A stretch of 63,961 bases of DNA, the filler included, from Malassezia furfur (Eukaryota): NCBI GenBank assembly GCA_052055015.1. It is 5 parts of 5 records of this genome, joined end to end, with 100 filler letters (N's around TTAATTAATTAA, not from the genome) between each part and the next. Parts side by side here need not be neighbours in the genome. Positions count along the whole stretch, not along the records: positions 55,297 to 63,961 come from JBQJIT010000451.1; 4 more parts are not named here. The stretch is one strand, 5' to 3'. Of this stretch, positions 1 through 63,961 are shown in pieces. Both the position numbers and the translations under genes were made by a program. The first letter of the stretch is position 1. Every line of letters begins with the position of its first letter. The notes beneath the pieces were generated by a model that worked only from the letters and a program-made list of their open reading frames with translations, had not been told where the DNA came from and did not search any database.

Positions 1-3000
1 GCTCGTGTCCCACGAGCGCTGCGTCGTGACCGGAGAGCCGTTGGGCAGCGACGCACTCGTCGTCGACGCCGGCGACACAGGGCTCTGCGCGACGTTGGGC
101 TGCGTGGCCTGCAGGTGCGTCGTTGCCGAGCCGCCCGACGGGTGGCGCACCGAGCTCGGCGCGCTCACCTGCGGCGAGCTGGCCGCGCTAAAGGTAGTGA
201 CGAGCGGCGAGCGCTGCTGCGGCACCTGACCGTGCACGGGGCGCGACAGGGACTGCCCCACGCTCGGGCTCGCCACGAGGCCGGTGGTCGGCGACATGGG
301 CTGCCCCACACTCGGGCTCGCACGCAGGCCGGCGCCGGGCGAGACGGGCTGCGTCACGCTCGGGCTCTGCTGCATGCCCGCGGCCGGCTGCGTGTCCTGC
401 GTGCGGATGTTCAAGCTCGGGCTCGACTGGTGCGTCTGCACCTCGTCGGGGCGGTGCGTCGCGAGCGCGCGCAAGCCGCTCTGCAGCTCAGTGTGCACGC
501 TGTTGGGCGCGGGCGCGGGCGTGGGCGAGGCGGTCGCCGCACGGTTCGACTCGGGCGCCGGGCTCGGGTCCTGTGCCCGCGATGCGGCGTAGCGCACGGG
601 CGAGTAGCGGCCCATGCCGACGCTCGACTGGCGCGGACGCACAAAGTCGTCGGGGCCGTCGGAGTCGTGCGTGGCCGGCGCACTGGTGTCGCGCTCCGAG
701 TCGCGCTCCCCGCGCTCCACCGAGTAGGACACGCCGCGCACCGAGCCCTGGCTGGGCAGGCGGCGCGTGCGGCCGAGCCCGAGGCTGGCCGAGTTGGGCG
801 GCGAGGCGATCGCCGAGCGCTGGCTGATGTGCAGCGGGCGCAGGCCGCTGCTCGCCGACGTGTCTGCCTCGCTGCTGCGCTGCATCAGCGTGTCCGGCTG
901 CTCGACCTTGCGCAGCTTGACGAGCTTGATCATCTCGACGACGGCCATCGACACGTGCGTCGCTGCGGCGTCCACCAGGCTGACGGGCGAGAGGCCTTGC
1001 GAGTTGGCGTGGTTGCGGCACGCGCTCATGAGGTTCGCGAGCGCCTCCGACATGCCGACCTTGAGCGACTGCAGGTCGCTGTACTGCGCGGCGGACAGCG
1101 GCGTGACGCCCGGCGTGCCCGGCTCGGCGCTGGCCGTGGCGGTCTCGTACTTGGCGACGTCGTCGGTGATCAGCGAGGTGGACAGCACCACCGTCTTCAT
1201 CGCCACGAGCACGTTGGACGGCGTCGGGCCGCGCGTCGTGGCGAGCAGCTCGTCGATCGACGTCTGGAACGAGGTGAGGTTCGTGTCCGCAATCGCACCG
1301 CGCTCCGACACGTGCATCCACTCTTCCGAGCGGAGCGGCTGCGCCCACAGCGGCTGCGCCGACGTCTTTTGCGCGCGCAGCTCGGCCTGCGCGTTCTCGA
1401 ACTGGCGCTTGTAGCTCGACATCTGCGCGTGCAGGTCGCGGATGATGGCCACGTCCGACTCCTTGTCGGCGGTCATGGCGTCGTTGCGCGCACTCAGACG
1501 CCGCAGCTCCTCGAGCAGCGAGCCGACCTCGGTGCGCAGCTCCTGGACAAACTGCTGCTGCTGCTGCGTGTCGCGCTGCATCCGCTCGATCTCGCGCTTC
1601 CACGCGGCCTCGTCGACCTGCGCCGCCTCGCGCGTGGCGTTCGCGTGCGCCACGTGCAGCAGGCTGTACTCGGCGCGCAGCGCCTCGAGGTCCGTCTGGC
1701 GGTGGTCGAGCTCGTCGTTGGCCTTTTGCAGCGCACGGCTCTGCTCGCCCAGCTCCGTCTGGCGCTGCTCGTGCAGCGAACGCAGCTCCTCGACCTCGCG
1801 GCGGTGCGCGTCGAGCGCCTGCTCGAGCCCGCGCACGTGCGCCTCGAGCGACTCGCGCTGGGTCTGCTGGTCGTTGAGTGCGCCGCGGAACTGCTCGCGC
1901 GCCTGGACGGTGCCGGCGAGCTGCGTGCGAAGGTCGCTGTGCGTCTGCTGCATGTCGCGCAGCTGCTCCTCGAGCGCCGCACGCGCCTGCTGCGCGGTCT
2001 GCAGCTCCTGCTGGGCACTCTGCAGCTCCTGCTCGAGCGCATCCTGCGACTGCTGCGCCGAGCGCGTCTGCTGCGCGCGCGTCTCCTCGGCGGCCGTGAG
2101 CTGCTGCTCGAGCTGCTCGCGGACGTGCGTCGCACTGCCGAGCTGCTGCTCGAGCGCGTGGATACGGTCCTCGTACATGCCACGCAGCTCGCGCATCTCG
2201 TCGGCACTGCGTGCCTGCAGCGCCGCCGCACGCGCCTCGATCGCCGCGTCCGTAGCCGCCGCGTTGGGGTCGGTCATGTCGCGCGTCGCCTCGGCCTCGA
2301 CCGGGCTCGGCATCGTGTAGGGCAAATTTACACTCTCCTCCACCGCCGTGCTCCGCGTGGGCACAAACAGCTGCGACTGCGGCGCACGCGCCGCCGTCGT
2401 GTTCGTCTGCACCGACGCCGCCGTCGCTGCCGACGGCACGCGGTTCAGCGTCGCAGTCGTCGGCGGCGCGGCACTGGTCAGCGTGCTGTCACGCTGCGAG
2501 TCCTGCACCGACTGGCGCTGCGCGTCGTCCTCCTTGGGCATCATGATGTCCTCCAACGGCTCGGGGCGCAGCTCCGCGGGGAACTCGGGGAAGCGGCGCT
2601 CCAGCTCAAAGAAGACGTCGCTCGCCAGGTCGCGGAAGCGGTTCTTGGGCAGCGTCGCGAGCTTTTGCCGCGCCTGGTTGCGCTTCGGGTGGAAGTCGTC
2701 GCGCCCAGGCAGGAACGGCACCGGCTGGTCGCCATCCAGTGCACCCTGCCGGCGCTTCAGCTCGTCATGTACGTCGGTCGACAGCTCAGCAAACTGCTGC
2801 TTGCTCAGCCGCGACAGCTTCTCGCGCGCATTGCTGCGCGAGTGCGTCAGCAGCGAAATCTTGGTCGTCTGCGTCCGGAAGTAGTGCAGCAGCTCAATGT
2901 AATACTGACGCGACATGCGCGCAATCTCGGCAGGCTCCAGCCGCCCTGCGCCACCCTTGGTTGGCGTGACATCCACCGAGGTGTTGGGCGCATACGCACC

Positions 3001-3730
3001 ACCGCGCGCAGACGTAATCGACTCCAGCGTCCGGTCCCCGGCCGTCGGTTCATCCCGCGGCAGCGTCGTGTCGGCCTGCGCGTACTGCATAGCCGACGGC
3101 ACCGCTGCCGAGCGGCTCGCGTCGGGCGCAGTACCCGTCGCATCCCGGGCATCCGACGCCGAGTTGCCGGCCGATGCATACACGGGCTGTGCGTACGCTT
3201 GGTTCCCCTGTGCGGCCTGGGCCGAGGGACCGGAAGACTGCGGCTGCGATTGCGATTGCGGCTGGGCTTGCTGCTGCTGAGCATAGCCCTGCTGCTGAGC
3301 GTAGGCCTGCGCTTGCTGCTGCTCCGAGTACGCCTGGGGCTGTTGCTGCTGGGCATACGCCTGCGACGGCTGCTGGGCGTACGCTTGCTGCTGCTGCTGC
3401 TGCTGCTGAGCGTACGCCTGCGGCTGTTGCTGGGTGTACGCTTGGGGCTGCTGTTGCTGCTGGGCGTACATCTGAGGCTGCTGCTGCTGCGACTGCTGAG
3501 CATACGCTTGGGGCTGCTGCTGCTCCGGCTGCTGTGCGTACGCCTGGGGCTGCTGCCGCTCAGCATACGCTTGCTGCGCCGAAGGCACTTGCCCATAGGC
3601 CTGTGCCGACGTCACATGCTGCGGCTGCTGCTGCTGCGGCTGCTGCTGCTGTTGCTGTTGCAGTTGCTGCTGCTGCAAATACTGCTGCTGGGCATATGCC
3701 TGTTGCTGAGCGTACGCTTGCTGTGCCGTT

Positions 3731-3768
<38 letters not shown>

Positions 3769-4686
3769 AGCACCTGCGGTGCCCGTCGGCACTTGTCCCT
3801 GCACGTATTGCTGCTGAACATACTGCCCACCCTGAGGGTATTGCTGAGCAAGCTGCGAGTACTGTGCGTATTGAGCCTGGCCTTGACCCTGCGCACCCGC
3901 CTGACCGGCGGACTGGCCCTGCGCCAAGCCAGCGAATGACGCATTCGACTGTTCCTGCTCCGCCCCGCTGCGTGTGTTCTGCAGGTCCTGCTGGTACAGC
4001 CTTGGGTCCTGGCCTGCACCGCTCACATTGCCCTGCTGGAGTTGGCCGGTAAGCCGATCCAACTCTTGCTGCCGTGACTGTTGCGAAGTGGGGTCCTGCT
4101 GCATCGTCCGGCCCGCAAGCGCCTGTGCCTGTGCCGCATCCGCGGTAGTGCCGTTACCCTGGCCCTGGTTTTGGGCGAGCTGGTTCTGTACCGTGCTCGG
4201 CATCTCGGGCTGGCCGTATGGCACCTGCGACTGAGCGAGACGTTGGGCCTGCTGCTGCATCTGCAGCCGCTCCAGCTCGTTCTGCGGCAGATGGTTCTGT
4301 GCGCCATGCATCGCATGGCCCATCCGGTCACCAAACGGAAGGTGCGAGCGGACATTATTCATAAACGAGTGGTCCCCCTGCTGGCTCACATTGCTGATGT
4401 CGTGCTGGGCGTCCTGCGCGCCAAACCGCGACATTTGCGCCTCCAAACCGGACATGTTGGCACCCGCGGGGCTTATCTGGTTCGCAGAAAACGAGCCCGC
4501 GTGCGACGGCGACGACGTCAACGCGCCGACGCCTTTGCCAAACAGCCCGGCTTTGGACGGCGTCGAGGGCTTCGGTCCCGATGGCGAACTAGGAGTTTTC
4601 GAAGCGTCATTAGCATGGCTTTGGCCTCCCAACCCAGCGAGCTGGTGCAGAAGCCGTGAGCCCATGCCTTTCGCTTGTTGAGCCAT
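1..4686 (-). CDS. SPA2: Spa2-like polarisome scaffold (3' end runs off the window)
   Basis: Open minus frame from ATG 4686 to position 1 (absent from the ORF track because no stop is reached). Two Spa2/GIT homology (SHD) repeats, AREKLSRLSKQQFAELSTDVHDELKRR and QARQKLATLPKNRFRDLASDVFFELERR (~2590-2830), then a long coiled coil. The + ORF 115-3939 is its antisense shadow. Confidence 0.85.
3270..3870 (-). repeat. Coding Q/Y-rich tandem repeat, about 14 copies of Q-A-Y-A-Q-Qn-P, including a (CAG)12 tract at 3733-3768
   Basis: Direct translation of the minus strand; (CTG)12 is visible on the + strand. Confidence 0.9.
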
Positions 4687-4890
4687 CGTTCGAGGCGTGG
4701 TCCTCTGCCAAGGGACGGTGCGAGTTCGAGCCGCGCCTGGTTCAGCCCAGCTTGTTTTTTCTCCCTACACCAGCTATGCCTACCAGGCCCCGTGAAGTTG
4801 CTATATGCATGGCATGCAGCAACGCGCAGCGCCTTGCAGATCGCGGGCATGCCCGGGGTCCCAAGCACGTGATCCACGTGTGGTCCTCGC

Positions 4891-5533
4891 TTAAAGCTCC
4901 ACAGTGAGGGACTTGCCGAATACGGCGCTAAGCTCGGCGTCGAGCAGCTCGTGGAGAAGGTATAGTTGGCCGTCCTTGTATGTGAACCATACATCTTTTG
5001 CGGCGTCGTAGTCAAACCGCTTAGGACCGCTGCAAGGTCAGCTCGTGTCGTCGACGTACCTTGTCGGACTCGAGAGCCAGATCTGCCGCGAGGGCGGCTG
5101 CTTGTTGATCACATAGGTACCCAGCGAGCCCAAACGCAAGTTCAGCACACCCGTCTGTGGGTTAGTATGGAACAGGAAGGCTGGGCGCATGCGCGCCCTG
5201 ACGTACGGCGTATTCGACGTCCCAGTCGCTCAGAGACCCACCGCTCCCGCGCGTGCGCTCGATCTCTTCGATATCTTCCGTTTCGAGCAGCTCCTCGAGT
5301 TGCTCTGTGAGTGCATCTAGCGAAGCATCAACGCGTCGGTTGTAGTCCTGCGCGGAGAGGTCCGCGATTGTGTACTCAGGCTCGCTAGTGTAGAACCGGA
5401 ACTGCATACCCGCGCTCGGCACAGCGCGTGCGCCGAGCGGCGCGTGGTAGGCGGCGCGTACGACTGCGCCCATGGGCGGGCGCACACGCGTCACACGCAG
5501 CGCCGCGGCGGCGATCGCCCGTCGCGTCGTCAT
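4891..5533 (-). CDS. YFH1: Frataxin (CyaY/Yfh1), mitochondrial; introns 5206-5155 (52 nt) and 5059-5030 (30 nt)
   Basis: Spliced product [44 protein letters not shown] is the frataxin signature; R/A-rich presequence; GTACGT donors with TACTAAC/CTGAC branch points. Confidence 0.92.
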
Positions 5534-5621
5534 GGCAACTGGAGAGGGCTGCATTTTTAGTCAGCACCGACCTGCCCGTGCGACTGGCTCCCGACGGTTT
5601 TGGCGAGTGACGGGCTGGGAC

Positions 5622-8392
<2,771 letters not shown>

Positions 8393-8506
8393 GGTTGAGT
8401 GGAGGCGGATGGCTATCGCTGGGGCAGCCCTGGCAGTTCGCGGGGCCCGCGGCGCACCCTTGTGGAGGAATGAGTCAGCAGCGCAGCGCCGGCTCCGCGA
8501 ACGACC

Positions 8507-10210
8507 ATGACTTCTTCTTCGGACGCACTCGCGGCGCAGACCGCGCAGATGCAAGTCAGCGATAAGCAATCCGTGCACTACGATGAGACCAAGGGAAGCG
8601 ACGAGGCCGGAGACGGCTCGGCGGCCAAGCCGTACAAGACTGCCGTCGGTGCGATGCTGAAGCACGGCACCGACGTCGCGCTCCTTCAGAAGAAGCCCGG
8701 CGAGGACGCGTATGAGCCCATCTCCGGCTCCGGTCTCAAGAAGGCCAAGAAGCTGTACGATGTGGCGATCAAGAAGCAAAAGAAGGCCGAGGAGCAGGCC
8801 GCGCTCGACAAGGAGCGCCAGGCCGGCGAGCAGAAGAAGCTCGAGGAGAGCAAGAAGGTCATCATCGAGCCGCCCGCGGACGCGCCTGAGGCGAAGCGCA
8901 TCAAGATCGGCCAGGCTGAGGCGTCGCGCGACGTGCGCGTCAAGGTTTCCGGTTGGGTGCACCGTCTGCGCGTGCAAAAGGACCTCATCTTCCTCGTGCT
9001 CCGCGACGGCACCGGCTACCTGCAATGCGTGCTGCAGGGCAAGCTCACGCAGACCTACGATGCGCTCACCCTTACCCTCGAGTCTACTGTCGAGCTGTAC
9101 GGTGTGATCAAGGCGCTCCCGGAGGGCAAGAAGGCGCCGGGCAACCACGAGCTCGTGGTGGACTACTGGAAGTGCCTCGGCAAGGCGCCCGGCGGCGACG
9201 ACGCGATCACCAACCGCGTCTCGGAGAACGCGGACCCCTCGATCCTGGCCGACAACCGCCACCTCGTGCTCCGTGGCGAGACGGCCTCGGCCGTGCTCAA
9301 GGTGCGCGCTGCGGCGCTCGACGCGTTCCGCGCCGAGTTCAAGTCGCTTGGCCTGACCGAGGTCAACACGCCGTGCATGGTGCAGACGCAGGTCGAGGGC
9401 GGCGGTACGCTGTTCGCGTTTGACTACTACGGCCAGAAGGCGTACCTCACGCAGAGCTCGCAGCTCTACCTCGAGACCTGCCTGCCCGCGCTCGGCGATG
9501 TGTTCTGTGTCCAGGAGAGTTTCCGCGCGGAAAAGAGCCACACGCGCCGCCACCTCAGCGAGTACACGCACATTGAGGCGGAGCTCGCCTTCATCAACTT
9601 TGACGAGCTCATGACCAACATCGAGCAGCTGATCTGCGGCACGGTCGAGCGCCTGCTCGCCAACCCCGCGGCGCGCGAGCTGATCGAGCAGCTCAACCCG
9701 GGCTTCACCGCGCCCAAGCGGCCGTTCATGCGCATGAACTACAAAGACGCCATCAAATACCTCAACGACCACAACATCCTCACGGATGAGGGCAAGCCTC
9801 ACGAGATCGGCGACGACATTGCCGAGGCGGCCGAGCGCAAGATGACCGACCAGCTCAACGTGCCCATTCTGCTGCACGGTTTCCCGCGCGAGATCAAGGC
9901 GTTCTACATGAAGCGCATCGAGGGCGACGAGCAGTTTACCGAGTCGGTCGATGTGCTCATGCCGGGCGTTGGTGAGATCGTCGGCGGTAGCATGAGGATG
10001 GCGAACCGCGACGAGCTGCTCGAGGCGTACAAGCACGAGGGCATCGACCCCTCGCCGTACTACTGGTACACCGATCAGCGCCTCTACGGTACGTGCGAGC
10101 ACGGCGGCTATGGTCTCGGCCTTGAGCGCCTCCTGGCGTGGCTCACCAACCGCTGGACCGTGCGTGAGACCGCACTGTACCCGCGCTGGACTGGCCGGTG
10201 CACGCCATAA
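8507..10210 (+). CDS. DED81: Cytoplasmic asparaginyl-tRNA synthetase
   Basis: GWVHRLR OB-fold start; YLTQSSQLYLE, FRAEKSHTRRHLSEY, HGGYGLGLER; C-terminal YPRWTGRCTP. Confidence 0.95.
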   Translation: MTSSSDALAAQTAQMQVSDKQSVHYDETKGSDEAGDGSAAKPYKTAVGAMLKHGTDVALLQKKPGEDAYEPISGSGLKKAKKLYDVAIKKQKKAEEQAALDKERQAGEQKKLEESKKVIIEPPADAPEAKRIKIGQAEASRDVRVKVSGWVHRLRVQKDLIFLVLRDGTGYLQCVLQGKLTQTYDALTLTLESTVELYGVIKALPEGKKAPGNHELVVDYWKCLGKAPGGDDAITNRVSENADPSILADNRHLVLRGETASAVLKVRAAALDAFRAEFKSLGLTEVNTPCMVQTQVEGGGTLFAFDYYGQKAYLTQSSQLYLETCLPALGDVFCVQESFRAEKSHTRRHLSEYTHIEAELAFINFDELMTNIEQLICGTVERLLANPAARELIEQLNPGFTAPKRPFMRMNYKDAIKYLNDHNILTDEGKPHEIGDDIAEAAERKMTDQLNVPILLHGFPREIKAFYMKRIEGDEQFTESVDVLMPGVGEIVGGSMRMANRDELLEAYKHEGIDPSPYYWYTDQRLYGTCEHGGYGLGLERLLAWLTNRWTVRETALYPRWTGRCTP

Positions 10211-10211
10211 A

Positions 10212-11250
10212 CTACATAGCGAAAAACTCGTCGTCGGCGAGCGACGGCTTAGAAGGCGGAGGACGCGCTGCTGGCTTTTGTGTGCGGCGGTCGTTGCGCG
10301 GAGCAATGACCTCTTCCTCACTGGAGTCGTCTCTCGAGGCATCGTCGCTGGACGTGTTGTCGCTCGACGAGGCGTCCGAATCGTCGCTGTCTTGCGTCGT
10401 ATTCTCTCCCTCACTCCCGTCGCTGGTATGACTGTCGCTGTCACTGTCATCGGAACTGCTCGCATCGCTTGCATCCGACTCCTCCTCGCTTTCTTCTTCG
10501 GCCTCCTGCGCCACGTTCCGGCGCTTGGGCAATTGTGCCTGCGCTGCGTCGTCGGCGCGAGCCCGCTTGGTACCGCTGCTCCGACGCACCTGCCGCGACG
10601 CTTCCTCGCGCGCTTCAAGCTCCACTTCGGGCTCGGTAGAGAGCTCGCCGCGCTTGATCTGTTTGCGCACATGCGCAAGGTATTCGGCGGCTTTTCGCTG
10701 CGCACGGTCGGGTGCATCAGCCTTGGGCAGCACAGGGTCATGGTTTCCCTGCGCAAAGAGTGCCACATAGCGCTGGTCGTGCGGGAAGGTCTAGGTGAAT
10801 AGGAAACACGCACCATAACATAGTGCAGCAGAACACGCGCCTCGTAGAGTGCTGCACGTACCGCCTTCTTTTTGGGATCCTTTTCGGCCTCGCGACGCAG
10901 CTGACGCACACGGCGGTGAATCTTCTGGCGCTCTGTGATTAGCTTTGCCGAGGAAACGCACCAAAGAACTTGACTTTGTGGTATCGGCTTGCCAGATTCC
11001 GCTCCTTTCCGGCCTTTTCCTTCTCCTCGAGCTCGCGCTGCAGCGCAAGAAGACGGCGCTCGGCCTCGATCCGTGTGCCCGGCGTGATGGTGTCCTGCGG
11101 TCAGCCAGAAGGGCGACGTACGCGTGCCAACAGTCGCTTTGTTTGCCGGATGGCGTTCTTCACCTTGTTGACACCAGTCGACGCGGGCGCCGGCGCGGAT
11201 GCTGGCGCGCGCCGGGGCGCCTTGCCGTGCGCCGTGCGCTGCCGCTTCAT
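10212..11250 (-). CDS. EFG1: rRNA-processing protein Efg1; introns 11121-11095 (27), 10961-10933 (29), 10813-10791 (23)
   Basis: Spliced GVNKVKNAIRQTKRLLAR|DTITPGTRIEAERRLLAL..RYHKVKFF|ERQK..LHYVM|TFPHDQRYVALF matches Efg1 (DUF2361) blocks; acidic tail ending DDEFFAM. Confidence 0.85.
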
Positions 11251-11312
11251 CGTTGTCCAAAAAAACTTCCTCCACCCACCATCACGTGGCCCGTACGCTT
11301 CCCCACCCGGCC

Positions 11313-13635
11313 ATGAAGGTATGTGATGCACAGCTCACAGGCAGTATCTACTTCAGGCCATCGAGGCCAACCGAGGCGATGTGGCATTAGGCGATGCAGA
11401 ACTGCATCAGCTGCTCACGGATGCGCGTCGTGGCAGGGTACGTTGCGTGTGACGTGACTGACGCCAGGACGAGAAGGAAGAGTTCCAGGAGTCGATGGAG
11501 CGTATCCTTACGGAGTTGCGGAACTACACAGTACGTGCCCCTGCTGACGGCCAAGGAACACTCGCAGGCATTTTTGCAGCGCGTGAGCAAGCGTGACGCA
11601 CCCGATTACTACGATGGTAGGTGGACGACGACGCTGACCTTCAGTGATCAAGAATCCTATGGATCTCGGCACCATGCAAAAGAAGCTGAAGAGTGGACAG
11701 TATAAGAACAAGAGTCAATTTCAGGGCGACCTGGACCTGATTTGGGACAATTGTCTGTTGTACAATGCGTCACCACAACACCCACTCCGCCGGAACGCGT
11801 CGATGATGCGCAAGAAGGCCAATCACCTGCTTGGATTTTTGAGCGAGAAGGGCGACATCAAGGATATTCTGAGCCACTGGCAGCCTCCGCCTGCCCCGAA
11901 AACCACCGAGGAGCCCCAGCCGAGTGCGCCGCCCGCGGCAGAGGCACCAGCGGCGCCCGTGCACGAAATGGAGGTGGATGAGGGCGAACAGGAGCAGGCG
12001 CCATTTGCACAGCATATCGCGCTGCGGCGCAGTGCCGAGTCGACACTGGTCTTTTCCGATCTCGATCCTCATCTCGCTGTGCCCGCTATCCAGGGATCGT
12101 CGCTCTCGCAGCGGTTTCCGGTCGAGGCCGAGTCGAGCGAAACCCGCGCGCTTCCTGCGACCTTGGCCATGCTCGAGCAGATTGGCTATTCTCGTGGCGT
12201 TGATCCACTGGGGAGTGCGTTTGGCCTACAACGACCGCGCAAAGAGGTGACCGTGCGCCCGCGCGATGCGCTCCGCGCCTGGTGGGCATCGTGTGGAACC
12301 GATGCCATGGTCGGTGCCGGCCTGCCATCTCTGGTCTATGCAGGCCGCCATCCCACCTCGCCCTCTCACGACACGCCACCCCTATCACGTCAGCCCCTGG
12401 ACCGGCGCGGGATACCCCGCATGATGGCACGCAATATCCAGACGCTGCGGCGTCTGCATCATACCCACCAGAAATTCTTCCGGCTCGCTGATGTTGTCGA
12501 GCACGAGCTGCCGATCCCCGCCGACCTTGCGCAGGCGTCTTCCGACGAGGAGGACGGAGACGAGGAGGGCGAGGACGGCGAGGGTGAGAGCCATGTGGGC
12601 GTCGCTGCAGCTGCCGTCGCGGACGATGCCGAAGCAGCGAGCGAGGCCAGTGCCCACGCGTCCACTTCGCACTCATCCACCGGCGCCCGTGCATCCAAGG
12701 CACCGAGCGAGACGCATATGGGGCCGCACAAGGTGCATGCGGCAGACCGAGCGAATCCCTTCCCCCGTTTATCGCGCGGCTACGCACGCGAGCAGATTGC
12801 GTGGCAGGTGCGCATGCTGCTGGCGCACACGGGCTTTGACGGAAGTCATGCCAATGCGCTACACATCCTCACGGACGTTACGCGCGAGTACATGATGGGC
12901 CTTGCGCGTACGCTGCGTCTCTACTGCGATCGCTTTGGGTCAGAAATGGGGGCCGAAGAAATGGTTGTACATGCGCTACACAACAGCGGTGGCACCCATG
13001 TCCAAAAGCTGGATGCCTACATCAAAAACGACGTGGAGCGCTATGGTGCGCGCCTGCGTGAGTGGCTCCGGAAGCTGCAGGGGGCGTATCGTGAGCAGCT
13101 TGCGAACCTTGGTCGGGCCGTCGTCGAGGACGACGAGCTGCTGGCGCGCGACGGCGAGGCGCTGACATTGGGCCACTTTGCGGAAGGCCTGGGCGACGAC
13201 TTTTTCGGGTTCCGCGAGCTGGGTCTCGACCGCGAGCTGGGCCTCGCGGGTCTTTCAGTGCCCAGCCGGCTGTTTTTTGGCCGGGGTGCGCCGACAAGCG
13301 CCGTTGTGGCAGATGGCGAACGCAAAGTGGCGCCGACGTATGCGCCTCCGCCGCCCGTGGTGCTGGTCTCTCGCGCAAGCCTCCCTGCACAGATTGGGCT
13401 GCTGCGCCCGTGGTACACTGCGCACTTGGTGCATGGCGACGAGCCCAAGAGCACCGACATTGTGCCCGAAGTTGCGCCGGAGCGGCCGCGCTACAAGGTG
13501 CCTACGAGTGGAAAGCTACCGGTGCGCCCGATGTATGGCGAGGTTGTGCGCGAGCCGCGCAGCGCAACGGTAAATGGTACGGACAAAAAGGCGCAGGCCA
13601 AGGTGCCGCCCGTCGCGAAGCGCAAGCGCGCCTGA
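11313..13635 (+). CDS. SPT7: SAGA subunit Spt7 (bromodomain plus histone fold); introns 11319-11344 (26), 11438-11467 (30), 11531-11555 (25), 11617-11644 (28)
   Basis: MK|YLLQAIEANR..ELRNYT|EHSQAFLQRVSKRDAPDYYD|VIKNPMDLGTM..DLIWDNCLLYN bromodomain; LAHTGFDG histone fold; GDDFFGFRELGLDRE. Confidence 0.88.
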
Positions 13636-13746
13636 CGCCGCGGGGTCCGACGACCCCGCTTGGCGGGGGCCCCAACATAGCCACGTGCGCATAGTGTAAT
13701 TTGACTAAACGTCTGCAGCCGTTTGCAACCGGCGCGAAAAATTGCG

Positions 13747-13846
13747 NNNNNNNNNNNNNNNNNNNNNNNNNNNNNNNNNNNNNNNNNNNNTTAATTAATT
13801 AANNNNNNNNNNNNNNNNNNNNNNNNNNNNNNNNNNNNNNNNNNNN
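13747..13846. other. Artificial contig-joining spacer N44-TTAATTAATTAA-N44
   Basis: The identical 100-nt spacer occurs four times; TTAATTAATTAA has stops in all frames. Confidence 0.98.
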
Positions 13847-16800
13847 GTGCCGCGGTAAACTCGTCCAGCACCAGCACGCGCGCCGTCGTGCGCACGAGCG
13901 CGCGCGCAATCGCGATACGCTGGGCCTGGCCGCCGGACAGCTGCGTCGCATCGCGCCCGAGCCGCGTCGCAAACTGCTGCGGAAGCGCCTCGACAAACGC
14001 GGCGCCCGCGCGCCGCGCTGCGCCGCGCACCTCGGCGTCGCTCACCGCGGCGCCCAGCGCAATGTTGTCGTGGATCGTCGCAGGGAAAAGCGTCGGCATC
14101 TGGCTGACCACGGCCATGTGCGCACGCAGCCACGACGCATGCACCGTGCGCGCATCGTAGCCATCCACGCGCACCGCACCCGCATCCGGCTCGTACAACC
14201 GCTGCAGCAGCGCCGCGAAAGTCGACTTGCCTGCGCCGCTCGCTCCGATCAGCGCGACGCGCTCCCCGGCGTCGATGCGCAACGACACGTGGTCCAGGAC
14301 GCGCTGCGTGCCGTACGAAAAGCACACATCGTCCAGCGCCAGGTTGCCACGCAGCGTCGGCGTCGCGTCGCCCACCGCATCGGACGGCGTGCCGCGCAGG
14401 TCCAGCAGGCGCGTAACCGCACGCAGCGCGTGCATGCACCGGCTGCTTGCGGGCAGCGACGTGGCCAGCTGCGCCGCAAAGCCCACGGCAAAAATGACGG
14501 GGTTGAGCACCATCATGAAACGGTGCAAATCGTAGGTGCCGTGGATCAGTAGCACGGCGCCGATGCCATACAGCAGCGCCTCGGCCGCATACACGGTCGC
14601 GTCCGCAAGGCCTGCGCCGGCTGCGGATGCAAGCGCTGCGCGTCGCCCAGCGTGGGCAGCGCGCTCAATCGCGCGCTGGGCGTCGGCACGGAGCACGGCG
14701 TCGAGCGCCATGGCCCGCACCGCGCGCACAGCCCCCACCTGGTCGCAAAGCAGGTGCGCGACGTGCTCGCGCTGCGCTTTACTTGCGAGCTCCGCGCGCG
14801 ACGCGACGTGGCCCTGTGCGCCGTACAGCCCGGCGACGAGGGGCACAAGGGCCAAGGCGCACATCGTCAGCTGCCACCCCTGCACAAATGCCCAAACGAT
14901 CGTCGCAAGCAGCATCGCGCCCAGCGCCACGAGCTGGCCAAGCATCTGGCCCAGGCACGCGCCGGCATCCTCCGCATTTTTCACAACAATGGTCGCCAGT
15001 GCGCTCGGGGCGTTTTCGGCGCGGTCGAACCACGCGGCGTCCTGCTTCACGACACGCTCCATGGCGCGCAGGCGCATCGAGGCCACCCAGCGCGCAACGA
15101 GCGCCTCCATACTGATCAGCCGCGCGCCGCGGAACACGCCGTCGGCGACGGCGACGCCGGCCGTCGCGCCAATGAGCGGCGCAAGGCGCGCGGCACTTGC
15201 GCGGCCCACGACCATCAGGACTTGTGTGAGGCAGTAGGCAAACACGGGCGACGTCAGGCCCGAAGCCACGCACACCACGAGCGCTACGGCGGTCCACGCA
15301 CGGTGCGGCACGGTGGCCCACATCGTGCGGATCGTGTCGAGGAGCAGCGTCGAGGAGGGCGGCGCTGCCGCGGCGGGCGCCACGCGCTTCACCTGATGCC
15401 GCGCCGCGATGCGCGGCGCGGCCGACTCGGCGTCATGCAGGTCCGCATGATGCACGGTGCCCGACTCGAGCGACGACGCCATGCTCCAGACGCTCGCCGA
15501 AGGCACGGGGCCCTCGTGGGTATATAGGCTTGCCGAGTCGGGCAGCCCGACGGGCGAGGCCAGCGCCGCATCCAGGTCTTTGTCGAGGTAGGTTCGGGCA
15601 AGGCTGCCATCGCGCTGCGCAAGCAGGCGGCGGTAGCCTTCCTCGACGACACGGCCCTCGTCCATCACGTAGCAATAGTCGTCTGGCCGGATGTGCGCGA
15701 CGGTGTGTGTAATCACGACCGTGGTACGGCCCTGGCGCCACGCACGTACCGCATTGTGCACCTGCCGCGCGCACGCCACATCGAGCGCCGAGGTCGCCTC
15801 GTCCAGCACCAGCACCGGGGCGTCGCGGAGCAGCGCACGCGCCAACGCGACGCGCTGCATCTGGCCACCGCTCAGTGCCGTGCCGCGCTGGCCGAGTGGC
15901 GTGTCGAGGCCATCGGGGAGCACGTCGAGCAGGTCGTCAAGGCGCACGGCGCTGATCGCCTGGCGCACGGTCACACCCGCATGGGTCAGTGGCAGCCCCG
16001 CGCGGACATTCTCAAACAGCGTCTGCTCGAGGATGAGCGGCTCCTGGGTCACGCCCACCACCTGGCTTCGGAACCAGTCAATGTCCAGCTCATGCACATC
16101 TGTGGCATCCAACGCAACGACACCGGACTGCGGCGTGTGCAGCCGCAGAAGTACACTCGCCACGGTTGACTTCCCGCTCCCGGAGCGCCCGACGACAAAG
16201 GTATGCTCTCCTGCGGCAAAGTACATGCTCACACCGCGTAGTGCCGGTACCTCGGGCCGGGCAGGGTAATTCATCCAGACGTTGTCGAGCGTCATTTCAC
16301 CGCTGCAATGCTTAGGAATGCGCACGGCCGGCGGCACCGACAGGCCGACACGCAGCGTCGACGTCGGCGACACGGGCGCCGGTGCTTCTTTGGTCCCGAC
16401 GGCTGGCGGCGGCGGCGGCGGCGGAGCACGCGTCGCGTCGCTCTCGGCACGCGACGAAGCGAGCGTCACCAGGTTGGCCGCCGCATTCTTCCCGCGCTCA
16501 ACAAAATTGAGGCGCATCAGGATCGATTGCAGCTGACCCATCGTTACCAGACTCGCCAGAAAAGTGGCCAACACGACGTCAGGGCCCGCCTGGTTGTTGC
16601 GCACCAGGTGGCTGCCCCACGCAAACCCCTGCACGAACATCAGCAGGCCCAGCGCGGACGACAGGCCGTAGCGGACGCCCCACACGGCACACATACGCGT
16701 ATACAGCGTGCGACACTGCGTGATACAGGTGCGCAGCATGTCGAGCTGCATGCGCTCGGCGTTGAATACCTTGACGGTGCGGATCGCCGACGCACCCTTT

Positions 16801-17720
16801 TCCACGAGCGCAGAGAGCTGCATCGAGTGCGCCCGCTCGGCGGCCTGCAGCGGCGCACCGAGCAGATCACCGGCCACTGTAATCAGGGCCAGCACCGGGA
16901 TGGATGCAAAAATGACCAGCGTCAGCGACCACTGCCGGTACATTGCATATACGAAACTCGCGATGGCTGCCGCCGCGTGCATCACTAAGTAGCCCATCTG
17001 CTGCCCCATTGCAGTACGCACGTCATCCGTATCCTTCAGAAAAAGTGCCATGAGGCCTGCCGCACCAACATCGGCGCTGTCCGTGTTGAGGCCCATGCCT
17101 AGGTCGAACCAGCTAATGTCCTTGGCCAGCACCGCGCGGAACACGTACTGCCGCCAGCCGTGCGCGCCATTCTCGGCAAGGATGAGCCAGGCGGCAGCCG
17201 ATGCAGAGCGTACAAGGAGCGATCCAGCAGCAAGTCCCAGCAGTACATACACGTCCGTTCGCACGTTCGCAGCCAGAGCACTTGCTGCGTGCGGCACCGA
17301 AGGGTTGTATGCAGCAAACGCGGCAAAGGCGCGACCCACAATGTGGGTCATACCAACGGGCAGACCGCCACTCACCACACCAAGAAGCAGGCCAGGCACA
17401 AGGAGCAGCAAGCAGTCGCGTCGCGAGCACCACCGATACATGCCGCACAGCGAGCGCCGGTGTGGGGTACGCACGACACGGCGGTGGACATGCGCAGCAT
17501 GCGCATCCTGAAACAACCTGTCGCTCTTTTCATCCAAAACATGCGAGGGCAATGCCGAGGGCAGCGGCTCGATCGGCGACAACGGGAGGTCGCTGGTCTC
17601 GCTCGGCGCGTGCGCGCCCTTCTCGGTGGGCGATGCTTCAAGATCGGCCTCGAAGGCCGCGCCCTTCTCACGGCTGGCCAAGGAGAGCCGTGCCGGGAGG
17701 CTTGCAGGGCGCCGAGACAT
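13847..17720 (-). CDS. Full-size ABCB transporter, Ste6/Hst6 pheromone-exporter-like (3' truncated by contig end)
   Basis: TMD-NBD-TMD-NBD layout; GRSGSGKST/LSGGQ/VLVLDEATSALD and GASGAGKST/LSGGQ/VLVLDEFTAA. The Ste6 subfamily call is an inference from overall divergence. Confidence 0.85.
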
Positions 17721-17864
17721 GGCGCTGACCCACACACGTTAATCGATGCGCGGCCATCTTATACATCGGCACTGGCTCGACGCGTTTCTTTGTTGCGGTG
17801 CGTTCTTTGTTCTTGCTCCGTGCACAGTCACGTGGTCAACGGTGCGGTATATGGTACAAGCAAT

Positions 17865-19136
17865 CTACGAATAATACATGGGATACACAGGATAGGTGTG
17901 CAGCGGCGGGCCCATTTCGGCCGCGGCCTCTTCAGGCTTGGTCGCATATAGGACAGGCGCCACGCCTGGCATGGGTTGCGTTTGTTGGACACCGGGCGGG
18001 GCGAACGGCGACAGGACAGGGAAGGCTGGCACACCATTCCAGGGACTCGCCGCCACGTCCGAGAGTGACGTTGACGGCGTGATGCGCGCACTCGACACCG
18101 AGCTGGGAGTCGCCATAGATAGAGTGGATGCGTTGTTAGTGGTGTAGAACGAGCTCCAGTCGCTAAAGCCGCTCGATTCGGAGCCTTGGCGAGCATGGTT
18201 GGCCGACTGCGTCATCGATGTAACCGATGCGACAGCGGCCGCGTGCATCGAGGCCGTTGTTGCCGCCCTTTGCGCGGGCATCGATGCACGGAGAACGGGG
18301 CGGTTGCGTTGGCTTACGTTCCATTCGCTCTCGGCGCGGTGCGGCATACTGGGCACCGGAGCATTGCCTTGCGTCCAAAAGTCGGGGCGCAGGCTGAGGC
18401 ACCGGCGGTGCGAGGGCCGCCGACGATGGCCGCTGCTGCGGCGCGGCGGGTCGGACGGCGTCGCCGGTGTGTGCGTGGTTGTATCTTTCTTGGTCGTCGA
18501 CGTGCGTGGCGCACACAGCTCCTCAAGCGTCGTGGTAGGCGCACCAAACTCTTGGAGCTCGTGGGCAAACTGCTCCAGTTCATCAGGCGCGACGTCGAGG
18601 TGCAGGTCGAGGTAGCTAAGTAGCTCGCGTTCCATCTGGTTGATTTCGGTCAGCGTAAAAAGGCCCTGGCCCACAATAGTCCAGCTCTTGTTGCTGTACG
18701 AGTCATCACAGAGCATCTTGCTGGCCAACATAAACGCAGCAATGAAGAGCCGGTGGCCCGACGAGCCACGCGCGACGGGGTATCGAGTCTTGAGCCGCTT
18801 GAGCAGCAAAAGTGCATAATAGGTAACGGCCGTGGGAAGTCGTGTGCGGTACAACGCATAGGCCACAAAGTGGGCCAAGCGAGGGGCGCCGCTGGACGAT
18901 ACGGATGAGGCATCGGCCGTGGCGGCCATCGAGTCGTGCGTGCAAGAGAAGTAGGTCATGAGCATGCGCTCCGCCACCTCGGCCATTTGGCGGTGCCCGT
19001 AAAACTTATCATCGCGGACGGATTGCTTCGCAGCGGCGCTTGGACTGGCCATGGGTTGGGCGTCGAGATGAGGCGCTGGTGGCGTAGTGGCCTTCCCTGT
19101 ACCCTCAGGCCGCCCTGGCGCGGCTTCGGCTGGCAT
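17865..19136 (-). CDS. Pho85/Pcl-family cyclin (Clg1/Pcl1-like)
   Basis: FVAYALYRTRL..ARGSSGHRLFIAAFMLASKMLCDDSYSNKSW..EINQMERELL cyclin box, followed by an S/P-rich tail. Confidence 0.88.
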   Translation of the reverse strand: MPAEAAPGRPEGTGKATTPPAPHLDAQPMASPSAAAKQSVRDDKFYGHRQMAEVAERMLMTYFSCTHDSMAATADASSVSSSGAPRLAHFVAYALYRTRLPTAVTYYALLLLKRLKTRYPVARGSSGHRLFIAAFMLASKMLCDDSYSNKSWTIVGQGLFTLTEINQMERELLSYLDLHLDVAPDELEQFAHELQEFGAPTTTLEELCAPRTSTTKKDTTTHTPATPSDPPRRSSGHRRRPSHRRCLSLRPDFWTQGNAPVPSMPHRAESEWNVSQRNRPVLRASMPAQRAATTASMHAAAVASVTSMTQSANHARQGSESSGFSDWSSFYTTNNASTLSMATPSSVSSARITPSTSLSDVAASPWNGVPAFPVLSPFAPPGVQQTQPMPGVAPVLYATKPEEAAAEMGPPLHTYPVYPMYYS

Positions 19137-20395
19137 GCTAAGCACACACTCGGGCTCGGATCAGAGGTGAAGAGGGAAACGTGTGCGCCGACGTGGCTGG
19201 ATATATTGGTGGCCCCGCGAAATAGGGGCCGCCTCGCGCCCATTTACACGCATATTCGGCACTGCAGCACTGTCCGCACTGACCGCTTCCGTCCACAAAT
19301 CTCCCTGCACCGCTTCACTGCCATTTGCGGTGCAAACCGTCCGATGGCGCTACGATTTTGCATTTGAACCAATCCCGATAATCCAATAATTTTGCGTGTC
19401 ACGCATCGACGGGGTTTCGCGGCATGTACGTGGAGGGGCCTCGCGCGTCGTGATTTGTCCACTCCACATCCTGCATAACAATGCACGCAAGGAACGACAT
19501 CCAAAAATCATAGAAGCATTTGCTGCAGTGCCCTGCAGACGCCGTTGTGGGGGCTTGGCACAAGGAACAAAAAGTTTGTCCACGCGCAGGCACGTACGTG
19601 CCCTGCATCAATGGCCAGGGCACTTTTGCTCGCCTGTCCTGCCAGGGGCTCTCGTTGGCTATGTCCACACGTTAGACTCGAGATGCATGCGTGGAGATAG
19701 AGAAACCCGAACAAGGCGCTACATCGCATCGGCAGTGCACAGACGCTTGGCGCGTGCACAAAAAATTGTGGACGCTCCACGAGTCAGCTCGCTTAGAAAT
19801 GCACAATGGCCTTGTCCTGCATCGATGATGTCACCCGCCCAGGCCGCTAGGCACATGGTCGCTGGACAAAGTTTTGTGACAAAAGAGATGAGGTGCCACA
19901 ATGCTAGGTAGCACTGGCATCTGCATGCGCGCGACAAAGTGTTGACACTCCCTTAGTGGGGTGCGCGCTCCAGTGCGCCTAGTGACAGAGTACGCGCGTC
20001 TACATGCCCGCACTTTCTATGGGCACTGAGTGGCCAGACCCATGGACCGCCATCCTGACCATTCCATTTAGGCGGGTCTGTGTCCAGGACAGGCAAAGCC
20101 GATCAGTGCGGGCGGGGCAGAAACATGGTACACACGGGGCACCTCATTCTTCGGGGTTGGCTCGTGCGTCCACACCTGCACTTCCATTGGATTATCCGGT
20201 TCCAAAGGTCTCAGATGGTATCATCCCTTTTTTGTCAGGCAAGATAATCTCGTATAGATTCTGTACGTCCTGGATGCACTTGTCCCAGCACGACGATGCA
20301 GCCCTAGCCGTCGCCGTGGGGCTGGTAGGCAGGCCGAGGAAGAATGATTCACGTGACCCCGTGCGCCGTTCGCCGTGCTTCTTCGTTCGTCGGCC

Positions 20396-23300
20396 ATGAG
20401 GACGCGCGACATCAGGCAGTGGCTGCAAGCCGCGGATGTCGCCGACACGGAGTCGCCTTACGACCCAGATGATGATATGGCACCGACACAGCCTGCGCGT
20501 GACGCTGGCGCCACGGAGCCGGCTGCCGAGGCAAGCTGGGACACGTTTGTGTCCCATGTCGCCGAAGTGCTGCGCTCCACCAAGCGGCGCCCGCGCGAGG
20601 TGCTGCTCAAACAGGGCATCCCACAGCTCGCACGCAACCCTGAGACGACCTCGGCGGAACGTGTCGAACTGTACCAGCTGCTTCTCCAAGCTGTGGAGTA
20701 CCATCCGGACCGTGCGACGCGCCTGGTCCTCCTGCACGCCAGCAGCGAGCTGCTGGCAGCCGACCTCGAAAATATCACACAGCCATTTGACAGCGTGCTG
20801 GTCAAGGCTGCGATCGTGGCGCTCCGGGCAGAGTCGGAGCGGATCGTGAGCACCATGGGCCATATCAAAGCGCCACGGGCACAGCTGGCGAATGTGCACC
20901 CATGGGTGTGCGACGTATTGGGCCAAGTGCTCTCCCGCGGGGTTTCAAGTATCTCGCAGGAGCTCAAGGTACTCTTGCAGGTATTTGCGACCGTGTTCGA
21001 TGGGTTGTTCGGCTCGTCGCACCCACGCGACCGCCTGTTGCTCCCTGCGCAGCACGCCGCCTGGCGGGTGTTCCGCACGCATTCTGCTTCCATTCCGCTT
21101 GTGCTGCAGACCCTGCTTACAGCGCCTGAAGGGCCGCACGCGCTACGTGCGGTGACCGCGATTGGCACCGTGACTGACGTGTGTCTGCACCTGCGCAATG
21201 GCCAAGGGCCTGCGCTCCTGGAGGAGAACAAGGTGCCGGTCCTCCAGTACATTACGACACACATTGTCTCTGCCAAGGTGCGCGTGCCTGACCATGTGCT
21301 GCGCGCGCTGCATGGCTTCTTCTTGACGTTGACGCAGGCTGAGTGCGAGACGCACATTTTCCCCACGCTCGACAAGATGCTTCTGCGGTCGCCGGAAATT
21401 GCGTGTGCGGTTGCGAGCGATCTATGCGCACATGCTAAGCTTGACCGCTCAGCGGTGTTGCAGCGCATCCAGCAGCCGATGCTGTCGGCCGCGGCGTCGG
21501 CCAACGCCGGGACGCGCAAGAGTGCTCTACGCCTCGCTGACGTGCTTGTGGCCGACGGCGTGTCGGACGCGTTTGTCGAAGCGCTTGCGAAGACACTCAA
21601 AGGCAGCGAGTCGCGCTCTGAGGAACAGCGGCACACGCTGTACGAGCTGGTTGGCGCTCTCCCTGCCCGTGCAGTGACGGCGGCGCGCGTGATCAATGCC
21701 GCGGCGCCGCTCGTGCAAAAGGAAGCGCAGCCGCACCTCTTGCGAGTGGCACTCGCCACCGTCTGGCGGCAGGCCACGGTGCTGCTCGACGACGATACCC
21801 CCCTGCCCGCCAGCGCGCTGCAGATCGTGACTAGTAAGGCGCAGCTGCCCAAGCCACCGATCCGGGCGGCCGTGCTGCGCTCGCTGCTGGCACTGCCGTT
21901 GGACGGTGCCGGCGACCGTCGCTTTGCCAAGGAGCTCATTCCGGTCGCCGAAAAAGGGCTCGGTGCGGGCGCCACGGCGCTCACCTCGCCCGAGAGCGCC
22001 ATCGAGGCATGTGCGGCCGCAACTGTGCTCGCGCGCCTCGCGCATGGTGCGAAAGAGGAGGGCGTCGCGGGCAAGGCGGCGAGCGCGGCGCTGACGCCGC
22101 TGCTTCGTGCCGCTGACGCCAAAATGCCGTTCCTGCTGAACGACAAGGTGGTGCGTAAGCTGCGCGACGCCGACCCTCACTGGCCGGCTGTGCACGCGGA
22201 CGCCGTGCAGCATGTTTTGACGTGGCGTGGGCTGCAGAGCCTGTATGAGGCGTCGCTTCAGCAGGCAGTCGGTGCGCTGCTCGTAGCGTACGTGCCTGAC
22301 GCGTTTGCCGGCGTCGTACGCCTCGTCGAGGCGCTTGTGCGCTTTGATCGCCGCCTGGCGCTGCGGATGGCGACACACCTGGTCGAAGCCCTCCTGCCGT
22401 CCGCCACAGACCCCGAGGCTGAGACAACGCACGCCGAGGCGATGCGTCTTCGCACGCTTCTCGAGCTACCGGTGCGCCCCGTCGACGCCCAGGCGAGTCC
22501 GATGGCGGCGCCGGTGAACGAGCACACCACTGCGAGCCTACTCGCGGAGCTCGTTGTGCTTGCCCACGTCACGGCACTGCGCGACGCCGAGCACGAGTTC
22601 TTTGTGCATTTGTGCCGTGTCGCACGCGCCGAGCCGCATGCCGTCGTCACCGCCGAGTGTGCGCGCCTGCTGGAAGTGATCCAAACCGGCCAGCCGGACG
22701 CACGCCTAGGTCTCGCGGCCGATGCGGCGCTAAGCACGGTGGTGTTTATTGCGCCGGAGCGCGTCTTGTCGCCGGCAGTCGAGCGTGTGGTGCGCGAGGC
22801 GTCGCCGCACCGCCTCGACCGCTTCTCTGAGCAGGACTTGACCATCTGGGCGACGGAGCCCGGTGAGAAGCCCGTGGTTGATGTGCTCGCCGATGCGCGC
22901 GAGGAAAAGCAGCAGGCGCGCGGCAAGCTCGAGAAGTGGGACGCCGAGGTGCGTGCGTCGCTCGCCAAAAAGCAGGGCGCACCCCAGCTCACCAAGCAAC
23001 AGCAGGCCGCCATCGAAGCGCAGCTCGCGAAAGAGGCCGACATCCGCCGCGATGTGCAGGCCGCGCGCCTGCACCTGCTCGACGCGCTGCGTGCGGCACG
23101 CAGCATTGCGTCGTCGCGTGCGGAAGTTGGTCCGTACGTGTACGCATTGGTGCGTGCCGTGCACAGCGTGCTCTTCTCGCCGCGCGCACAGGCGCTGCAG
23201 CTTGGCGAGGTCGCCGCAGCGTCGCTCAGTGCGCTCGCGCACACCGGCGAGCCGCGCGCCGAGCGCGTCGCGGCGCTCGTGCTGAGCCTTTGGCTTCGAC

Positions 23301-26300
23301 GCGCCGACCCTGCGCTCGTGCCGCTGGACCTTGCGCTGGAGTCCGCCGACGAGGTGGAGCTGCGTGTGCTCTACCAGCTGCGCCTGCTTGTGGAGCGCGA
23401 GCCGCTTGGCTTGGCCGCCGCGTCGTTCCTCGCGCCGTGGCTTGTGTCGCTTGTCGACGCCGCCGAGCTGCACAACGACGAGGCACGCGACGACGCGACC
23501 GTCGAACGCATGCAGCTCGTGCTCGAGTGCGTCGCGGCGCAGTGTGCGTGCGGCGCCGAGCCGGCCTTCCCTCGTGCTGAAGTTGTCCGTGCGCTGCTTG
23601 TGCTCGTGCGCCGCTTTTCGATGCTGGCGCACGAGGCGATCGGCGCACTGCGTGCGTACGGCGAGGCGATGGCGCGGACGACGGTCGGCGCCGGTGCGCT
23701 GGCCCAGCAGCTGCTCGATGCCTCGCTCTCCGATGAGCGGCGCGAGCGCGACGGTGCGCTGCAGTGCCTCGTGCCGTTCGATCTGACCGAGTGGGAGTTT
23801 AGTGCGCCACTGTTCCTCGCGCTGCATGCCGACGACGACGAAGAGATCCAGCGCACGGCCGAACGGATCTGGACCGAGAATGCGATGGATGTGCCACCGG
23901 CGTACGTCAATACGCTCGTTGCACTGCTCGAACATCCGCACGCGTATGTGCAGGCCGCGACGCCCAAGGCGCTCGGCAGTGCGTGCGCCGCGCACCCCGA
24001 CACCTTTGCGCCGCTGCGTGATGGGCTCGAGATGCTGTATGCGTCCAAGAACTACTCGCTCGACCCCGAATACGACGAGATGGGCATGGTGATCGACGCC
24101 ACCCTGAACCGCGACGATCCGTGGACCGTGCGCCTGGGCGTCGCGCGCACCCTGCATGCGCTTGCGCCGCAGTTTGATGCGCGCGCGGTGATGCCCTTCT
24201 TCCACTTTGCGCTGCATGAGCCTGCGGCGCTCGGCGACCGCCATGAGGCGGTGCGCCGTGCGATGCTCGACGCGGCCATCGCCATCGTCGATGCACACGG
24301 CGCGGCGGTGCTCACGCCGCTCATTGCCGACCTCGAGTCGAGCCTCGGCAGCGAGAACGACGCGGTGACCGAGGCCGCCGTCGTGCTTCTCGGCCGCGCC
24401 GCACAGCATCTCGACACGTCCGATGCACACGTGCGCCGCATCGTCGACCGCCTGCTCGACGCGCTGCACACGCCGAGCGAGCTCGTGCAGGAGGCCGTCG
24501 GTGCGTGTCTGCCGCCGCTTGTGCGTGCCGAGGCGGTGCGTGGCGATTTGCCCGGCATGGTCGACACGCTTTTCGCGACGCTGCTGCACGGCGAAAAGTA
24601 TGCAATGCGTCGCGGCGCCGCCTATGGCCTTGCGGGCGTTGTGCAGGGCGTCGGCATCACCGGCATCAAGACGCTGCGCATCGTGCCACGTCTCACCGAC
24701 GCCGTACATGCAGGCGGAGAGCCGACGCTGCGCCAGGGCGCTATGTTTGCGTACGAAGTGCTGATCAAGACGCTACGTGTGCTGTTCGAGCCGTACGTTG
24801 TGCAGATTCTGCCCGACATCCTGCTTTGCTTTGGCGACGCGAATGCCGACGTGCGCGAAGCCACCGCCGACACGGCGCGTGTGCTGATGCAGAGCTTGAG
24901 CGGGCAGTGCGTCAAGCAGATCCTTCCCGAGCTCCTCGAGGGCCTGGACGAGAAGCAGTGGCGTGCGAAGCGTGGCGCGATCGAGCTGCTCGGCGCGATG
25001 GCGTATTGTGCACCGCGACAGCTCTCGGCTGCACTGCCGGTGGTGATCCCGCGCCTCAGCGAGGTGCTCACCGACTCGCACACGCAGCTGCGCAACGCCG
25101 CGAACCGCTCACTGAAGCAGTTTGGCGAGGTGATCCACAACCCCGAGATCCACACGCTCGTTCCGGCGCTGCTCAAGGCGCTCGTCGACCCGAACGCCAA
25201 GACAGGCACTGCGCTCAAGGCGCTGCTCAGCACCAAGTTTGTGCACTACATCGATGCGCCGTCGCTTGCGCTGATTGCGCCGATTATCGAGCGCGGTCTC
25301 AAGGAGCGCTCGGTGGCGCAGCAAAAGCAGGCCGCGCAGATCGTCGGCAACCTCGCGTCGCTGACCGACACGCGCGACTTTGTGCCATACCTCGACCGGT
25401 ACACGCCGCTCGTGCGTGAGGTGCTTGTCTCGCCCGTGCCGGACGCGCGCAGCGTCGCGGCCAAGGCGCTCGGCACGCTCGTCGAGCGCCTCGGCGAGGT
25501 GCACTTTGTCGATCTTATTCCTGCGCTGCTCGCCGTGCTGCAGACGCGCGCGACGAGCGTCGACCGCCACGGTGCCGCGCAGGGTCTTGCCGAGGTGCTG
25601 GCCGGTCTGGGCATGGAGCGCATGGAGAGTCTCCTGCCGAGCATCATTGCGAGCACCTCGGCGCGCGCCGCACATGTCCGCGAGGGTCACCTGGCACTGC
25701 TCATCTACCTCCCCGCAACGTTTGGCAACCGGTTCGTGCCACACCTCCCGGTGATTGTCCCGCCAATCATTGGCAGCATTGCGGACGACGACGAAAACGT
25801 GCGCGAGGCGTCGATGCGCGCGGGCCGCATGCTCATTGGCAACTACACGCAGCGTGCCGTCGAGCTGCTCCTCCCACAGCTTGAGCCGCGCCTGTTTGAC
25901 GGCCAGGGCCGCGTGCGTCTGGCGGCGCTGCAGCTCACGGGCGACTTGCTCTTCCGCCTGTCGGGCATTGCGTCCAAGGCGGACACGGGCGGCGACGACG
26001 TCGACGACCCTGAGCACGAGAACGAGCAGGTGAACGAAGAGGCGCTCGCCGCGCACAACTCGATCCAGCGCACGCTCCAAGCCGCGCTGGGTGGCGAGCG
26101 CCGCACCAAGCTGCTTGCCGCGATCTACATCCTGCGTCAGGACCCCCACATCCCGGTGCGCCAGACCGCCGCGCACGTCTGGAAGACCCTGGTGCAGAAC
26201 ACGCCACGCACCGCCCGCGAGGTGCTGCCGGTCATGCTCGACCTGATCATCGCCGCGCTCGCCGCCGACGGCTCCGAGCAGCACGAAATGGCTGGACGCA

Positions 26301-27581
26301 CCCTCGGCGAGCTCGTGCGCAAGCTCGGCGAAAAGATCCTGCACGAGGCCATTCCCCTGCTGGCCGCGCGCGCCGCCGACGCCCCGCAGCCCGCAACGCG
26401 CGCCGGTGTGTGTGCGGCGGTGGCCGACATCCTCGCCAACGCCACCAAGACGCAGCTCGAGGACCACGAGGAGGCCATCATTGCCATTGTGCGTGGCGCG
26501 CTCGTCGACCCTGCGCCGCAGGTGCGCGCCGCGGCTGCACGCACCTTCGATGCGGTGCAAGCGCACCTCGGCGCGCGTGCGATCGAGGCAACCGTCCCTA
26601 CGCTGCTGGACGCGCTGCGCCAATCCGACGCGCGCGCAGACACGGCGCTTGCGGCACTACGCGAGATGGTCCGTACGCGCCCCGACGTCGTGTTCCCCGC
26701 GCTGGTGCCCGCGCTCGCGCAGGTGCCGCTCGAAGCACGCGCGGCCAAGGCGCTGGCAGCGCTGGTCCCGGTGGCGGGCACGGCGCTCGCGGCGAACATT
26801 GCGCCGATCCTCAGCTGCGTTGCGCGCACGCTGCTCGACGGTGCAGAGCACGTCGAGGAGCTGCATGCCACGGCCGACGCCACCTTTGCGTCGCTGGCCA
26901 ACATTGATGCGCTGCACCAGTCCATGGTGCTGCTGCTCGGGTGGATGTCGTCGCGCGAGGGGCCGGCGCGCCGTGCCCTTGCGTGCCACCTGCTCACGCG
27001 CTTCTGCCGCGCCAAGCAGGCATCGCTCGACTGGAGCGAGTATGTGGTGGATTGCCTGCGCAAGCTCACCTCGCTGCTCGAAGAAGAGGCGGCCGACGTG
27101 CAGCAGGCCGCGCATGAGGCGCTGCTCGCGTGCCTCGACGCCGTGGACAAAGCCGAGTGGACCGCGCTGGTGCTCCCGATGCGCCGCACGCTCTCATCCA
27201 CGGGCGCGCCCGACGCCGTGCTGCCCGGCCTGGCGATCGCGCGCGGCCCCCAGCCGTTTGTCTCGCTCTTCCTCCAGGGCCTCATGCATGGTTCGGCCGA
27301 GCAGCGCGAGAACGGCGCGCTGGGCTTGGCGGACGTGGTCGAGAAGAGCACGCCCGACTCGGTCAAGCCGTTTGTCACGAGCATGGTGGGACCGCTGATC
27401 CGCCTGTGCGGCGACCGCCACGTGCCGCCGGTCAAGACGGCGATCCTCACGGCGCTCGCAGCGATGGTCGCGCGCGTGCCGCAGCTCGTGCGTCCGTTTT
27501 ACCCGCAGCTGCAGCGCAGTTTCCAAAAGGCGCTCAGCGACCCGAGCAGCAACACGGTGCGCACGCGCGCGGGCGAGGCGC
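20396..27581 (+). CDS. GCN1: Translational activator Gcn1 (HEAT repeats), 3' truncated
   Basis: RRGAAYGLAG, QWRAKRGAIELLGAMAYCAPRQLS, FVHYIDAPSLALI, EMAGRTLGELVRKLGE, GPLIR..VKTAIL. Confidence 0.95.
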
Positions 27582-27681
27582 NNNNNNNNNNNNNNNNNNN
27601 NNNNNNNNNNNNNNNNNNNNNNNNNTTAATTAATTAANNNNNNNNNNNNNNNNNNNNNNNNNNNNNNNNNNNNNNNNNNNN
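27582..27681. other. Artificial contig-joining spacer
   Basis: N44-TTAATTAATTAA-N44. Confidence 0.98.
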
Positions 27682-30600
27682 ACTTCAAGGACGTGCAGAT
27701 TGTCGACTTCCAAATGCCAAATGCTGACAAGGACGGAGGCATCGCTTTCTATGCTACCACACTGCTACGAAATCCGTCACCATTTGGCATGCAGCTGGGG
27801 AGGCTCGAGTTCGACCTGTATTACAACGGTCTCTTGCTCGGTCCGGCAGTCTCGCCGAACCTTAATCTGACGCCAAGTCTCAATCTGGTCAATCTCCAGG
27901 GCAGACTTATCTCTCATGCGGACAACCAAACTGCTTTGGGCATTCTGAGCGATTTGTTTACGCGCTACATCAATGGGGAAGTGTCCATGACATATGCAGT
28001 CGGACGGAATGTGACGACCCCCAGCGGCGAGACACCGAGCTGGTTGGGAGAAGGTATCCAGGCAATCAACATTGCTGTGCCGTTTAAGTCACCGATCCCG
28101 ATCAATCCCATTAAAAGTATTACAATCAAGCAGTTTAACCTGTCCTACTATGCTGACTCGAATCCTTATGGACCGACAGCCTCGTCGGACAGCTTAAGTG
28201 CGGAGATCGGTCTGCCGTTCGGTTTTCCGCTGAACATTGTCTCGGCCAAGAATGAGATCACGCTGGTGGACGACAAGACGAACACACCGATGGCAGTGGT
28301 TGATGGCGTGTATTCAAACTCGGAAACGCAGCTGGACATTGTTGCATCGGGGCAGACGGCGGGTACACTGTATCTGACGCTGAAGCCGTCGCTGATGCGG
28401 CTGCCCGAGCAGACGGATGCGGCACGGAAAGAGTTCCAGTACTTCCAAAAAGAGTTTGTCTTTTCAGGCAAGGACTCTAAGCTGTTCAACGGGTCGTCTG
28501 TGGCAGTTACAGACACACCTGTTGGTCGTATTGTACTAAATGGTATAAAATTCTCCGTCGAAAGTGGCTTGCTGGGTTTGCAAGGACTGAATCACTATCC
28601 CACGACTATCAACGGCGTGGATGTGATTGGTGGGACGAATGAGGGACTGAAGCTGGCGGTGAACACGACCATCATCAACCCGTCGAATGTCAATGTGCAA
28701 TCCGGTAACGTCACGCTGCTCTTCCTGAACCACGACGTGATTGGCAATGTATACCTCGAAAATTTGAACCTGGTGATTGGTGCGAACAACATTACGGCGA
28801 TTTCGACGTTCAGCCCTAAGGTGAGCCCGTATGGATACGAGACGCTGAACCGCTATGTGAGTGGTCTAGACACGCCGGTGAACATTTCGGGCTTTGAGGG
28901 TTCGACGCCGATCGACTCGCTGGTGCCGGCGTTCTCGGCGATGCGTCTCAATACAACGCTGGGTGGCCTAAAGACTGAGCTTGTGCAACAAGCCTCTTTA
29001 CAAGTCCTGAACACAACAGGTATTACAGACGACGTGGCGCACTCGATCGTGAGCCTCAACAATCCGTTCTCGGCGGGGCTGCAGATCACGCACATTTCGT
29101 CGAATGTGACGATGCACGGCATTTTCGTGGCTCAAATTGATACGGATTTGGATTTTTCAGCGGCTGGTAAGGCAGTGACGCCATCGCCAGAGATTCCACT
29201 ACACCTCAACCTGTATCCGCCGGACATGTTCGCATTGGTTCGCGCGTTAGCATTACAGGCAGGAGAGGATGTACGCCAATTGGATGGAATCGTCAAAATT
29301 GGTGGTTATACCTATTCAAAAACGACGTCCGCGAACAGTGATCGGAAACCTTCAAAACGTTCAATCGGTGAGGCAGAGCTGGCCGCTGAGGTTTTGGATC
29401 ACACACTAGTCAAGCGGAAAACGAACATGTATACCGGTTTCAACCTGCCCAACTTTATCGACAAAGCATTCTCGGTGGCGTCGGCCAACCTGGAGATCGT
29501 GTCGCAGACCAAAATGGGAGACTATTTGACGCCGATCACCTTCTCGCAACAAAACGTTCCGATGAAGACGGACAGCTCACTTAACTTGTTGCTCCCTGTT
29601 TTGGCGAAGCCAATCGTACAAAAGATCATCGATGGTTCAAATCTCGCTATTAACCGTGTAACCATTTTGAATCCTGCACAGAACAATTTCCGAGTGCACA
29701 TGATCGGTTCCATCACGAATGCTGGTCCATTTGATGCTGTGATCAGATTCACCCAGGGCTTACAACTCGCCTGGAACAATGAAGTTTTGGGACAGATTGC
29801 AATGCCCAATATTCAGCTCGCGGCCGAAGACGGCGCACAAATCGATTTGGAGGCTGAATTTGCGGTGAGAAATACCGACGCGCTCACCGAATTTACGAAG
29901 TTCTTGGTGACTGAACCGAGCTTTGTATGGGAGATCACGGGCGAGGGACTCGCTGTGGACGCACTTGGCACTACCACCTCGGATCTATCGATCTCGAAAA
30001 CAGTGATTTTGACAGGGTTTAATAACCTGAAGAACGCCGTCACAATCACCACCTACGATCTGCCTTCGAACGATCCAGCAGGGGGTATCCATTTGACTGC
30101 CGAGGCTACCATCCAAAACCCATCCCAGGTTGGTATTCAGCTGTCGCGATTTGGAACAACGGCGTGGCGCAACAACACGGATTTGGGTCCCGTTGCGGCG
30201 CAAGGCGAGTTTATTCTGCAGCCTCTATCACAGACAACGTTGCCGCTAGCCGGTCGTCTTCAACACCAAAACAATAATCATGGACTGGCTACCTTGTCTC
30301 AGACATTCACGGATGTGGTGCACGGAAAGACGATTCCGGTTCAAATCCACGGCGAATACGCAGGGCCGTCCGATGTAACATGGCTTAACGAGGGCATCAA
30401 GCTGCTGCAGATCTCGTCGCATCTCCCTGCCCGGCATTTCAACGTCATTAAGGCAATTGAGCTGAATGAGATGACGCTGATGTTTACGGAGAAGTCGGCA
30501 TGGGCTCCTGCGACAAGCTCGTCGAACACGCAGGCGCCATTCTACCTGCCGTTCAACTTCCCGATCGACATTACGCAGGCGGGGGGTGGGTTCATTGAAG

Positions 30601-33600
30601 GATATAAAGGCGCAGACGTGGCGCTTCTCAACATCCCCATGTCGCCTGCCGTGACCGATGTGGAGCGGCGCGTTATGACGCTCAAGTTTAGTGATGTGCC
30701 GATGCAGGCGTACGGGAATAAGCACGGGCAATTTTCTGGATTTTTGGCGGATACGACGGCACAAAAGAGTGTGACGTTCCAACTGCATGGGAGTGCTAAC
30801 TCGGTCGCGCGTACTGCCGCTGGAACGGTGACGATCACCGACATTCCGTTCGGTGTGACGACGTCGCTGGATGGTCTGCAGAATCTGAATGCTCGGCCAG
30901 TCGTGACGTCTGATCTGGACGTGAAGCATGGGTACAAGAGCTACCTTCTTATCACACTGAAGGCGTCTCTTTACAATCCCTCTCGCATTACTATTGGCAC
31001 TGGGGACGTTTCTTTTGCGCTAGGGTACACTGGACACCCGATTGGATCGGCTCAAATCTCGAACTTAGTTCTACATCCTGGCGTCAACAATATCTCCACC
31101 AACGTACATTATGCCCCGCATGGCTCAGTAAACGAAAGGGCGGGACAGCAATTGCTGGAGAACTACGTGCAAGGTGTCGTGTCTACAGCCAAGATTTCTG
31201 GGTCTCGGGACACGACACCGATCGCGTCGCTCAAGGAAGCTCTGTCCGGTATTCAGCTCTCGACGCAGATTCCGCCGCTGCACCAGCTGCTGATCATTGA
31301 GGCTAAGCTGGTCATCCCGAAGAACATTGCACAGACGTCTTTGGCGCAGTCGAGCTTCCAGCTGAAGAATCCGTTCACGGCATCAATCAACCTCCTCAAA
31401 GTCAATGCGAAGGCATCATACCAAGGCATCTATCTCGGTGTGATTGATCAGAACCTTTCGCCGCCGATCCGTGCCGATGGTCACACGACAATCACCTCGC
31501 GGACGCTGCCGCTCAAGATGGACCTCGACCCGAAGCACCTGATCCAGTTTGTGGAGAAGGCGGCGGCGAACACCAACACGGACCTTGGTCCGCTGACGGC
31601 GCAATTCAACAAGGTGATGGCGATGTCAAGCACCAAGACCACTGTGCGACCGTATCCGGACCCGAACCCACCGAGCTGGCACTCGGGACGTCAATTTGAT
31701 GTGTTTGGCGCGGTGCTGTCGCTACTGAAGGGCCTCGAGGTGACGTTGGACATTGAGTCGACGGTGAAGCTCGACGACTACGAGACCAAACTCAACTTCA
31801 AGCAGTCACCAGTGCCGACGGACACGGATCGTACTGCGCTGTACCTGATCGGACCCATCGGTGCGCCCATTGTACAAAACCTCGTGGACGGGGCGACGCT
31901 TTCGTTTTCGATGACGAACATCTCGAAGCTGCGGGACGATGGGTTCCATCTGGACTTGCAAGGCCAACTGCTGAATACGGGTCCGTTTGATGCACAAATC
32001 GAGTTCCCCGAGGGCGTCTCGGTTACATGGGAGGGGCAGAGCATCGCTACGATTCAGTTGCCTCCAATCCGAGCGTTTGCATATGAGGGCGTACCGAATT
32101 TGCGGACGACGGGCGAGTTGAAGATCACGAACCAGGGAGGCTTCACCAAGTTTGCGACGTACATCCTGCACAATTCCGACTTTACGTGGACGATCAGCAC
32201 GAATAAACTGCGTGTGCGGGCGCTGAACATTGTGTTTGACGACGTGAAGATCAGCAAGACGCTGCATTTCAAGGCGTTCAATGGGCTGCCCGGTGTGAAT
32301 ATTACGTCGTTTGATATACCTGGGGAGACGTCGAATGCGCTGAAGATTACAACCGGTACGACGATTCCGTCGCCGGCGACGCTCGGCATTGACCTGGAGA
32401 CCGCCAATTTCAAGATCTACTTTGAGAACCAGTATGTGGGCCCTGCGCATTCGACCAACCTCTTTTTGTGCGGGTTGTCTACAACGTCCGCGTTGTTGCA
32501 CGGGTTTATTACGCACAAAAGCGGTAATGCTGAAATCCAAGCGACTGGCAAGCTGTTTTCACAATACTTGCAAGGGAAGAACAGCGATCTAAGTGTCCGG
32601 GGCGACAGTGTGGTGACGCGCGAGAATGGTAACAAACCCGTGGGCTGGTTGTCGAAAGCGTTTAGGTCGCTTACATTGGATGTCGTCTTGCCTGGGCACA
32701 TCTACAAGATTGTGTACTCTGTGACAATTTCCGATCTGTTTGTCACAGTGATGGAGCAGGCGGACACATGGGCACCGCGCACTGGTTCAAATCAGTCTGT
32801 TGCTCTGTACGCAAACCCACTGCATTTTACGTTGACGCCGCTGAAAGCGTCGCTCACTTCGCAGTTGCTCTACAACAATGGCGTGGCTGCACATCTCAAC
32901 ATTCCGTTGCGCACGGTACGGGCCGGTACATCGCACGGCCCTAACGAGCATCGTCCATTGATTATGTCGTGGAAGAGTGAGCGGATGGTCGCCGAAGACC
33001 GTACAGCCTTCACGGCGATGCTTTCCAAAATCCTCGACACTTCCCGAGCGACAATAGGCCTGACGGGCAGCGCGGGGCTGGTGGGCAAGACGGTGATCGG
33101 CAACATTCCGATCGACGGTATCCCCTTTAATGTAAGCACAAGTCTGGCGGGTCTCGATTCGTTCACGGGCAAGACGACACTGAAGCGGCTCGACATTTAC
33201 CACGGGACGCCAGAGTACCTGGACAACAAAGTGCAGCTTGTTTTGACGAATCCAAGCAACATTACAGTGCATACAACCGGCATCTCCTTGCCGAATTTCT
33301 ACAAGAACACGTACATTGGGCGCGCACTGCTGGGCGAGAAAATCATTGCGCCGGGCGACAACCACTTTGATGGCATCGTGCGGTACCAGCCCAACAATCC
33401 CAACGATACCGTCGCACAAGAACTGCTGCAGCGCTATGCGCAGCCACAACAAGGCCATGGGGCCGTGAGCATTCCATACGAGACGCCTGTGGTGATCAAA
33501 GGCCTCGCGAATGCCGACCCGCCGCTCTCGCCATTTGCGTCTCTCACACCGGGCTTGGAACAGCTGTACCTTACTAGCACGCTGCCAGGCATCGCTGTGC

Positions 33601-34451
33601 GTGTGTTGAACCAGATCGACGCATTCTTTGATGTGCTGACGCTGTTTGCCGCGCCAGGCCTGCGCCCGTACATTTATATTGCGCTTACGTTCCGCAATGA
33701 TCTCCCTGTCTCGCAAACGTTCCAGCGTATCCAGTGTGATGCTTTCGAGGCCGGCACGCAGAGCCCGGTGCAGGCATCCTTCACGGAAAACCATGTGACA
33801 AACTGTCGCATTCCGGCCGCGTCCGCGACCAAAGTCAACCCTAAATTCCACAAGTGTGACCGGATTTACCACGTCCTGGGCAACCAAGGCCTGCTCGGGT
33901 CACTTCCTACGATCGGCAAGAACCTCGACGTGCACAACCTCGTGGAGGTCATGCTGGACGACAATGGCTACGTGAATCCTGGCTTCCACTTCAACGAAGA
34001 AGATGTCCTCACCACCTACTCGGTTGCGATCGGAAACACGGTGATCGCCAACATCACCTCGATCGAAGACATGATTGAGGGTATCTTGGGCGCCCTTCCC
34101 AAGCTGACCACCAGCGAGCTGGAAAAGATCACCGACGGGTTTGCCAAGCTCGGCACCGAAGGCATCCTGCAGCTCGCGGAGTCCAAGTGGAAACAGGTGG
34201 TCTGTGCGCTGGACAAGCTCCCTCTCACGCTCATTCACACGGCCGACTGCAGCACTAGCTCGGCGGCAGGTAAGGTCGCTGCTTCCTCCAGAAGCGCCAG
34301 TAATTTGCGCGCCAGCAGCGCATCGTCTGCAAGCACCAAGGTGCGCATCTCGCCCAAGGCGAGCGCCAACTCGTCGCCAGCGTCGAGCGCACATGCTTCT
34401 TCTTCGGCGGCCTCGCAGGCCGCCTCTTCCAATTCGCGCAAGCCCCGGTAA
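27682..34451 (+). CDS. Giant DUF3712 / LEA-2-like repeat protein (Tag1-related), 5' truncated, >2250 aa
   Basis: Repeated beta-rich units NPSPFGMQLG, NPSNVNVQSG, NPSQVGIQLS, NPSRITIGTG, NPSNITV; duplicated GSITNAGPFDAVIRF / GQLLNTGPFDAQIEF; S/A-rich tail. Family assigned from motif recall. Confidence 0.75.
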
Positions 34452-34654
34452 TACATGCGCCGTCTTGGTAGCTGGCAACCCACGTGAATCGGCAGGACCG
34501 TTCGTGGCCTAATTTCGGCATAGCACATATACATCCCGCATTCCTCGTTTTCCTCCCACTTACGATGCCGGTTCAGCCGCGCTGCCCGGCACACTGACGC
34601 GCCGCGTGGAGGTGGCCGGGCCGCGGCGCGCCAGCGGCATATTTCCTCACCAGC

Positions 34655-35207
34655 ATGCTGCGACCAAAGTGGGCGTTTGCACCGTCGCTGGCGCTGCGTC
34701 GCAGCCCCGCACAGGTTGCCGCTGCACCATGCGCCGCACCGTTTCTTCGCAGTGTACACATGGGCGCCTTCCGCGCGACGCCGCGCCGCGGCGAGGAACT
34801 CATGCGCGACATCAACGCGGCGCAGAGCACGTACCACCCGCGTGGGTTTGGCAACTCGGCGGGGTACAAGCGCGCGCGCAAGCCGTACTTTGTCGGCAAC
34901 ATGCTCACTTTCCTTGCACTGTGCACCTTTGTGGGCGGCGTGTACGCTTACTCGATTATGATGGTACGTCGCGTGCTGACGCCAGGTGGAACAGGACGAC
35001 TTTTCCGACATTGAAAATATTCGCGTACTGCCGGACGACGACGAGGTCCGCCCCGCGCAGCCCGTGACGCCCGATGTGGTGCCGTCGGGCGCCGAGTCGG
35101 GTGCCCATCTCGTGCCCGACCGCGCACCCATCGCGCCTGCGCCACCGACGACGGCGCCCGCCGTCGCGCCCGTCGCAGCGCCGATGATGAACAAGAAGCT
35201 GATCTAG
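34655..35207 (+). CDS. COA3: Cytochrome c oxidase assembly factor 3; intron 34964-34985 (22 nt)
   Basis: YKRARKPYFVGNMLTFLALCTFVGGVYAYSIMM|VEQDDFSDIE has the Coa3 pattern; mitochondrial presequence. Confidence 0.8.
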
Positions 35208-35240
35208 TGGTATAGTTCTCAGTGGTGCTATGCTAGTTGC

Positions 35241-36785
35241 TTAGCGCCGGTGCTTTCCAAAGCCCGGCAGAGCGAAGAACTCAAAGATCTTCTCGGCAGG
35301 GACCGCGTCACCGCGGCTGCCGTGCAGCTGGCTAGTGCGGTGGCCACGCACGATGCCTACCACGCTGCCTGTCTCCACATCGACGACGGGCCCGCCGGAC
35401 GAGCCGGGGAGGGGGAAGTAGGACATGGTGCGGCGCAGGTTCGCGCCCTGGAGCGCCGCGGGCGTCTCGGGCGTATCGTCGCGCAGCTTGAAGCTGAGCT
35501 GCGCCAGCTCATCGTAGGTGCCCGTCTCGGCGACGCGTCCGATCGGGTCCTTGTAGCCCGTGAGCGTCGCGCGTGCCCACCGGTTGCGCACAACTTCGTG
35601 CTCGGTCAGCGCGGGGAATGCGCCCGTGCCGGGGCCATTGCTTGCGCCGGCCGGCAGCCAGCCGCCAAACGAGCTGATGGACAGCTCCGTGTTTACCACC
35701 GCGGGGTACGGCGATACAGGCAGCGTCCGCAGCGCGCCGCCCTCGACCGTGTGCAGCGTCGAGGTTACGGCATCGACCTGCACGGGTGTATCGTCGAGCT
35801 GGAGCAGGGAGAGGTCGGCGTCCGGCAGGTTGCTCAGCAGCGAGCGGATCGGGTAGATGTGGCCCTGGCGCGTCACGGCGAGCGCCACGCCGCGGCTCTT
35901 GCGCTCGGCCGCCTTGTCGGCGGCACTCTCAAGCGTGTGCACGCACGAGACGACGAGCGCGCCGCGGCCCGCGCCGTCGCTTTGCCCGAGGCGCTCGCCA
36001 CCCTGCACCGCAAAGCCGGTGCACAGACTGACGCGCTCCCTGCCGCCTCCGATATCGTCCACAAAGCACAGCAGGAGCACGCCGTCGTCCGTCGCGGCCG
36101 CCACCTCCTCGTCGGCGCTGTTGGCGCTGATCAGACTCACGCGGCGCTCCTGCTTCGGCATCGGCTCGTACGGCAACTCGATCGACAGCTGCTCGTTCGC
36201 GCGCTCGGCGAGCGCCTTTTCGAGATCCACGAGCGACAGCGTACCACGCAGACCCTGCTGCTGGTCCAGCGCCCGCGCAGCCGCAATCACGTAGCGCTCA
36301 ATCGCGCTGCGGTCCTCCTCGCTGTACTCGACGCGGTGTGGCTCCTCGGGGTCCGCCACCGGCTTCACGGCAGGGGTCGCGCGCGGCGGAAGAAACTTGC
36401 TTTCCTCCGTCCAGCGGACCTGCGCATCCTCCAGGGACTGCGCAAAGAGCTTCTCGGAGCCCGGCACACTTGTGCTCCGCCGGGAGCCGCCTGTGGCCTG
36501 GCCTCGCAGCTTCTCGACACGAGCACGGTGGCCGGCGAGGTCCCGGTTCGAGGTGTTGGAGTCCAGCATATAGTTAAACATATCGGCATCCTCGCCGTCG
36601 TCCGCGGGACGCGACGAGGCCGCCGGAGGCGCCGGCACGGCGGTGCCGAGCATATGATCGACCGAGGTCGAGGGATTCACGGGCACTGCATACATGCGGC
36701 GGGGCGTCAACAGTACGGGACGCAGGATGCGCGCCACTTGGCCATGAGGGGCGCGTGGAAACGGCACCATACGACGGGTAGGCAT
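35241..36785 (-). CDS. Trypsin-like (S1/Trypsin_2) serine peptidase, probably mitochondrial
   Basis: CTGF, SCVH (His), DADLSLL (Asp), PGSSGGPVVD (Ser); R-rich, acid-free N-terminus. Confidence 0.75.
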   Translation of the reverse strand: MPTRRMVPFPRAPHGQVARILRPVLLTPRRMYAVPVNPSTSVDHMLGTAVPAPPAASSRPADDGEDADMFNYMLDSNTSNRDLAGHRARVEKLRGQATGGSRRSTSVPGSEKLFAQSLEDAQVRWTEESKFLPPRATPAVKPVADPEEPHRVEYSEEDRSAIERYVIAAARALDQQQGLRGTLSLVDLEKALAERANEQLSIELPYEPMPKQERRVSLISANSADEEVAAATDDGVLLLCFVDDIGGGRERVSLCTGFAVQGGERLGQSDGAGRGALVVSCVHTLESAADKAAERKSRGVALAVTRQGHIYPIRSLLSNLPDADLSLLQLDDTPVQVDAVTSTLHTVEGGALRTLPVSPYPAVVNTELSISSFGGWLPAGASNGPGTGAFPALTEHEVVRNRWARATLTGYKDPIGRVAETGTYDELAQLSFKLRDDTPETPAALQGANLRRTMSYFPLPGSSGGPVVDVETGSVVGIVRGHRTSQLHGSRGDAVPAEKIFEFFALPGFGKHRR

Positions 36786-36919
36786 AGTGGTTGGGAGAGC
36801 ACGCAAGCGTGAATTGCCACCCCGCGTGAGCACGGACTATGTGGAGGGTCGCGCGATCGATAAGCACGGCCCTGGCGGGTGGAGGCCACTAACAACGCGA
36901 GGCGCGCGCGCCACGGCAC

Positions 36920-37712
36920 TTAGGCGCCCGCGGCCGCCGGCTCGGCCTCCACCGGCTTGCGGTACTCGAGCTTTTCGACCTTGACCTCGTTGTTGATCAG
37001 CTGGTAGATGTAGATCACGACAACGGGGCCTTGAATATCGAGCACTGGGTAAGACTCGCCACGTACGTGCAAACGACGGCGTCGTGCCCATCTCTTCTCC
37101 GACGTCCTCGAGTGTCTCGTCGGTAGGCGGCGGCACCGCGTCGCCAGGTGCAGATGCAGGGGCCGTTGCGTCTGCATCGGGGGTATCCTTGCCGCGCGCG
37201 GGTGTCGTCGGCTGCGCAGGCACACCGGGGACCGGCACTTCGGTCGTCCAGGCGCCCGTCGCACTCCCGGGGTTAATAAAAAACCGACCGTCGTACGCAT
37301 AGGCCTCAAACTGATGCGTGTAGCCGCTCAGGAGAACGTCGACGTCCATAGAGCGTGCCAGCGATGCCAGCGCAGCCTTGTCCCCGGCTGGGATCACCTG
37401 GTGGCCGTGCACGACGCCGATCCGCAAGGGAGGGTATTGCAGCACAAGCTGAGACGGAAGGCGCCGATTCTGGATCAACGGATGTCACGCACCTCGTCAT
37501 AATCGCCCTTCACCATATGAATCTCGTTCGCGAGCGACCGCAGGTAGTCGTGCGTCTGCTTGTCGCACACATTGCCAGTGCACACAACCTGCTGGATCTT
37601 GCCTGGCACAAGCAGTTTCCGGAACTTGGCCGGCAGATCCAGTGCACGGTAAGGCAAGAGCAAGTCGCCTGCTGGTCAGTCGCGCGCACGCACCAATTAC
37701 CAACACCAGCAT
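36920..37712 (-). CDS. VPS29: Retromer subunit Vps29; introns 37693-37669 (25), 37492-37470 (23), 37066-37045 (22)
   Basis: [66 protein letters not shown]. Confidence 0.93.
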
Positions 37713-38099
37713 GGCTCGCGCGCGCCTCTCCGCACGGCGCCGGCGGCGCACCACGCCTTGCGTCACGTGAGCCTCACGTGGCGCAGGTATGCGCGGGGTT
37801 ACAGGCACGCGGTGTGCCCCGAAAAAAAAAAAACGTGTGCAGATCCTCCCCTTCCCCACGTGGCCGCAGGAACAAGCGGCCGGGGGCGTTACGTAGTTCG
37901 CTGCGCGTGGCTGGCCGCATTTCCGAAATTTGGCAGGCGCGAAATATGCCGTGCTGATTGGCCCAACAAATGCGACGCACGAGATGAGCTGCCGCTGATC
38001 TCCTCGGCTCGATCGGGGCTCTGCAAGCGTGGCAGGCGCGACCGACTCCCAAGCTCAGTGCACCGTGATTGCCTCGTCGCCCACGGTGCTTGTCGCACA

Positions 38100-40851
38100 A
38101 TGGACTGGAGCCATGTTGTGCCCAATCAGCCAATACCGTCGCTAGACATGCAATCTGCTATGGCGGCGCCCGATGTGCTCGTGTCGCGCCCCCAGGCCAG
38201 CGAGCCAGGCGCTGCGACGCTGCCGTTTGGGCCGACATACGCGCCGACGCCCGACGGCGCGATTGATGCTCTGCCGCTCCCCTGGGACCAGAGCCTGAGT
38301 GGCTGGAACTCACAAAATGCGTTTGGCGAGACAGGGAACTATATGCTATCGCCCAACTTTGGCGCGGCGAATGACGTGCATCGTTCCGTGTCGCAGCCTG
38401 CAAACAAGCGGCGGCTCGCCAACCCGATGGATTGGAGCACGGCGCGGAACAACCGCGACACGCTGTACGCCCACGAGTTCCTGAAGGCGTTCCGTGCGCG
38501 TATGCCCGACTCCGCCGAGGGCCAGGCGGCGTGCGACTACTGTCGAAAGCGCAAGATCAAGGTATGTCGCTCCACCCGCTCACGCAGTGTGACCGGAAGA
38601 AGCCGACGTGTGGACACTGCGCACAGTCCGGGCGCGTGTGCACTTCGGACGATGTGCTCCGGAAACGGGGACCACCTAGCAAGTACGTGTGCGTCTCACT
38701 CACCCCAGACGCGAACGCGCGATGATGGACAACGCCGGCATTGTGTTCCGCAGCCGCAGCTCGCGCCCCTCCAAATATGGCCCGAAGCGCGGCGCGGCGG
38801 ACAAGGTCGTCGAGGCGTCTGCGGCGCCGAGCGGCGCGCGCGCATTGGACCCGGCGCCGGTCGACGCCCAGGGCTTTGCCGTGCCGACCACCACGGCGTC
38901 GATGACGGCGAACGGTGCGGCAACGGTGCCTGCACACCTTGGCGCCCTGAATGCCGCCGGACTGAACGGCGGCGCCAATATGTGGCTCGGTGCGAACGAC
39001 GCTGCCGCGCCGGGCATGTACAGTGGGGCGGAAAAGCCCGCGCCGGTGCCGCCCAACGGCCTGCCGACCGGCCTCTCTATGGACGTGCTAAACAGCCTGC
39101 CGCCCAACGTTTGGCCCGCGTTCCAGCCCAACCTTGCCTCCCTGCCAAACGCGCCCGACATGGCGGTGAATCAGCCCGCCGCGTATGGGCAGACGGGTGG
39201 TGCCGAGCAGCTTGCCGCGCCGTTTGGCCTGCCGGCCTCCTCGCTCTTTACGCTTGGGCACCAGGACCTCGCTGCGGGCCAGTCGAGCCTGCCATCCAGC
39301 GTTGCGTCGCCGACACCGACCACCGACGTACTCGGCGACGCCGCGTGGAAGAAGCCCGAGCCGAGTGCCAACGACCTCTCGCTGCTCACCAAGCCGATCG
39401 CCGAGGGCGAGGCCGATGCATCTGCCCGCAACCCGGCTTCGGTGTCCCCGGCCCACCGCCAGCCAGAGGGCGCGGCGCCGGACCAGTGCCAGGCGGCCCT
39501 CTACCATTTCCTCACGTCGCAAAGCGTCGCCAACATTGCAACCCAGCAGCTTGCCGAGTTTTACGCAGAGCACGGCGCAGGACGCGGCGCCGACGCCCGC
39601 CCTACCGCCGCCGGGGATCGGCTGATCCAGGAAGAGGCGCACGGATGCACATCGGCCGCGTCTATGTCTGTGCGCGTGCTCGATGCCAACGGCGACGTGG
39701 CGCATGTGCCCGCCACCGAGCACCCACAGAACCTCGCGAGTCTGTATCTTTCCCAGACGCACGGCCCGCCGTACCCCGGTGCGCCCCCAGAGAACGCCCC
39801 GGGTACGCCCAAGCTCTTCCCCTCCGGTGCGCGCGGTGAGGCCGACTACGACGCGTTGCGCGCGCAGGCCGACGCGCTGCTTCGTCGTGACGCCGTGCGG
39901 CCGCTGCTGGGCCTCGCGAGGGACGACCTGCAGCGCACGCTGCCGTTTCTGCAGTGGGGCCTGATCGACCGCTACCTCTCAAGCGCGACGCAGGCCGGCG
40001 CGACGCAGTGGACGCCGACGCAGGGGCGGCAGCGCCAGGCCCTGCTGCTGCTGCTCGTCGCGCTCGCCACGACGCTGCATCTCGCGATCGCGACGGCTGC
40101 GACGCCGCCGGCATCGGCGTGGCCGTTCGGCCTGGCGTGCTACCGGGTGGCGCGCGGCCTGCTGACGCCGCGCACCGCCGAGCCGGCCGTCGAGGAGCTG
40201 TCGCTCGAGTTTGTCGAGTCGCTCATCGTGCTCGACCTGTACCTGTACCGGTGCAAGCAGTACAGCGAGGCGTCGCTCGCGCTCTCGCGCGCCGTGAGCG
40301 CGTGCCTGACGCTCAGCGAGCAGCCCGTGGTGGTGCAGCCGTCGGAGCACGCGCTGGGCACGGCGATCTACCACCGCGAGATGCTCAAGCGGTACCTGTG
40401 GGTGGTCTTCATCCTCGACCGCCTCAACCAGGTGGAGAGCAACGGGCACACACGCATGCTCTTTACGCACACGATTGGCGCGCTGGAGCAGCCCACGCTG
40501 CTGCGCGGCATCCCGCTCGACGGGTGCACGGCGGACGAGGGCGTGACGCCCGACTCGATCCGCACGTTCGTGAGCCAGATCAATCTCGCGCACATCCTCG
40601 GCGAGGCCGCCGAGCAGGGCCTCCTTTCCTCCAAGCCGACGCCGCAGGCGCCCGGCTCCGCACTGCACACCGCCGCCATCCTGTTCCAGGAGAAGCTGAC
40701 GCGCTGGGCGTCCGACTCTCCGTGTATTATCCATTCCCCCTCCCTCACCACCGATCTGTTCCTGGCCGCCTGGACAACGCCCAGTTCGCTGAATCTCAAG
40801 GTCCTCTACCAAGCCTGCCTCGGACACTTGCAGCAGTTCGCCGTCGCGTAG
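38100..40851 (+). CDS. Zn(II)2Cys6 transcription factor with fungal TF middle-homology region; introns 38562-38587 (26), 38683-38708 (26)
   Basis: ACDYCRKRKIK|CDRKKPTCGHCAQSGRVC..RKRGPP; EMLKRYLWVVFILDR. Confidence 0.88.
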
Positions 40852-40938
40852 CAGCACTGTGTGCTGCACCGCGGCATGCGCATGTGCACCCGCTGTTTTC
40901 ATAGTTGCATGTCATTCATCGAATCTGTACTACATCGG

Positions 40939-41406
40939 CTAAGCGTCCGCCCACTCGGGAGGACCACCGCCCCCACGGCCGCGCCCGCCTGGAAGTGCGC
41001 CGCCTGGTCGCCAAACGTCTGTGCGTTGCGCGCACGCTCGTCCGCCTGCCGCTGGCGCCCAGCCTCCGCCTGGCCGCGACGGTCGTAGTGCTCCTTGACG
41101 TCGCTGCTGATGTTGTCAAAGAAGCCCGATTTTTTGTCGTAGAAGCTCGACGTGCCCGCCGTGCTCGGCGCGGGGATCGCCTCGAGCTTCGCCGGCGCCG
41201 CACCGCCCGTGCCGCGCAGCTCTTTTTCGAAGCGCGCATTCGCACTCTCAAAGTCGTACTCTTTCGCCGGCAGCGACGCGTCGCGGTGCGCCACGGGCTT
41301 GTTCGCCGGCGCGCCAGGCACCATCGGGCGCTCACGCTGCTGCACCGACGCCTCCTGCTTCGCCGGCGCCGCGAGCGAGGGCGCCGCCGCCTCGGGCGCA
41401 CCGCTC
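40939..41406 (-). CDS. SCD6: Scd6/LSm14 C-terminal part (5' truncated; apparent 1-nt frameshift near 40988)
   Basis: EYDFESANARF (DFDF/FDF), FYDKKSGFFDNISSD (FFD), NAQTFG (TFG). An RGG tail GRGRGGGGPPEWADA* lies in the adjacent frame. Confidence 0.85.
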
Positions 41407-41506
41407 NNNNNNNNNNNNNNNNNNNNNNNNNNNNNNNNNNNNNNNNNNNNTTAATTAATTAANNNNNNNNNNNNNNNNNNNNNNNNNNNNNNNNNNNNNN
41501 NNNNNN
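41407..41506. other. Artificial contig-joining spacer
   Basis: N44-TTAATTAATTAA-N44. Confidence 0.98.
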
Positions 41507-42175
41507 AGTCTTGCGCGCCGCTGCTGTGCCACCGACGCCCACGGCCGCGCCGCCCGCCGCTGCGGGCGCAGCCGACGCCTCGGTACTCGGCGCAGTGCTC
41601 GGTGCGGACTGGATCGTCGAGGCGGCACCGCCCGTCGCGCGGATGGTCGGCGGCTCCTCGCCAAGGCTCGAGCCGCGCGAGTACTGCGCCTGCGGCGACA
41701 TGAACATGGCCGAGTGCCGCGGCGGCGTCGCGGTTTCGGTCGACGAGCGCGCGTCTGTGAAGGGGTCTTCGTGCGCCGATTCGTATCCGTGGCTCGCCTC
41801 GCTATCGGGCGTCGACATGCGGTGCTCTGAGAAGCGCCGCACGTCCGGCGAGTCGTTGTGCGCGTCGAGGTACGGGCCCTGGCGCAGGGGCACGGCGTTC
41901 TGGCCGCGGCTGTAGGCCCAGCGCGGCTGCTCCATCGCGAACGGCGCCGTAGATGTTGTTGGTGGCGGGCGCGCCCCAGCAGGTGCGGCCGCCCCCGCGT
42001 GTATCTGTTCTGCGGCGGCCATCGGTGTATCAGGCGCATTGGTCGTCGCCGAGGGCGCGGGGCCCTCGGCGGTCAAAAAGGGGTTGTTGGACACCGATGG
42101 CGCAGCGTTGCGTATGGATTCCGCAGGCGCAGGGCCACCGGTGGCCGGCTGGGAAGTGGAAGAGGGCGCACTCAT
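41507..42175 (-). CDS. Low-complexity N-terminal fragment of an unidentified protein (truncated)
   Basis: Open frame from ATG 42175 with host-like codon usage; A/P/S/T-rich; NPF and DPF motifs; no recognisable domain. Confidence 0.6.
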
Positions 42176-42600
42176 GACGTCCTCTCAGGTAGGCGTCCGG
42201 TATGCGAGGGCCAAGGGGACAGGGAGTGCAGGGAGTAAGGACGGTGTCCGTGAGAAAAAACACTAGTGTTGAATGCCGCCGTGTTCCGATTCAACTTCCG
42301 CGCTTAAAATTGCACCCGCCAAGTTGGACGTTCTGCGGAGTTCCGATGCGAAATCGGCAAAAGCACTGGCCAACCAGTTTTTTTTCTAGCCCCGCGGCAG
42401 GAAGGTCGTGGCTACGCGCGTGGCCGTTCGCGTGGCCAGGCACGCCCGCAGTACGGCCACCGCCTGATTCGCAGCCGACGTCGCCGCCCCCTGACCAGTG
42501 TCTACCTGCCAGCGCCTCGATGCGCAGCGACCGCGTGATCTGCAGGCGTCGCCCAATCAGCGCCGTATTAACGTGTGCACACTTCTACGCCGCGTCATGC

Positions 42601-43885
42601 TTACATAAGGTCATCGATCTTCATCGGCATCTCGTCGATTTGCGTGCTGCGTCAGCGCCCACGCGCACGCGTGCGTACCTGTAGTATTGCTCGATGTCGC
42701 GCAGAATTTTGACGTCGTCCACGGTGACAAAGTTGATCGCGACACCTTTCCGCCCGAACCGCCCCGAGCGGCCAATACGGTGGATGTAGTTCTCGCGGTT
42801 GCTGCCGTCAGTCGCCCATACACGTACGTAGGCAAGTCGTAGTTGATCACCAACGACACGTTCTGCACGTCGATACCGCGCGCCCACACGTCCGTCGTGA
42901 TGAGCACACGGCTGCTGCCCTGCCGGAATTCGTTCATGATCGCATCACGCTCCTTTTGCTGCATCTCGCCGTGCATGCTGCTGATCTGGAAGTTGTTCTC
43001 GCGCATCCGCTCGGTGAGCCAATCGACCTTTCTGCGCGTGTTGCAGAAAATGACCGCCTGCGTGATGGTGAGCGTGTCATACAGGTCGCACAGCGTGTCG
43101 AACTTCCACTCCTCCTTCTCGACCGCCACGAAGAACTGCTTGATCCCCTCGAGCGTCAGCTCGTCGCGCTTCACCAAAATGCGCACGGGGTCCGTCATGA
43201 ACTTGGTCGTCATCTCGAGCACGTCGTTCGGCAGCGTCGCCGAAAGCAGCACGACCTGCGTCGCAGGCGGCAGGTACCGGTAGATGTCGTAGATCTGGTC
43301 CTTGAAGCCCATGTTGAGCAGCTCGTCGCTCTCGTCCAGAATGAGCATCTTGATGTTTTTCGTACGCAGGTGCCGGCGGCGGATCATGTCAAACACGCGG
43401 CCAGGCGTGCCAGACACAATGTGCTGCCCGTACTCGAGCTTGCGGATATCCTCGCCGACGGACGTGCCGCCGATGCACGCGTGGCACTGCACGTTCATGT
43501 AGTCGCCCAGCGCCAGCACCACGCTCTGGATCTGCGTCGCCAGTTCGCGCGTGGGACTCAGCACGAGCGCCTGGGTATCGCGCAGCGCCGTGTCGATGGT
43601 CTGCAGCATAGAGATGGCAAACGTCGCCGTCTTACCCGTGCCCGACTGTGCCTGTGCGATCACATCGCGCCCGCGGATGATGGGCAGAATCGCGCGCTGC
43701 TGGATCGCCGAGGGCTTCTCAAAGTCTGCGTCAGCGGCGACGACGTACTGTATGCATAGATGCCGCGCAGCAGATCGTCGCGCAGTCCAAGCGCATCAAA
43801 CGTCGGTGCAACCGTCACCTCCTCGCTGCTCTCGAACGCGAGATTCGTGTGCACGTCCTGCGTCAGTGTGCGCACGTACCGCCAT
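42601..43885 (-). CDS. FAL1: DEAD-box helicase eIF4A-III/Fal1; introns 43879-43858 (22), 43748-43726 (23), 42827-42802 (26), 42678-42647 (32)
   Basis: [71 protein letters not shown]. Confidence 0.95.
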
Positions 43886-43908
43886 CGTCGCCAAACGCAG
43901 GAAGAGGG

Positions 43909-43924
43909 CCACGTGGCCACGTGG
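43909..43924. promoter_or_regulatory. Perfect 16-bp palindrome CCACGTGGCCACGTGG (tandem E-boxes) in the 57-bp divergent FAL1/PRP9 promoter
   Basis: Seen directly in the sequence; function is inferred. Confidence 0.6.
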
Positions 43925-43942
43925 AGGTCGGCGCGGACGACC

Positions 43943-45565
43943 ATGGCGGAAACGTCGGTGTTTGAGCAGGCGCGCATGACGCACGAGGAGATCGAGCAAT
44001 ACGAGGATGCGCTCGTCGATACGCTCATCCACCCGCCCAACTCGTCGTCCAAGCGTCTGAATATGCACTGGGAGCTCGTCTCGTCCGAGCTGCTCGACAA
44101 GCTCGTCGGTCACTACCGCTCGCTGAGCGACATGTACGCGGACCACGACCGCGAGCGCGCCGCCGAATGGGACGCGCTCGGGCGGCAGGACGAGGCGGCC
44201 GGCGAGGACGGCATGTACGCCGAGTTTTACGCGCGCCTCGGCAAGGTGCAGGACTACTACAAGCGATACCCCGAAAATGCCGTCGCGCTGCAGACGACGG
44301 CCACGCCGTCGATCCTCGCGCGCGGCGAGGAGCTCATGTCGGACGTCGGGATGATGGACCGCGAGTTCAGCGGTGAGGAAATGAGCGGGCGCTTCCTGGA
44401 CCTGTACGAGCAGTACGAAATGTATATCAACCTCAAAGGCGTCGAACGCATCAGCTACCTCGAATACCTCGCGCGCCTCGACCGCATGTGCGGCGCGGAC
44501 GCGGGCGCACCGGCATCCACGAAACGCACCGAGGCCTATCATACGTACATCGCGAGCCTGCGGCACTACCTCTCCGCGTTTCTGCACAAGACACGGCCGC
44601 TCGAGGATATGGATGCGCCCGAGATCCATGCGGCCGAGTTCTTCGAGTCCAACTGGGACCGCGGCACGGTGCCCGGCTGGGAGGCCAAGGAGCATACGCT
44701 GTTCCCGGACAAGGCCACGTCGGACGCGGGCGGGGGCATCTGGTGCGAGGTGTGCCAGCGGAGTTACGCAAAGCAGACCGTCTTTGACGCGCACCTCACC
44801 TCGGCGCGGCACCAGAAACTCGCGGCGCTCGCGGCCAAGGGGGAGGTGCCGCGCGCGCCGCCCAAGCGTCCGGATGCGGCGCTCGAGCAGGCGAAGCGCA
44901 TCGCGCGGGCCAAGGCGCTCGCGCGCGATGAGGTGGTAGTGCAGGCGCTTGCCAAGACGCTCGCGAGCGTCCGCGAGGACACGCGGTCGAACATTGAGCG
45001 CAAGGCTGCGCTTACGGACCGCGAGCGGCAGGACGAGGCCGAAGCGCTCGAGGCCGAGCAGGAGGAGGCGATGGCGACGGGCGGCATGGGCTACGAGCGC
45101 GCGATCGAGAAGGCGGCGCACGACCAAGACGTCACCGAAAAGGTGCACAACCCGCTGAAGCTGCCGCTCGGGTGGGACGGCAAGCCGATCCCCTTCTGGA
45201 TGTACAAGCTGCAGGGCCTGTCGGTGGAGTACAAGTGCGAGATCTGCTCGGACCACGTGTACCGCGGGCGCAAGGTGTTTGAGAAGCACTTCTCCGAGGC
45301 GCGGCACACGTTCGGGATGCGCGCGCTCGGCCTGCCGAACACGGTGCAGTTCCGCGACGTGACGCGGATCCAGGATGCGTTTGCGCGTACGTATTTTGCC
45401 ACTTACGCAGTGTATGACAAGCTCAAGCAGCAGCAAAAGCTCGAGCAGGTCGACGATGGCGACACGGAAGAGATCGAGGACGAGCACGGCAACGTACGTG
45501 GCGCACTGACCCAGGCGTATACCCGCAAGACCTACGAGCTGCTCAAGCGGCAGGGCCTCCTGTAG
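43943..45565 (+). CDS. PRP9: U2 snRNP SF3a subunit Prp9/SF3A3; in-frame introns 45387-45410 (24) and 45494-45514 (21)
   Basis: FSGEEMSGRFLDL, NPLKLPLGWDGKPIPFWMYKL, YKCEICSDHVYRGRKVFEKHFSEARH zinc finger, TYELLKRQGLL. Confidence 0.93.
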   Translation: MAETSVFEQARMTHEEIEQYEDALVDTLIHPPNSSSKRLNMHWELVSSELLDKLVGHYRSLSDMYADHDRERAAEWDALGRQDEAAGEDGMYAEFYARLGKVQDYYKRYPENAVALQTTATPSILARGEELMSDVGMMDREFSGEEMSGRFLDLYEQYEMYINLKGVERISYLEYLARLDRMCGADAGAPASTKRTEAYHTYIASLRHYLSAFLHKTRPLEDMDAPEIHAAEFFESNWDRGTVPGWEAKEHTLFPDKATSDAGGGIWCEVCQRSYAKQTVFDAHLTSARHQKLAALAAKGEVPRAPPKRPDAALEQAKRIARAKALARDEVVVQALAKTLASVREDTRSNIERKAALTDRERQDEAEALEAEQEEAMATGGMGYERAIEKAAHDQDVTEKVHNPLKLPLGWDGKPIPFWMYKLQGLSVEYKCEICSDHVYRGRKVFEKHFSEARHTFGMRALGLPNTVQFRDVTRIQDAFARTYFATYAVYDKLKQQQKLEQVDDGDTEEIEDEHGNVRGALTQAYTRKTYELLKRQGLL

Positions 45566-45633
45566 CCACCTCCACGTGCTTACCCACGTGGTCCGTAGCG
45601 CCGCCGGCGACGTCGACGACGACCGAGCACGCA

Positions 45634-47503
45634 ATGGCGGGCACGGACCGCCGCGATGTGCACACCACGCCGCACGACGCCACACATGGCGGGCGGCAGG
45701 GCAGTAAGAAGCGCGCGCAGTCGCTCAACCATGTACGTCGCACACCGCCGCTCACGCAGCTGCTCGCCTTCACCCTGCCTCCCCGTGCGCCGGCGCCCGG
45801 CGGGCCGCGGCGCGCACGCCGCCACGACCACCGCCCGTTCAACCGCGAGCGTACGTTGCAGTGCGACTGACACAGGCTACGTCAATGCACAGTACCGCTT
45901 CGTGATGAAGCCGACGTACGACTGCACCGCCCAAATCGCCGATGCCGATGCGCCGCTGCCCTGGGCCGACATCGAGCAGGTGCTCGTGAGTGCGACAAGC
46001 GACCTGCCCAACGCACACAGCGACACCAACTGCCCCATCTGTCTCTCGGCGCCGAGCGCGCCGCGCATGACGCGGTGTGGGCATGTGTTCTGCTACGCAT
46101 GCATTCTGCACTACCTCATCGTCGCCGAGGACGGCGCACGGCCGCGCGGCGTGCTGAGCCACCGGCACAGCAAGCGGTGCCCCATCTGCTGGGACGAGGT
46201 GAACGCGCGCGACCTCAAGGCGGTGCACTGGATCGACGCACGGCGCACGGCGCAGACGTTCACGACGTCCTACCTCGCCGCCCAGCACGCGGAAAACGGC
46301 CAGGCAGCGCCGGGCGCACCGGAGTTCACGCTGCGCCTCATTGAGCGACCGCACGGCACAGCGTTTGCGCTGCCGCGCTCCGTGACGTGGCCCGCGGCGG
46401 CGCGCGCCGAGGGGATTTATAGCTTCCAGCCGGACGCGCTCGTCTTCTCGCGCGTGGTGCTGGCGACGCCCGAGCTGCTGCTCGCATCGCTGGAGCGCGA
46501 CGTCGCCGAGATCGACGAGGAGATCGTGGCGCTGCGTGCGTACGCGCCCGACGAGCTCAGCGTCGAGTTTCTGCGCGTCGCGCGCGAGAAGCTCGGCGAG
46601 CAGATCGCGCAGGTGCGTGTGCAGCTCGAGTCGCCACCGCTGCGCCGCGTGCAGGCTGCGCGCAACGCGGTCGAGCATGCGGCGCAGGCCGCGCACGCGC
46701 CGCCTGCGCGCGCGGACGCCTACTACTTCTACCAGGCGGCGTCGGGGCAGAATGTGTTTCTGCACCCGCTCGACGTCAAGGTGCTGCTCGCGCACTTTGG
46801 CGCGTATGCGCGCTTCCCAGACACGCTGCAGATCGTCATCCAGCACGCCGAGGAGGGCACGATGGACGAGCAGCTGCGGCGCAAGTGCAAGTACATTGCG
46901 CATCTGCCCATGTCGTCCGACGTGACCTTCCTCGAGGTCGACTGGCCGCAGACCGCCGCGCGCTTCGCCGCGACACAAGGCGAGATCGACTATGCGCCGT
47001 TCGAGACGATGCTCCGCCAGCGCCGCCAGCGGCACCACGAAAAGCACCACCGCGAAGAGCGCGCACGGGCCAAGGCCGAGAAGCAGGCCGCGCGGCCCAG
47101 TGCGCCGCATGGCCCGCACGTAGACGAGTGGGCGGGCGCCGAGGCCGCCATGTCCTTCCGCGAGTCGGCCATGGTCGGCGCCGAGATGTACTTCCCACGG
47201 CACCCCGGCGCTGATGTGGAAGACGACGCGGCGTTCGGTGTGCCGCTGCCGAGTGTGCCGCAGCGCCCGGCCGCCTCGACGCATAAGACGGTCTGGGGCA
47301 CACCCGCGGCGCCAAGCGCGGGCGGCGAGGCGCTTGGTGCCGATGCGCAGCGCTTCGATGACGCATGGAGCGCGCTCGAGCAGGCGCATGGGTCGCAGCA
47401 CGACGCGGCCACCGAGCCGGCGCAGCAGCGCGCACCGAACGCCAAGAGCCAGAAACGCAAGCCCAAGCTCATCCTCACCGGCGGAGGGCGCGGGCGGGGG
47501 TAG
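45634..47503 (+). CDS. MAG2: RING E3 ligase Mag2/RNF10-like; introns 45733-45759 (27), 45851-45875 (25)
   Basis: SLNH|LLAFTLPPR..YVNAQYRF, CPICL..CGHVFCYACILHYL..CPIC, YYFYQAASGQNVFLHPLD, KYIAHLP. Confidence 0.85.
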
Positions 47504-47674
47504 TCGCGTCCGTTGTACACTAGTCGTATGCCATACTCTCCACATTATTACCTTATGTACTAGCCAAGCGCCCTATACTGCGCCGGGGACCGATGCTCCA
47601 AACACATCGGCTTTTTTTTTGGATTTTGGGATGCGAACAAAAGAAGATTGCATCATAGCCTGCACCGCACTGCT

Positions 47675-49300
47675 TCATTCGGCGTGCGCCGCGTACGCAG
47701 TGTAGCCCTGGGGAATGTACGTCCCGTGGGCGCCGTGGTGGTTGGTGTTCTCGTACTCATCGTGCACCTCAAAGGGGTTGCTGGGCGAGTCACCCTTCGA
47801 GTAGTCGCGGGTGATGGCGTGCTTCTCGTCCGAAAGCTTGTCGTCGTACGCCTCGGCAAGCTCGTCCGTAGCGATCCTGTCGTCGCGGCCCATGTACGAC
47901 ATGTCGAAGCCGTTCGCACGGAGGTATTCGGCAAACTCAGCGTCCTCACGCGCCTGGCAGTCGGCGTCGCGCTCCCGGATGAAAAAGGTCACGAGGATCA
48001 GCGAGACGACGGCGAGCGACGTGCCGAGGTAGAAGGGAGCGGTATAGTACCGGTTGTCGGTGTCATTGCCCTCGGCATCTTCCCAGTGCCCTTGCAGCAC
48101 AGGGAAGGCATAGGTGCCGCTAAAGGCACCGATCTTGCCAATGGCCGCAGCAATGCCGTAGAACTGGCCCTTGCACGCCGTTGCACACGACTTCGAGGCA
48201 AGCAGACCGAGATTGTCGCCGGGACCCATCTCGCCGAACGTCAAAAAGAGGCCATACACCACACAGAACGCGCCGATGTGTCCCTTGAGGTGAGGGAAGA
48301 GACCAGCAAGGATGTAGCCGATGATGATCTGCAGGATGAGGCCTGCCATCATCGTCTTCTTTGGCCCAAGGCGGTCGACAATCACAGCGCCCAGGAACGA
48401 GCCGGGGAGGTAGAAGCAGTTGATCACCGTGCTCCATCCAAAGACTTGAACCAGGTCATTCTTATCGACGAGGCTGTCGGTGATGATCGAAGAGTAGATA
48501 CCGAAGGGGTAGCTGATAAAGTCGTAGATGAACCAAACCAACGAGATCATCGTGAGGCGGAACCAGTACCGCTTGAGAATCAGGCCGTAGGGGATCTTGT
48601 TGAACTTTATGGCGCCCTTCTGGAACGCCTTGGTCTGCTCCATCACCAGACGGAACGGCAGTACAAGCAGGCAAGGCACTACACCAAGACCAAGCACCAG
48701 ACGCCAGATCAGACGCTCGTGGTTCTGACCGCAGATCCACACAAGAAGCACACCCATGAACGCCGACACAACGAAGCCCATGTCAATGGCAAAGTTGGTC
48801 ACGAAAATGAACGGTCCGTGCTGGAAGTTCTTGGGCATTTCCTCCGTCTTCTCGGCAGCGGCCACGGAGCCTGTGGGGTACTCCGCACCGATACCGATAC
48901 CAGTGAAGAAACGCCATGCAATGAGGATATCAACCATTTGGGCAGACGATCCATGGTAGTACGAGCCGGCCGATAGTGCCGTAAACACAAGGACAATCAG
49001 AGTCGCGGTGATCATGCCGGTCTTGCGACCGATCACGTCCGAGAGATAACCGAAGATAAGCATACCAACGACTGTGCCAGCAAACACAATGGAAGACATC
49101 ACCTCAGAGCGGTTCGAGGTTTTGAACACCTCGGGGTATAGCCGCTTCTTGAGCAAGGTGTTGACGACACCCATCGAGTTGTTGGCATAGCCATCGGAGA
49201 AGAGCGCGGCACCGCATGCGATGATGGTGCCAAACTTCCTCCACGTGAACTTGCGATCAATGGTCGTGATGATATTCCCAGGACTTGCGCCGTCAGACAT
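47675..49300 (-). CDS. MFS glycerophosphodiester/phosphate permease, Git1-like (copy 1)
   Basis: ACGAALFSDGY, GYLSDVIGRK, GIGIGAEYPTGSV, WFIYDF, GPGDNLGL, AAAIGKIGAF. Confidence 0.85.
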   Translation of the reverse strand: MSDGASPGNIITTIDRKFTWRKFGTIIACGAALFSDGYANNSMGVVNTLLKKRLYPEVFKTSNRSEVMSSIVFAGTVVGMLIFGYLSDVIGRKTGMITATLIVLVFTALSAGSYYHGSSAQMVDILIAWRFFTGIGIGAEYPTGSVAAAEKTEEMPKNFQHGPFIFVTNFAIDMGFVVSAFMGVLLVWICGQNHERLIWRLVLGLGVVPCLLVLPFRLVMEQTKAFQKGAIKFNKIPYGLILKRYWFRLTMISLVWFIYDFISYPFGIYSSIITDSLVDKNDLVQVFGWSTVINCFYLPGSFLGAVIVDRLGPKKTMMAGLILQIIIGYILAGLFPHLKGHIGAFCVVYGLFLTFGEMGPGDNLGLLASKSCATACKGQFYGIAAAIGKIGAFSGTYAFPVLQGHWEDAEGNDTDNRYYTAPFYLGTSLAVVSLILVTFFIRERDADCQAREDAEFAEYLRANGFDMSYMGRDDRIATDELAEAYDDKLSDEKHAITRDYSKGDSPSNPFEVHDEYENTNHHGAHGTYIPQGYTAYAAHAE

Positions 49301-49844
49301 ATTGGGAAGAGTCGCTAAGGGTAGGAGAGGTAAAATTATCGCGCGCGCTTTTTATGCCACCCCCCGGCGCCCCCGGTAACACCCCCCCTTAGCTGTAAAT
49401 GGCGCTCGTGCCTGCCTTCATGCATTCGTGTGCACGTGCGACCGTTGACGCAGGTCGCGCAGCACTTGTGGAGATTATTAATGCATGTGTATTACAAAAA
49501 AGTTTATTTGGATCTGCGAATCACATGTGCCAAGTCCGGGGATTGGCTACGCGGCTGGCGTCTCCGGCTGTGTCAGAGGAGCCGTGCGATAACCCATCCG
49601 CTGACACAAGCGGCTGGCGCGTCCACCGAGATTCGCTTGGATGAGATCGGGCGACTGCGCCCTCCGGTCGTGTCATCCCTTCCTCAAAGTTAAATGGAGC
49701 ACGTGTCTCTCCATTCATGCGGAGTAGGCTGATCTTTTTTCTATAACGAGCGAATCCTAGGAACGTCCAGCAAAGTTCGCGTCCATGTCAATTTTTTGCG
49801 TATCCCTTGCATAGTATGACCGGTCAGTCCACACAGCCTTTTTT

Positions 49845-51401
49845 TTACTTCATGAGGTCGTGAATAGGGGGGGGAGCGGGGGTCGAGGTCTCGACCCAGC
49901 TCGGCGAATCAAACGCCGCGGTCGGCGAGTCCAGCTTCTTTTCTTCGGCGCCCTCCAGCACGACGTCTTCCGAGTCGACGTCGCTGAGGCGGCCCATTTG
50001 TGCAAGGTCGTAGCCGTGTTCAGCCAGGAAGCGCTTAAAGTCAACATCCTCGTTCAGTTGGCAGTCCGAGTTGCGCTCCTTGATGAACAGTGTGAGCAGG
50101 CCAAGGGACAGGCATGCAAGCGACGCAGCGAGGAAGAACGGCGCCGTGTAGAACAGGTTGCTGGTAGGGTTGCCCTTGGCGTCCTCCCAGTGCTCCTGGA
50201 GGTCAGGGAAGGCATAGGTGCCGGCAAATGCGCCAATTTTGCCGATAGCCGCAGCGATGCCGTAGAATTGGCCCTTGACGCACGTCGCACACGACTTGGA
50301 GGCGAGCAGACCCAGGTTGCTACCGGGGCCCATCTGGCCCATCGACTGGAACAGGCCATAGACCACGACGAACGCGGCGATGTGCTCGCGCAGATGCGAA
50401 AACAGGCCGGCCATGATGAATCCAATGATGATCTGCAGCGCGAGGGCCACCATAAAGGTCCTCTTGGGGCCAATCACGTCCGCAAAGTAGGCGCCCGCGA
50501 CGGCGCCGGGGAGGCCGAGCGCCGTGATCAGCGCGTTCCAGCCAAAGACACGCCAGAGTGCCGCGCCGCTGCCCAGCACGTCCTTGACGATCAGCGAGGA
50601 GAACAGGTTGAAGGGGAAGACGATGAAGTCGTAAATGAACCACACGATCGAAATGATCGACAGGCGGAACCAGTAGAACTGGAGCACGAGGCGGTATGGG
50701 ATCTTCTTGGGCTTGATGGCGCCATTGACGTACAGCCGTGGCTGCTTCAGGACGAAGCGGAACGGAAGGACAAGCAGACAGGGCACAATCACCAACCCGA
50801 GCTGCAGACGCCAGACAAGGCGCAGGTGGTCCGAGGTGCAGATCAGCACGAGGATGAATGGCACCATGTTGGCACACACGGAGCCCAGGCACAACGCAAA
50901 GTTGGTGACCATGATGAATGGACCGTGCTGCCAGCGCTTCGGCAGCTCCTCTGACTGCTCCGCCGCAGCGACCGAGCCAGTGGGGTACTCGGCACCGATC
51001 CCGACACCCGTGAAGAAGCGCCAAGCAGTGAGCATGTCGATCATGCCACCCACGTCGCCTTTGTAGTATGAGCCGGCAGACAGGCCGGAGAACACGATGA
51101 TGATAAGCGTCGCAATGATCATGCCACTCTTGCGGCCGACCGCGTCGGAGAAGTAGCCAAAGAGGAGCATGCCGACGACCGTCCCGACGAACGAAATGGC
51201 CGTCAGAATCTGACTCCGGTGCGTCGTCATAATACCCTTATACAGGTACGACTTGAAAATGGTGTTCACGGGGCCGATCGAGTTGTTCACGTAGCCATCG
51301 GCGAAGAGCGCCGTGCCGCAGGCGGCAATAGAGCCGACTTTTTTCCAGGAAATCGTGCGGTCGTCCATGGCCACCGGGCCAGGGATTACTATGTCTCCCA
51401 T
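49845..51401 (-). CDS. MFS Git1-like permease (tandem copy 2)
   Basis: Same motif set as copy 1 and clearly paralogous; start taken at MGDIVIPG. Confidence 0.85.
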   Translation of the reverse strand: MGDIVIPGPVAMDDRTISWKKVGSIAACGTALFADGYVNNSIGPVNTIFKSYLYKGIMTTHRSQILTAISFVGTVVGMLLFGYFSDAVGRKSGMIIATLIIIVFSGLSAGSYYKGDVGGMIDMLTAWRFFTGVGIGAEYPTGSVAAAEQSEELPKRWQHGPFIMVTNFALCLGSVCANMVPFILVLICTSDHLRLVWRLQLGLVIVPCLLVLPFRFVLKQPRLYVNGAIKPKKIPYRLVLQFYWFRLSIISIVWFIYDFIVFPFNLFSSLIVKDVLGSGAALWRVFGWNALITALGLPGAVAGAYFADVIGPKRTFMVALALQIIIGFIMAGLFSHLREHIAAFVVVYGLFQSMGQMGPGSNLGLLASKSCATCVKGQFYGIAAAIGKIGAFAGTYAFPDLQEHWEDAKGNPTSNLFYTAPFFLAASLACLSLGLLTLFIKERNSDCQLNEDVDFKRFLAEHGYDLAQMGRLSDVDSEDVVLEGAEEKKLDSPTAAFDSPSWVETSTPAPPPIHDLMK

Positions 51402-51744
51402 CTTTGGTGTGTTGGCGATGATAGTGTGCGCTCTGTAGACAAATTCTCTCCATTTGTATCTCCATTTTGCTCGTCCTGCATCCCAGGCCAGTGTGGTCTG
51501 TGTGCGCGCACGTAGACACGTGCGCACCCCTTATGAAATAAGCGCAGCATCCTTATGCACCTGCATCTCCACTTGCATCTGACGCGTGCCAGACAGGCAG
51601 AACCCTGTCAGTCAAGTCATCTGACCTGCCCGATCTATGTCCGATCGACGAAGGGAGCAAGGTCTGGAGATCGGGGGAAATTGGTCCAATTTACGCAGAT
51701 GATCCCCTCTGCGCCAACCTGGTCTCGTGACTGGATCCGTTCGC

Positions 51745-52164
51745 ATGGCCGAGGACTCCGCAAAGTACCAGGGGCGCTGCCTCTGCGGCAGCGTTCAGTT
51801 TACGGTTGAGCAGGCGTTGAAGCAGATTCAGCTTTGCCACTGCAAGCAATGCCAAAGATCCACAGGGACGGCATTTGCGTCCAACATCCCTATCGCGAAA
51901 TCCAACTTTCACATCCAGAGCGGGGCTGATCTTATTGCGTCCTATGAGTCAACCCCCGGGAAACTGCGCAAGTTTTGCAGCCAATGCGGCTCGCCCGTCT
52001 ACAGCGAGCGTGCCACTGCACCAGACGAAATCCGCATACGCGCAGGAACGCTTGACGGCGACCTCGATGCCAGGCCCGTATTCCACTTCTATGTGGAGGA
52101 CATGCCCAATTGGTGCTCCATCAACGACGACCTGCCACAATATCCTCAAGCACGGCCTAACTAG
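51745..52164 (+). CDS. GFA / CENP-V / Mss4-like zinc-binding protein
   Basis: GRCLCGSV, CHCKQCQR, FCSQCGSP, RAGTLD; intronless, 139 aa. Confidence 0.88.
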   Translation: MAEDSAKYQGRCLCGSVQFTVEQALKQIQLCHCKQCQRSTGTAFASNIPIAKSNFHIQSGADLIASYESTPGKLRKFCSQCGSPVYSERATAPDEIRIRAGTLDGDLDARPVFHFYVEDMPNWCSINDDLPQYPQARPN

Positions 52165-52278
52165 CAGCGGGATTCGCACCTATACGAGATCACCATGACG
52201 TATTTACCGGTCTAGCATCATGATACCACGCCCTGCTGAGCCGACCCTTGGCCACTCTAAACCCCTTGTATGCTCGCA

Positions 52279-53118
52279 TTATGCGATGCTGTCGTTCTTT
52301 TCTGGGAACCACTGCTTCCGGCCCAACTCGGTCCAAGGGAAGTAGAGAACAGGGAAAACCAGGAACGAGTTCGTTTCGTTGGCAATGCCGGCATATGCAT
52401 TGTACCATGCCAGAAAAGCCGATAAGATGCCGAAGGCACCACCTGCTCGAACACAGCCCGTATGCGGGGCCTGCCCATCGTTCCGAATGTAGCCGATTGC
52501 CAGCAACAGGAACGTCCAGTCCATCAGGATGAAGAGCAAACAGAAAGACACGGTCGATTTTAGTGTGCAAAGGAGAAGAACGGTTGTAAGGACGAACCAG
52601 CCAAAGAGGAACAACCCGATGGTATCGAGAAGGCCCCGCGTTCCCTCCGTCGCTGTGAGCGTCTCTTCGATACGAAATCCGCCCGGTGTGAGCAGGATTG
52701 CAAACGAGATCCAAAAACCGCCATATGAAGACAATGCAGTCGCACCGAACGTGTTACCGATGGCCATTTCCCACATGCCCGCGATAAGCTGGAGCAATCC
52801 ACCGTAGGCGAAGCCAAGAGGGATAACGATCGAAGAATTGGAGAGCCCAAGAGTACCCAGGTTGATCAACGAAAGTACAAACGTCGTAAGGGCGAAAGCC
52901 GAGAGACCAAGCGGTGCTGGGTTGGCAAATTTCCGTTTTTCGACATCTTTGTACAGACCGGGCTGCATCTCACCACCGAAGGGCGGAAGCATATTTGCTC
53001 GCTCTTCGGGAGAGGTGTGGGCAAGTGGTCCATAGCCAATACGCACCGCGCCAATCGAAGTCTGGTGTTCTTCGCGCGACGTAGAACGCGATAGAGATTG
53101 CTCGCCTGGTGATGTCAT
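52279..53118 (-). CDS. ADY2: GPR1/FUN34/YaaH acetate transporter (Ady2-like)
   Basis: FGG..PGLY, ANPAPLGLSAFALTTF, GNTFGATALSSYGGFW, AWYNA. Confidence 0.9.
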   Translation of the reverse strand: MTSPGEQSLSRSTSREEHQTSIGAVRIGYGPLAHTSPEERANMLPPFGGEMQPGLYKDVEKRKFANPAPLGLSAFALTTFVLSLINLGTLGLSNSSIVIPLGFAYGGLLQLIAGMWEMAIGNTFGATALSSYGGFWISFAILLTPGGFRIEETLTATEGTRGLLDTIGLFLFGWFVLTTVLLLCTLKSTVSFCLLFILMDWTFLLLAIGYIRNDGQAPHTGCVRAGGAFGILSAFLAWYNAYAGIANETNSFLVFPVLYFPWTELGRKQWFPEKNDSIA

Positions 53119-53598
53119 GTCTGCTGTTGCAACTGTACAATGCTCTCGGGTTCCTTGGGAGCGCTCCAAGCCGGGTATCAGTCTATAGCATGAGCTACCC
53201 CCCCTTTTTAAAGTCTGTTAAAACATAATGCGGGAATATTTTACATTCTTGGGATCTGGGGTATGTTAGGGGCACGGATCAGATTTTGTGACGCCCAACC
53301 TCCACAACCCCACGACCTTGTCAGACTGAGCCCATGGCCCGACACAGTCGTGACTAAACAAGCCGTCTTCTGGCGACCAAGACGAGCCAAGAGTACCCCC
53401 TAGTTCCCTCGACGCAGTGCGGGCATACGGATGTCTCGCCCGCTATACACATAATATACGAATAGTCCGCCATGTATAGTCACATCCTGTGTCTACAGTG
53501 CACAAAAACTGTACGCTCTCCCCCGCCCAGCGCCCAGCGCGCGCCGCGCCGCGCCCCTTCTGCATCCCTTTATCACCGTGTGCACGCCCTTTCCTCCC

Positions 53599-53716
53599 AT
53601 CTGCGGCCACAGAACCATGAAAACACCGTATCCCGTCCGATCTGCGAAGTTAAGCATGGTATCGTCTAGTTAGTACTGCGGTGGGGGACCACGTGGGAAT
53701 CCTGGATGCTGCAGTT
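53599..53716 (+). rRNA. 5S rRNA
   Basis: 118 nt, ATCTGCGGCCA..CCCGTCCGATCTGCGAAGTTAAGC..GTTAGTACT..GGGGGACCACGTGGGAATCC..GCTGCAGTT; complementary 5'/3' terminal stem; basidiomycete type. Confidence 0.95.
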
Positions 53717-53721
53717 CTCTC

Positions 53722-53727
53722 TTTTTT
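53722..53727 (+). terminator. RNA polymerase III T6 terminator of the 5S gene
   Basis: TTTTTT a few nt after the 5S 3' end. Confidence 0.8.
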
Positions 53728-55196
53728 GGACACGGTGGGACGATGGAGGTGTGTTCCCTCAACACCAGCGCGCGCGGCCATCCAAGTGCCTGGGCACCCA
53801 GCGCGGGGGGCATGGGGGGCAGTGGCACGCACGACTGCGACGGCGGTGTGTGCGTGTATGCTTTTGCTGCCGTATCCCCGTGTGCATCCAAGACACGTCG
53901 CTTGCGGCGGATGAGCACGAGGCCCGCTTAGCAGGCGGGGGGCGGACGTCCGTGCGCGAGAGCCACCCAAGCAGCCTGAGCGCGCGTGCGACACCGGCCG
54001 CATAAGTTGCTGCTGGTGTGCGTCTATGATGTGTTTTACGTGGTTCGACATGCACATACAATGGCATGCTGAGCTATACGGATGCACCCAAGGATGAACG
54101 CTGTCGTCCCCTCACTCACTTTGGGGCCTTTTAGCCCAAAAAGATCCAATTTTGGCATCCAAGTCACTCTTGCGTGTTGGACCAGGACGAAGCAAGGCAA
54201 GGGGACGAGTTGCCTGAGCGTGTAGGGAAACACACAGCACAGAAGCGAGCGCAGGGGGTCCAACCGTGTCCCCAAAGGCGGAACACAGCAAGAGGAAAGC
54301 CGTCTGGAAAGTGCACACGGTGACTATGCGGGGGTAGGGGCTACTTTTCAGGCTATGCTTGACAAGGAGGAAACCGAGCTGCCGAGGCAACGCCTCACCA
54401 GGGGGAGGCGTAGCAGCTGGTGAGGCGCGCCTCCATCCCTGTATTTTTTGACCACACGGGTGGATTTGCGCCACACAGAGGCGGCTGCTGCTGTGGCAAG
54501 GAAGGGTCGGGCTACGCGCACGCGACCGGATGGGACGCGTCCACGCGTCCACGCATGAGGGGCATGACGCGACTGGAGCTCTGAGTGTTTACGGGCGAGG
54601 TGCGTGGTTAGGCAAAAGGGGGCAGCGAGGCGGCAAGGCGCGCAAGGAGATTGGCGGAAAGGGGATGAGGAGGCGACACAGGTGACGTAAGTCGCGGGGG
54701 GGAGGGCCCCCAGAGCGGCGGTGCTGGAGGCGAATGAGCGTCGTGCGAGGGCGCAAAAAAAGCAAAAGAGCACCCGGCGGGAGCAAATCAGGGACGTCGG
54801 AGAGGCGCTTGGCAGCGAGATGGGGTGCATGGTAGAAGTGTCAATCTGGCAGGAGCGCGCCGAGATTGGCTAGATCGGGGCGAAGGACGCAAGCTGCCGC
54901 GTGAATCGGAATTAAGAAAGGGCCTAGGGGCATCAAGGCCAGGACAGGAGCCGATCCAGAACGCCTGGCGAGGCGGGGGGAGCGTCCTGGAGCGGTTTCA
55001 GGCGGTACTCCCACCAGAAACGCGCTCCCAAAGGGCTTGGAAGCCATTTCCCAAGCCGCCGCACAGACGGTGGAGGGCGTGGAGAAAGGCTCTCCACCAG
55101 GCCGTGCGCTGGGGCAAGTGGTGGAGGGTGCGTGAAAGGGTTCCTTCATGAAATCGGCGGAAACGTCGAGAGTAATACAGGCGAGATGAACGGCAG
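53728..55196. other. Probable rDNA intergenic spacer (IGS) segment
   Basis: 1.5 kb with no credible gene in an otherwise gene-dense genome; follows 5S; purine-skewed with short imperfect repeats; the contig ends here. Confidence 0.55.
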
Positions 55197-55296
55197 NNNN
55201 NNNNNNNNNNNNNNNNNNNNNNNNNNNNNNNNNNNNNNNNTTAATTAATTAANNNNNNNNNNNNNNNNNNNNNNNNNNNNNNNNNNNNNNNNNNNN
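55197..55296. other. Artificial contig-joining spacer
   Basis: N44-TTAATTAATTAA-N44. Confidence 0.98.
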
Positions 55297-55400
55297 AACC
55301 TGGCATAGTTTCATAGCTCCACGACGTTCAACCGTATGCATCACGTGGCGCACAGAAGAACGCAGGGTGGAGGCGCCAAAGAGGCGTGGCGCGTCGGACC

Positions 55401-58400
55401 ATGAGCGCGCGACTGTGGGGCACCGTGCCCGCCCGCCTAAGTGTCGCACCTGCGGCAGCGCGCACACGCGCCGTGTGCACCACCGCATGCATCCTGCGCC
55501 AGCACCCGGCGCGCGCGCGGCCGCGCTCGCCATCACGCACCAACGACACGCCCAAGGAGCCGCGCCGCAACGCGCAGCGGCCCAACGGGCGGCCCCCGCT
55601 CACCCTCGCCCCCGAAGACCTCGTCCACGAAGACGCAGAAGACGACAAGGTTGCGGAGCAGCTCGACTACAACGTCACCATCGGCGCGTCCGCCTCCAAG
55701 ATGGAGGACATCCAGCCAGGCGACTTTGTCGAGGTGCGCCGCACGGGCCGGACGTTCTCGGGCGTCGTGCTTCCCATCCCGGACGAGCACGACCGCTCGG
55801 GGTCGGGCGCCGGCGCATCGCTCGCGGTCGTCGTCATCTCGGGCGTGCTCGAGCTGGTGCGCTCGACCGACGTCATGCTCCGCTTCCCGGCGTTTGTCGA
55901 CCGGCAGCTCGCTGTGGACGCCGCGCCGCTCAAGCGCGACTACGTCGCAGCGTCCACAGCGCGCGTATCGGCGGCTCCCGTGGCGCTCCCGGACGAGCTC
56001 GCCGTGTCGCACGAGGACATGCTCGCGCTGCGCCAGAGCGCCAGCCGCGACAATTCGTACATGGAGCAGGAGCCGCTCGACTTGCCCCGCTTTGAGAAGC
56101 GCGCGTGGATCTGCCGGAAAATCCGCCAGCTCCAGCGCAAGACGGACAACGAGATCCAAAAGATATACCCGGCGTTCCGTGCCCTGTTCCTCCAGGAACA
56201 GACCGAGGCGCATGTCGACTTTGACTGGACGGGGCACGAACAGGCACCCGAGCACGCCTTCCTGCGCAAGGGGCTCAAGCTCCTACACCGCGGCAGTTTT
56301 ACGACAATCGAGGCGACGCAGCTCCTCACCCAGTACCTCGCCTTCCTGCGCCAAGAAAAGGCCGGCGTCAAGCATCGCTTCCTTGGCGAGACAGTCTTTG
56401 CAATGCACACGCTCTTTATGAACCACCCGAAACAGTTCCTCGTGGACTCGACGACGCACCGGCACAGCCAGATGTTCACCTACCGCTCGCTAAGGGAGCA
56501 GGAGATCCTCTCGCGCGTCTCTGCATGGGTCCGTGCGAGCATGACGGCACAAGGACCGGGGGGTATGGAGGATGCCTCTGTGAAGGACGACGTGGAGCTC
56601 ATGGACGCGGTCGAAATTCTGGACGGTTTCTGTGCGCGCGCCAGGGCGGCCATCGGCTGGCACGAGGCCCAGGCAGAGACGGTAAGCGACCACATCCAAG
56701 CATTGGAGCAGCCCACCACCGCCGAGGGCGACGCGGTTCAGTGGACGGCGACGGACAAGGACATCATCGAGTTCCTCAAGATCAGCGTCGGGAACCGCCG
56801 TGAGCTGCAAGAAGATCCCACGGGCAGCGTTGCCATGTCTATCATCAAACGTGTCGGCGCGCACATTCATCTTAAGCCGATCGTCCACCCCGCGATGGAG
56901 CAAGTGCCGCTCCCCAGCTCCGTCCTATCCACGACGGTGGAGCAGCCGCCGCTGAGTGACACGAGCACAAGTGTGTACTCGGCGGGAACCGATCTTCAGC
57001 ATGCCCTGGTGTTCAACTTTTTGATCCGCCTGGGTGCCTTGACCCCATGGGAGGACCCGAATGTCTTGGACACCTACCTGAGGAACATTGAGGAAAACGC
57101 AAACGAAACCGCTGTGCACGATGCCAGGCACCGTCGTACACTCCAGCTCAATCAGGAGGAGGAGGCTCGGAGGACGCGGTTCGAGAACCTGCCTGTCTAT
57201 GTGATTGACTCGGCGAATGCACACGAGCTGGACGATGGAATTTCAGTGGAGCCTGCAGGCAAAGACACATACTGGATCCATGTTCACATTGCCGACCCCA
57301 CGGCCCGCATTCCACGCAACCACCCCTTGGCGGTCGAGGCGAGGCAAAAGTATTCCAGCATCTACTTCCCGCAGGCCCAGTGGCCGCTGTTCCCCGATTT
57401 CGCAACCTACAATGGAATGAGCTTGAAGGGAAACAGCAGCGAGACAGGCCCAGAGCAGCAAGTCTTGACGTTCAGTGCTCTGGTCACAGACCAGGGCGAA
57501 ATCCGTGACTTCGACGTGCGGCCGTGCGCCGTGCGAAATGTGCGGACGCTGAGCTACGAAGATGTGAACCAGTTCTTCCTGACGAAAAAGGGCCCAAGCA
57601 ACCCCGAGTCGGCTCTGCACCTGGAGTCGACGCAGCGAAACCTGCAGCTGCTTGCGCAACTGGCGTCCAAGCTGAACTCACGAAGGATCACAATCGGCAA
57701 AGGAGTCAATGCGACCAACCAGTCCTCGGAAGTGACCGTGTCGCCCTTGCCGCTTCCTTCGCTGGCCGCGACGCATCCGGATAGCCCAGCATTCTTCACT
57801 GGATTCCCCGACATCCAAATGACCCTGACTGATCCAAGCTCGCCGTTGAAGCCAGGCACCTTTGATGGGCTGCCAGGCGGCATCTCCTCGGAAAACATGG
57901 TCAGTGAGATGATGCTACTGGCCGGTCGCGTCGCTGCAAGCTTTTGCGACGAGCACGAAATTCCTATGCCCTACCGCTGCCAGGATGCACCAGAGGCGGA
58001 CCAAGTGGCCGCCATTGAGCATTTGAAGCACCCCATCACGGGGGCCCTGCCTGTCGTTGAGCTTCAGAAACGGGACATCTTTTTGTCGCCCGCCTATTTC
58101 TCATCTCAGCCTGGGAAGCACTACGGCCTCGGGATTGGCGTGAATGACATCGCTAACACTGATCCGAACGTGCTCAAGGCAGGTGGGTATGTGAGGGTGA
58201 CCAGTCCGCTGCGGCGGTATGCGGATCTGCTGTCGCATTATCAAATGAAGGCTTTCATGTTTGGAAAGAAGACGCTCTCGCGTGGCGATCTGGTGTTCCA
58301 GTTCCCCCGCTTTGAGAGAATGGAGTCATGGGTGAAACAGATTGAACGCGCTTCTCATCGGTACTGGGTGTGGACCTACGTTGACCGACTCCTTGCTAAG

Positions 58401-58691
58401 GCTAAGCAGTATGGACCACCCGAGACAGCCAAGGCTGGCCTGTTCTCGGACATGGATAAACACATCCTCGGAACCATTCCTGCTTTCGTCGGTGTTCCCG
58501 ATGTTCGTTTTACCTACGACACGCTTCAGGCACGTATCCGTGTCAACCTTCAAACTCTCGGAGGGTTCCCAGTGGATTGCATTTGGGACCCCCAGACCCC
58601 TGCACCTCCACGTGGAGAGATCCTTCAAGTGCGAATCCAAGAAACCGTCAGCGCTGGAACCAAGCGCTCAATTATTTGCGAACTAGCATAA
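55401..58691 (+). CDS. DSS1: Mitochondrial RNase II/RNB exoribonuclease (Dss1/Cyt-4-like)
   Basis: YVIDSANAHELDDGIS, HVHIADPT, MVSEMMLLAG, YVRVTSPLRRYADLLSH; R-rich presequence. Confidence 0.85.
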   Translation: MSARLWGTVPARLSVAPAAARTRAVCTTACILRQHPARARPRSPSRTNDTPKEPRRNAQRPNGRPPLTLAPEDLVHEDAEDDKVAEQLDYNVTIGASASKMEDIQPGDFVEVRRTGRTFSGVVLPIPDEHDRSGSGAGASLAVVVISGVLELVRSTDVMLRFPAFVDRQLAVDAAPLKRDYVAASTARVSAAPVALPDELAVSHEDMLALRQSASRDNSYMEQEPLDLPRFEKRAWICRKIRQLQRKTDNEIQKIYPAFRALFLQEQTEAHVDFDWTGHEQAPEHAFLRKGLKLLHRGSFTTIEATQLLTQYLAFLRQEKAGVKHRFLGETVFAMHTLFMNHPKQFLVDSTTHRHSQMFTYRSLREQEILSRVSAWVRASMTAQGPGGMEDASVKDDVELMDAVEILDGFCARARAAIGWHEAQAETVSDHIQALEQPTTAEGDAVQWTATDKDIIEFLKISVGNRRELQEDPTGSVAMSIIKRVGAHIHLKPIVHPAMEQVPLPSSVLSTTVEQPPLSDTSTSVYSAGTDLQHALVFNFLIRLGALTPWEDPNVLDTYLRNIEENANETAVHDARHRRTLQLNQEEEARRTRFENLPVYVIDSANAHELDDGISVEPAGKDTYWIHVHIADPTARIPRNHPLAVEARQKYSSIYFPQAQWPLFPDFATYNGMSLKGNSSETGPEQQVLTFSALVTDQGEIRDFDVRPCAVRNVRTLSYEDVNQFFLTKKGPSNPESALHLESTQRNLQLLAQLASKLNSRRITIGKGVNATNQSSEVTVSPLPLPSLAATHPDSPAFFTGFPDIQMTLTDPSSPLKPGTFDGLPGGISSENMVSEMMLLAGRVAASFCDEHEIPMPYRCQDAPEADQVAAIEHLKHPITGALPVVELQKRDIFLSPAYFSSQPGKHYGLGIGVNDIANTDPNVLKAGGYVRVTSPLRRYADLLSHYQMKAFMFGKKTLSRGDLVFQFPRFERMESWVKQIERASHRYWVWTYVDRLLAKAKQYGPPETAKAGLFSDMDKHILGTIPAFVGVPDVRFTYDTLQARIRVNLQTLGGFPVDCIWDPQTPAPPRGEILQVRIQETVSAGTKRSIICELA

Positions 58692-59081
58692 ATATAAATG
58701 AATTAGATATTTACATTACGTTCAATAATAAACACAATAGATAATATTGAGTTCTTATAAGTTAAAAATATTGTATAAAGTATTTAAATTATAATTGACC
58801 AAAATAATATATATTAACAAATAGGAATATATTATAAACGTTAATATTTATATGAATCAATATTGTCATAATACATAATAATCATGTTTATTAAATTTGT
58901 TTTCTGTTTTATATAATTTATAAGTTACTTAAAAATGATTATTGTTTAACTGAATGTGTTTTAACATATAATAACGTTTATTGTTATTACTTTAATCATG
59001 TTTGCTATCATGTTTAAAATTTTATAAAATAAATATGTTTTATTTTGCCTCATCTAAATGATTCCTTCATTTATTTCTTTG
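58692..59081. other. Extremely AT-rich intergenic island, candidate centromere core
   Basis: Hand count of about 63 G+C in 390 nt (~16% GC) against roughly 60-70% in most of the window; lies between convergent genes; flanking codons also lose GC. Confidence 0.75.
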
Positions 59082-60359
59082 TTACATATTTTGGAAATAA
59101 ATACTTGCTGCAATATCCGTATTCCCATCGCTTGCAGTTAATAATTGAATTGCAAGATTTCGGTCGATGCCCAGGTTGGTTAGGGTGGTGATGGTCTCTT
59201 CCGACCACGTGCTGGGCTTGGCAGCTTGGGAGGGAGGTGGCTTGGCCGGCGTAGTAGAGGGTGCAGCGGGTTGACGCAAGGTGCTCCCCCCACTGGTGGA
59301 TGCTTGCTCGGCACTCTTGGACTCGCTGTTGGATTCGTGCTCCGGATCCGTGAGATGGTTCTTGGGTAGCTCATGTTCGGGCAGGAATGGAATCACCTTT
59401 TCATTGATAACGAGGGCATTCTTCTGAAGATCAATGTTGGCTTGGTAGCGTTTGAGCATGTCCAGTCCAAAGAGCATGTCGACACTGGATCCCTGCGTAG
59501 GTTAGTATCGCGCGCCCAGGCAACCAAAGTACATACCTCGAGTACCGTAAAGGCACAGGGCAGGAAGAGGTCGCCGCCCAGTTGGATCTGGGTGCTGTGC
59601 ACGCGTCCCAGGATTTTGGCCGTGCCTACACCCTTTGCCACGCCCGAGAAGCGCTTGTCAAGCAGACGCATGATCCCGCAGCGCTCGGCACACTCCGGGC
59701 TGATGATGGTGGCCTGTGCGCCGCTGTCAACGAACGCCTTCACGGGGTGGTCGTTGACCTTGAGATCGACATAGAGCATGGTGACGTTGCCGAACGCCTC
59801 TGGTGTGTACTCCATGGCGTGTTCCATATTCTCGGCAATCTGTTCCTGCCGAATGGCCTCTTCGATGCGTTTTTGCGCCTCGACGTCGAAAGGGTCCGAG
59901 TTGGCGAGCTGCTGCAGCGACTGCACCTGGCTGAGCTGCTCGCGCTGGTGTGCGAGGGTGCGTGCAAAGGCCTCTTGGGACTCCATGGCGGCTTCCAGCA
60001 AGGCGGGGTTGCTCTGAGGTCAGACAAGTCGGACGTACCGCGCGCAGTTGGTTCTGGAGCGCGACCGAGCCGCGGATTTGGGCGCGCACGGCCTCGGCCA
60101 TGGCGGCATCCGTGTCCGGTGCGCTGGGCGGGGCGTGCTGGCGCGTGTCTTGGAGGAGGATCAGGTCGCCGTCCTGCACGCCGTACGCCGAGAGCGATTT
60201 CTGCGCGTCGGTGAGGGGCGCATTTTGGAAGAGGAGCTGCTGGTGCGCCGCAGGCACCTCGGTGTCGGCCTCGACGACCGCCTTGAAGTTTTCGACCTCG
60301 ATCGACGCGTCTACGTCGAACGCAAATGTGTTCTGCTGTGCGTCTACGACGGTGAGCAT
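59082..60359 (-). CDS. DDI1: Ddi1 (UBL, retroviral-like aspartyl protease, UBA); introns 60038-60014 (25), 59536-59493 (44)
   Basis: [48 protein letters not shown]-terminal UBA. Confidence 0.93.
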
Positions 60360-60458
60360 CGTGGGAGTAGCCGAACGCGTCGCGTCGAGCTGACGCGGCC
60401 TGTGCGTCAGCCTCCACTGGACGAGCGGCGGCCGCACGTGGCGTGGCGAGGAGCGTCC

Positions 60459-63365
60459 ATGAGCCGTTCGCGCGAAGCACGTCGCGCCGCTGCGCGCAGT
60501 GCGGCGGCGCAGTATCTGGCGCCGACGCCGTTCCTGGGCTATGGTGACGAGTCGGTGCGCCGCCGTCCGAATGGTGAAGACGACGACGCGCCGCGTCTGA
60601 GCGACCGGCACTGGGAGGACGAGGAAGAGGACGAGGCCGACGTCGACCGCGACTGGTACCTGCGCGACGACGACGGAGGCGTGGCCGGCGATGCCGACCA
60701 TAATCCGTTTGCGCAGTACGAGGATATGCCCGGCGAAGTGTCGCGCACGATCGCGAAGCGGCACGAGCGCATCACGGCGCGCCAGGCGGCGTACCGCGCG
60801 GACGCCGACGCCTGGGAGACGAACCGGATGCAGACGGGCGGCGTGGGCGGCCCGCGTGTGCTGGACGACGACCCCGACGAGCACGGGGACGACCGTGTGC
60901 ACCTGATGGTGCACAACCTGCGCCCCCCCTTTTTGGATGGCAAGACGGTGTATACCAAGCAGATTGCGCCGGTCAATCCGGTGCGCGACCCGACGGCGGA
61001 CATGGCCGTGTTTGCGCTGAAAGGCAGCCGGCTCGTCAAGGAGCACCGCGAGCGGGCCGAGCGGGCAAAGGCGGCGGGCCGCGTTGCGTCGCTCAAAGGC
61101 ACGCAGCTCGGCAAGATTATGGGCGTGAAGGAGGACGAGGAGGAGGGTGCGCAGAGCCAGATCGACCCCGCGGAGGACGAGGGGAAGGGCGACTCGCGCT
61201 ATGCGACGCACCTCGCGAAGAAGCAGCGCGGCCTGTCCAAGTTTAGCCGGAGCAAGTCGCTGCGCGAGCAGCGGCAGTACCTGCCCGCGTTTGCGAGCCG
61301 GGACGATCTGATGCGCACCATCCGGGAGAACCAGGTGGTGGTGGTGATTGGCGAGACGGGCAGCGGCAAGACGACGCAGCTGTGCCAGTTCCTGCACGAG
61401 GACGGCTACACCGAGTATGGGCTGATTGGGTGTACGCAGCCGCGTCGTGTCGCGGCGATGAGCGTCGCGAAGCGGGTGAGCGAGGAGATGGAGTGTGAGC
61501 TCGGCAGCACGGTCGGCTACTCGATCCGGTTCGAGGACTGCACGAGCAAGGATACCAAGATCAAGTACATGACCGACGGTGTGATGCTGCGCGAGTCGCT
61601 GACCGAGCGCGACCTGGACCGCTACTCGGCGATCATCCTCGACGAGGCGCACGAGCGGTCGCTGAACACGGACGTGCTGATGGGCCTGCTGAAGAAAGTG
61701 CTGGCGCGGCGGCGCGACCTGAAGCTGATTGTGACGTCGGCCACGATGAACGCCGAGGGCTTTTCGCGGTTCTTTGGCGCGGCGCCCATCTTTACGATCC
61801 CCGGGCGCACGTTCCCCGTGGATGTGCTGTTCAGCAAGACGCCGTGTGAGGACTATGTGGACAGCACTGTGCGGCAGATCCTCTCGATCCACCTCGGCCA
61901 GGGCGCCGGCGGCGACATTCTCGCGTTCATGACCGGGCAGGAGGACATTGAGGTGACGTGCGAGGTGGCCATGGAGCGGCTGAAGCAGATCGACGATGCG
62001 CCGCCGCTGCTCATGCTGCCGATCTACTCGCAGATGCCTGCGGATTTGCAGGCGCGCATCTTTTTGCCGTCCGAGCACGGCGAGCGCAAGTGCATTGTCG
62101 CGACCAACATTGCCGAGACGTCGCTGACCGTCGATGGCATCATGTTTGTCGTGGACGCGGGGTACAGCAAGCTGAAGCTGTACAACCCGCGCGTGGGTAT
62201 GGACTCGCTGCAGATCACGCCGATCAGCCAGGCGAATGCGTCGCAGCGCTCCGGGCGCGCCGGGCGCACCGGGAGCGGCACGGCGTACCGCCTGTACACG
62301 GAGAATGCGTTCCACCACGAGATGTTCCCCGCGACGATCCCCGAGATCCAGCGGACGAATCTGGCGAACACGGTGCTGCTGCTCAAGTCGCTCGGGGTGA
62401 AGGACCTGCTCGACTTTGACTTTATGGACCCGCCGCCGCAGGACAACATCCTGAACAGCATGTACCAGCTGTGGGTGCTTGGCGCGCTGGACAACCTCGG
62501 GAACCTGACGCCGCTCGGGAAGCGCATGAGCGAGTTCCCCATGGAGCCGAGTCTCGCCAAGATCCTCATCATGAGCGTCGAGTACGGGTGCTCCGAGGAG
62601 TTGCTCACGATCGTGAGCATGCTGAGTGTGCCGACCGTCTTTTACCGCCCCAAGGAGCGCCAGGAGGAGAGCGACGCGGCGCGCGAGAAGTTCTACGTGG
62701 CCGAGAGCGACCACCTGACGCTGCTGCACGTGTACGCGCAGTGGAAGAACCACGGGTACAAGGACGCGTGGTGCAACCAGCACTTTTTGCACGGCAAGCT
62801 GCTGCGCAAGGCGCGCGAAGTGCGTGCGCAGCTCACCGACATCATGCAGTCGCAGCGCCTGCCGCTCCAGTCGTGCGGCACCGACTGGGACATTGTGCGC
62901 AAGTGCATCACCTCGGGCTACTTCCACCAGGCCGCGCGCGTGAAGGGCATCGGCGAGTACGTGCACTGCCGCACGGGCATCCCGATGAACCTGCACCCCA
63001 CGAGCGCGCTGTACGGCCTGGGCTACACGCCCGACTATGTCGTGTACCACGAGCTGACGCTCACCTCGAAGGAGTACATGGGCACGGTCACCGCTGTCGA
63101 CCCGTACTGGCTCGCGGAGCTCGGCGGGGCGTTCTACTCGATCCGCGAGCGCCATGCGCTCGGCACGACCGGGCGCCGCGGGCGCGACACGCAGCTGGGG
63201 CATGCCGTCGAGCTCGAGGCGCAGTTTGAGCGCGACCGGCAGCGGGCCGGGGAGGAGGAGAACGCGAAGAAGCGCAAGACGAATGCGCACCCCGGCGGCA
63301 TGCGGCACGGCATTGCGGTGCCGGGCCTCGCGCCGAAGCGCGGCCGCCGCGTAGGCTTCCGGTAG
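60459..63365 (+). CDS. PRP16: Pre-mRNA splicing DEAH helicase Prp16/DHX38
   Basis: WETNRM, LKPPFLDG-like [43 protein letters not shown]. Confidence 0.92.
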
Positions 63366-63408
63366 ATAGGTAAGGTGGAGGCAATCGGGCCATTTTCTTC
63401 GGACCGGC

Positions 63409-63961
63409 ATGTCGGCGTGGGGAGCGCACACGAGCGGGCCGTTGCAGCCCGTGCTGGAGCTGCCCGAGCGCGTGGGCGCGGTGCAGTGCAGCGCCGCGCC
63501 GCTCGCCAAGACGCTCGTGGCCGTCGGTAGGTCGTGGCGGCGCTGACGCAGCGACGGAGCACAGCGTGTTTGTGTATACGACGCACGTCGACGGCACGCG
63601 CCTCGCGCTGCACCGCGTCGCGTCGTTCCTCGTCGGCGCGCGCGCAGCAGCGCTGGCGTTCAGCCCCGGCGCACAGTATGGCCAGGAGGACGGCGTGGTC
63701 CGCATCGAGTGCGTCGCGCGTACGGCTGACACAGACTCCTCGCGGCTGTGGGGGACGAGCTGCGCCTGCTCACGGCGACGCACGACACCGCGTCGAGCGC
63801 CGTGCTCGGCACGGCCGGCGCGCGCATCGGCGACCTTGCGTGGTGCGCCGCGCCGGGGTACGAGCAGTACGTCGCGGTGGGCTGCGACGACCACGCCGTG
63901 CAGCTGTGGGACCTCGAGCCGGCGCACGGCGGGCGCGCGGCCGCCGCGCGCGTGCTGCGTG
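63409..63961 (+). CDS. WD40-repeat protein (possibly Nup37-like), 3' truncated; introns 63527-63551 (25), 63709-63734 (26)
   Basis: The spliced frame stays open and gives IGDLAW..YVAVGCDDHAVQLWDL; both introns have GT donors, CTGAC branch points and CAG acceptors. Confidence 0.6.

Follow-up and report, generated by a model that had tools for sequence, protein, structure and literature searches.

A 390-bp AT-rich gap between two convergent genes of Malassezia furfur is very probably the core of centromere 1

The point centromeres of budding yeast are about 125 bp long and are set genetically by two flanking protein-binding motifs, CDEI and CDEIII. Their CDEII element in Saccharomyces cerevisiae is very short, extremely AT-rich and non-repetitive, and it carries the centromeric nucleosome. 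Similar to CDEII, the centromere cores of Malassezia are very short, extremely AT-rich and non-repetitive, and they are also found in a compact yeast genome. Different from S. cerevisiae, however, the Malassezia cores possess no exclusive sequence, form part of a 3–5-kb region bound by the kinetochore and are considered regional and epigenetic. In M. sympodialis, Mtw1 ChIP-seq placed the centromeres in 3–5-kb regions centred on an AT-rich intergenic core of <1 kb (Sankaranarayanan et al., eLife 2020;9:e53944, PMC7025860). The short regional centromeres of Malassezia are recognized by the GC minimum of the chromosome, one trough per chromosome, binding of CENP-A/Mtw1 and depletion of histone H3, and also by enrichment of a 12-bp AT-rich motif (PMC7025860). 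In M. sympodialis and M. furfur, likewise, the lowest-GC region of each chromosome corresponded to a validated centromere, and one discrete low-GC region per chromosome was reported for all Malassezia assemblies examined (PNAS 2023;120:e2305094120, PMC10410736). The sequence-only reading that was followed up here had relied on this architecture, short regional centromeres with sub-kb AT-rich cores, and in this respect it agrees with the description in PMC7025860.

The centromeres of the skin yeast M. furfur are the closest described systems. In a genome of 64.9% GC, there are seven cores, one GC trough per chromosome, whose lengths range from 168 to 721 bp and whose GC contents range from 15.4 to 27% (PMC7025860, Table 2). 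CENP-A-3xFLAG ChIP-qPCR of strain CBS14141 showed enrichment at 7/7 predicted centromeres (PMC7025860). The core of centromere 1, MfCEN1, was reported to be 268 bp with 15.7% GC, at positions 2,850,135–2,850,402 of CBS14141 Chr1, and Supplementary file 1 of the same paper gives primers “homologous to the GC troughs”, including that of M. furfur Chr1 (MfCEN1) (PMC7025860). Moreover, MfCEN1 is listed as fully syntenic with centromeres of eight other species altogether, which are MslCEN1, MsyCEN5, MgCEN5, MreCEN2, MveCEN4 and MjaCEN7 as well as CEN6 of M. dermatis and of M. nana (PMC7025860, Table 3).

The window, which is the whole stretch of 63,961 nucleotides analyzed in this study, comes from M. 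furfur assembly GCA_052055015.1. It joins contigs of 13746, 13735, 13725, 13690 and at least 8665 bp, arranged by size, and the four linkers between them (N44-TTAATTAATTAA-N44) are all-frame stop spacers. Given these linkers, the window is a pseudo-molecule of five contigs, and adjacency across a linker is biologically meaningless. The GC contents of the contigs were 61–66%. The AT-rich island is on the fifth contig (55297–63961), 3.4 kb from the left end of this contig. In a 400-bp composition profile of the 64-kb window, a single deep trough was found at 58.4–59.2 kb, the GC content elsewhere was 50–75%, and the secondary dips of the profile were runs of N. The island had been described from a hand count as about 390 bp with about 16% GC, and the measured values were 390 bp and 16.4% GC. 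With 250-bp windows, the size used in the Malassezia papers, the lowest value in the island was 0.144 GC (z = −7.6 relative to the other windows). The other windows of the five contigs (n = 61,650) had a mean of 0.634, an SD of 0.064 and a minimum of 0.448 GC, so that 0/61,650 were below 0.40 and 0/61,650 were below 44.8%; this comparison set is 63.5 kb from five unrelated contigs, not one chromosome. Thus, the usual intergenic or terminator DNA of this genome is not AT-rich. The earlier description of the island as by far the lowest in the 64 kb therefore held for the window itself, but the window consists of five contigs and is not a stretch of one chromosome. The positions of all features are given in Table 1.

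Two other regions of the window also had reduced GC contents. A second block of about 54–60% GC in the 400-bp profile was at 47600–53600 on the fourth contig. In addition, one giant repeat-domain ORF of 2245 codons (27714–34451, plus strand), with five DUF3712 stretches and an LEA_2 match (PF12505, E = 6.6e-100), had a GC content of ~50–56% vs. 65–72% in the remainder of its contig.

Table 1. Features of the window and of two metagenomic relatives. Positions count along the window unless a metagenomic locus is named.
Feature	Position	Strand	Remarks
Probable centromere core (CEN1 of M. furfur)	58692..59081		entire 390-bp stop-to-stop gap, 16.4% GC; identity from MfCEN1 primers
Maximal AT-rich segment	58688..59103		416 bp, 16.1% GC; extends a few codons into both coding ends
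Primer MF1 F1 (MfCEN1) site	58983..59009	-	27/27, 0 mismatches
Primer MF1 R1 (MfCEN1) site	58797..58823	+	26/27; mismatch at the 3'-terminal base of the primer
Left pericentric gene, RNB-domain exoribonuclease II, Dss1-like	55401..58691	+	1096 aa, single exon
Right pericentric gene DDI1 (UBL, retropepsin-like Asp protease, UBA)	59082..60359	-	402 aa
DDI1 exons	60359-60039, 60013-59537, 59492-59082	-	joined frame open for 402 codons
PRP16, DEAH-box splicing helicase	60459..63365	+	968 aa; divergent from DDI1
Approximate pericentric zone of depressed GC3	56100..60400		~2.5 kb left and ~1.3 kb right of the core
Linkers	13747-13846, 27582-27681, 41407-41506, 55197-55296		four, between contigs
AT island of locus L002	2453-2610		158 bp, 11% GC; predicted centromere
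AT island of locus L004	11096-11353		258 bp, 16% GC; predicted centromere

Both primers of the published MfCEN1 assay matched within the island, MF1 F1 at 27/27 bases and MF1 R1 at 26/27. Their sites are convergent and delimit a 213-bp amplicon, and 0/100 shuffles contained MF1 primer matches. Thus, the island is very probably the locus that was validated by experiment as MfCEN1. The comparison with CBS14141 comprises only these 54 primer bases, of which 53 were identical. Similar to MfCEN1 of CBS14141, the island is intergenic, sub-kb and repeat-free, and its GC content is 16.4% compared with 15.7%. Different from MfCEN1 of CBS14141, the gap measures 390 bp and the AT-rich segment 416 bp instead of the published 268 bp, one of the 54 primer bases is changed, and strain and assembly differ. 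The difference in length (390–416 vs. 268 bp) may come from a stricter definition in the paper or from a strain-level length polymorphism of CEN1. The strain of this assembly would be other than, or slightly different from, CBS14141. Given that the MF1 R1 mismatch is at the 3'-terminal base of the primer (position 58823 of the window), it could weaken CEN1 ChIP-qPCR in this strain, and users of the published primer should be aware that the efficiency of CEN1 qPCR could fall.

With a probability of about 0.92, the island is the AT-rich core of M. furfur centromere 1, a short regional centromere. We infer that it also functions as a centromere in this strain, the CENP-A binding itself being taken from the paper on CBS14141. 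A Malassezia short regional centromere core is what the sequence-only reading had proposed for this island, and the primer matches bear this proposal out. The feature is already known, as MfCEN1 was mapped and validated experimentally in 2020 (eLife 2020;9:e53944). Because its prediction, CENP-A ChIP validation and genus-wide synteny were all published at that time, the biological gain from finding it again is small. The case does confirm, however, that reading the raw sequence alone can be enough to recognize a true centromere in a fungus with a compact genome.

The sequence-only reading had also allowed for a recently inactivated centromere, in which case the AT island would be a relic and the kinetochore would assemble elsewhere in this strain. 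Two ancestral centromeres have indeed become inactive in M. furfur (PMC7025860, Table 3 and section 13), and the length of the island departs from the published 268 bp. The two inactivated centromeres, however, diverged and lost their AT-richness according to the same section (PMC7025860), whereas the island has retained a GC content of about 16%. Moreover, the primer sites of the CENP-A-bound CEN1 are nearly unchanged in the island, and the gradient of third-position GC described below is intact on both sides of it. An inactive or recently inactivated centromere is thus not favored and is very unlikely.

The gene to the left of the core encodes a protein with an RNB domain (E = 1.4e-56), whose matches to solved structures include “Exoribonuclease II, mitochondrial” (E = 1.3e-17). 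Both matches are consistent with a Dss1-type mitochondrial exoribonuclease, which is a plausible assignment and falls short of proof. The name DSS1 that had been given to this gene is therefore supported by its domain and its structure match but is itself only plausible. Sixteen relatives of the RNB protein were found at E ≤ 1e-20, of which one cluster was 99% identical. The identities with named relatives were 63% for M. psittaci, 62% for M. yamatoensis, 51% for M. vespertilionis, 43% for M. pachydermatis and 33% for Ustilago. The best named relatives were those of clade-A Malassezia, and no named M. furfur protein was among the 16. These relatives show that the DNA belongs to the genus Malassezia, clade A. 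The assignment to M. furfur is supported by the primer matches and by the contig GC contents of 61–66%, compared with the 64.9% published for its genome. Moreover, the RNB protein diverges by >35% between sibling species, so that nearly perfect non-coding 27-mers next to its gene argue for the species from which the primers were derived.

The gene to the right of the core is on the opposite strand. Its product contains a DDI1-type aspartyl protease domain (PF09668, E = 1.4e-40) and a UBA-like domain at the C-terminal end. The two introns are 25 and 44 nt long, and from reading of the sequence both have GT..AG borders. The name DDI1 was well chosen, given the Asp_protease and UBA domains and the open three-exon model of 402 aa. 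PRP16 was also named correctly, as chains of PRP16/DHX38 scored 1228 bits against 812 bits for DHX8/PRP22. The spacer between the divergent DDI1 and PRP16 genes is 99 bp with 73.7% GC. The TAA stop codon of the RNB gene ends at 58691, and that of DDI1 is at 59082–59084 on the minus strand. Thus, 58692–59081 is exactly the 390-bp stop-to-stop gap, and the island does fill the whole gap between two tail-to-tail genes, as had been stated.

Given that the gap is bounded by two stop codons and is only 390 bp long, the RNB and DDI1 mRNAs must end within or across the core. This raises the possibility that the two convergent genes merely share an AT-rich 3' UTR and terminator region here, or that the island is a replication origin, in either case without a kinetochore role. 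In fungi, 3'-end formation is commonly directed by AT-rich elements, which is a point for such a terminator. None of the other 61,650 windows in these five gene-dense contigs approaches the island in AT-richness, however, and the locus is very probably the one at which CENP-A was validated in CBS14141. Moreover, a role in termination is compatible with centromere function and is not an alternative to it. An AT-rich terminator or origin without kinetochore function is therefore highly improbable.

The contents of the island are those of a non-coding sequence. In six frames, the longest stop-free stretch was 40 aa under both the standard code (table 1) and the mold-mitochondrial code (table 4). 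Searches of the island revealed no Rfam match at E ≤ 1, no tRNA and no tandem repeat. The short repeats that were found, a single direct pair of 17 nt and six inverted pairs, imperfect and ≤21 nt long, are of the kind expected in AT-rich DNA. The island therefore is, as claimed before, non-coding and without transposon features. It thus combines an AT-rich intergenic core of <1 kb (390 bp, 16.4% GC) with the absence of direct or inverted repeat structure and transposons, and Malassezia centromeres are likewise described as being without repeat structure (eLife 2020;9:e53944, PMC7025860). A hidden RNA gene or mitochondrial gene was considered for the island and rejected on the absence of Rfam matches, tRNAs and a long frame under table 4. 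A cruciform or other secondary structure of the core was also rejected. The DNA minimum free energy of the core was −36.7 kcal/mol compared with −32.9 ± 3.6 for shuffles (z = −1.05), and 16/100 shuffles folded at least as well as the core.

Conservation of the locus was assessed with RNB orthologs. They were aligned and metagenome contigs were scanned, which yielded 47 loci. Four of them (L001–L004) were examined, while L005–L047, which had at most 38% identity over partial matches and were mostly from soil- or plant-associated metagenome contigs, were left out. The RNB proteins of the four loci were 42–44% identical to that of the window, and their best identities with named RNB clusters were 53–67%. 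The contigs of L001 and L003 stop at the RNB 3' end, so that they are uninformative on the downstream order. In the 2/2 loci that reach past RNB (L002 and L004), the order RNB(+), AT island, DDI1(−) and PRP16(+) was kept. The stop-to-stop gap was about 148 and 228 bp in these two diverged relatives vs. 390 bp here.

Similar to the syntenic Malassezia centromeres, the island is an AT-rich core of <1 kb in a GC trough flanked by active genes. Different from them, its sequence is unrelated to those of the relatives' cores, which are 148–258 bp compared with 390 bp here. Sequence sharing between the cores of the window and L002 was considered and rejected, as shuffles reached the observed sharing in 173, 92 and 119 of 300 cases for 8-, 10- and 12-mers, respectively. 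The 12-mer excess between the window and L004 was marginal (13/300 shuffles) and held only against mononucleotide shuffles, a lenient control. The primers for MgCEN5, MsyCEN5 and MslCEN1 had 0 hits at ≤2 mismatches in the window and L001–L004. Among the primers searched in these sequences, only the MF1 primers hit, solely in the window. Thus, L001–L004 belong to other lineages and have no link to a centromere that was mapped in a named species, and the AT islands of L002 and L004 count only as predicted centromeres. The 158-bp length that the AT segment of L002 shares with the published MgCEN5 is taken to be a coincidence, as the MgCEN5 primers had no hits.

The gene order of the locus is nevertheless that of mapped centromeres, as the primers tie it to MfCEN1 and both informative relatives agree. 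Synteny of DSS1, DDI1 and PRP16 with mapped Malassezia centromeres had been suggested as a check on the centromere reading, and the outcome is positive, because MfCEN1 is given as fully syntenic in Table 3 of PMC7025860 and the gene order with an AT island recurs in 2/2 relatives. Judged from these sequences, the position of the putative centromere is conserved and its core sequence is not, as expected for centromeres. The metagenomic Malassezia relatives thus provide independent evidence for a conserved position, not sequence, of centromere 1.

The convergent arrangement of RNB and DDI1 was kept in 3/3 lineages seen. It is conceivable, though rather doubtful, that convergent transcription into the core helps to maintain CENP-A chromatin, that the core serves as a bidirectional terminator as well and that the gene pairing has been selected. 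The orientation of flanking ORFs across centromeres is described as inconsistent (PMC7025860), which argues against a general requirement for a convergent pair.

Metagenomic contigs L001 (10450–10592) and L003 (10900–11016) end just where the start of the AT core would be expected. The terminal bases of both resemble what we take to be sequencing-library adapter. AT cores of this kind seem to interrupt short-read assemblies.

The flanking genes of the window also carry a trace of the core. The GC content at third codon positions (GC3) of the RNB gene dropped steadily from 0.93 at 55.8 kb to 0.44 across its final 16 codons. On the other side, GC3 of DDI1 climbed from 0.53 at the edge of the core to about 0.8, and that of PRP16 climbed from 0.75 to 0.95. 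Meanwhile, the GC content at codon positions 1 and 2 was flat near 0.5 throughout the flanking genes. The zone of depressed GC3 (56.1–60.4 kb) is of the same order as the 3–5-kb kinetochore-bound region of M. sympodialis. Suppressed recombination has been linked to low GC content (cited within PMC7025860). The gradient probably results from long-standing local suppression of both recombination and GC-biased gene conversion, and/or from AT-biased mutation. Such a fall of GC3, from 0.93 to 0.44 within about 3 kb, is a clear mark of an altered local regime of mutation or gene conversion around a core of 390 bp.

A gradient on the kilobase scale speaks against recent insertion or an assembly chimera. 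The island could in principle be a NUMT, or a chimera in which the assembly placed AT-rich organellar reads between two nuclear genes, as AT-richness is typical of fungal mtDNA and the assembly is a fragmented one, with contigs of about 13.7 kb. The primers that match in the island, however, derive from the GC trough of nuclear Chr1 in an independent assembly at chromosome level. In addition, the island lacks tRNAs, Rfam matches and any frame of >40 aa under table 4, its AT-richness grades into the synonymous sites of the flanking nuclear genes over kilobases, and in two diverged relatives an AT island of unrelated sequence occupies the corresponding gap between the genes. An organellar origin of the island is thus scarcely credible.

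For the island as the core of centromere 1, the following mechanism is proposed. CENP-A would replace histone H3 on the sub-kb AT-rich intergenic core, which would make the locus an epigenetically specified short regional centromere. The kinetochore would also cover, though more weakly, a few kb of the flanking active genes, those for the RNB exoribonuclease and DDI1. The position would be old and conserved genus-wide, and the core sequence would turn over freely. Finally, the GC content at synonymous sites of the flanking genes would have been eroded by the processes named above for the GC3 gradient.

Two minor observations were made on the coding sequences to the right of the core. The first intron of DDI1 (60014–60038, minus strand; GTACGT...CAG) is merely 25 nt long in a frame-preserving model that comes from sequence reading only, and it is very short even among compact yeast genomes. 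Moreover, a 1227-codon open frame (59727–63410, minus strand) is antisense to PRP16. This frame is most likely no gene but a by-product of the sense-strand GC3 of ~0.9, as stop triplets, being A/T-rich, become scarce on the other strand. The real coding sequence in it is limited to its last ~100 codons, which correspond to the UBL exon of DDI1.

Follow-up and report, generated by a model that had tools for sequence, protein, structure and literature searches.

Outward sequence polarity in the AT-rich centromere cores of Malassezia furfur, a probable footprint of replication origins

Introduction

An AT-rich island in the genome of Malassezia furfur carries short GTTT-containing words which point to the right in its right half and to the left in its left half. 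This raises the question whether the words form an array of protein-binding sites that gives a centromere its sequence specificity, as an earlier note on this DNA had proposed, or whether their orientation has another source. For the centromeres of this genus, the passages on sequence motifs in Sankaranarayanan et al. (2020; PMC7025860) describe a 12-bp AT-rich motif that shows no orientation bias and has no known function. The island is part of the window analyzed here, a stretch of 63,961 nucleotides in which five contigs are joined by runs of N around a 12-base spacer (13747-13846, 27582-27681, 41407-41506 and 55197-55296). Contigs across these joints are not real neighbours in the genome, and the contiguous DNA around the island comprises 55297-63961 only.

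Results

The island is a GC trough between two genes, surrounded by DNA of 55-70% GC. One published MfCEN1 primer matches positions 58983-59009 on the minus strand with 27 of 27 bases, and the second matches 58797-58823 on the plus strand with 26 of 27 (primer sequences from PMC7025860, supplementary file 1). Since both primers match, the island corresponds to a centromere core that is already known, and the earlier note was right in assigning it to a Malassezia centromere. Judged by its sequence, it is the core of the short regional centromere MfCEN1, with CENP-A binding taken from the reference strain, for which the ChIP-qPCR section of PMC7025860 reports CENP-A enrichment of all seven predicted M. 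furfur cores. The features of the locus are as follows:

58688..59103, no strand: M. furfur CEN1 core, 416 bp, 16% GC, intergenic, recognized by composition and by matches to the MfCEN1 ChIP-qPCR primers
58797..59009, no strand: stretch between both published MfCEN1 primers, the CENP-A-enriched amplicon in PMC7025860
55401..58691, plus strand: left flanking gene, RNB-domain exoribonuclease, transcribed towards the core, stop at 58691
59082..59986, minus strand: 3' exons of the right flanking gene, aspartyl protease with a UBA-like domain, transcribed towards the core, stop at 59082
60459..63365, plus strand: gene for a DEAH helicase, pointing away from the core, with outward-strand G/T excess at synonymous sites

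The RNB-domain gene and the aspartyl-protease/UBA gene thus converge on the island; we take the former to be Dss1-like and the latter to be Ddi1-like. The core contains no tandem array and no long direct or inverted repeats, its repeats being short, imperfect and at most 21 nt long, and the island has zero matches to Rfam families. Elsewhere in the window, an open frame on the plus strand (27684-34448, 2255 codons) contains six DUF3712 stretches; its GC content of about 52% is below that of its surroundings, and it has a strong bias of G over C at four-fold sites. A small intronless gene of the GFA family (glutathione-dependent formaldehyde-activating enzyme) lies at 51745-52164 on the plus strand.

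All 12 words listed in the earlier note are present in the core. The 9-mer ATCATGTTT starts at 58881, 58995 and 59007, YGTTTW occurs on the plus strand at 58898, 58905, 58943, 58957, 58975 and 59036, and words of the reverse type lie in the left half at 58729, 58814 and 58835. The comparison with dinucleotide shuffles that the note had suggested came out in its favour, as YGTTT was found 11 times on both strands against 3.8 expected (5000 shuffles of 58690-59110, P=0.0008). As for its remark that many of the scarce G and C bases fall in these words, 17 of the 47 G/C bases of 58729-59040 lie in the 80 of 312 bases covered by them. Against local 80-bp shuffles of the CEN1 core, 10 outward GTTT stand against 1 in the opposite direction, with 3.5 and 1.8 expected. 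The orientation by halves is therefore a real bias which survives shuffling, but the note had omitted counter-examples in both halves: TTAACA at 58961 and AAC at 58948 and 58973 on the right, and GTT at 58720, 58751, 58761 and 58840 on the left. The two arms and the sign change between them are:

58688..58884, minus strand: left arm, A-rich on the plus strand (95 A, 72 T), with GTTT on the minus strand at 58730 and 58836
58885..59103, plus strand: right arm, T-rich on the plus strand (111 T, 71 A), with nine GTTT on the plus strand between 58886 and 59040
58864..58904, no strand: approximate sign change of the A/T skew, best estimate 58884 (permutation P=0.0035), position imprecise

The genome (13.7 Mb) was searched for further cores by AT-run patterns, primers and flank homology, the island search being non-exhaustive. 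This yielded 11 cores at seven independent loci, with two copies each of CEN1-4 and one each of CEN5-7. Seven distinct cores match the seven published primer sets, and four of them have a second copy in this fragmented assembly; the CEN1 region is present in two diverged copies. This agrees with PMC9040865, where M. furfur hybrids are described with a parental divergence of about 10%. No second copy of CEN5, CEN6 or CEN7 was found in the genome, and the single-copy state of L053 (CEN5), L054 (CEN6) and L046 (CEN7) would fit a hybrid that has lost heterozygosity or entire chromosomes, or a collapse of the copies in the assembly. Two hits of 56 and 42 bp (L029 and L032) were dropped as they form no island, and one hit on contig C770 lies outside the core set. 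Also dropped were the long, AT-rich contigs C86 and C480 (L040-L043, 26-30% GC), which were taken as mitochondrial and reused as a control.

Homeologous cores have flanks that are 82-91% identical. Nevertheless, for the cores of CEN3 and CEN4 the alignment within a pair is no better than that of shuffles, and for CEN1 it is weak. Core lengths are matched within pairs (L047/L048 416/403, L051/L052 265/263, L056/L055 477/466 and L049/L050 455/472 bp). This suggests that the cores undergo very fast substitution while their length is retained. Among 80 metagenome loci, an island scan gave six that contain all or part of an orthologous core; a seventh stopped too soon. The one whole metagenome core that was tested, L058 (duplicated by L061), is an orthologous core from another species, in which the published M. 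slooffiae CEN1 primer sites were recognized by eye. A third lineage is represented by a partial orthologous core beside the Ddi1-like gene (L057, 4818-5024, and L063); this core is A-rich with several AAAC by eye, and the contig stops inside it.

With these cores at hand, the 9-mer could be followed beyond CEN1, where its copies lie as follows:

58881..58889, plus strand: ATCATGTTT copy 1, local to this allele
58995..59015, plus strand: ATCATGTTT copies 2 and 3, 12 bp apart, a probable short tandem duplication

A 9-mer with at least two G/C bases occurs three times in 1.3% of shuffles (P=0.013), whereas without the G/C condition a three-fold 9-mer is not unusual (68% of shuffles, P=0.68). None of this genome's 10 other cores contains the exact word; four of them have five one-mismatch hits between them, and the word is missing from the homeologous CEN1. 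The pattern ATCATGTTTW has 24 matches genome-wide against 16 for the reversed control pattern, and only two of the 24, both in the CEN1 core, sit in an AT island. Repeated 9-mers number 6 in the other ten cores with 3.0 expected; together with the 12-bp distance between two of the ATCATGTTT copies, this makes local duplication a plausible source. The trio is thus a local accident, plausibly due in part to duplication, and we rejected ATCATGTTT as a common centromere motif on account of its absence from the other cores and the homeolog and its genome-wide copies outside the islands. As to recurrence in other islands, which the earlier note had asked about, the orientation bias recurs and the 9-mer does not.

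These results bear on the proposal of that note that a quasi-symmetric array of sites for a forkhead-type or ATCATGTTT-binding protein gives the centromere its sequence specificity. Three exact 9-mers in one core are above chance (P=0.007-0.013), the genome has a forkhead gene (2 matches), and the forkhead consensus RYAAAYA is found 59 times in total against 43 expected (P=0.018). This excess is, however, unoriented (31:28) and due to TAAATA, while no enrichment was seen for RYAAACA (13 vs 9.2, P=0.14). Neither the loss of the 9-mer in the homeolog and all ten other cores nor the position of 22 of the 24 ATCATGTTTW matches outside AT islands would be expected of such an array, and forkhead-type sites were not conserved between homologous centromeres. 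A single point-like element common to all centromeres was likewise not found across the 11 cores. Moreover, a local binding array does not account for a polarity which, as described below, is common to all A-tract words and reaches the synonymous sites of flanking genes. We therefore regard this array as a very improbable source of specificity.

Read from the edge to the centre, the 11 cores contain 2507 A and 1928 T. All A-tract words lean the same way, with ratios of 80:30 for AAAC, 63:22 for CAAA, 49:15 for GAAA and 172:77 for AAAA. All 11 cores have a positive A/T skew (mean +0.130). Of 91 intergenic regions used as controls, 33 have one (P=3e-6); these controls have 54-59% GC and are thus not composition-matched to the cores. 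Permutation of the switch point gave P<0.05 in 10 of the 11 cores; the switch lies at a relative position of 0.36-0.71 along the core. The homeologous cores of CEN3 and CEN4 retain the polarity though they cannot be aligned beyond shuffles, and the metagenome core L058 is polarized too, with 0 of 2000 permutations as strong. G/C skew inside the cores is weaker than in the flanks and, pooled by halves, near zero (552 vs 558; tight cores 403 vs 363). As regards other words, the 11 cores have a deficit of AATT, ATTAA and five-A runs and an unoriented surplus of AAATA and TAAATA.

Chance or an assembly artefact in very AT-rich DNA could be suspected, given that a half-and-half binomial test falls below 0.05 in only 6 of the 11 cores taken singly and that the word was chosen after the sequence had been seen. 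The equal sign in all cores, the switch-point permutations and the polarity of an independent metagenome contig argue against it. So do two further results: the GTTT test out of sample in the ten other cores, given below, and the 11 AT-rich windows of mitochondrion-like contigs, in which AAAC shows no excess (38 vs 35). On this evidence the polarity is extremely unlikely to be accidental.

The flanking genes are convergent at CEN1 and CEN2, probably also at CEN6, divergent at CEN3 and CEN4 and tandem at CEN5 and CEN7, as called by our own ORF model; the right-hand gene of CEN7 has no Pfam match. The polarity is identical whichever way these genes point. This is of interest for an explanation by transcription, in which the core would be a two-way terminator (an A-rich signal followed by a U/GU-rich element) or a bidirectional promoter from which outward transcripts would introduce a mutational bias. 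The convergent genes at CEN1 and an enrichment of AATAAA in the cores (65 vs 46, P=0.006) would fit it. The AATAAA excess is, however, not oriented beyond composition (P=0.34), and the polarity does not change between divergent and tandem genes. Besides, ordinary intergenic regions lack the polarity (positive in 4 of 16 convergent, 12 of 24 divergent and 17 of 51 tandem controls), for which reason gene ends were rejected as the source of the core skew. The skew in the flanks, moreover, tracks where a gene lies with respect to the core, whichever way that gene is transcribed. Transcription is thus an improbable cause.

In addition to the general polarity, a surplus of GTTT is left over. In the tight cores (n=11), 69 outward GTTT stand against 42.5 expected from local 80-bp dinucleotide shuffles (1.6-fold), and 19 inward GTTT against 16.9. 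The word had been picked out by the earlier note in CEN1; without that core, the outward to inward ratio in the remaining ten is 59:18 with 39:15 expected (P at most 0.006), so that the outward excess holds out of sample. AAAC was second among all 4-mers under arm-wise shuffles (family-wise P=0.010), and AAAG, CAAA and GAAA showed no excess over local dinucleotide shuffles in the cores. On the outward strand, G precedes T-runs more often than C does (69:27), compared with 96:100 in 82 AT-rich control windows. No extended motif was found around the 69 outward GTTT (largest flanking chi-square 7.7 over 20 positions), nor was any periodic or helical spacing. A GTT-specific excess is absent from the flanking genes (odds ratio 1.33 vs 1.43 overall), and L058 by itself has no significant GTTT excess (10 vs 9.2). 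The surplus amounts to about 27 over 11 cores, or 2-3 per core, and may reflect context-dependent mutation of AT-rich DNA or a weak selected element. The published 12-bp motif may also have GTTT at its core.

A selected polarity would go further. Outward GTTT and the A-left/T-right tracts would then form a degenerate, redundant code for a kinetochore protein or a chromatin remodeler, for example by confining a CENP-A nucleosome between two nucleosome-free zones on its outer sides, with the sites turning over and the layout being kept. The GTTT excess and orientation beyond local shuffles, in and out of sample, the lack of a similar excess for the other three words and the preference for G before T-runs are in line with such a code. 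So are the enrichment of the published 12-bp motif over a scrambled matrix, reported in the motif section of PMC7025860, and the arrangement described for budding yeast in part of PMC4212969, where poly-A is followed by poly-T with a less depleted middle and nucleosome-free regions outside. On the other hand, there is zero information beyond the 4-mer and no regular spacing, runs of five A are too few (74 vs 123), and the metagenome core on its own has no significant excess. The code also leaves unexplained a synonymous-site skew 1-8 kb away. As the explanation of the array we consider it rather unlikely, although it can coexist with a replication origin.

This skew was measured at four-fold degenerate sites within 5 kb of the cores, corrected for codon family and counted on the outward strand, against 54 pseudo-centres. 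The outward strand has a G excess of +0.050, positive at 11 of 11 loci and at 7 of 7 independent loci (P=0.0002); at the pseudo-centres it is 0.000+-0.030, with 27 positive. In genes transcribed away from the core the excess is +0.053 and in genes transcribed towards it -0.048. As the sign is opposite in the two groups, the effect follows position and not transcription. The G excess stays level up to 5 kb and drops to +0.035 at 5-8 kb; further out than 8 kb, where only three loci contribute, its sign is negative. T excess on the outward strand is weaker and noisier (+0.044; 9 of 11 loci; 5 of 7 independent loci, P=0.049).

Within 6 kb, and for few genes, four-fold sites have 11% A+T in away-running genes and 21% in both towards-running genes and controls. 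Because away-running genes are GC-richer, the skew was retested after matching GC at four-fold sites. G then remained at +0.046 (11 of 11 loci; P=0.0013 for the seven independent loci) and T at +0.035 (10 of 11 loci; 6 of 7 independent, P=0.029), and the GC-matched test of G per gene gave P=0.003 for 18 away-running against 12 towards-running genes. The effect thus persists, and GC3 was rejected as its source. In L058 the flank comprises only three exons and is uninformative.

Discussion

The AT-rich island is a centromere core whose polarity is found in all 11 cores analyzed in this genome, does not depend on gene direction and extends to the synonymous sites of neighbouring genes, while the individual sites turn over. 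Since this pattern is like the one described at Candida and Yarrowia centromeres, a constitutive replication origin is the most likely reading. The oriented array would then probably be, in the main, the footprint of such an origin, lying within or beside each of the Malassezia cores, and we infer the origin to be the cause of both the polarity and the flank skew. An origin of this kind would long have been active at the centromere in the majority of cell cycles, with forks leaving the core both ways and strand-biased mutation raising the T and G content of both leading strands. In the left arm of CEN1 the minus strand would be leading, and in the right arm the plus strand. In a core of 84% AT, the bias would give A-tracts and AAAC on the left and T-tracts and GTTT on the right, with a flip near 58884, which is the predicted origin position. 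As the core turns over fast, individual words would be gained and lost, whereas its length, AT content and polarity would be maintained.

The origin and the selected code might also be combined. Centromere-origin units of about 450 bp would then have an identity that is written partly as direction and not as consensus: head-to-head A-tracts and outward GTTT would be selected, read by a kinetochore protein or remodeler, place CENP-A over the origin and be renewed by the strand-biased mutation of that origin, in a self-reinforcing loop that would also be the meaning of the published motif. We put this forward as a speculation that is, taken as a whole, unlikely to be right.

The CEN1 locus is already known, and so is the reversal of skew at centromeres of ascomycete yeasts (PMC2924309, PMC8262905). 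For Malassezia, the word 'skew' occurs nowhere in the main text of PMC7025860, its preprint (10.1101/533794), PMC10410736 or PMC5389616. In the full texts searched, which comprise few of the subscription papers and theses and neither figures nor preprint supplements, we found no report of skew, polarity or an origin for the centromeres of this genus. The motif section of PMC7025860 states the function of the motif as an open question, along with 'no orientation bias'. Measured from the core centre, the orientation is strong, and it reaches into the flanking genes as the footprint of an origin does. If the origin is confirmed, the link between centromeres and origins in ascomycetes would extend to the smallest basidiomycete centromeres, and active, dead and relocated centromeres of the genus could be called independently of composition. 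It would also offer a cause for the centromere breakage that drives karyotype change in Malassezia. Furthermore, it predicts that a core may give a plasmid both an origin and a centromere; according to a statement in PMC7025860, no plasmid exists for Malassezia.

CEN1 agrees with the published Malassezia cores in being AT-rich, intergenic, shorter than 1 kb and without long repeats, and it is itself the published MfCEN1 locus. In contrast to the published motif with its lack of orientation bias, the orientation here reverses at the centre of every one of the 11 cores. Because of this flip, the bias averages out if strands are counted per centromere only.

In the parts of de Boer and Hughes (2014; PMC4212969) that deal with tract orientation, oriented poly(dA:dT) tracts are described as cues for remodelers. 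The order of A-tract and then T-tract in Malassezia equals the yeast arrangement with an occupied middle and depleted outer sides described there. The direction of remodeling differs between yeast and mammals. Perhaps the GTTT surplus acts on remodelers by analogy with such tracts. Unlike remodeler-cue tracts, however, most of those in the Malassezia cores have a length of 3-4, and there are fewer runs of five than expected.

The cores also share AT-rich, strand-asymmetric DNA with the landing sites of ORC in budding yeast. Of the 9-mer ATCATGTTT, the ATGTTT part resembles the ARS consensus of S. cerevisiae. An ARS-like 11-mer was not enriched in the cores (7 vs 3.7, P=0.09) and has the opposite orientation; an origin of the S. 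cerevisiae ARS type was rejected, as the 11-mer is unenriched and the T-rich side does not come first. The Orc4 copy examined, one of two in the genome, has no AT-hook match. For early origins of Y. lipolytica, 10.64898/2026.03.10.710760 gives T-rich DNA 5' and A-rich DNA 3' of the core motif. The layout of the Malassezia cores is the reverse of this order, so that it looks like a mutational trace rather than a landing pad for ORC.

The closest likeness is to the centromeres analyzed by Koren et al. (2010; PMC2924309). The sections of that paper on C. albicans describe G and, to a lesser extent, T on the leading strand with a reversal at the origin, ORC bound at the skew switch, and a pattern kept without sequence conservation. 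In Y. lipolytica, the same source describes AT skew and a GC drop without GC skew, and it suggests that the pattern is peculiar to small regional centromeres. Centromere-proximal constitutive origins with skew reversal have been described for C. albicans, C. dubliniensis, C. lusitaniae, Lodderomyces and Yarrowia lipolytica in the relevant passages of PMC2924309 and PMC8262905. Malassezia differs from this group in that it is a basidiomycete, in its core of about 0.3-0.5 kb with 13-19% GC, in a GC skew that is found mainly at the synonymous sites of flanking genes, and in that its pattern is known here from sequence alone. Nevertheless, its centromere regions have the same outward excess of G and T with a change of sign at the centromere, their AT skew and GC trough resemble those of Y. 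lipolytica, and, as in C. albicans, the pattern is kept without sequence conservation, both between homeologous pairs and in L058.
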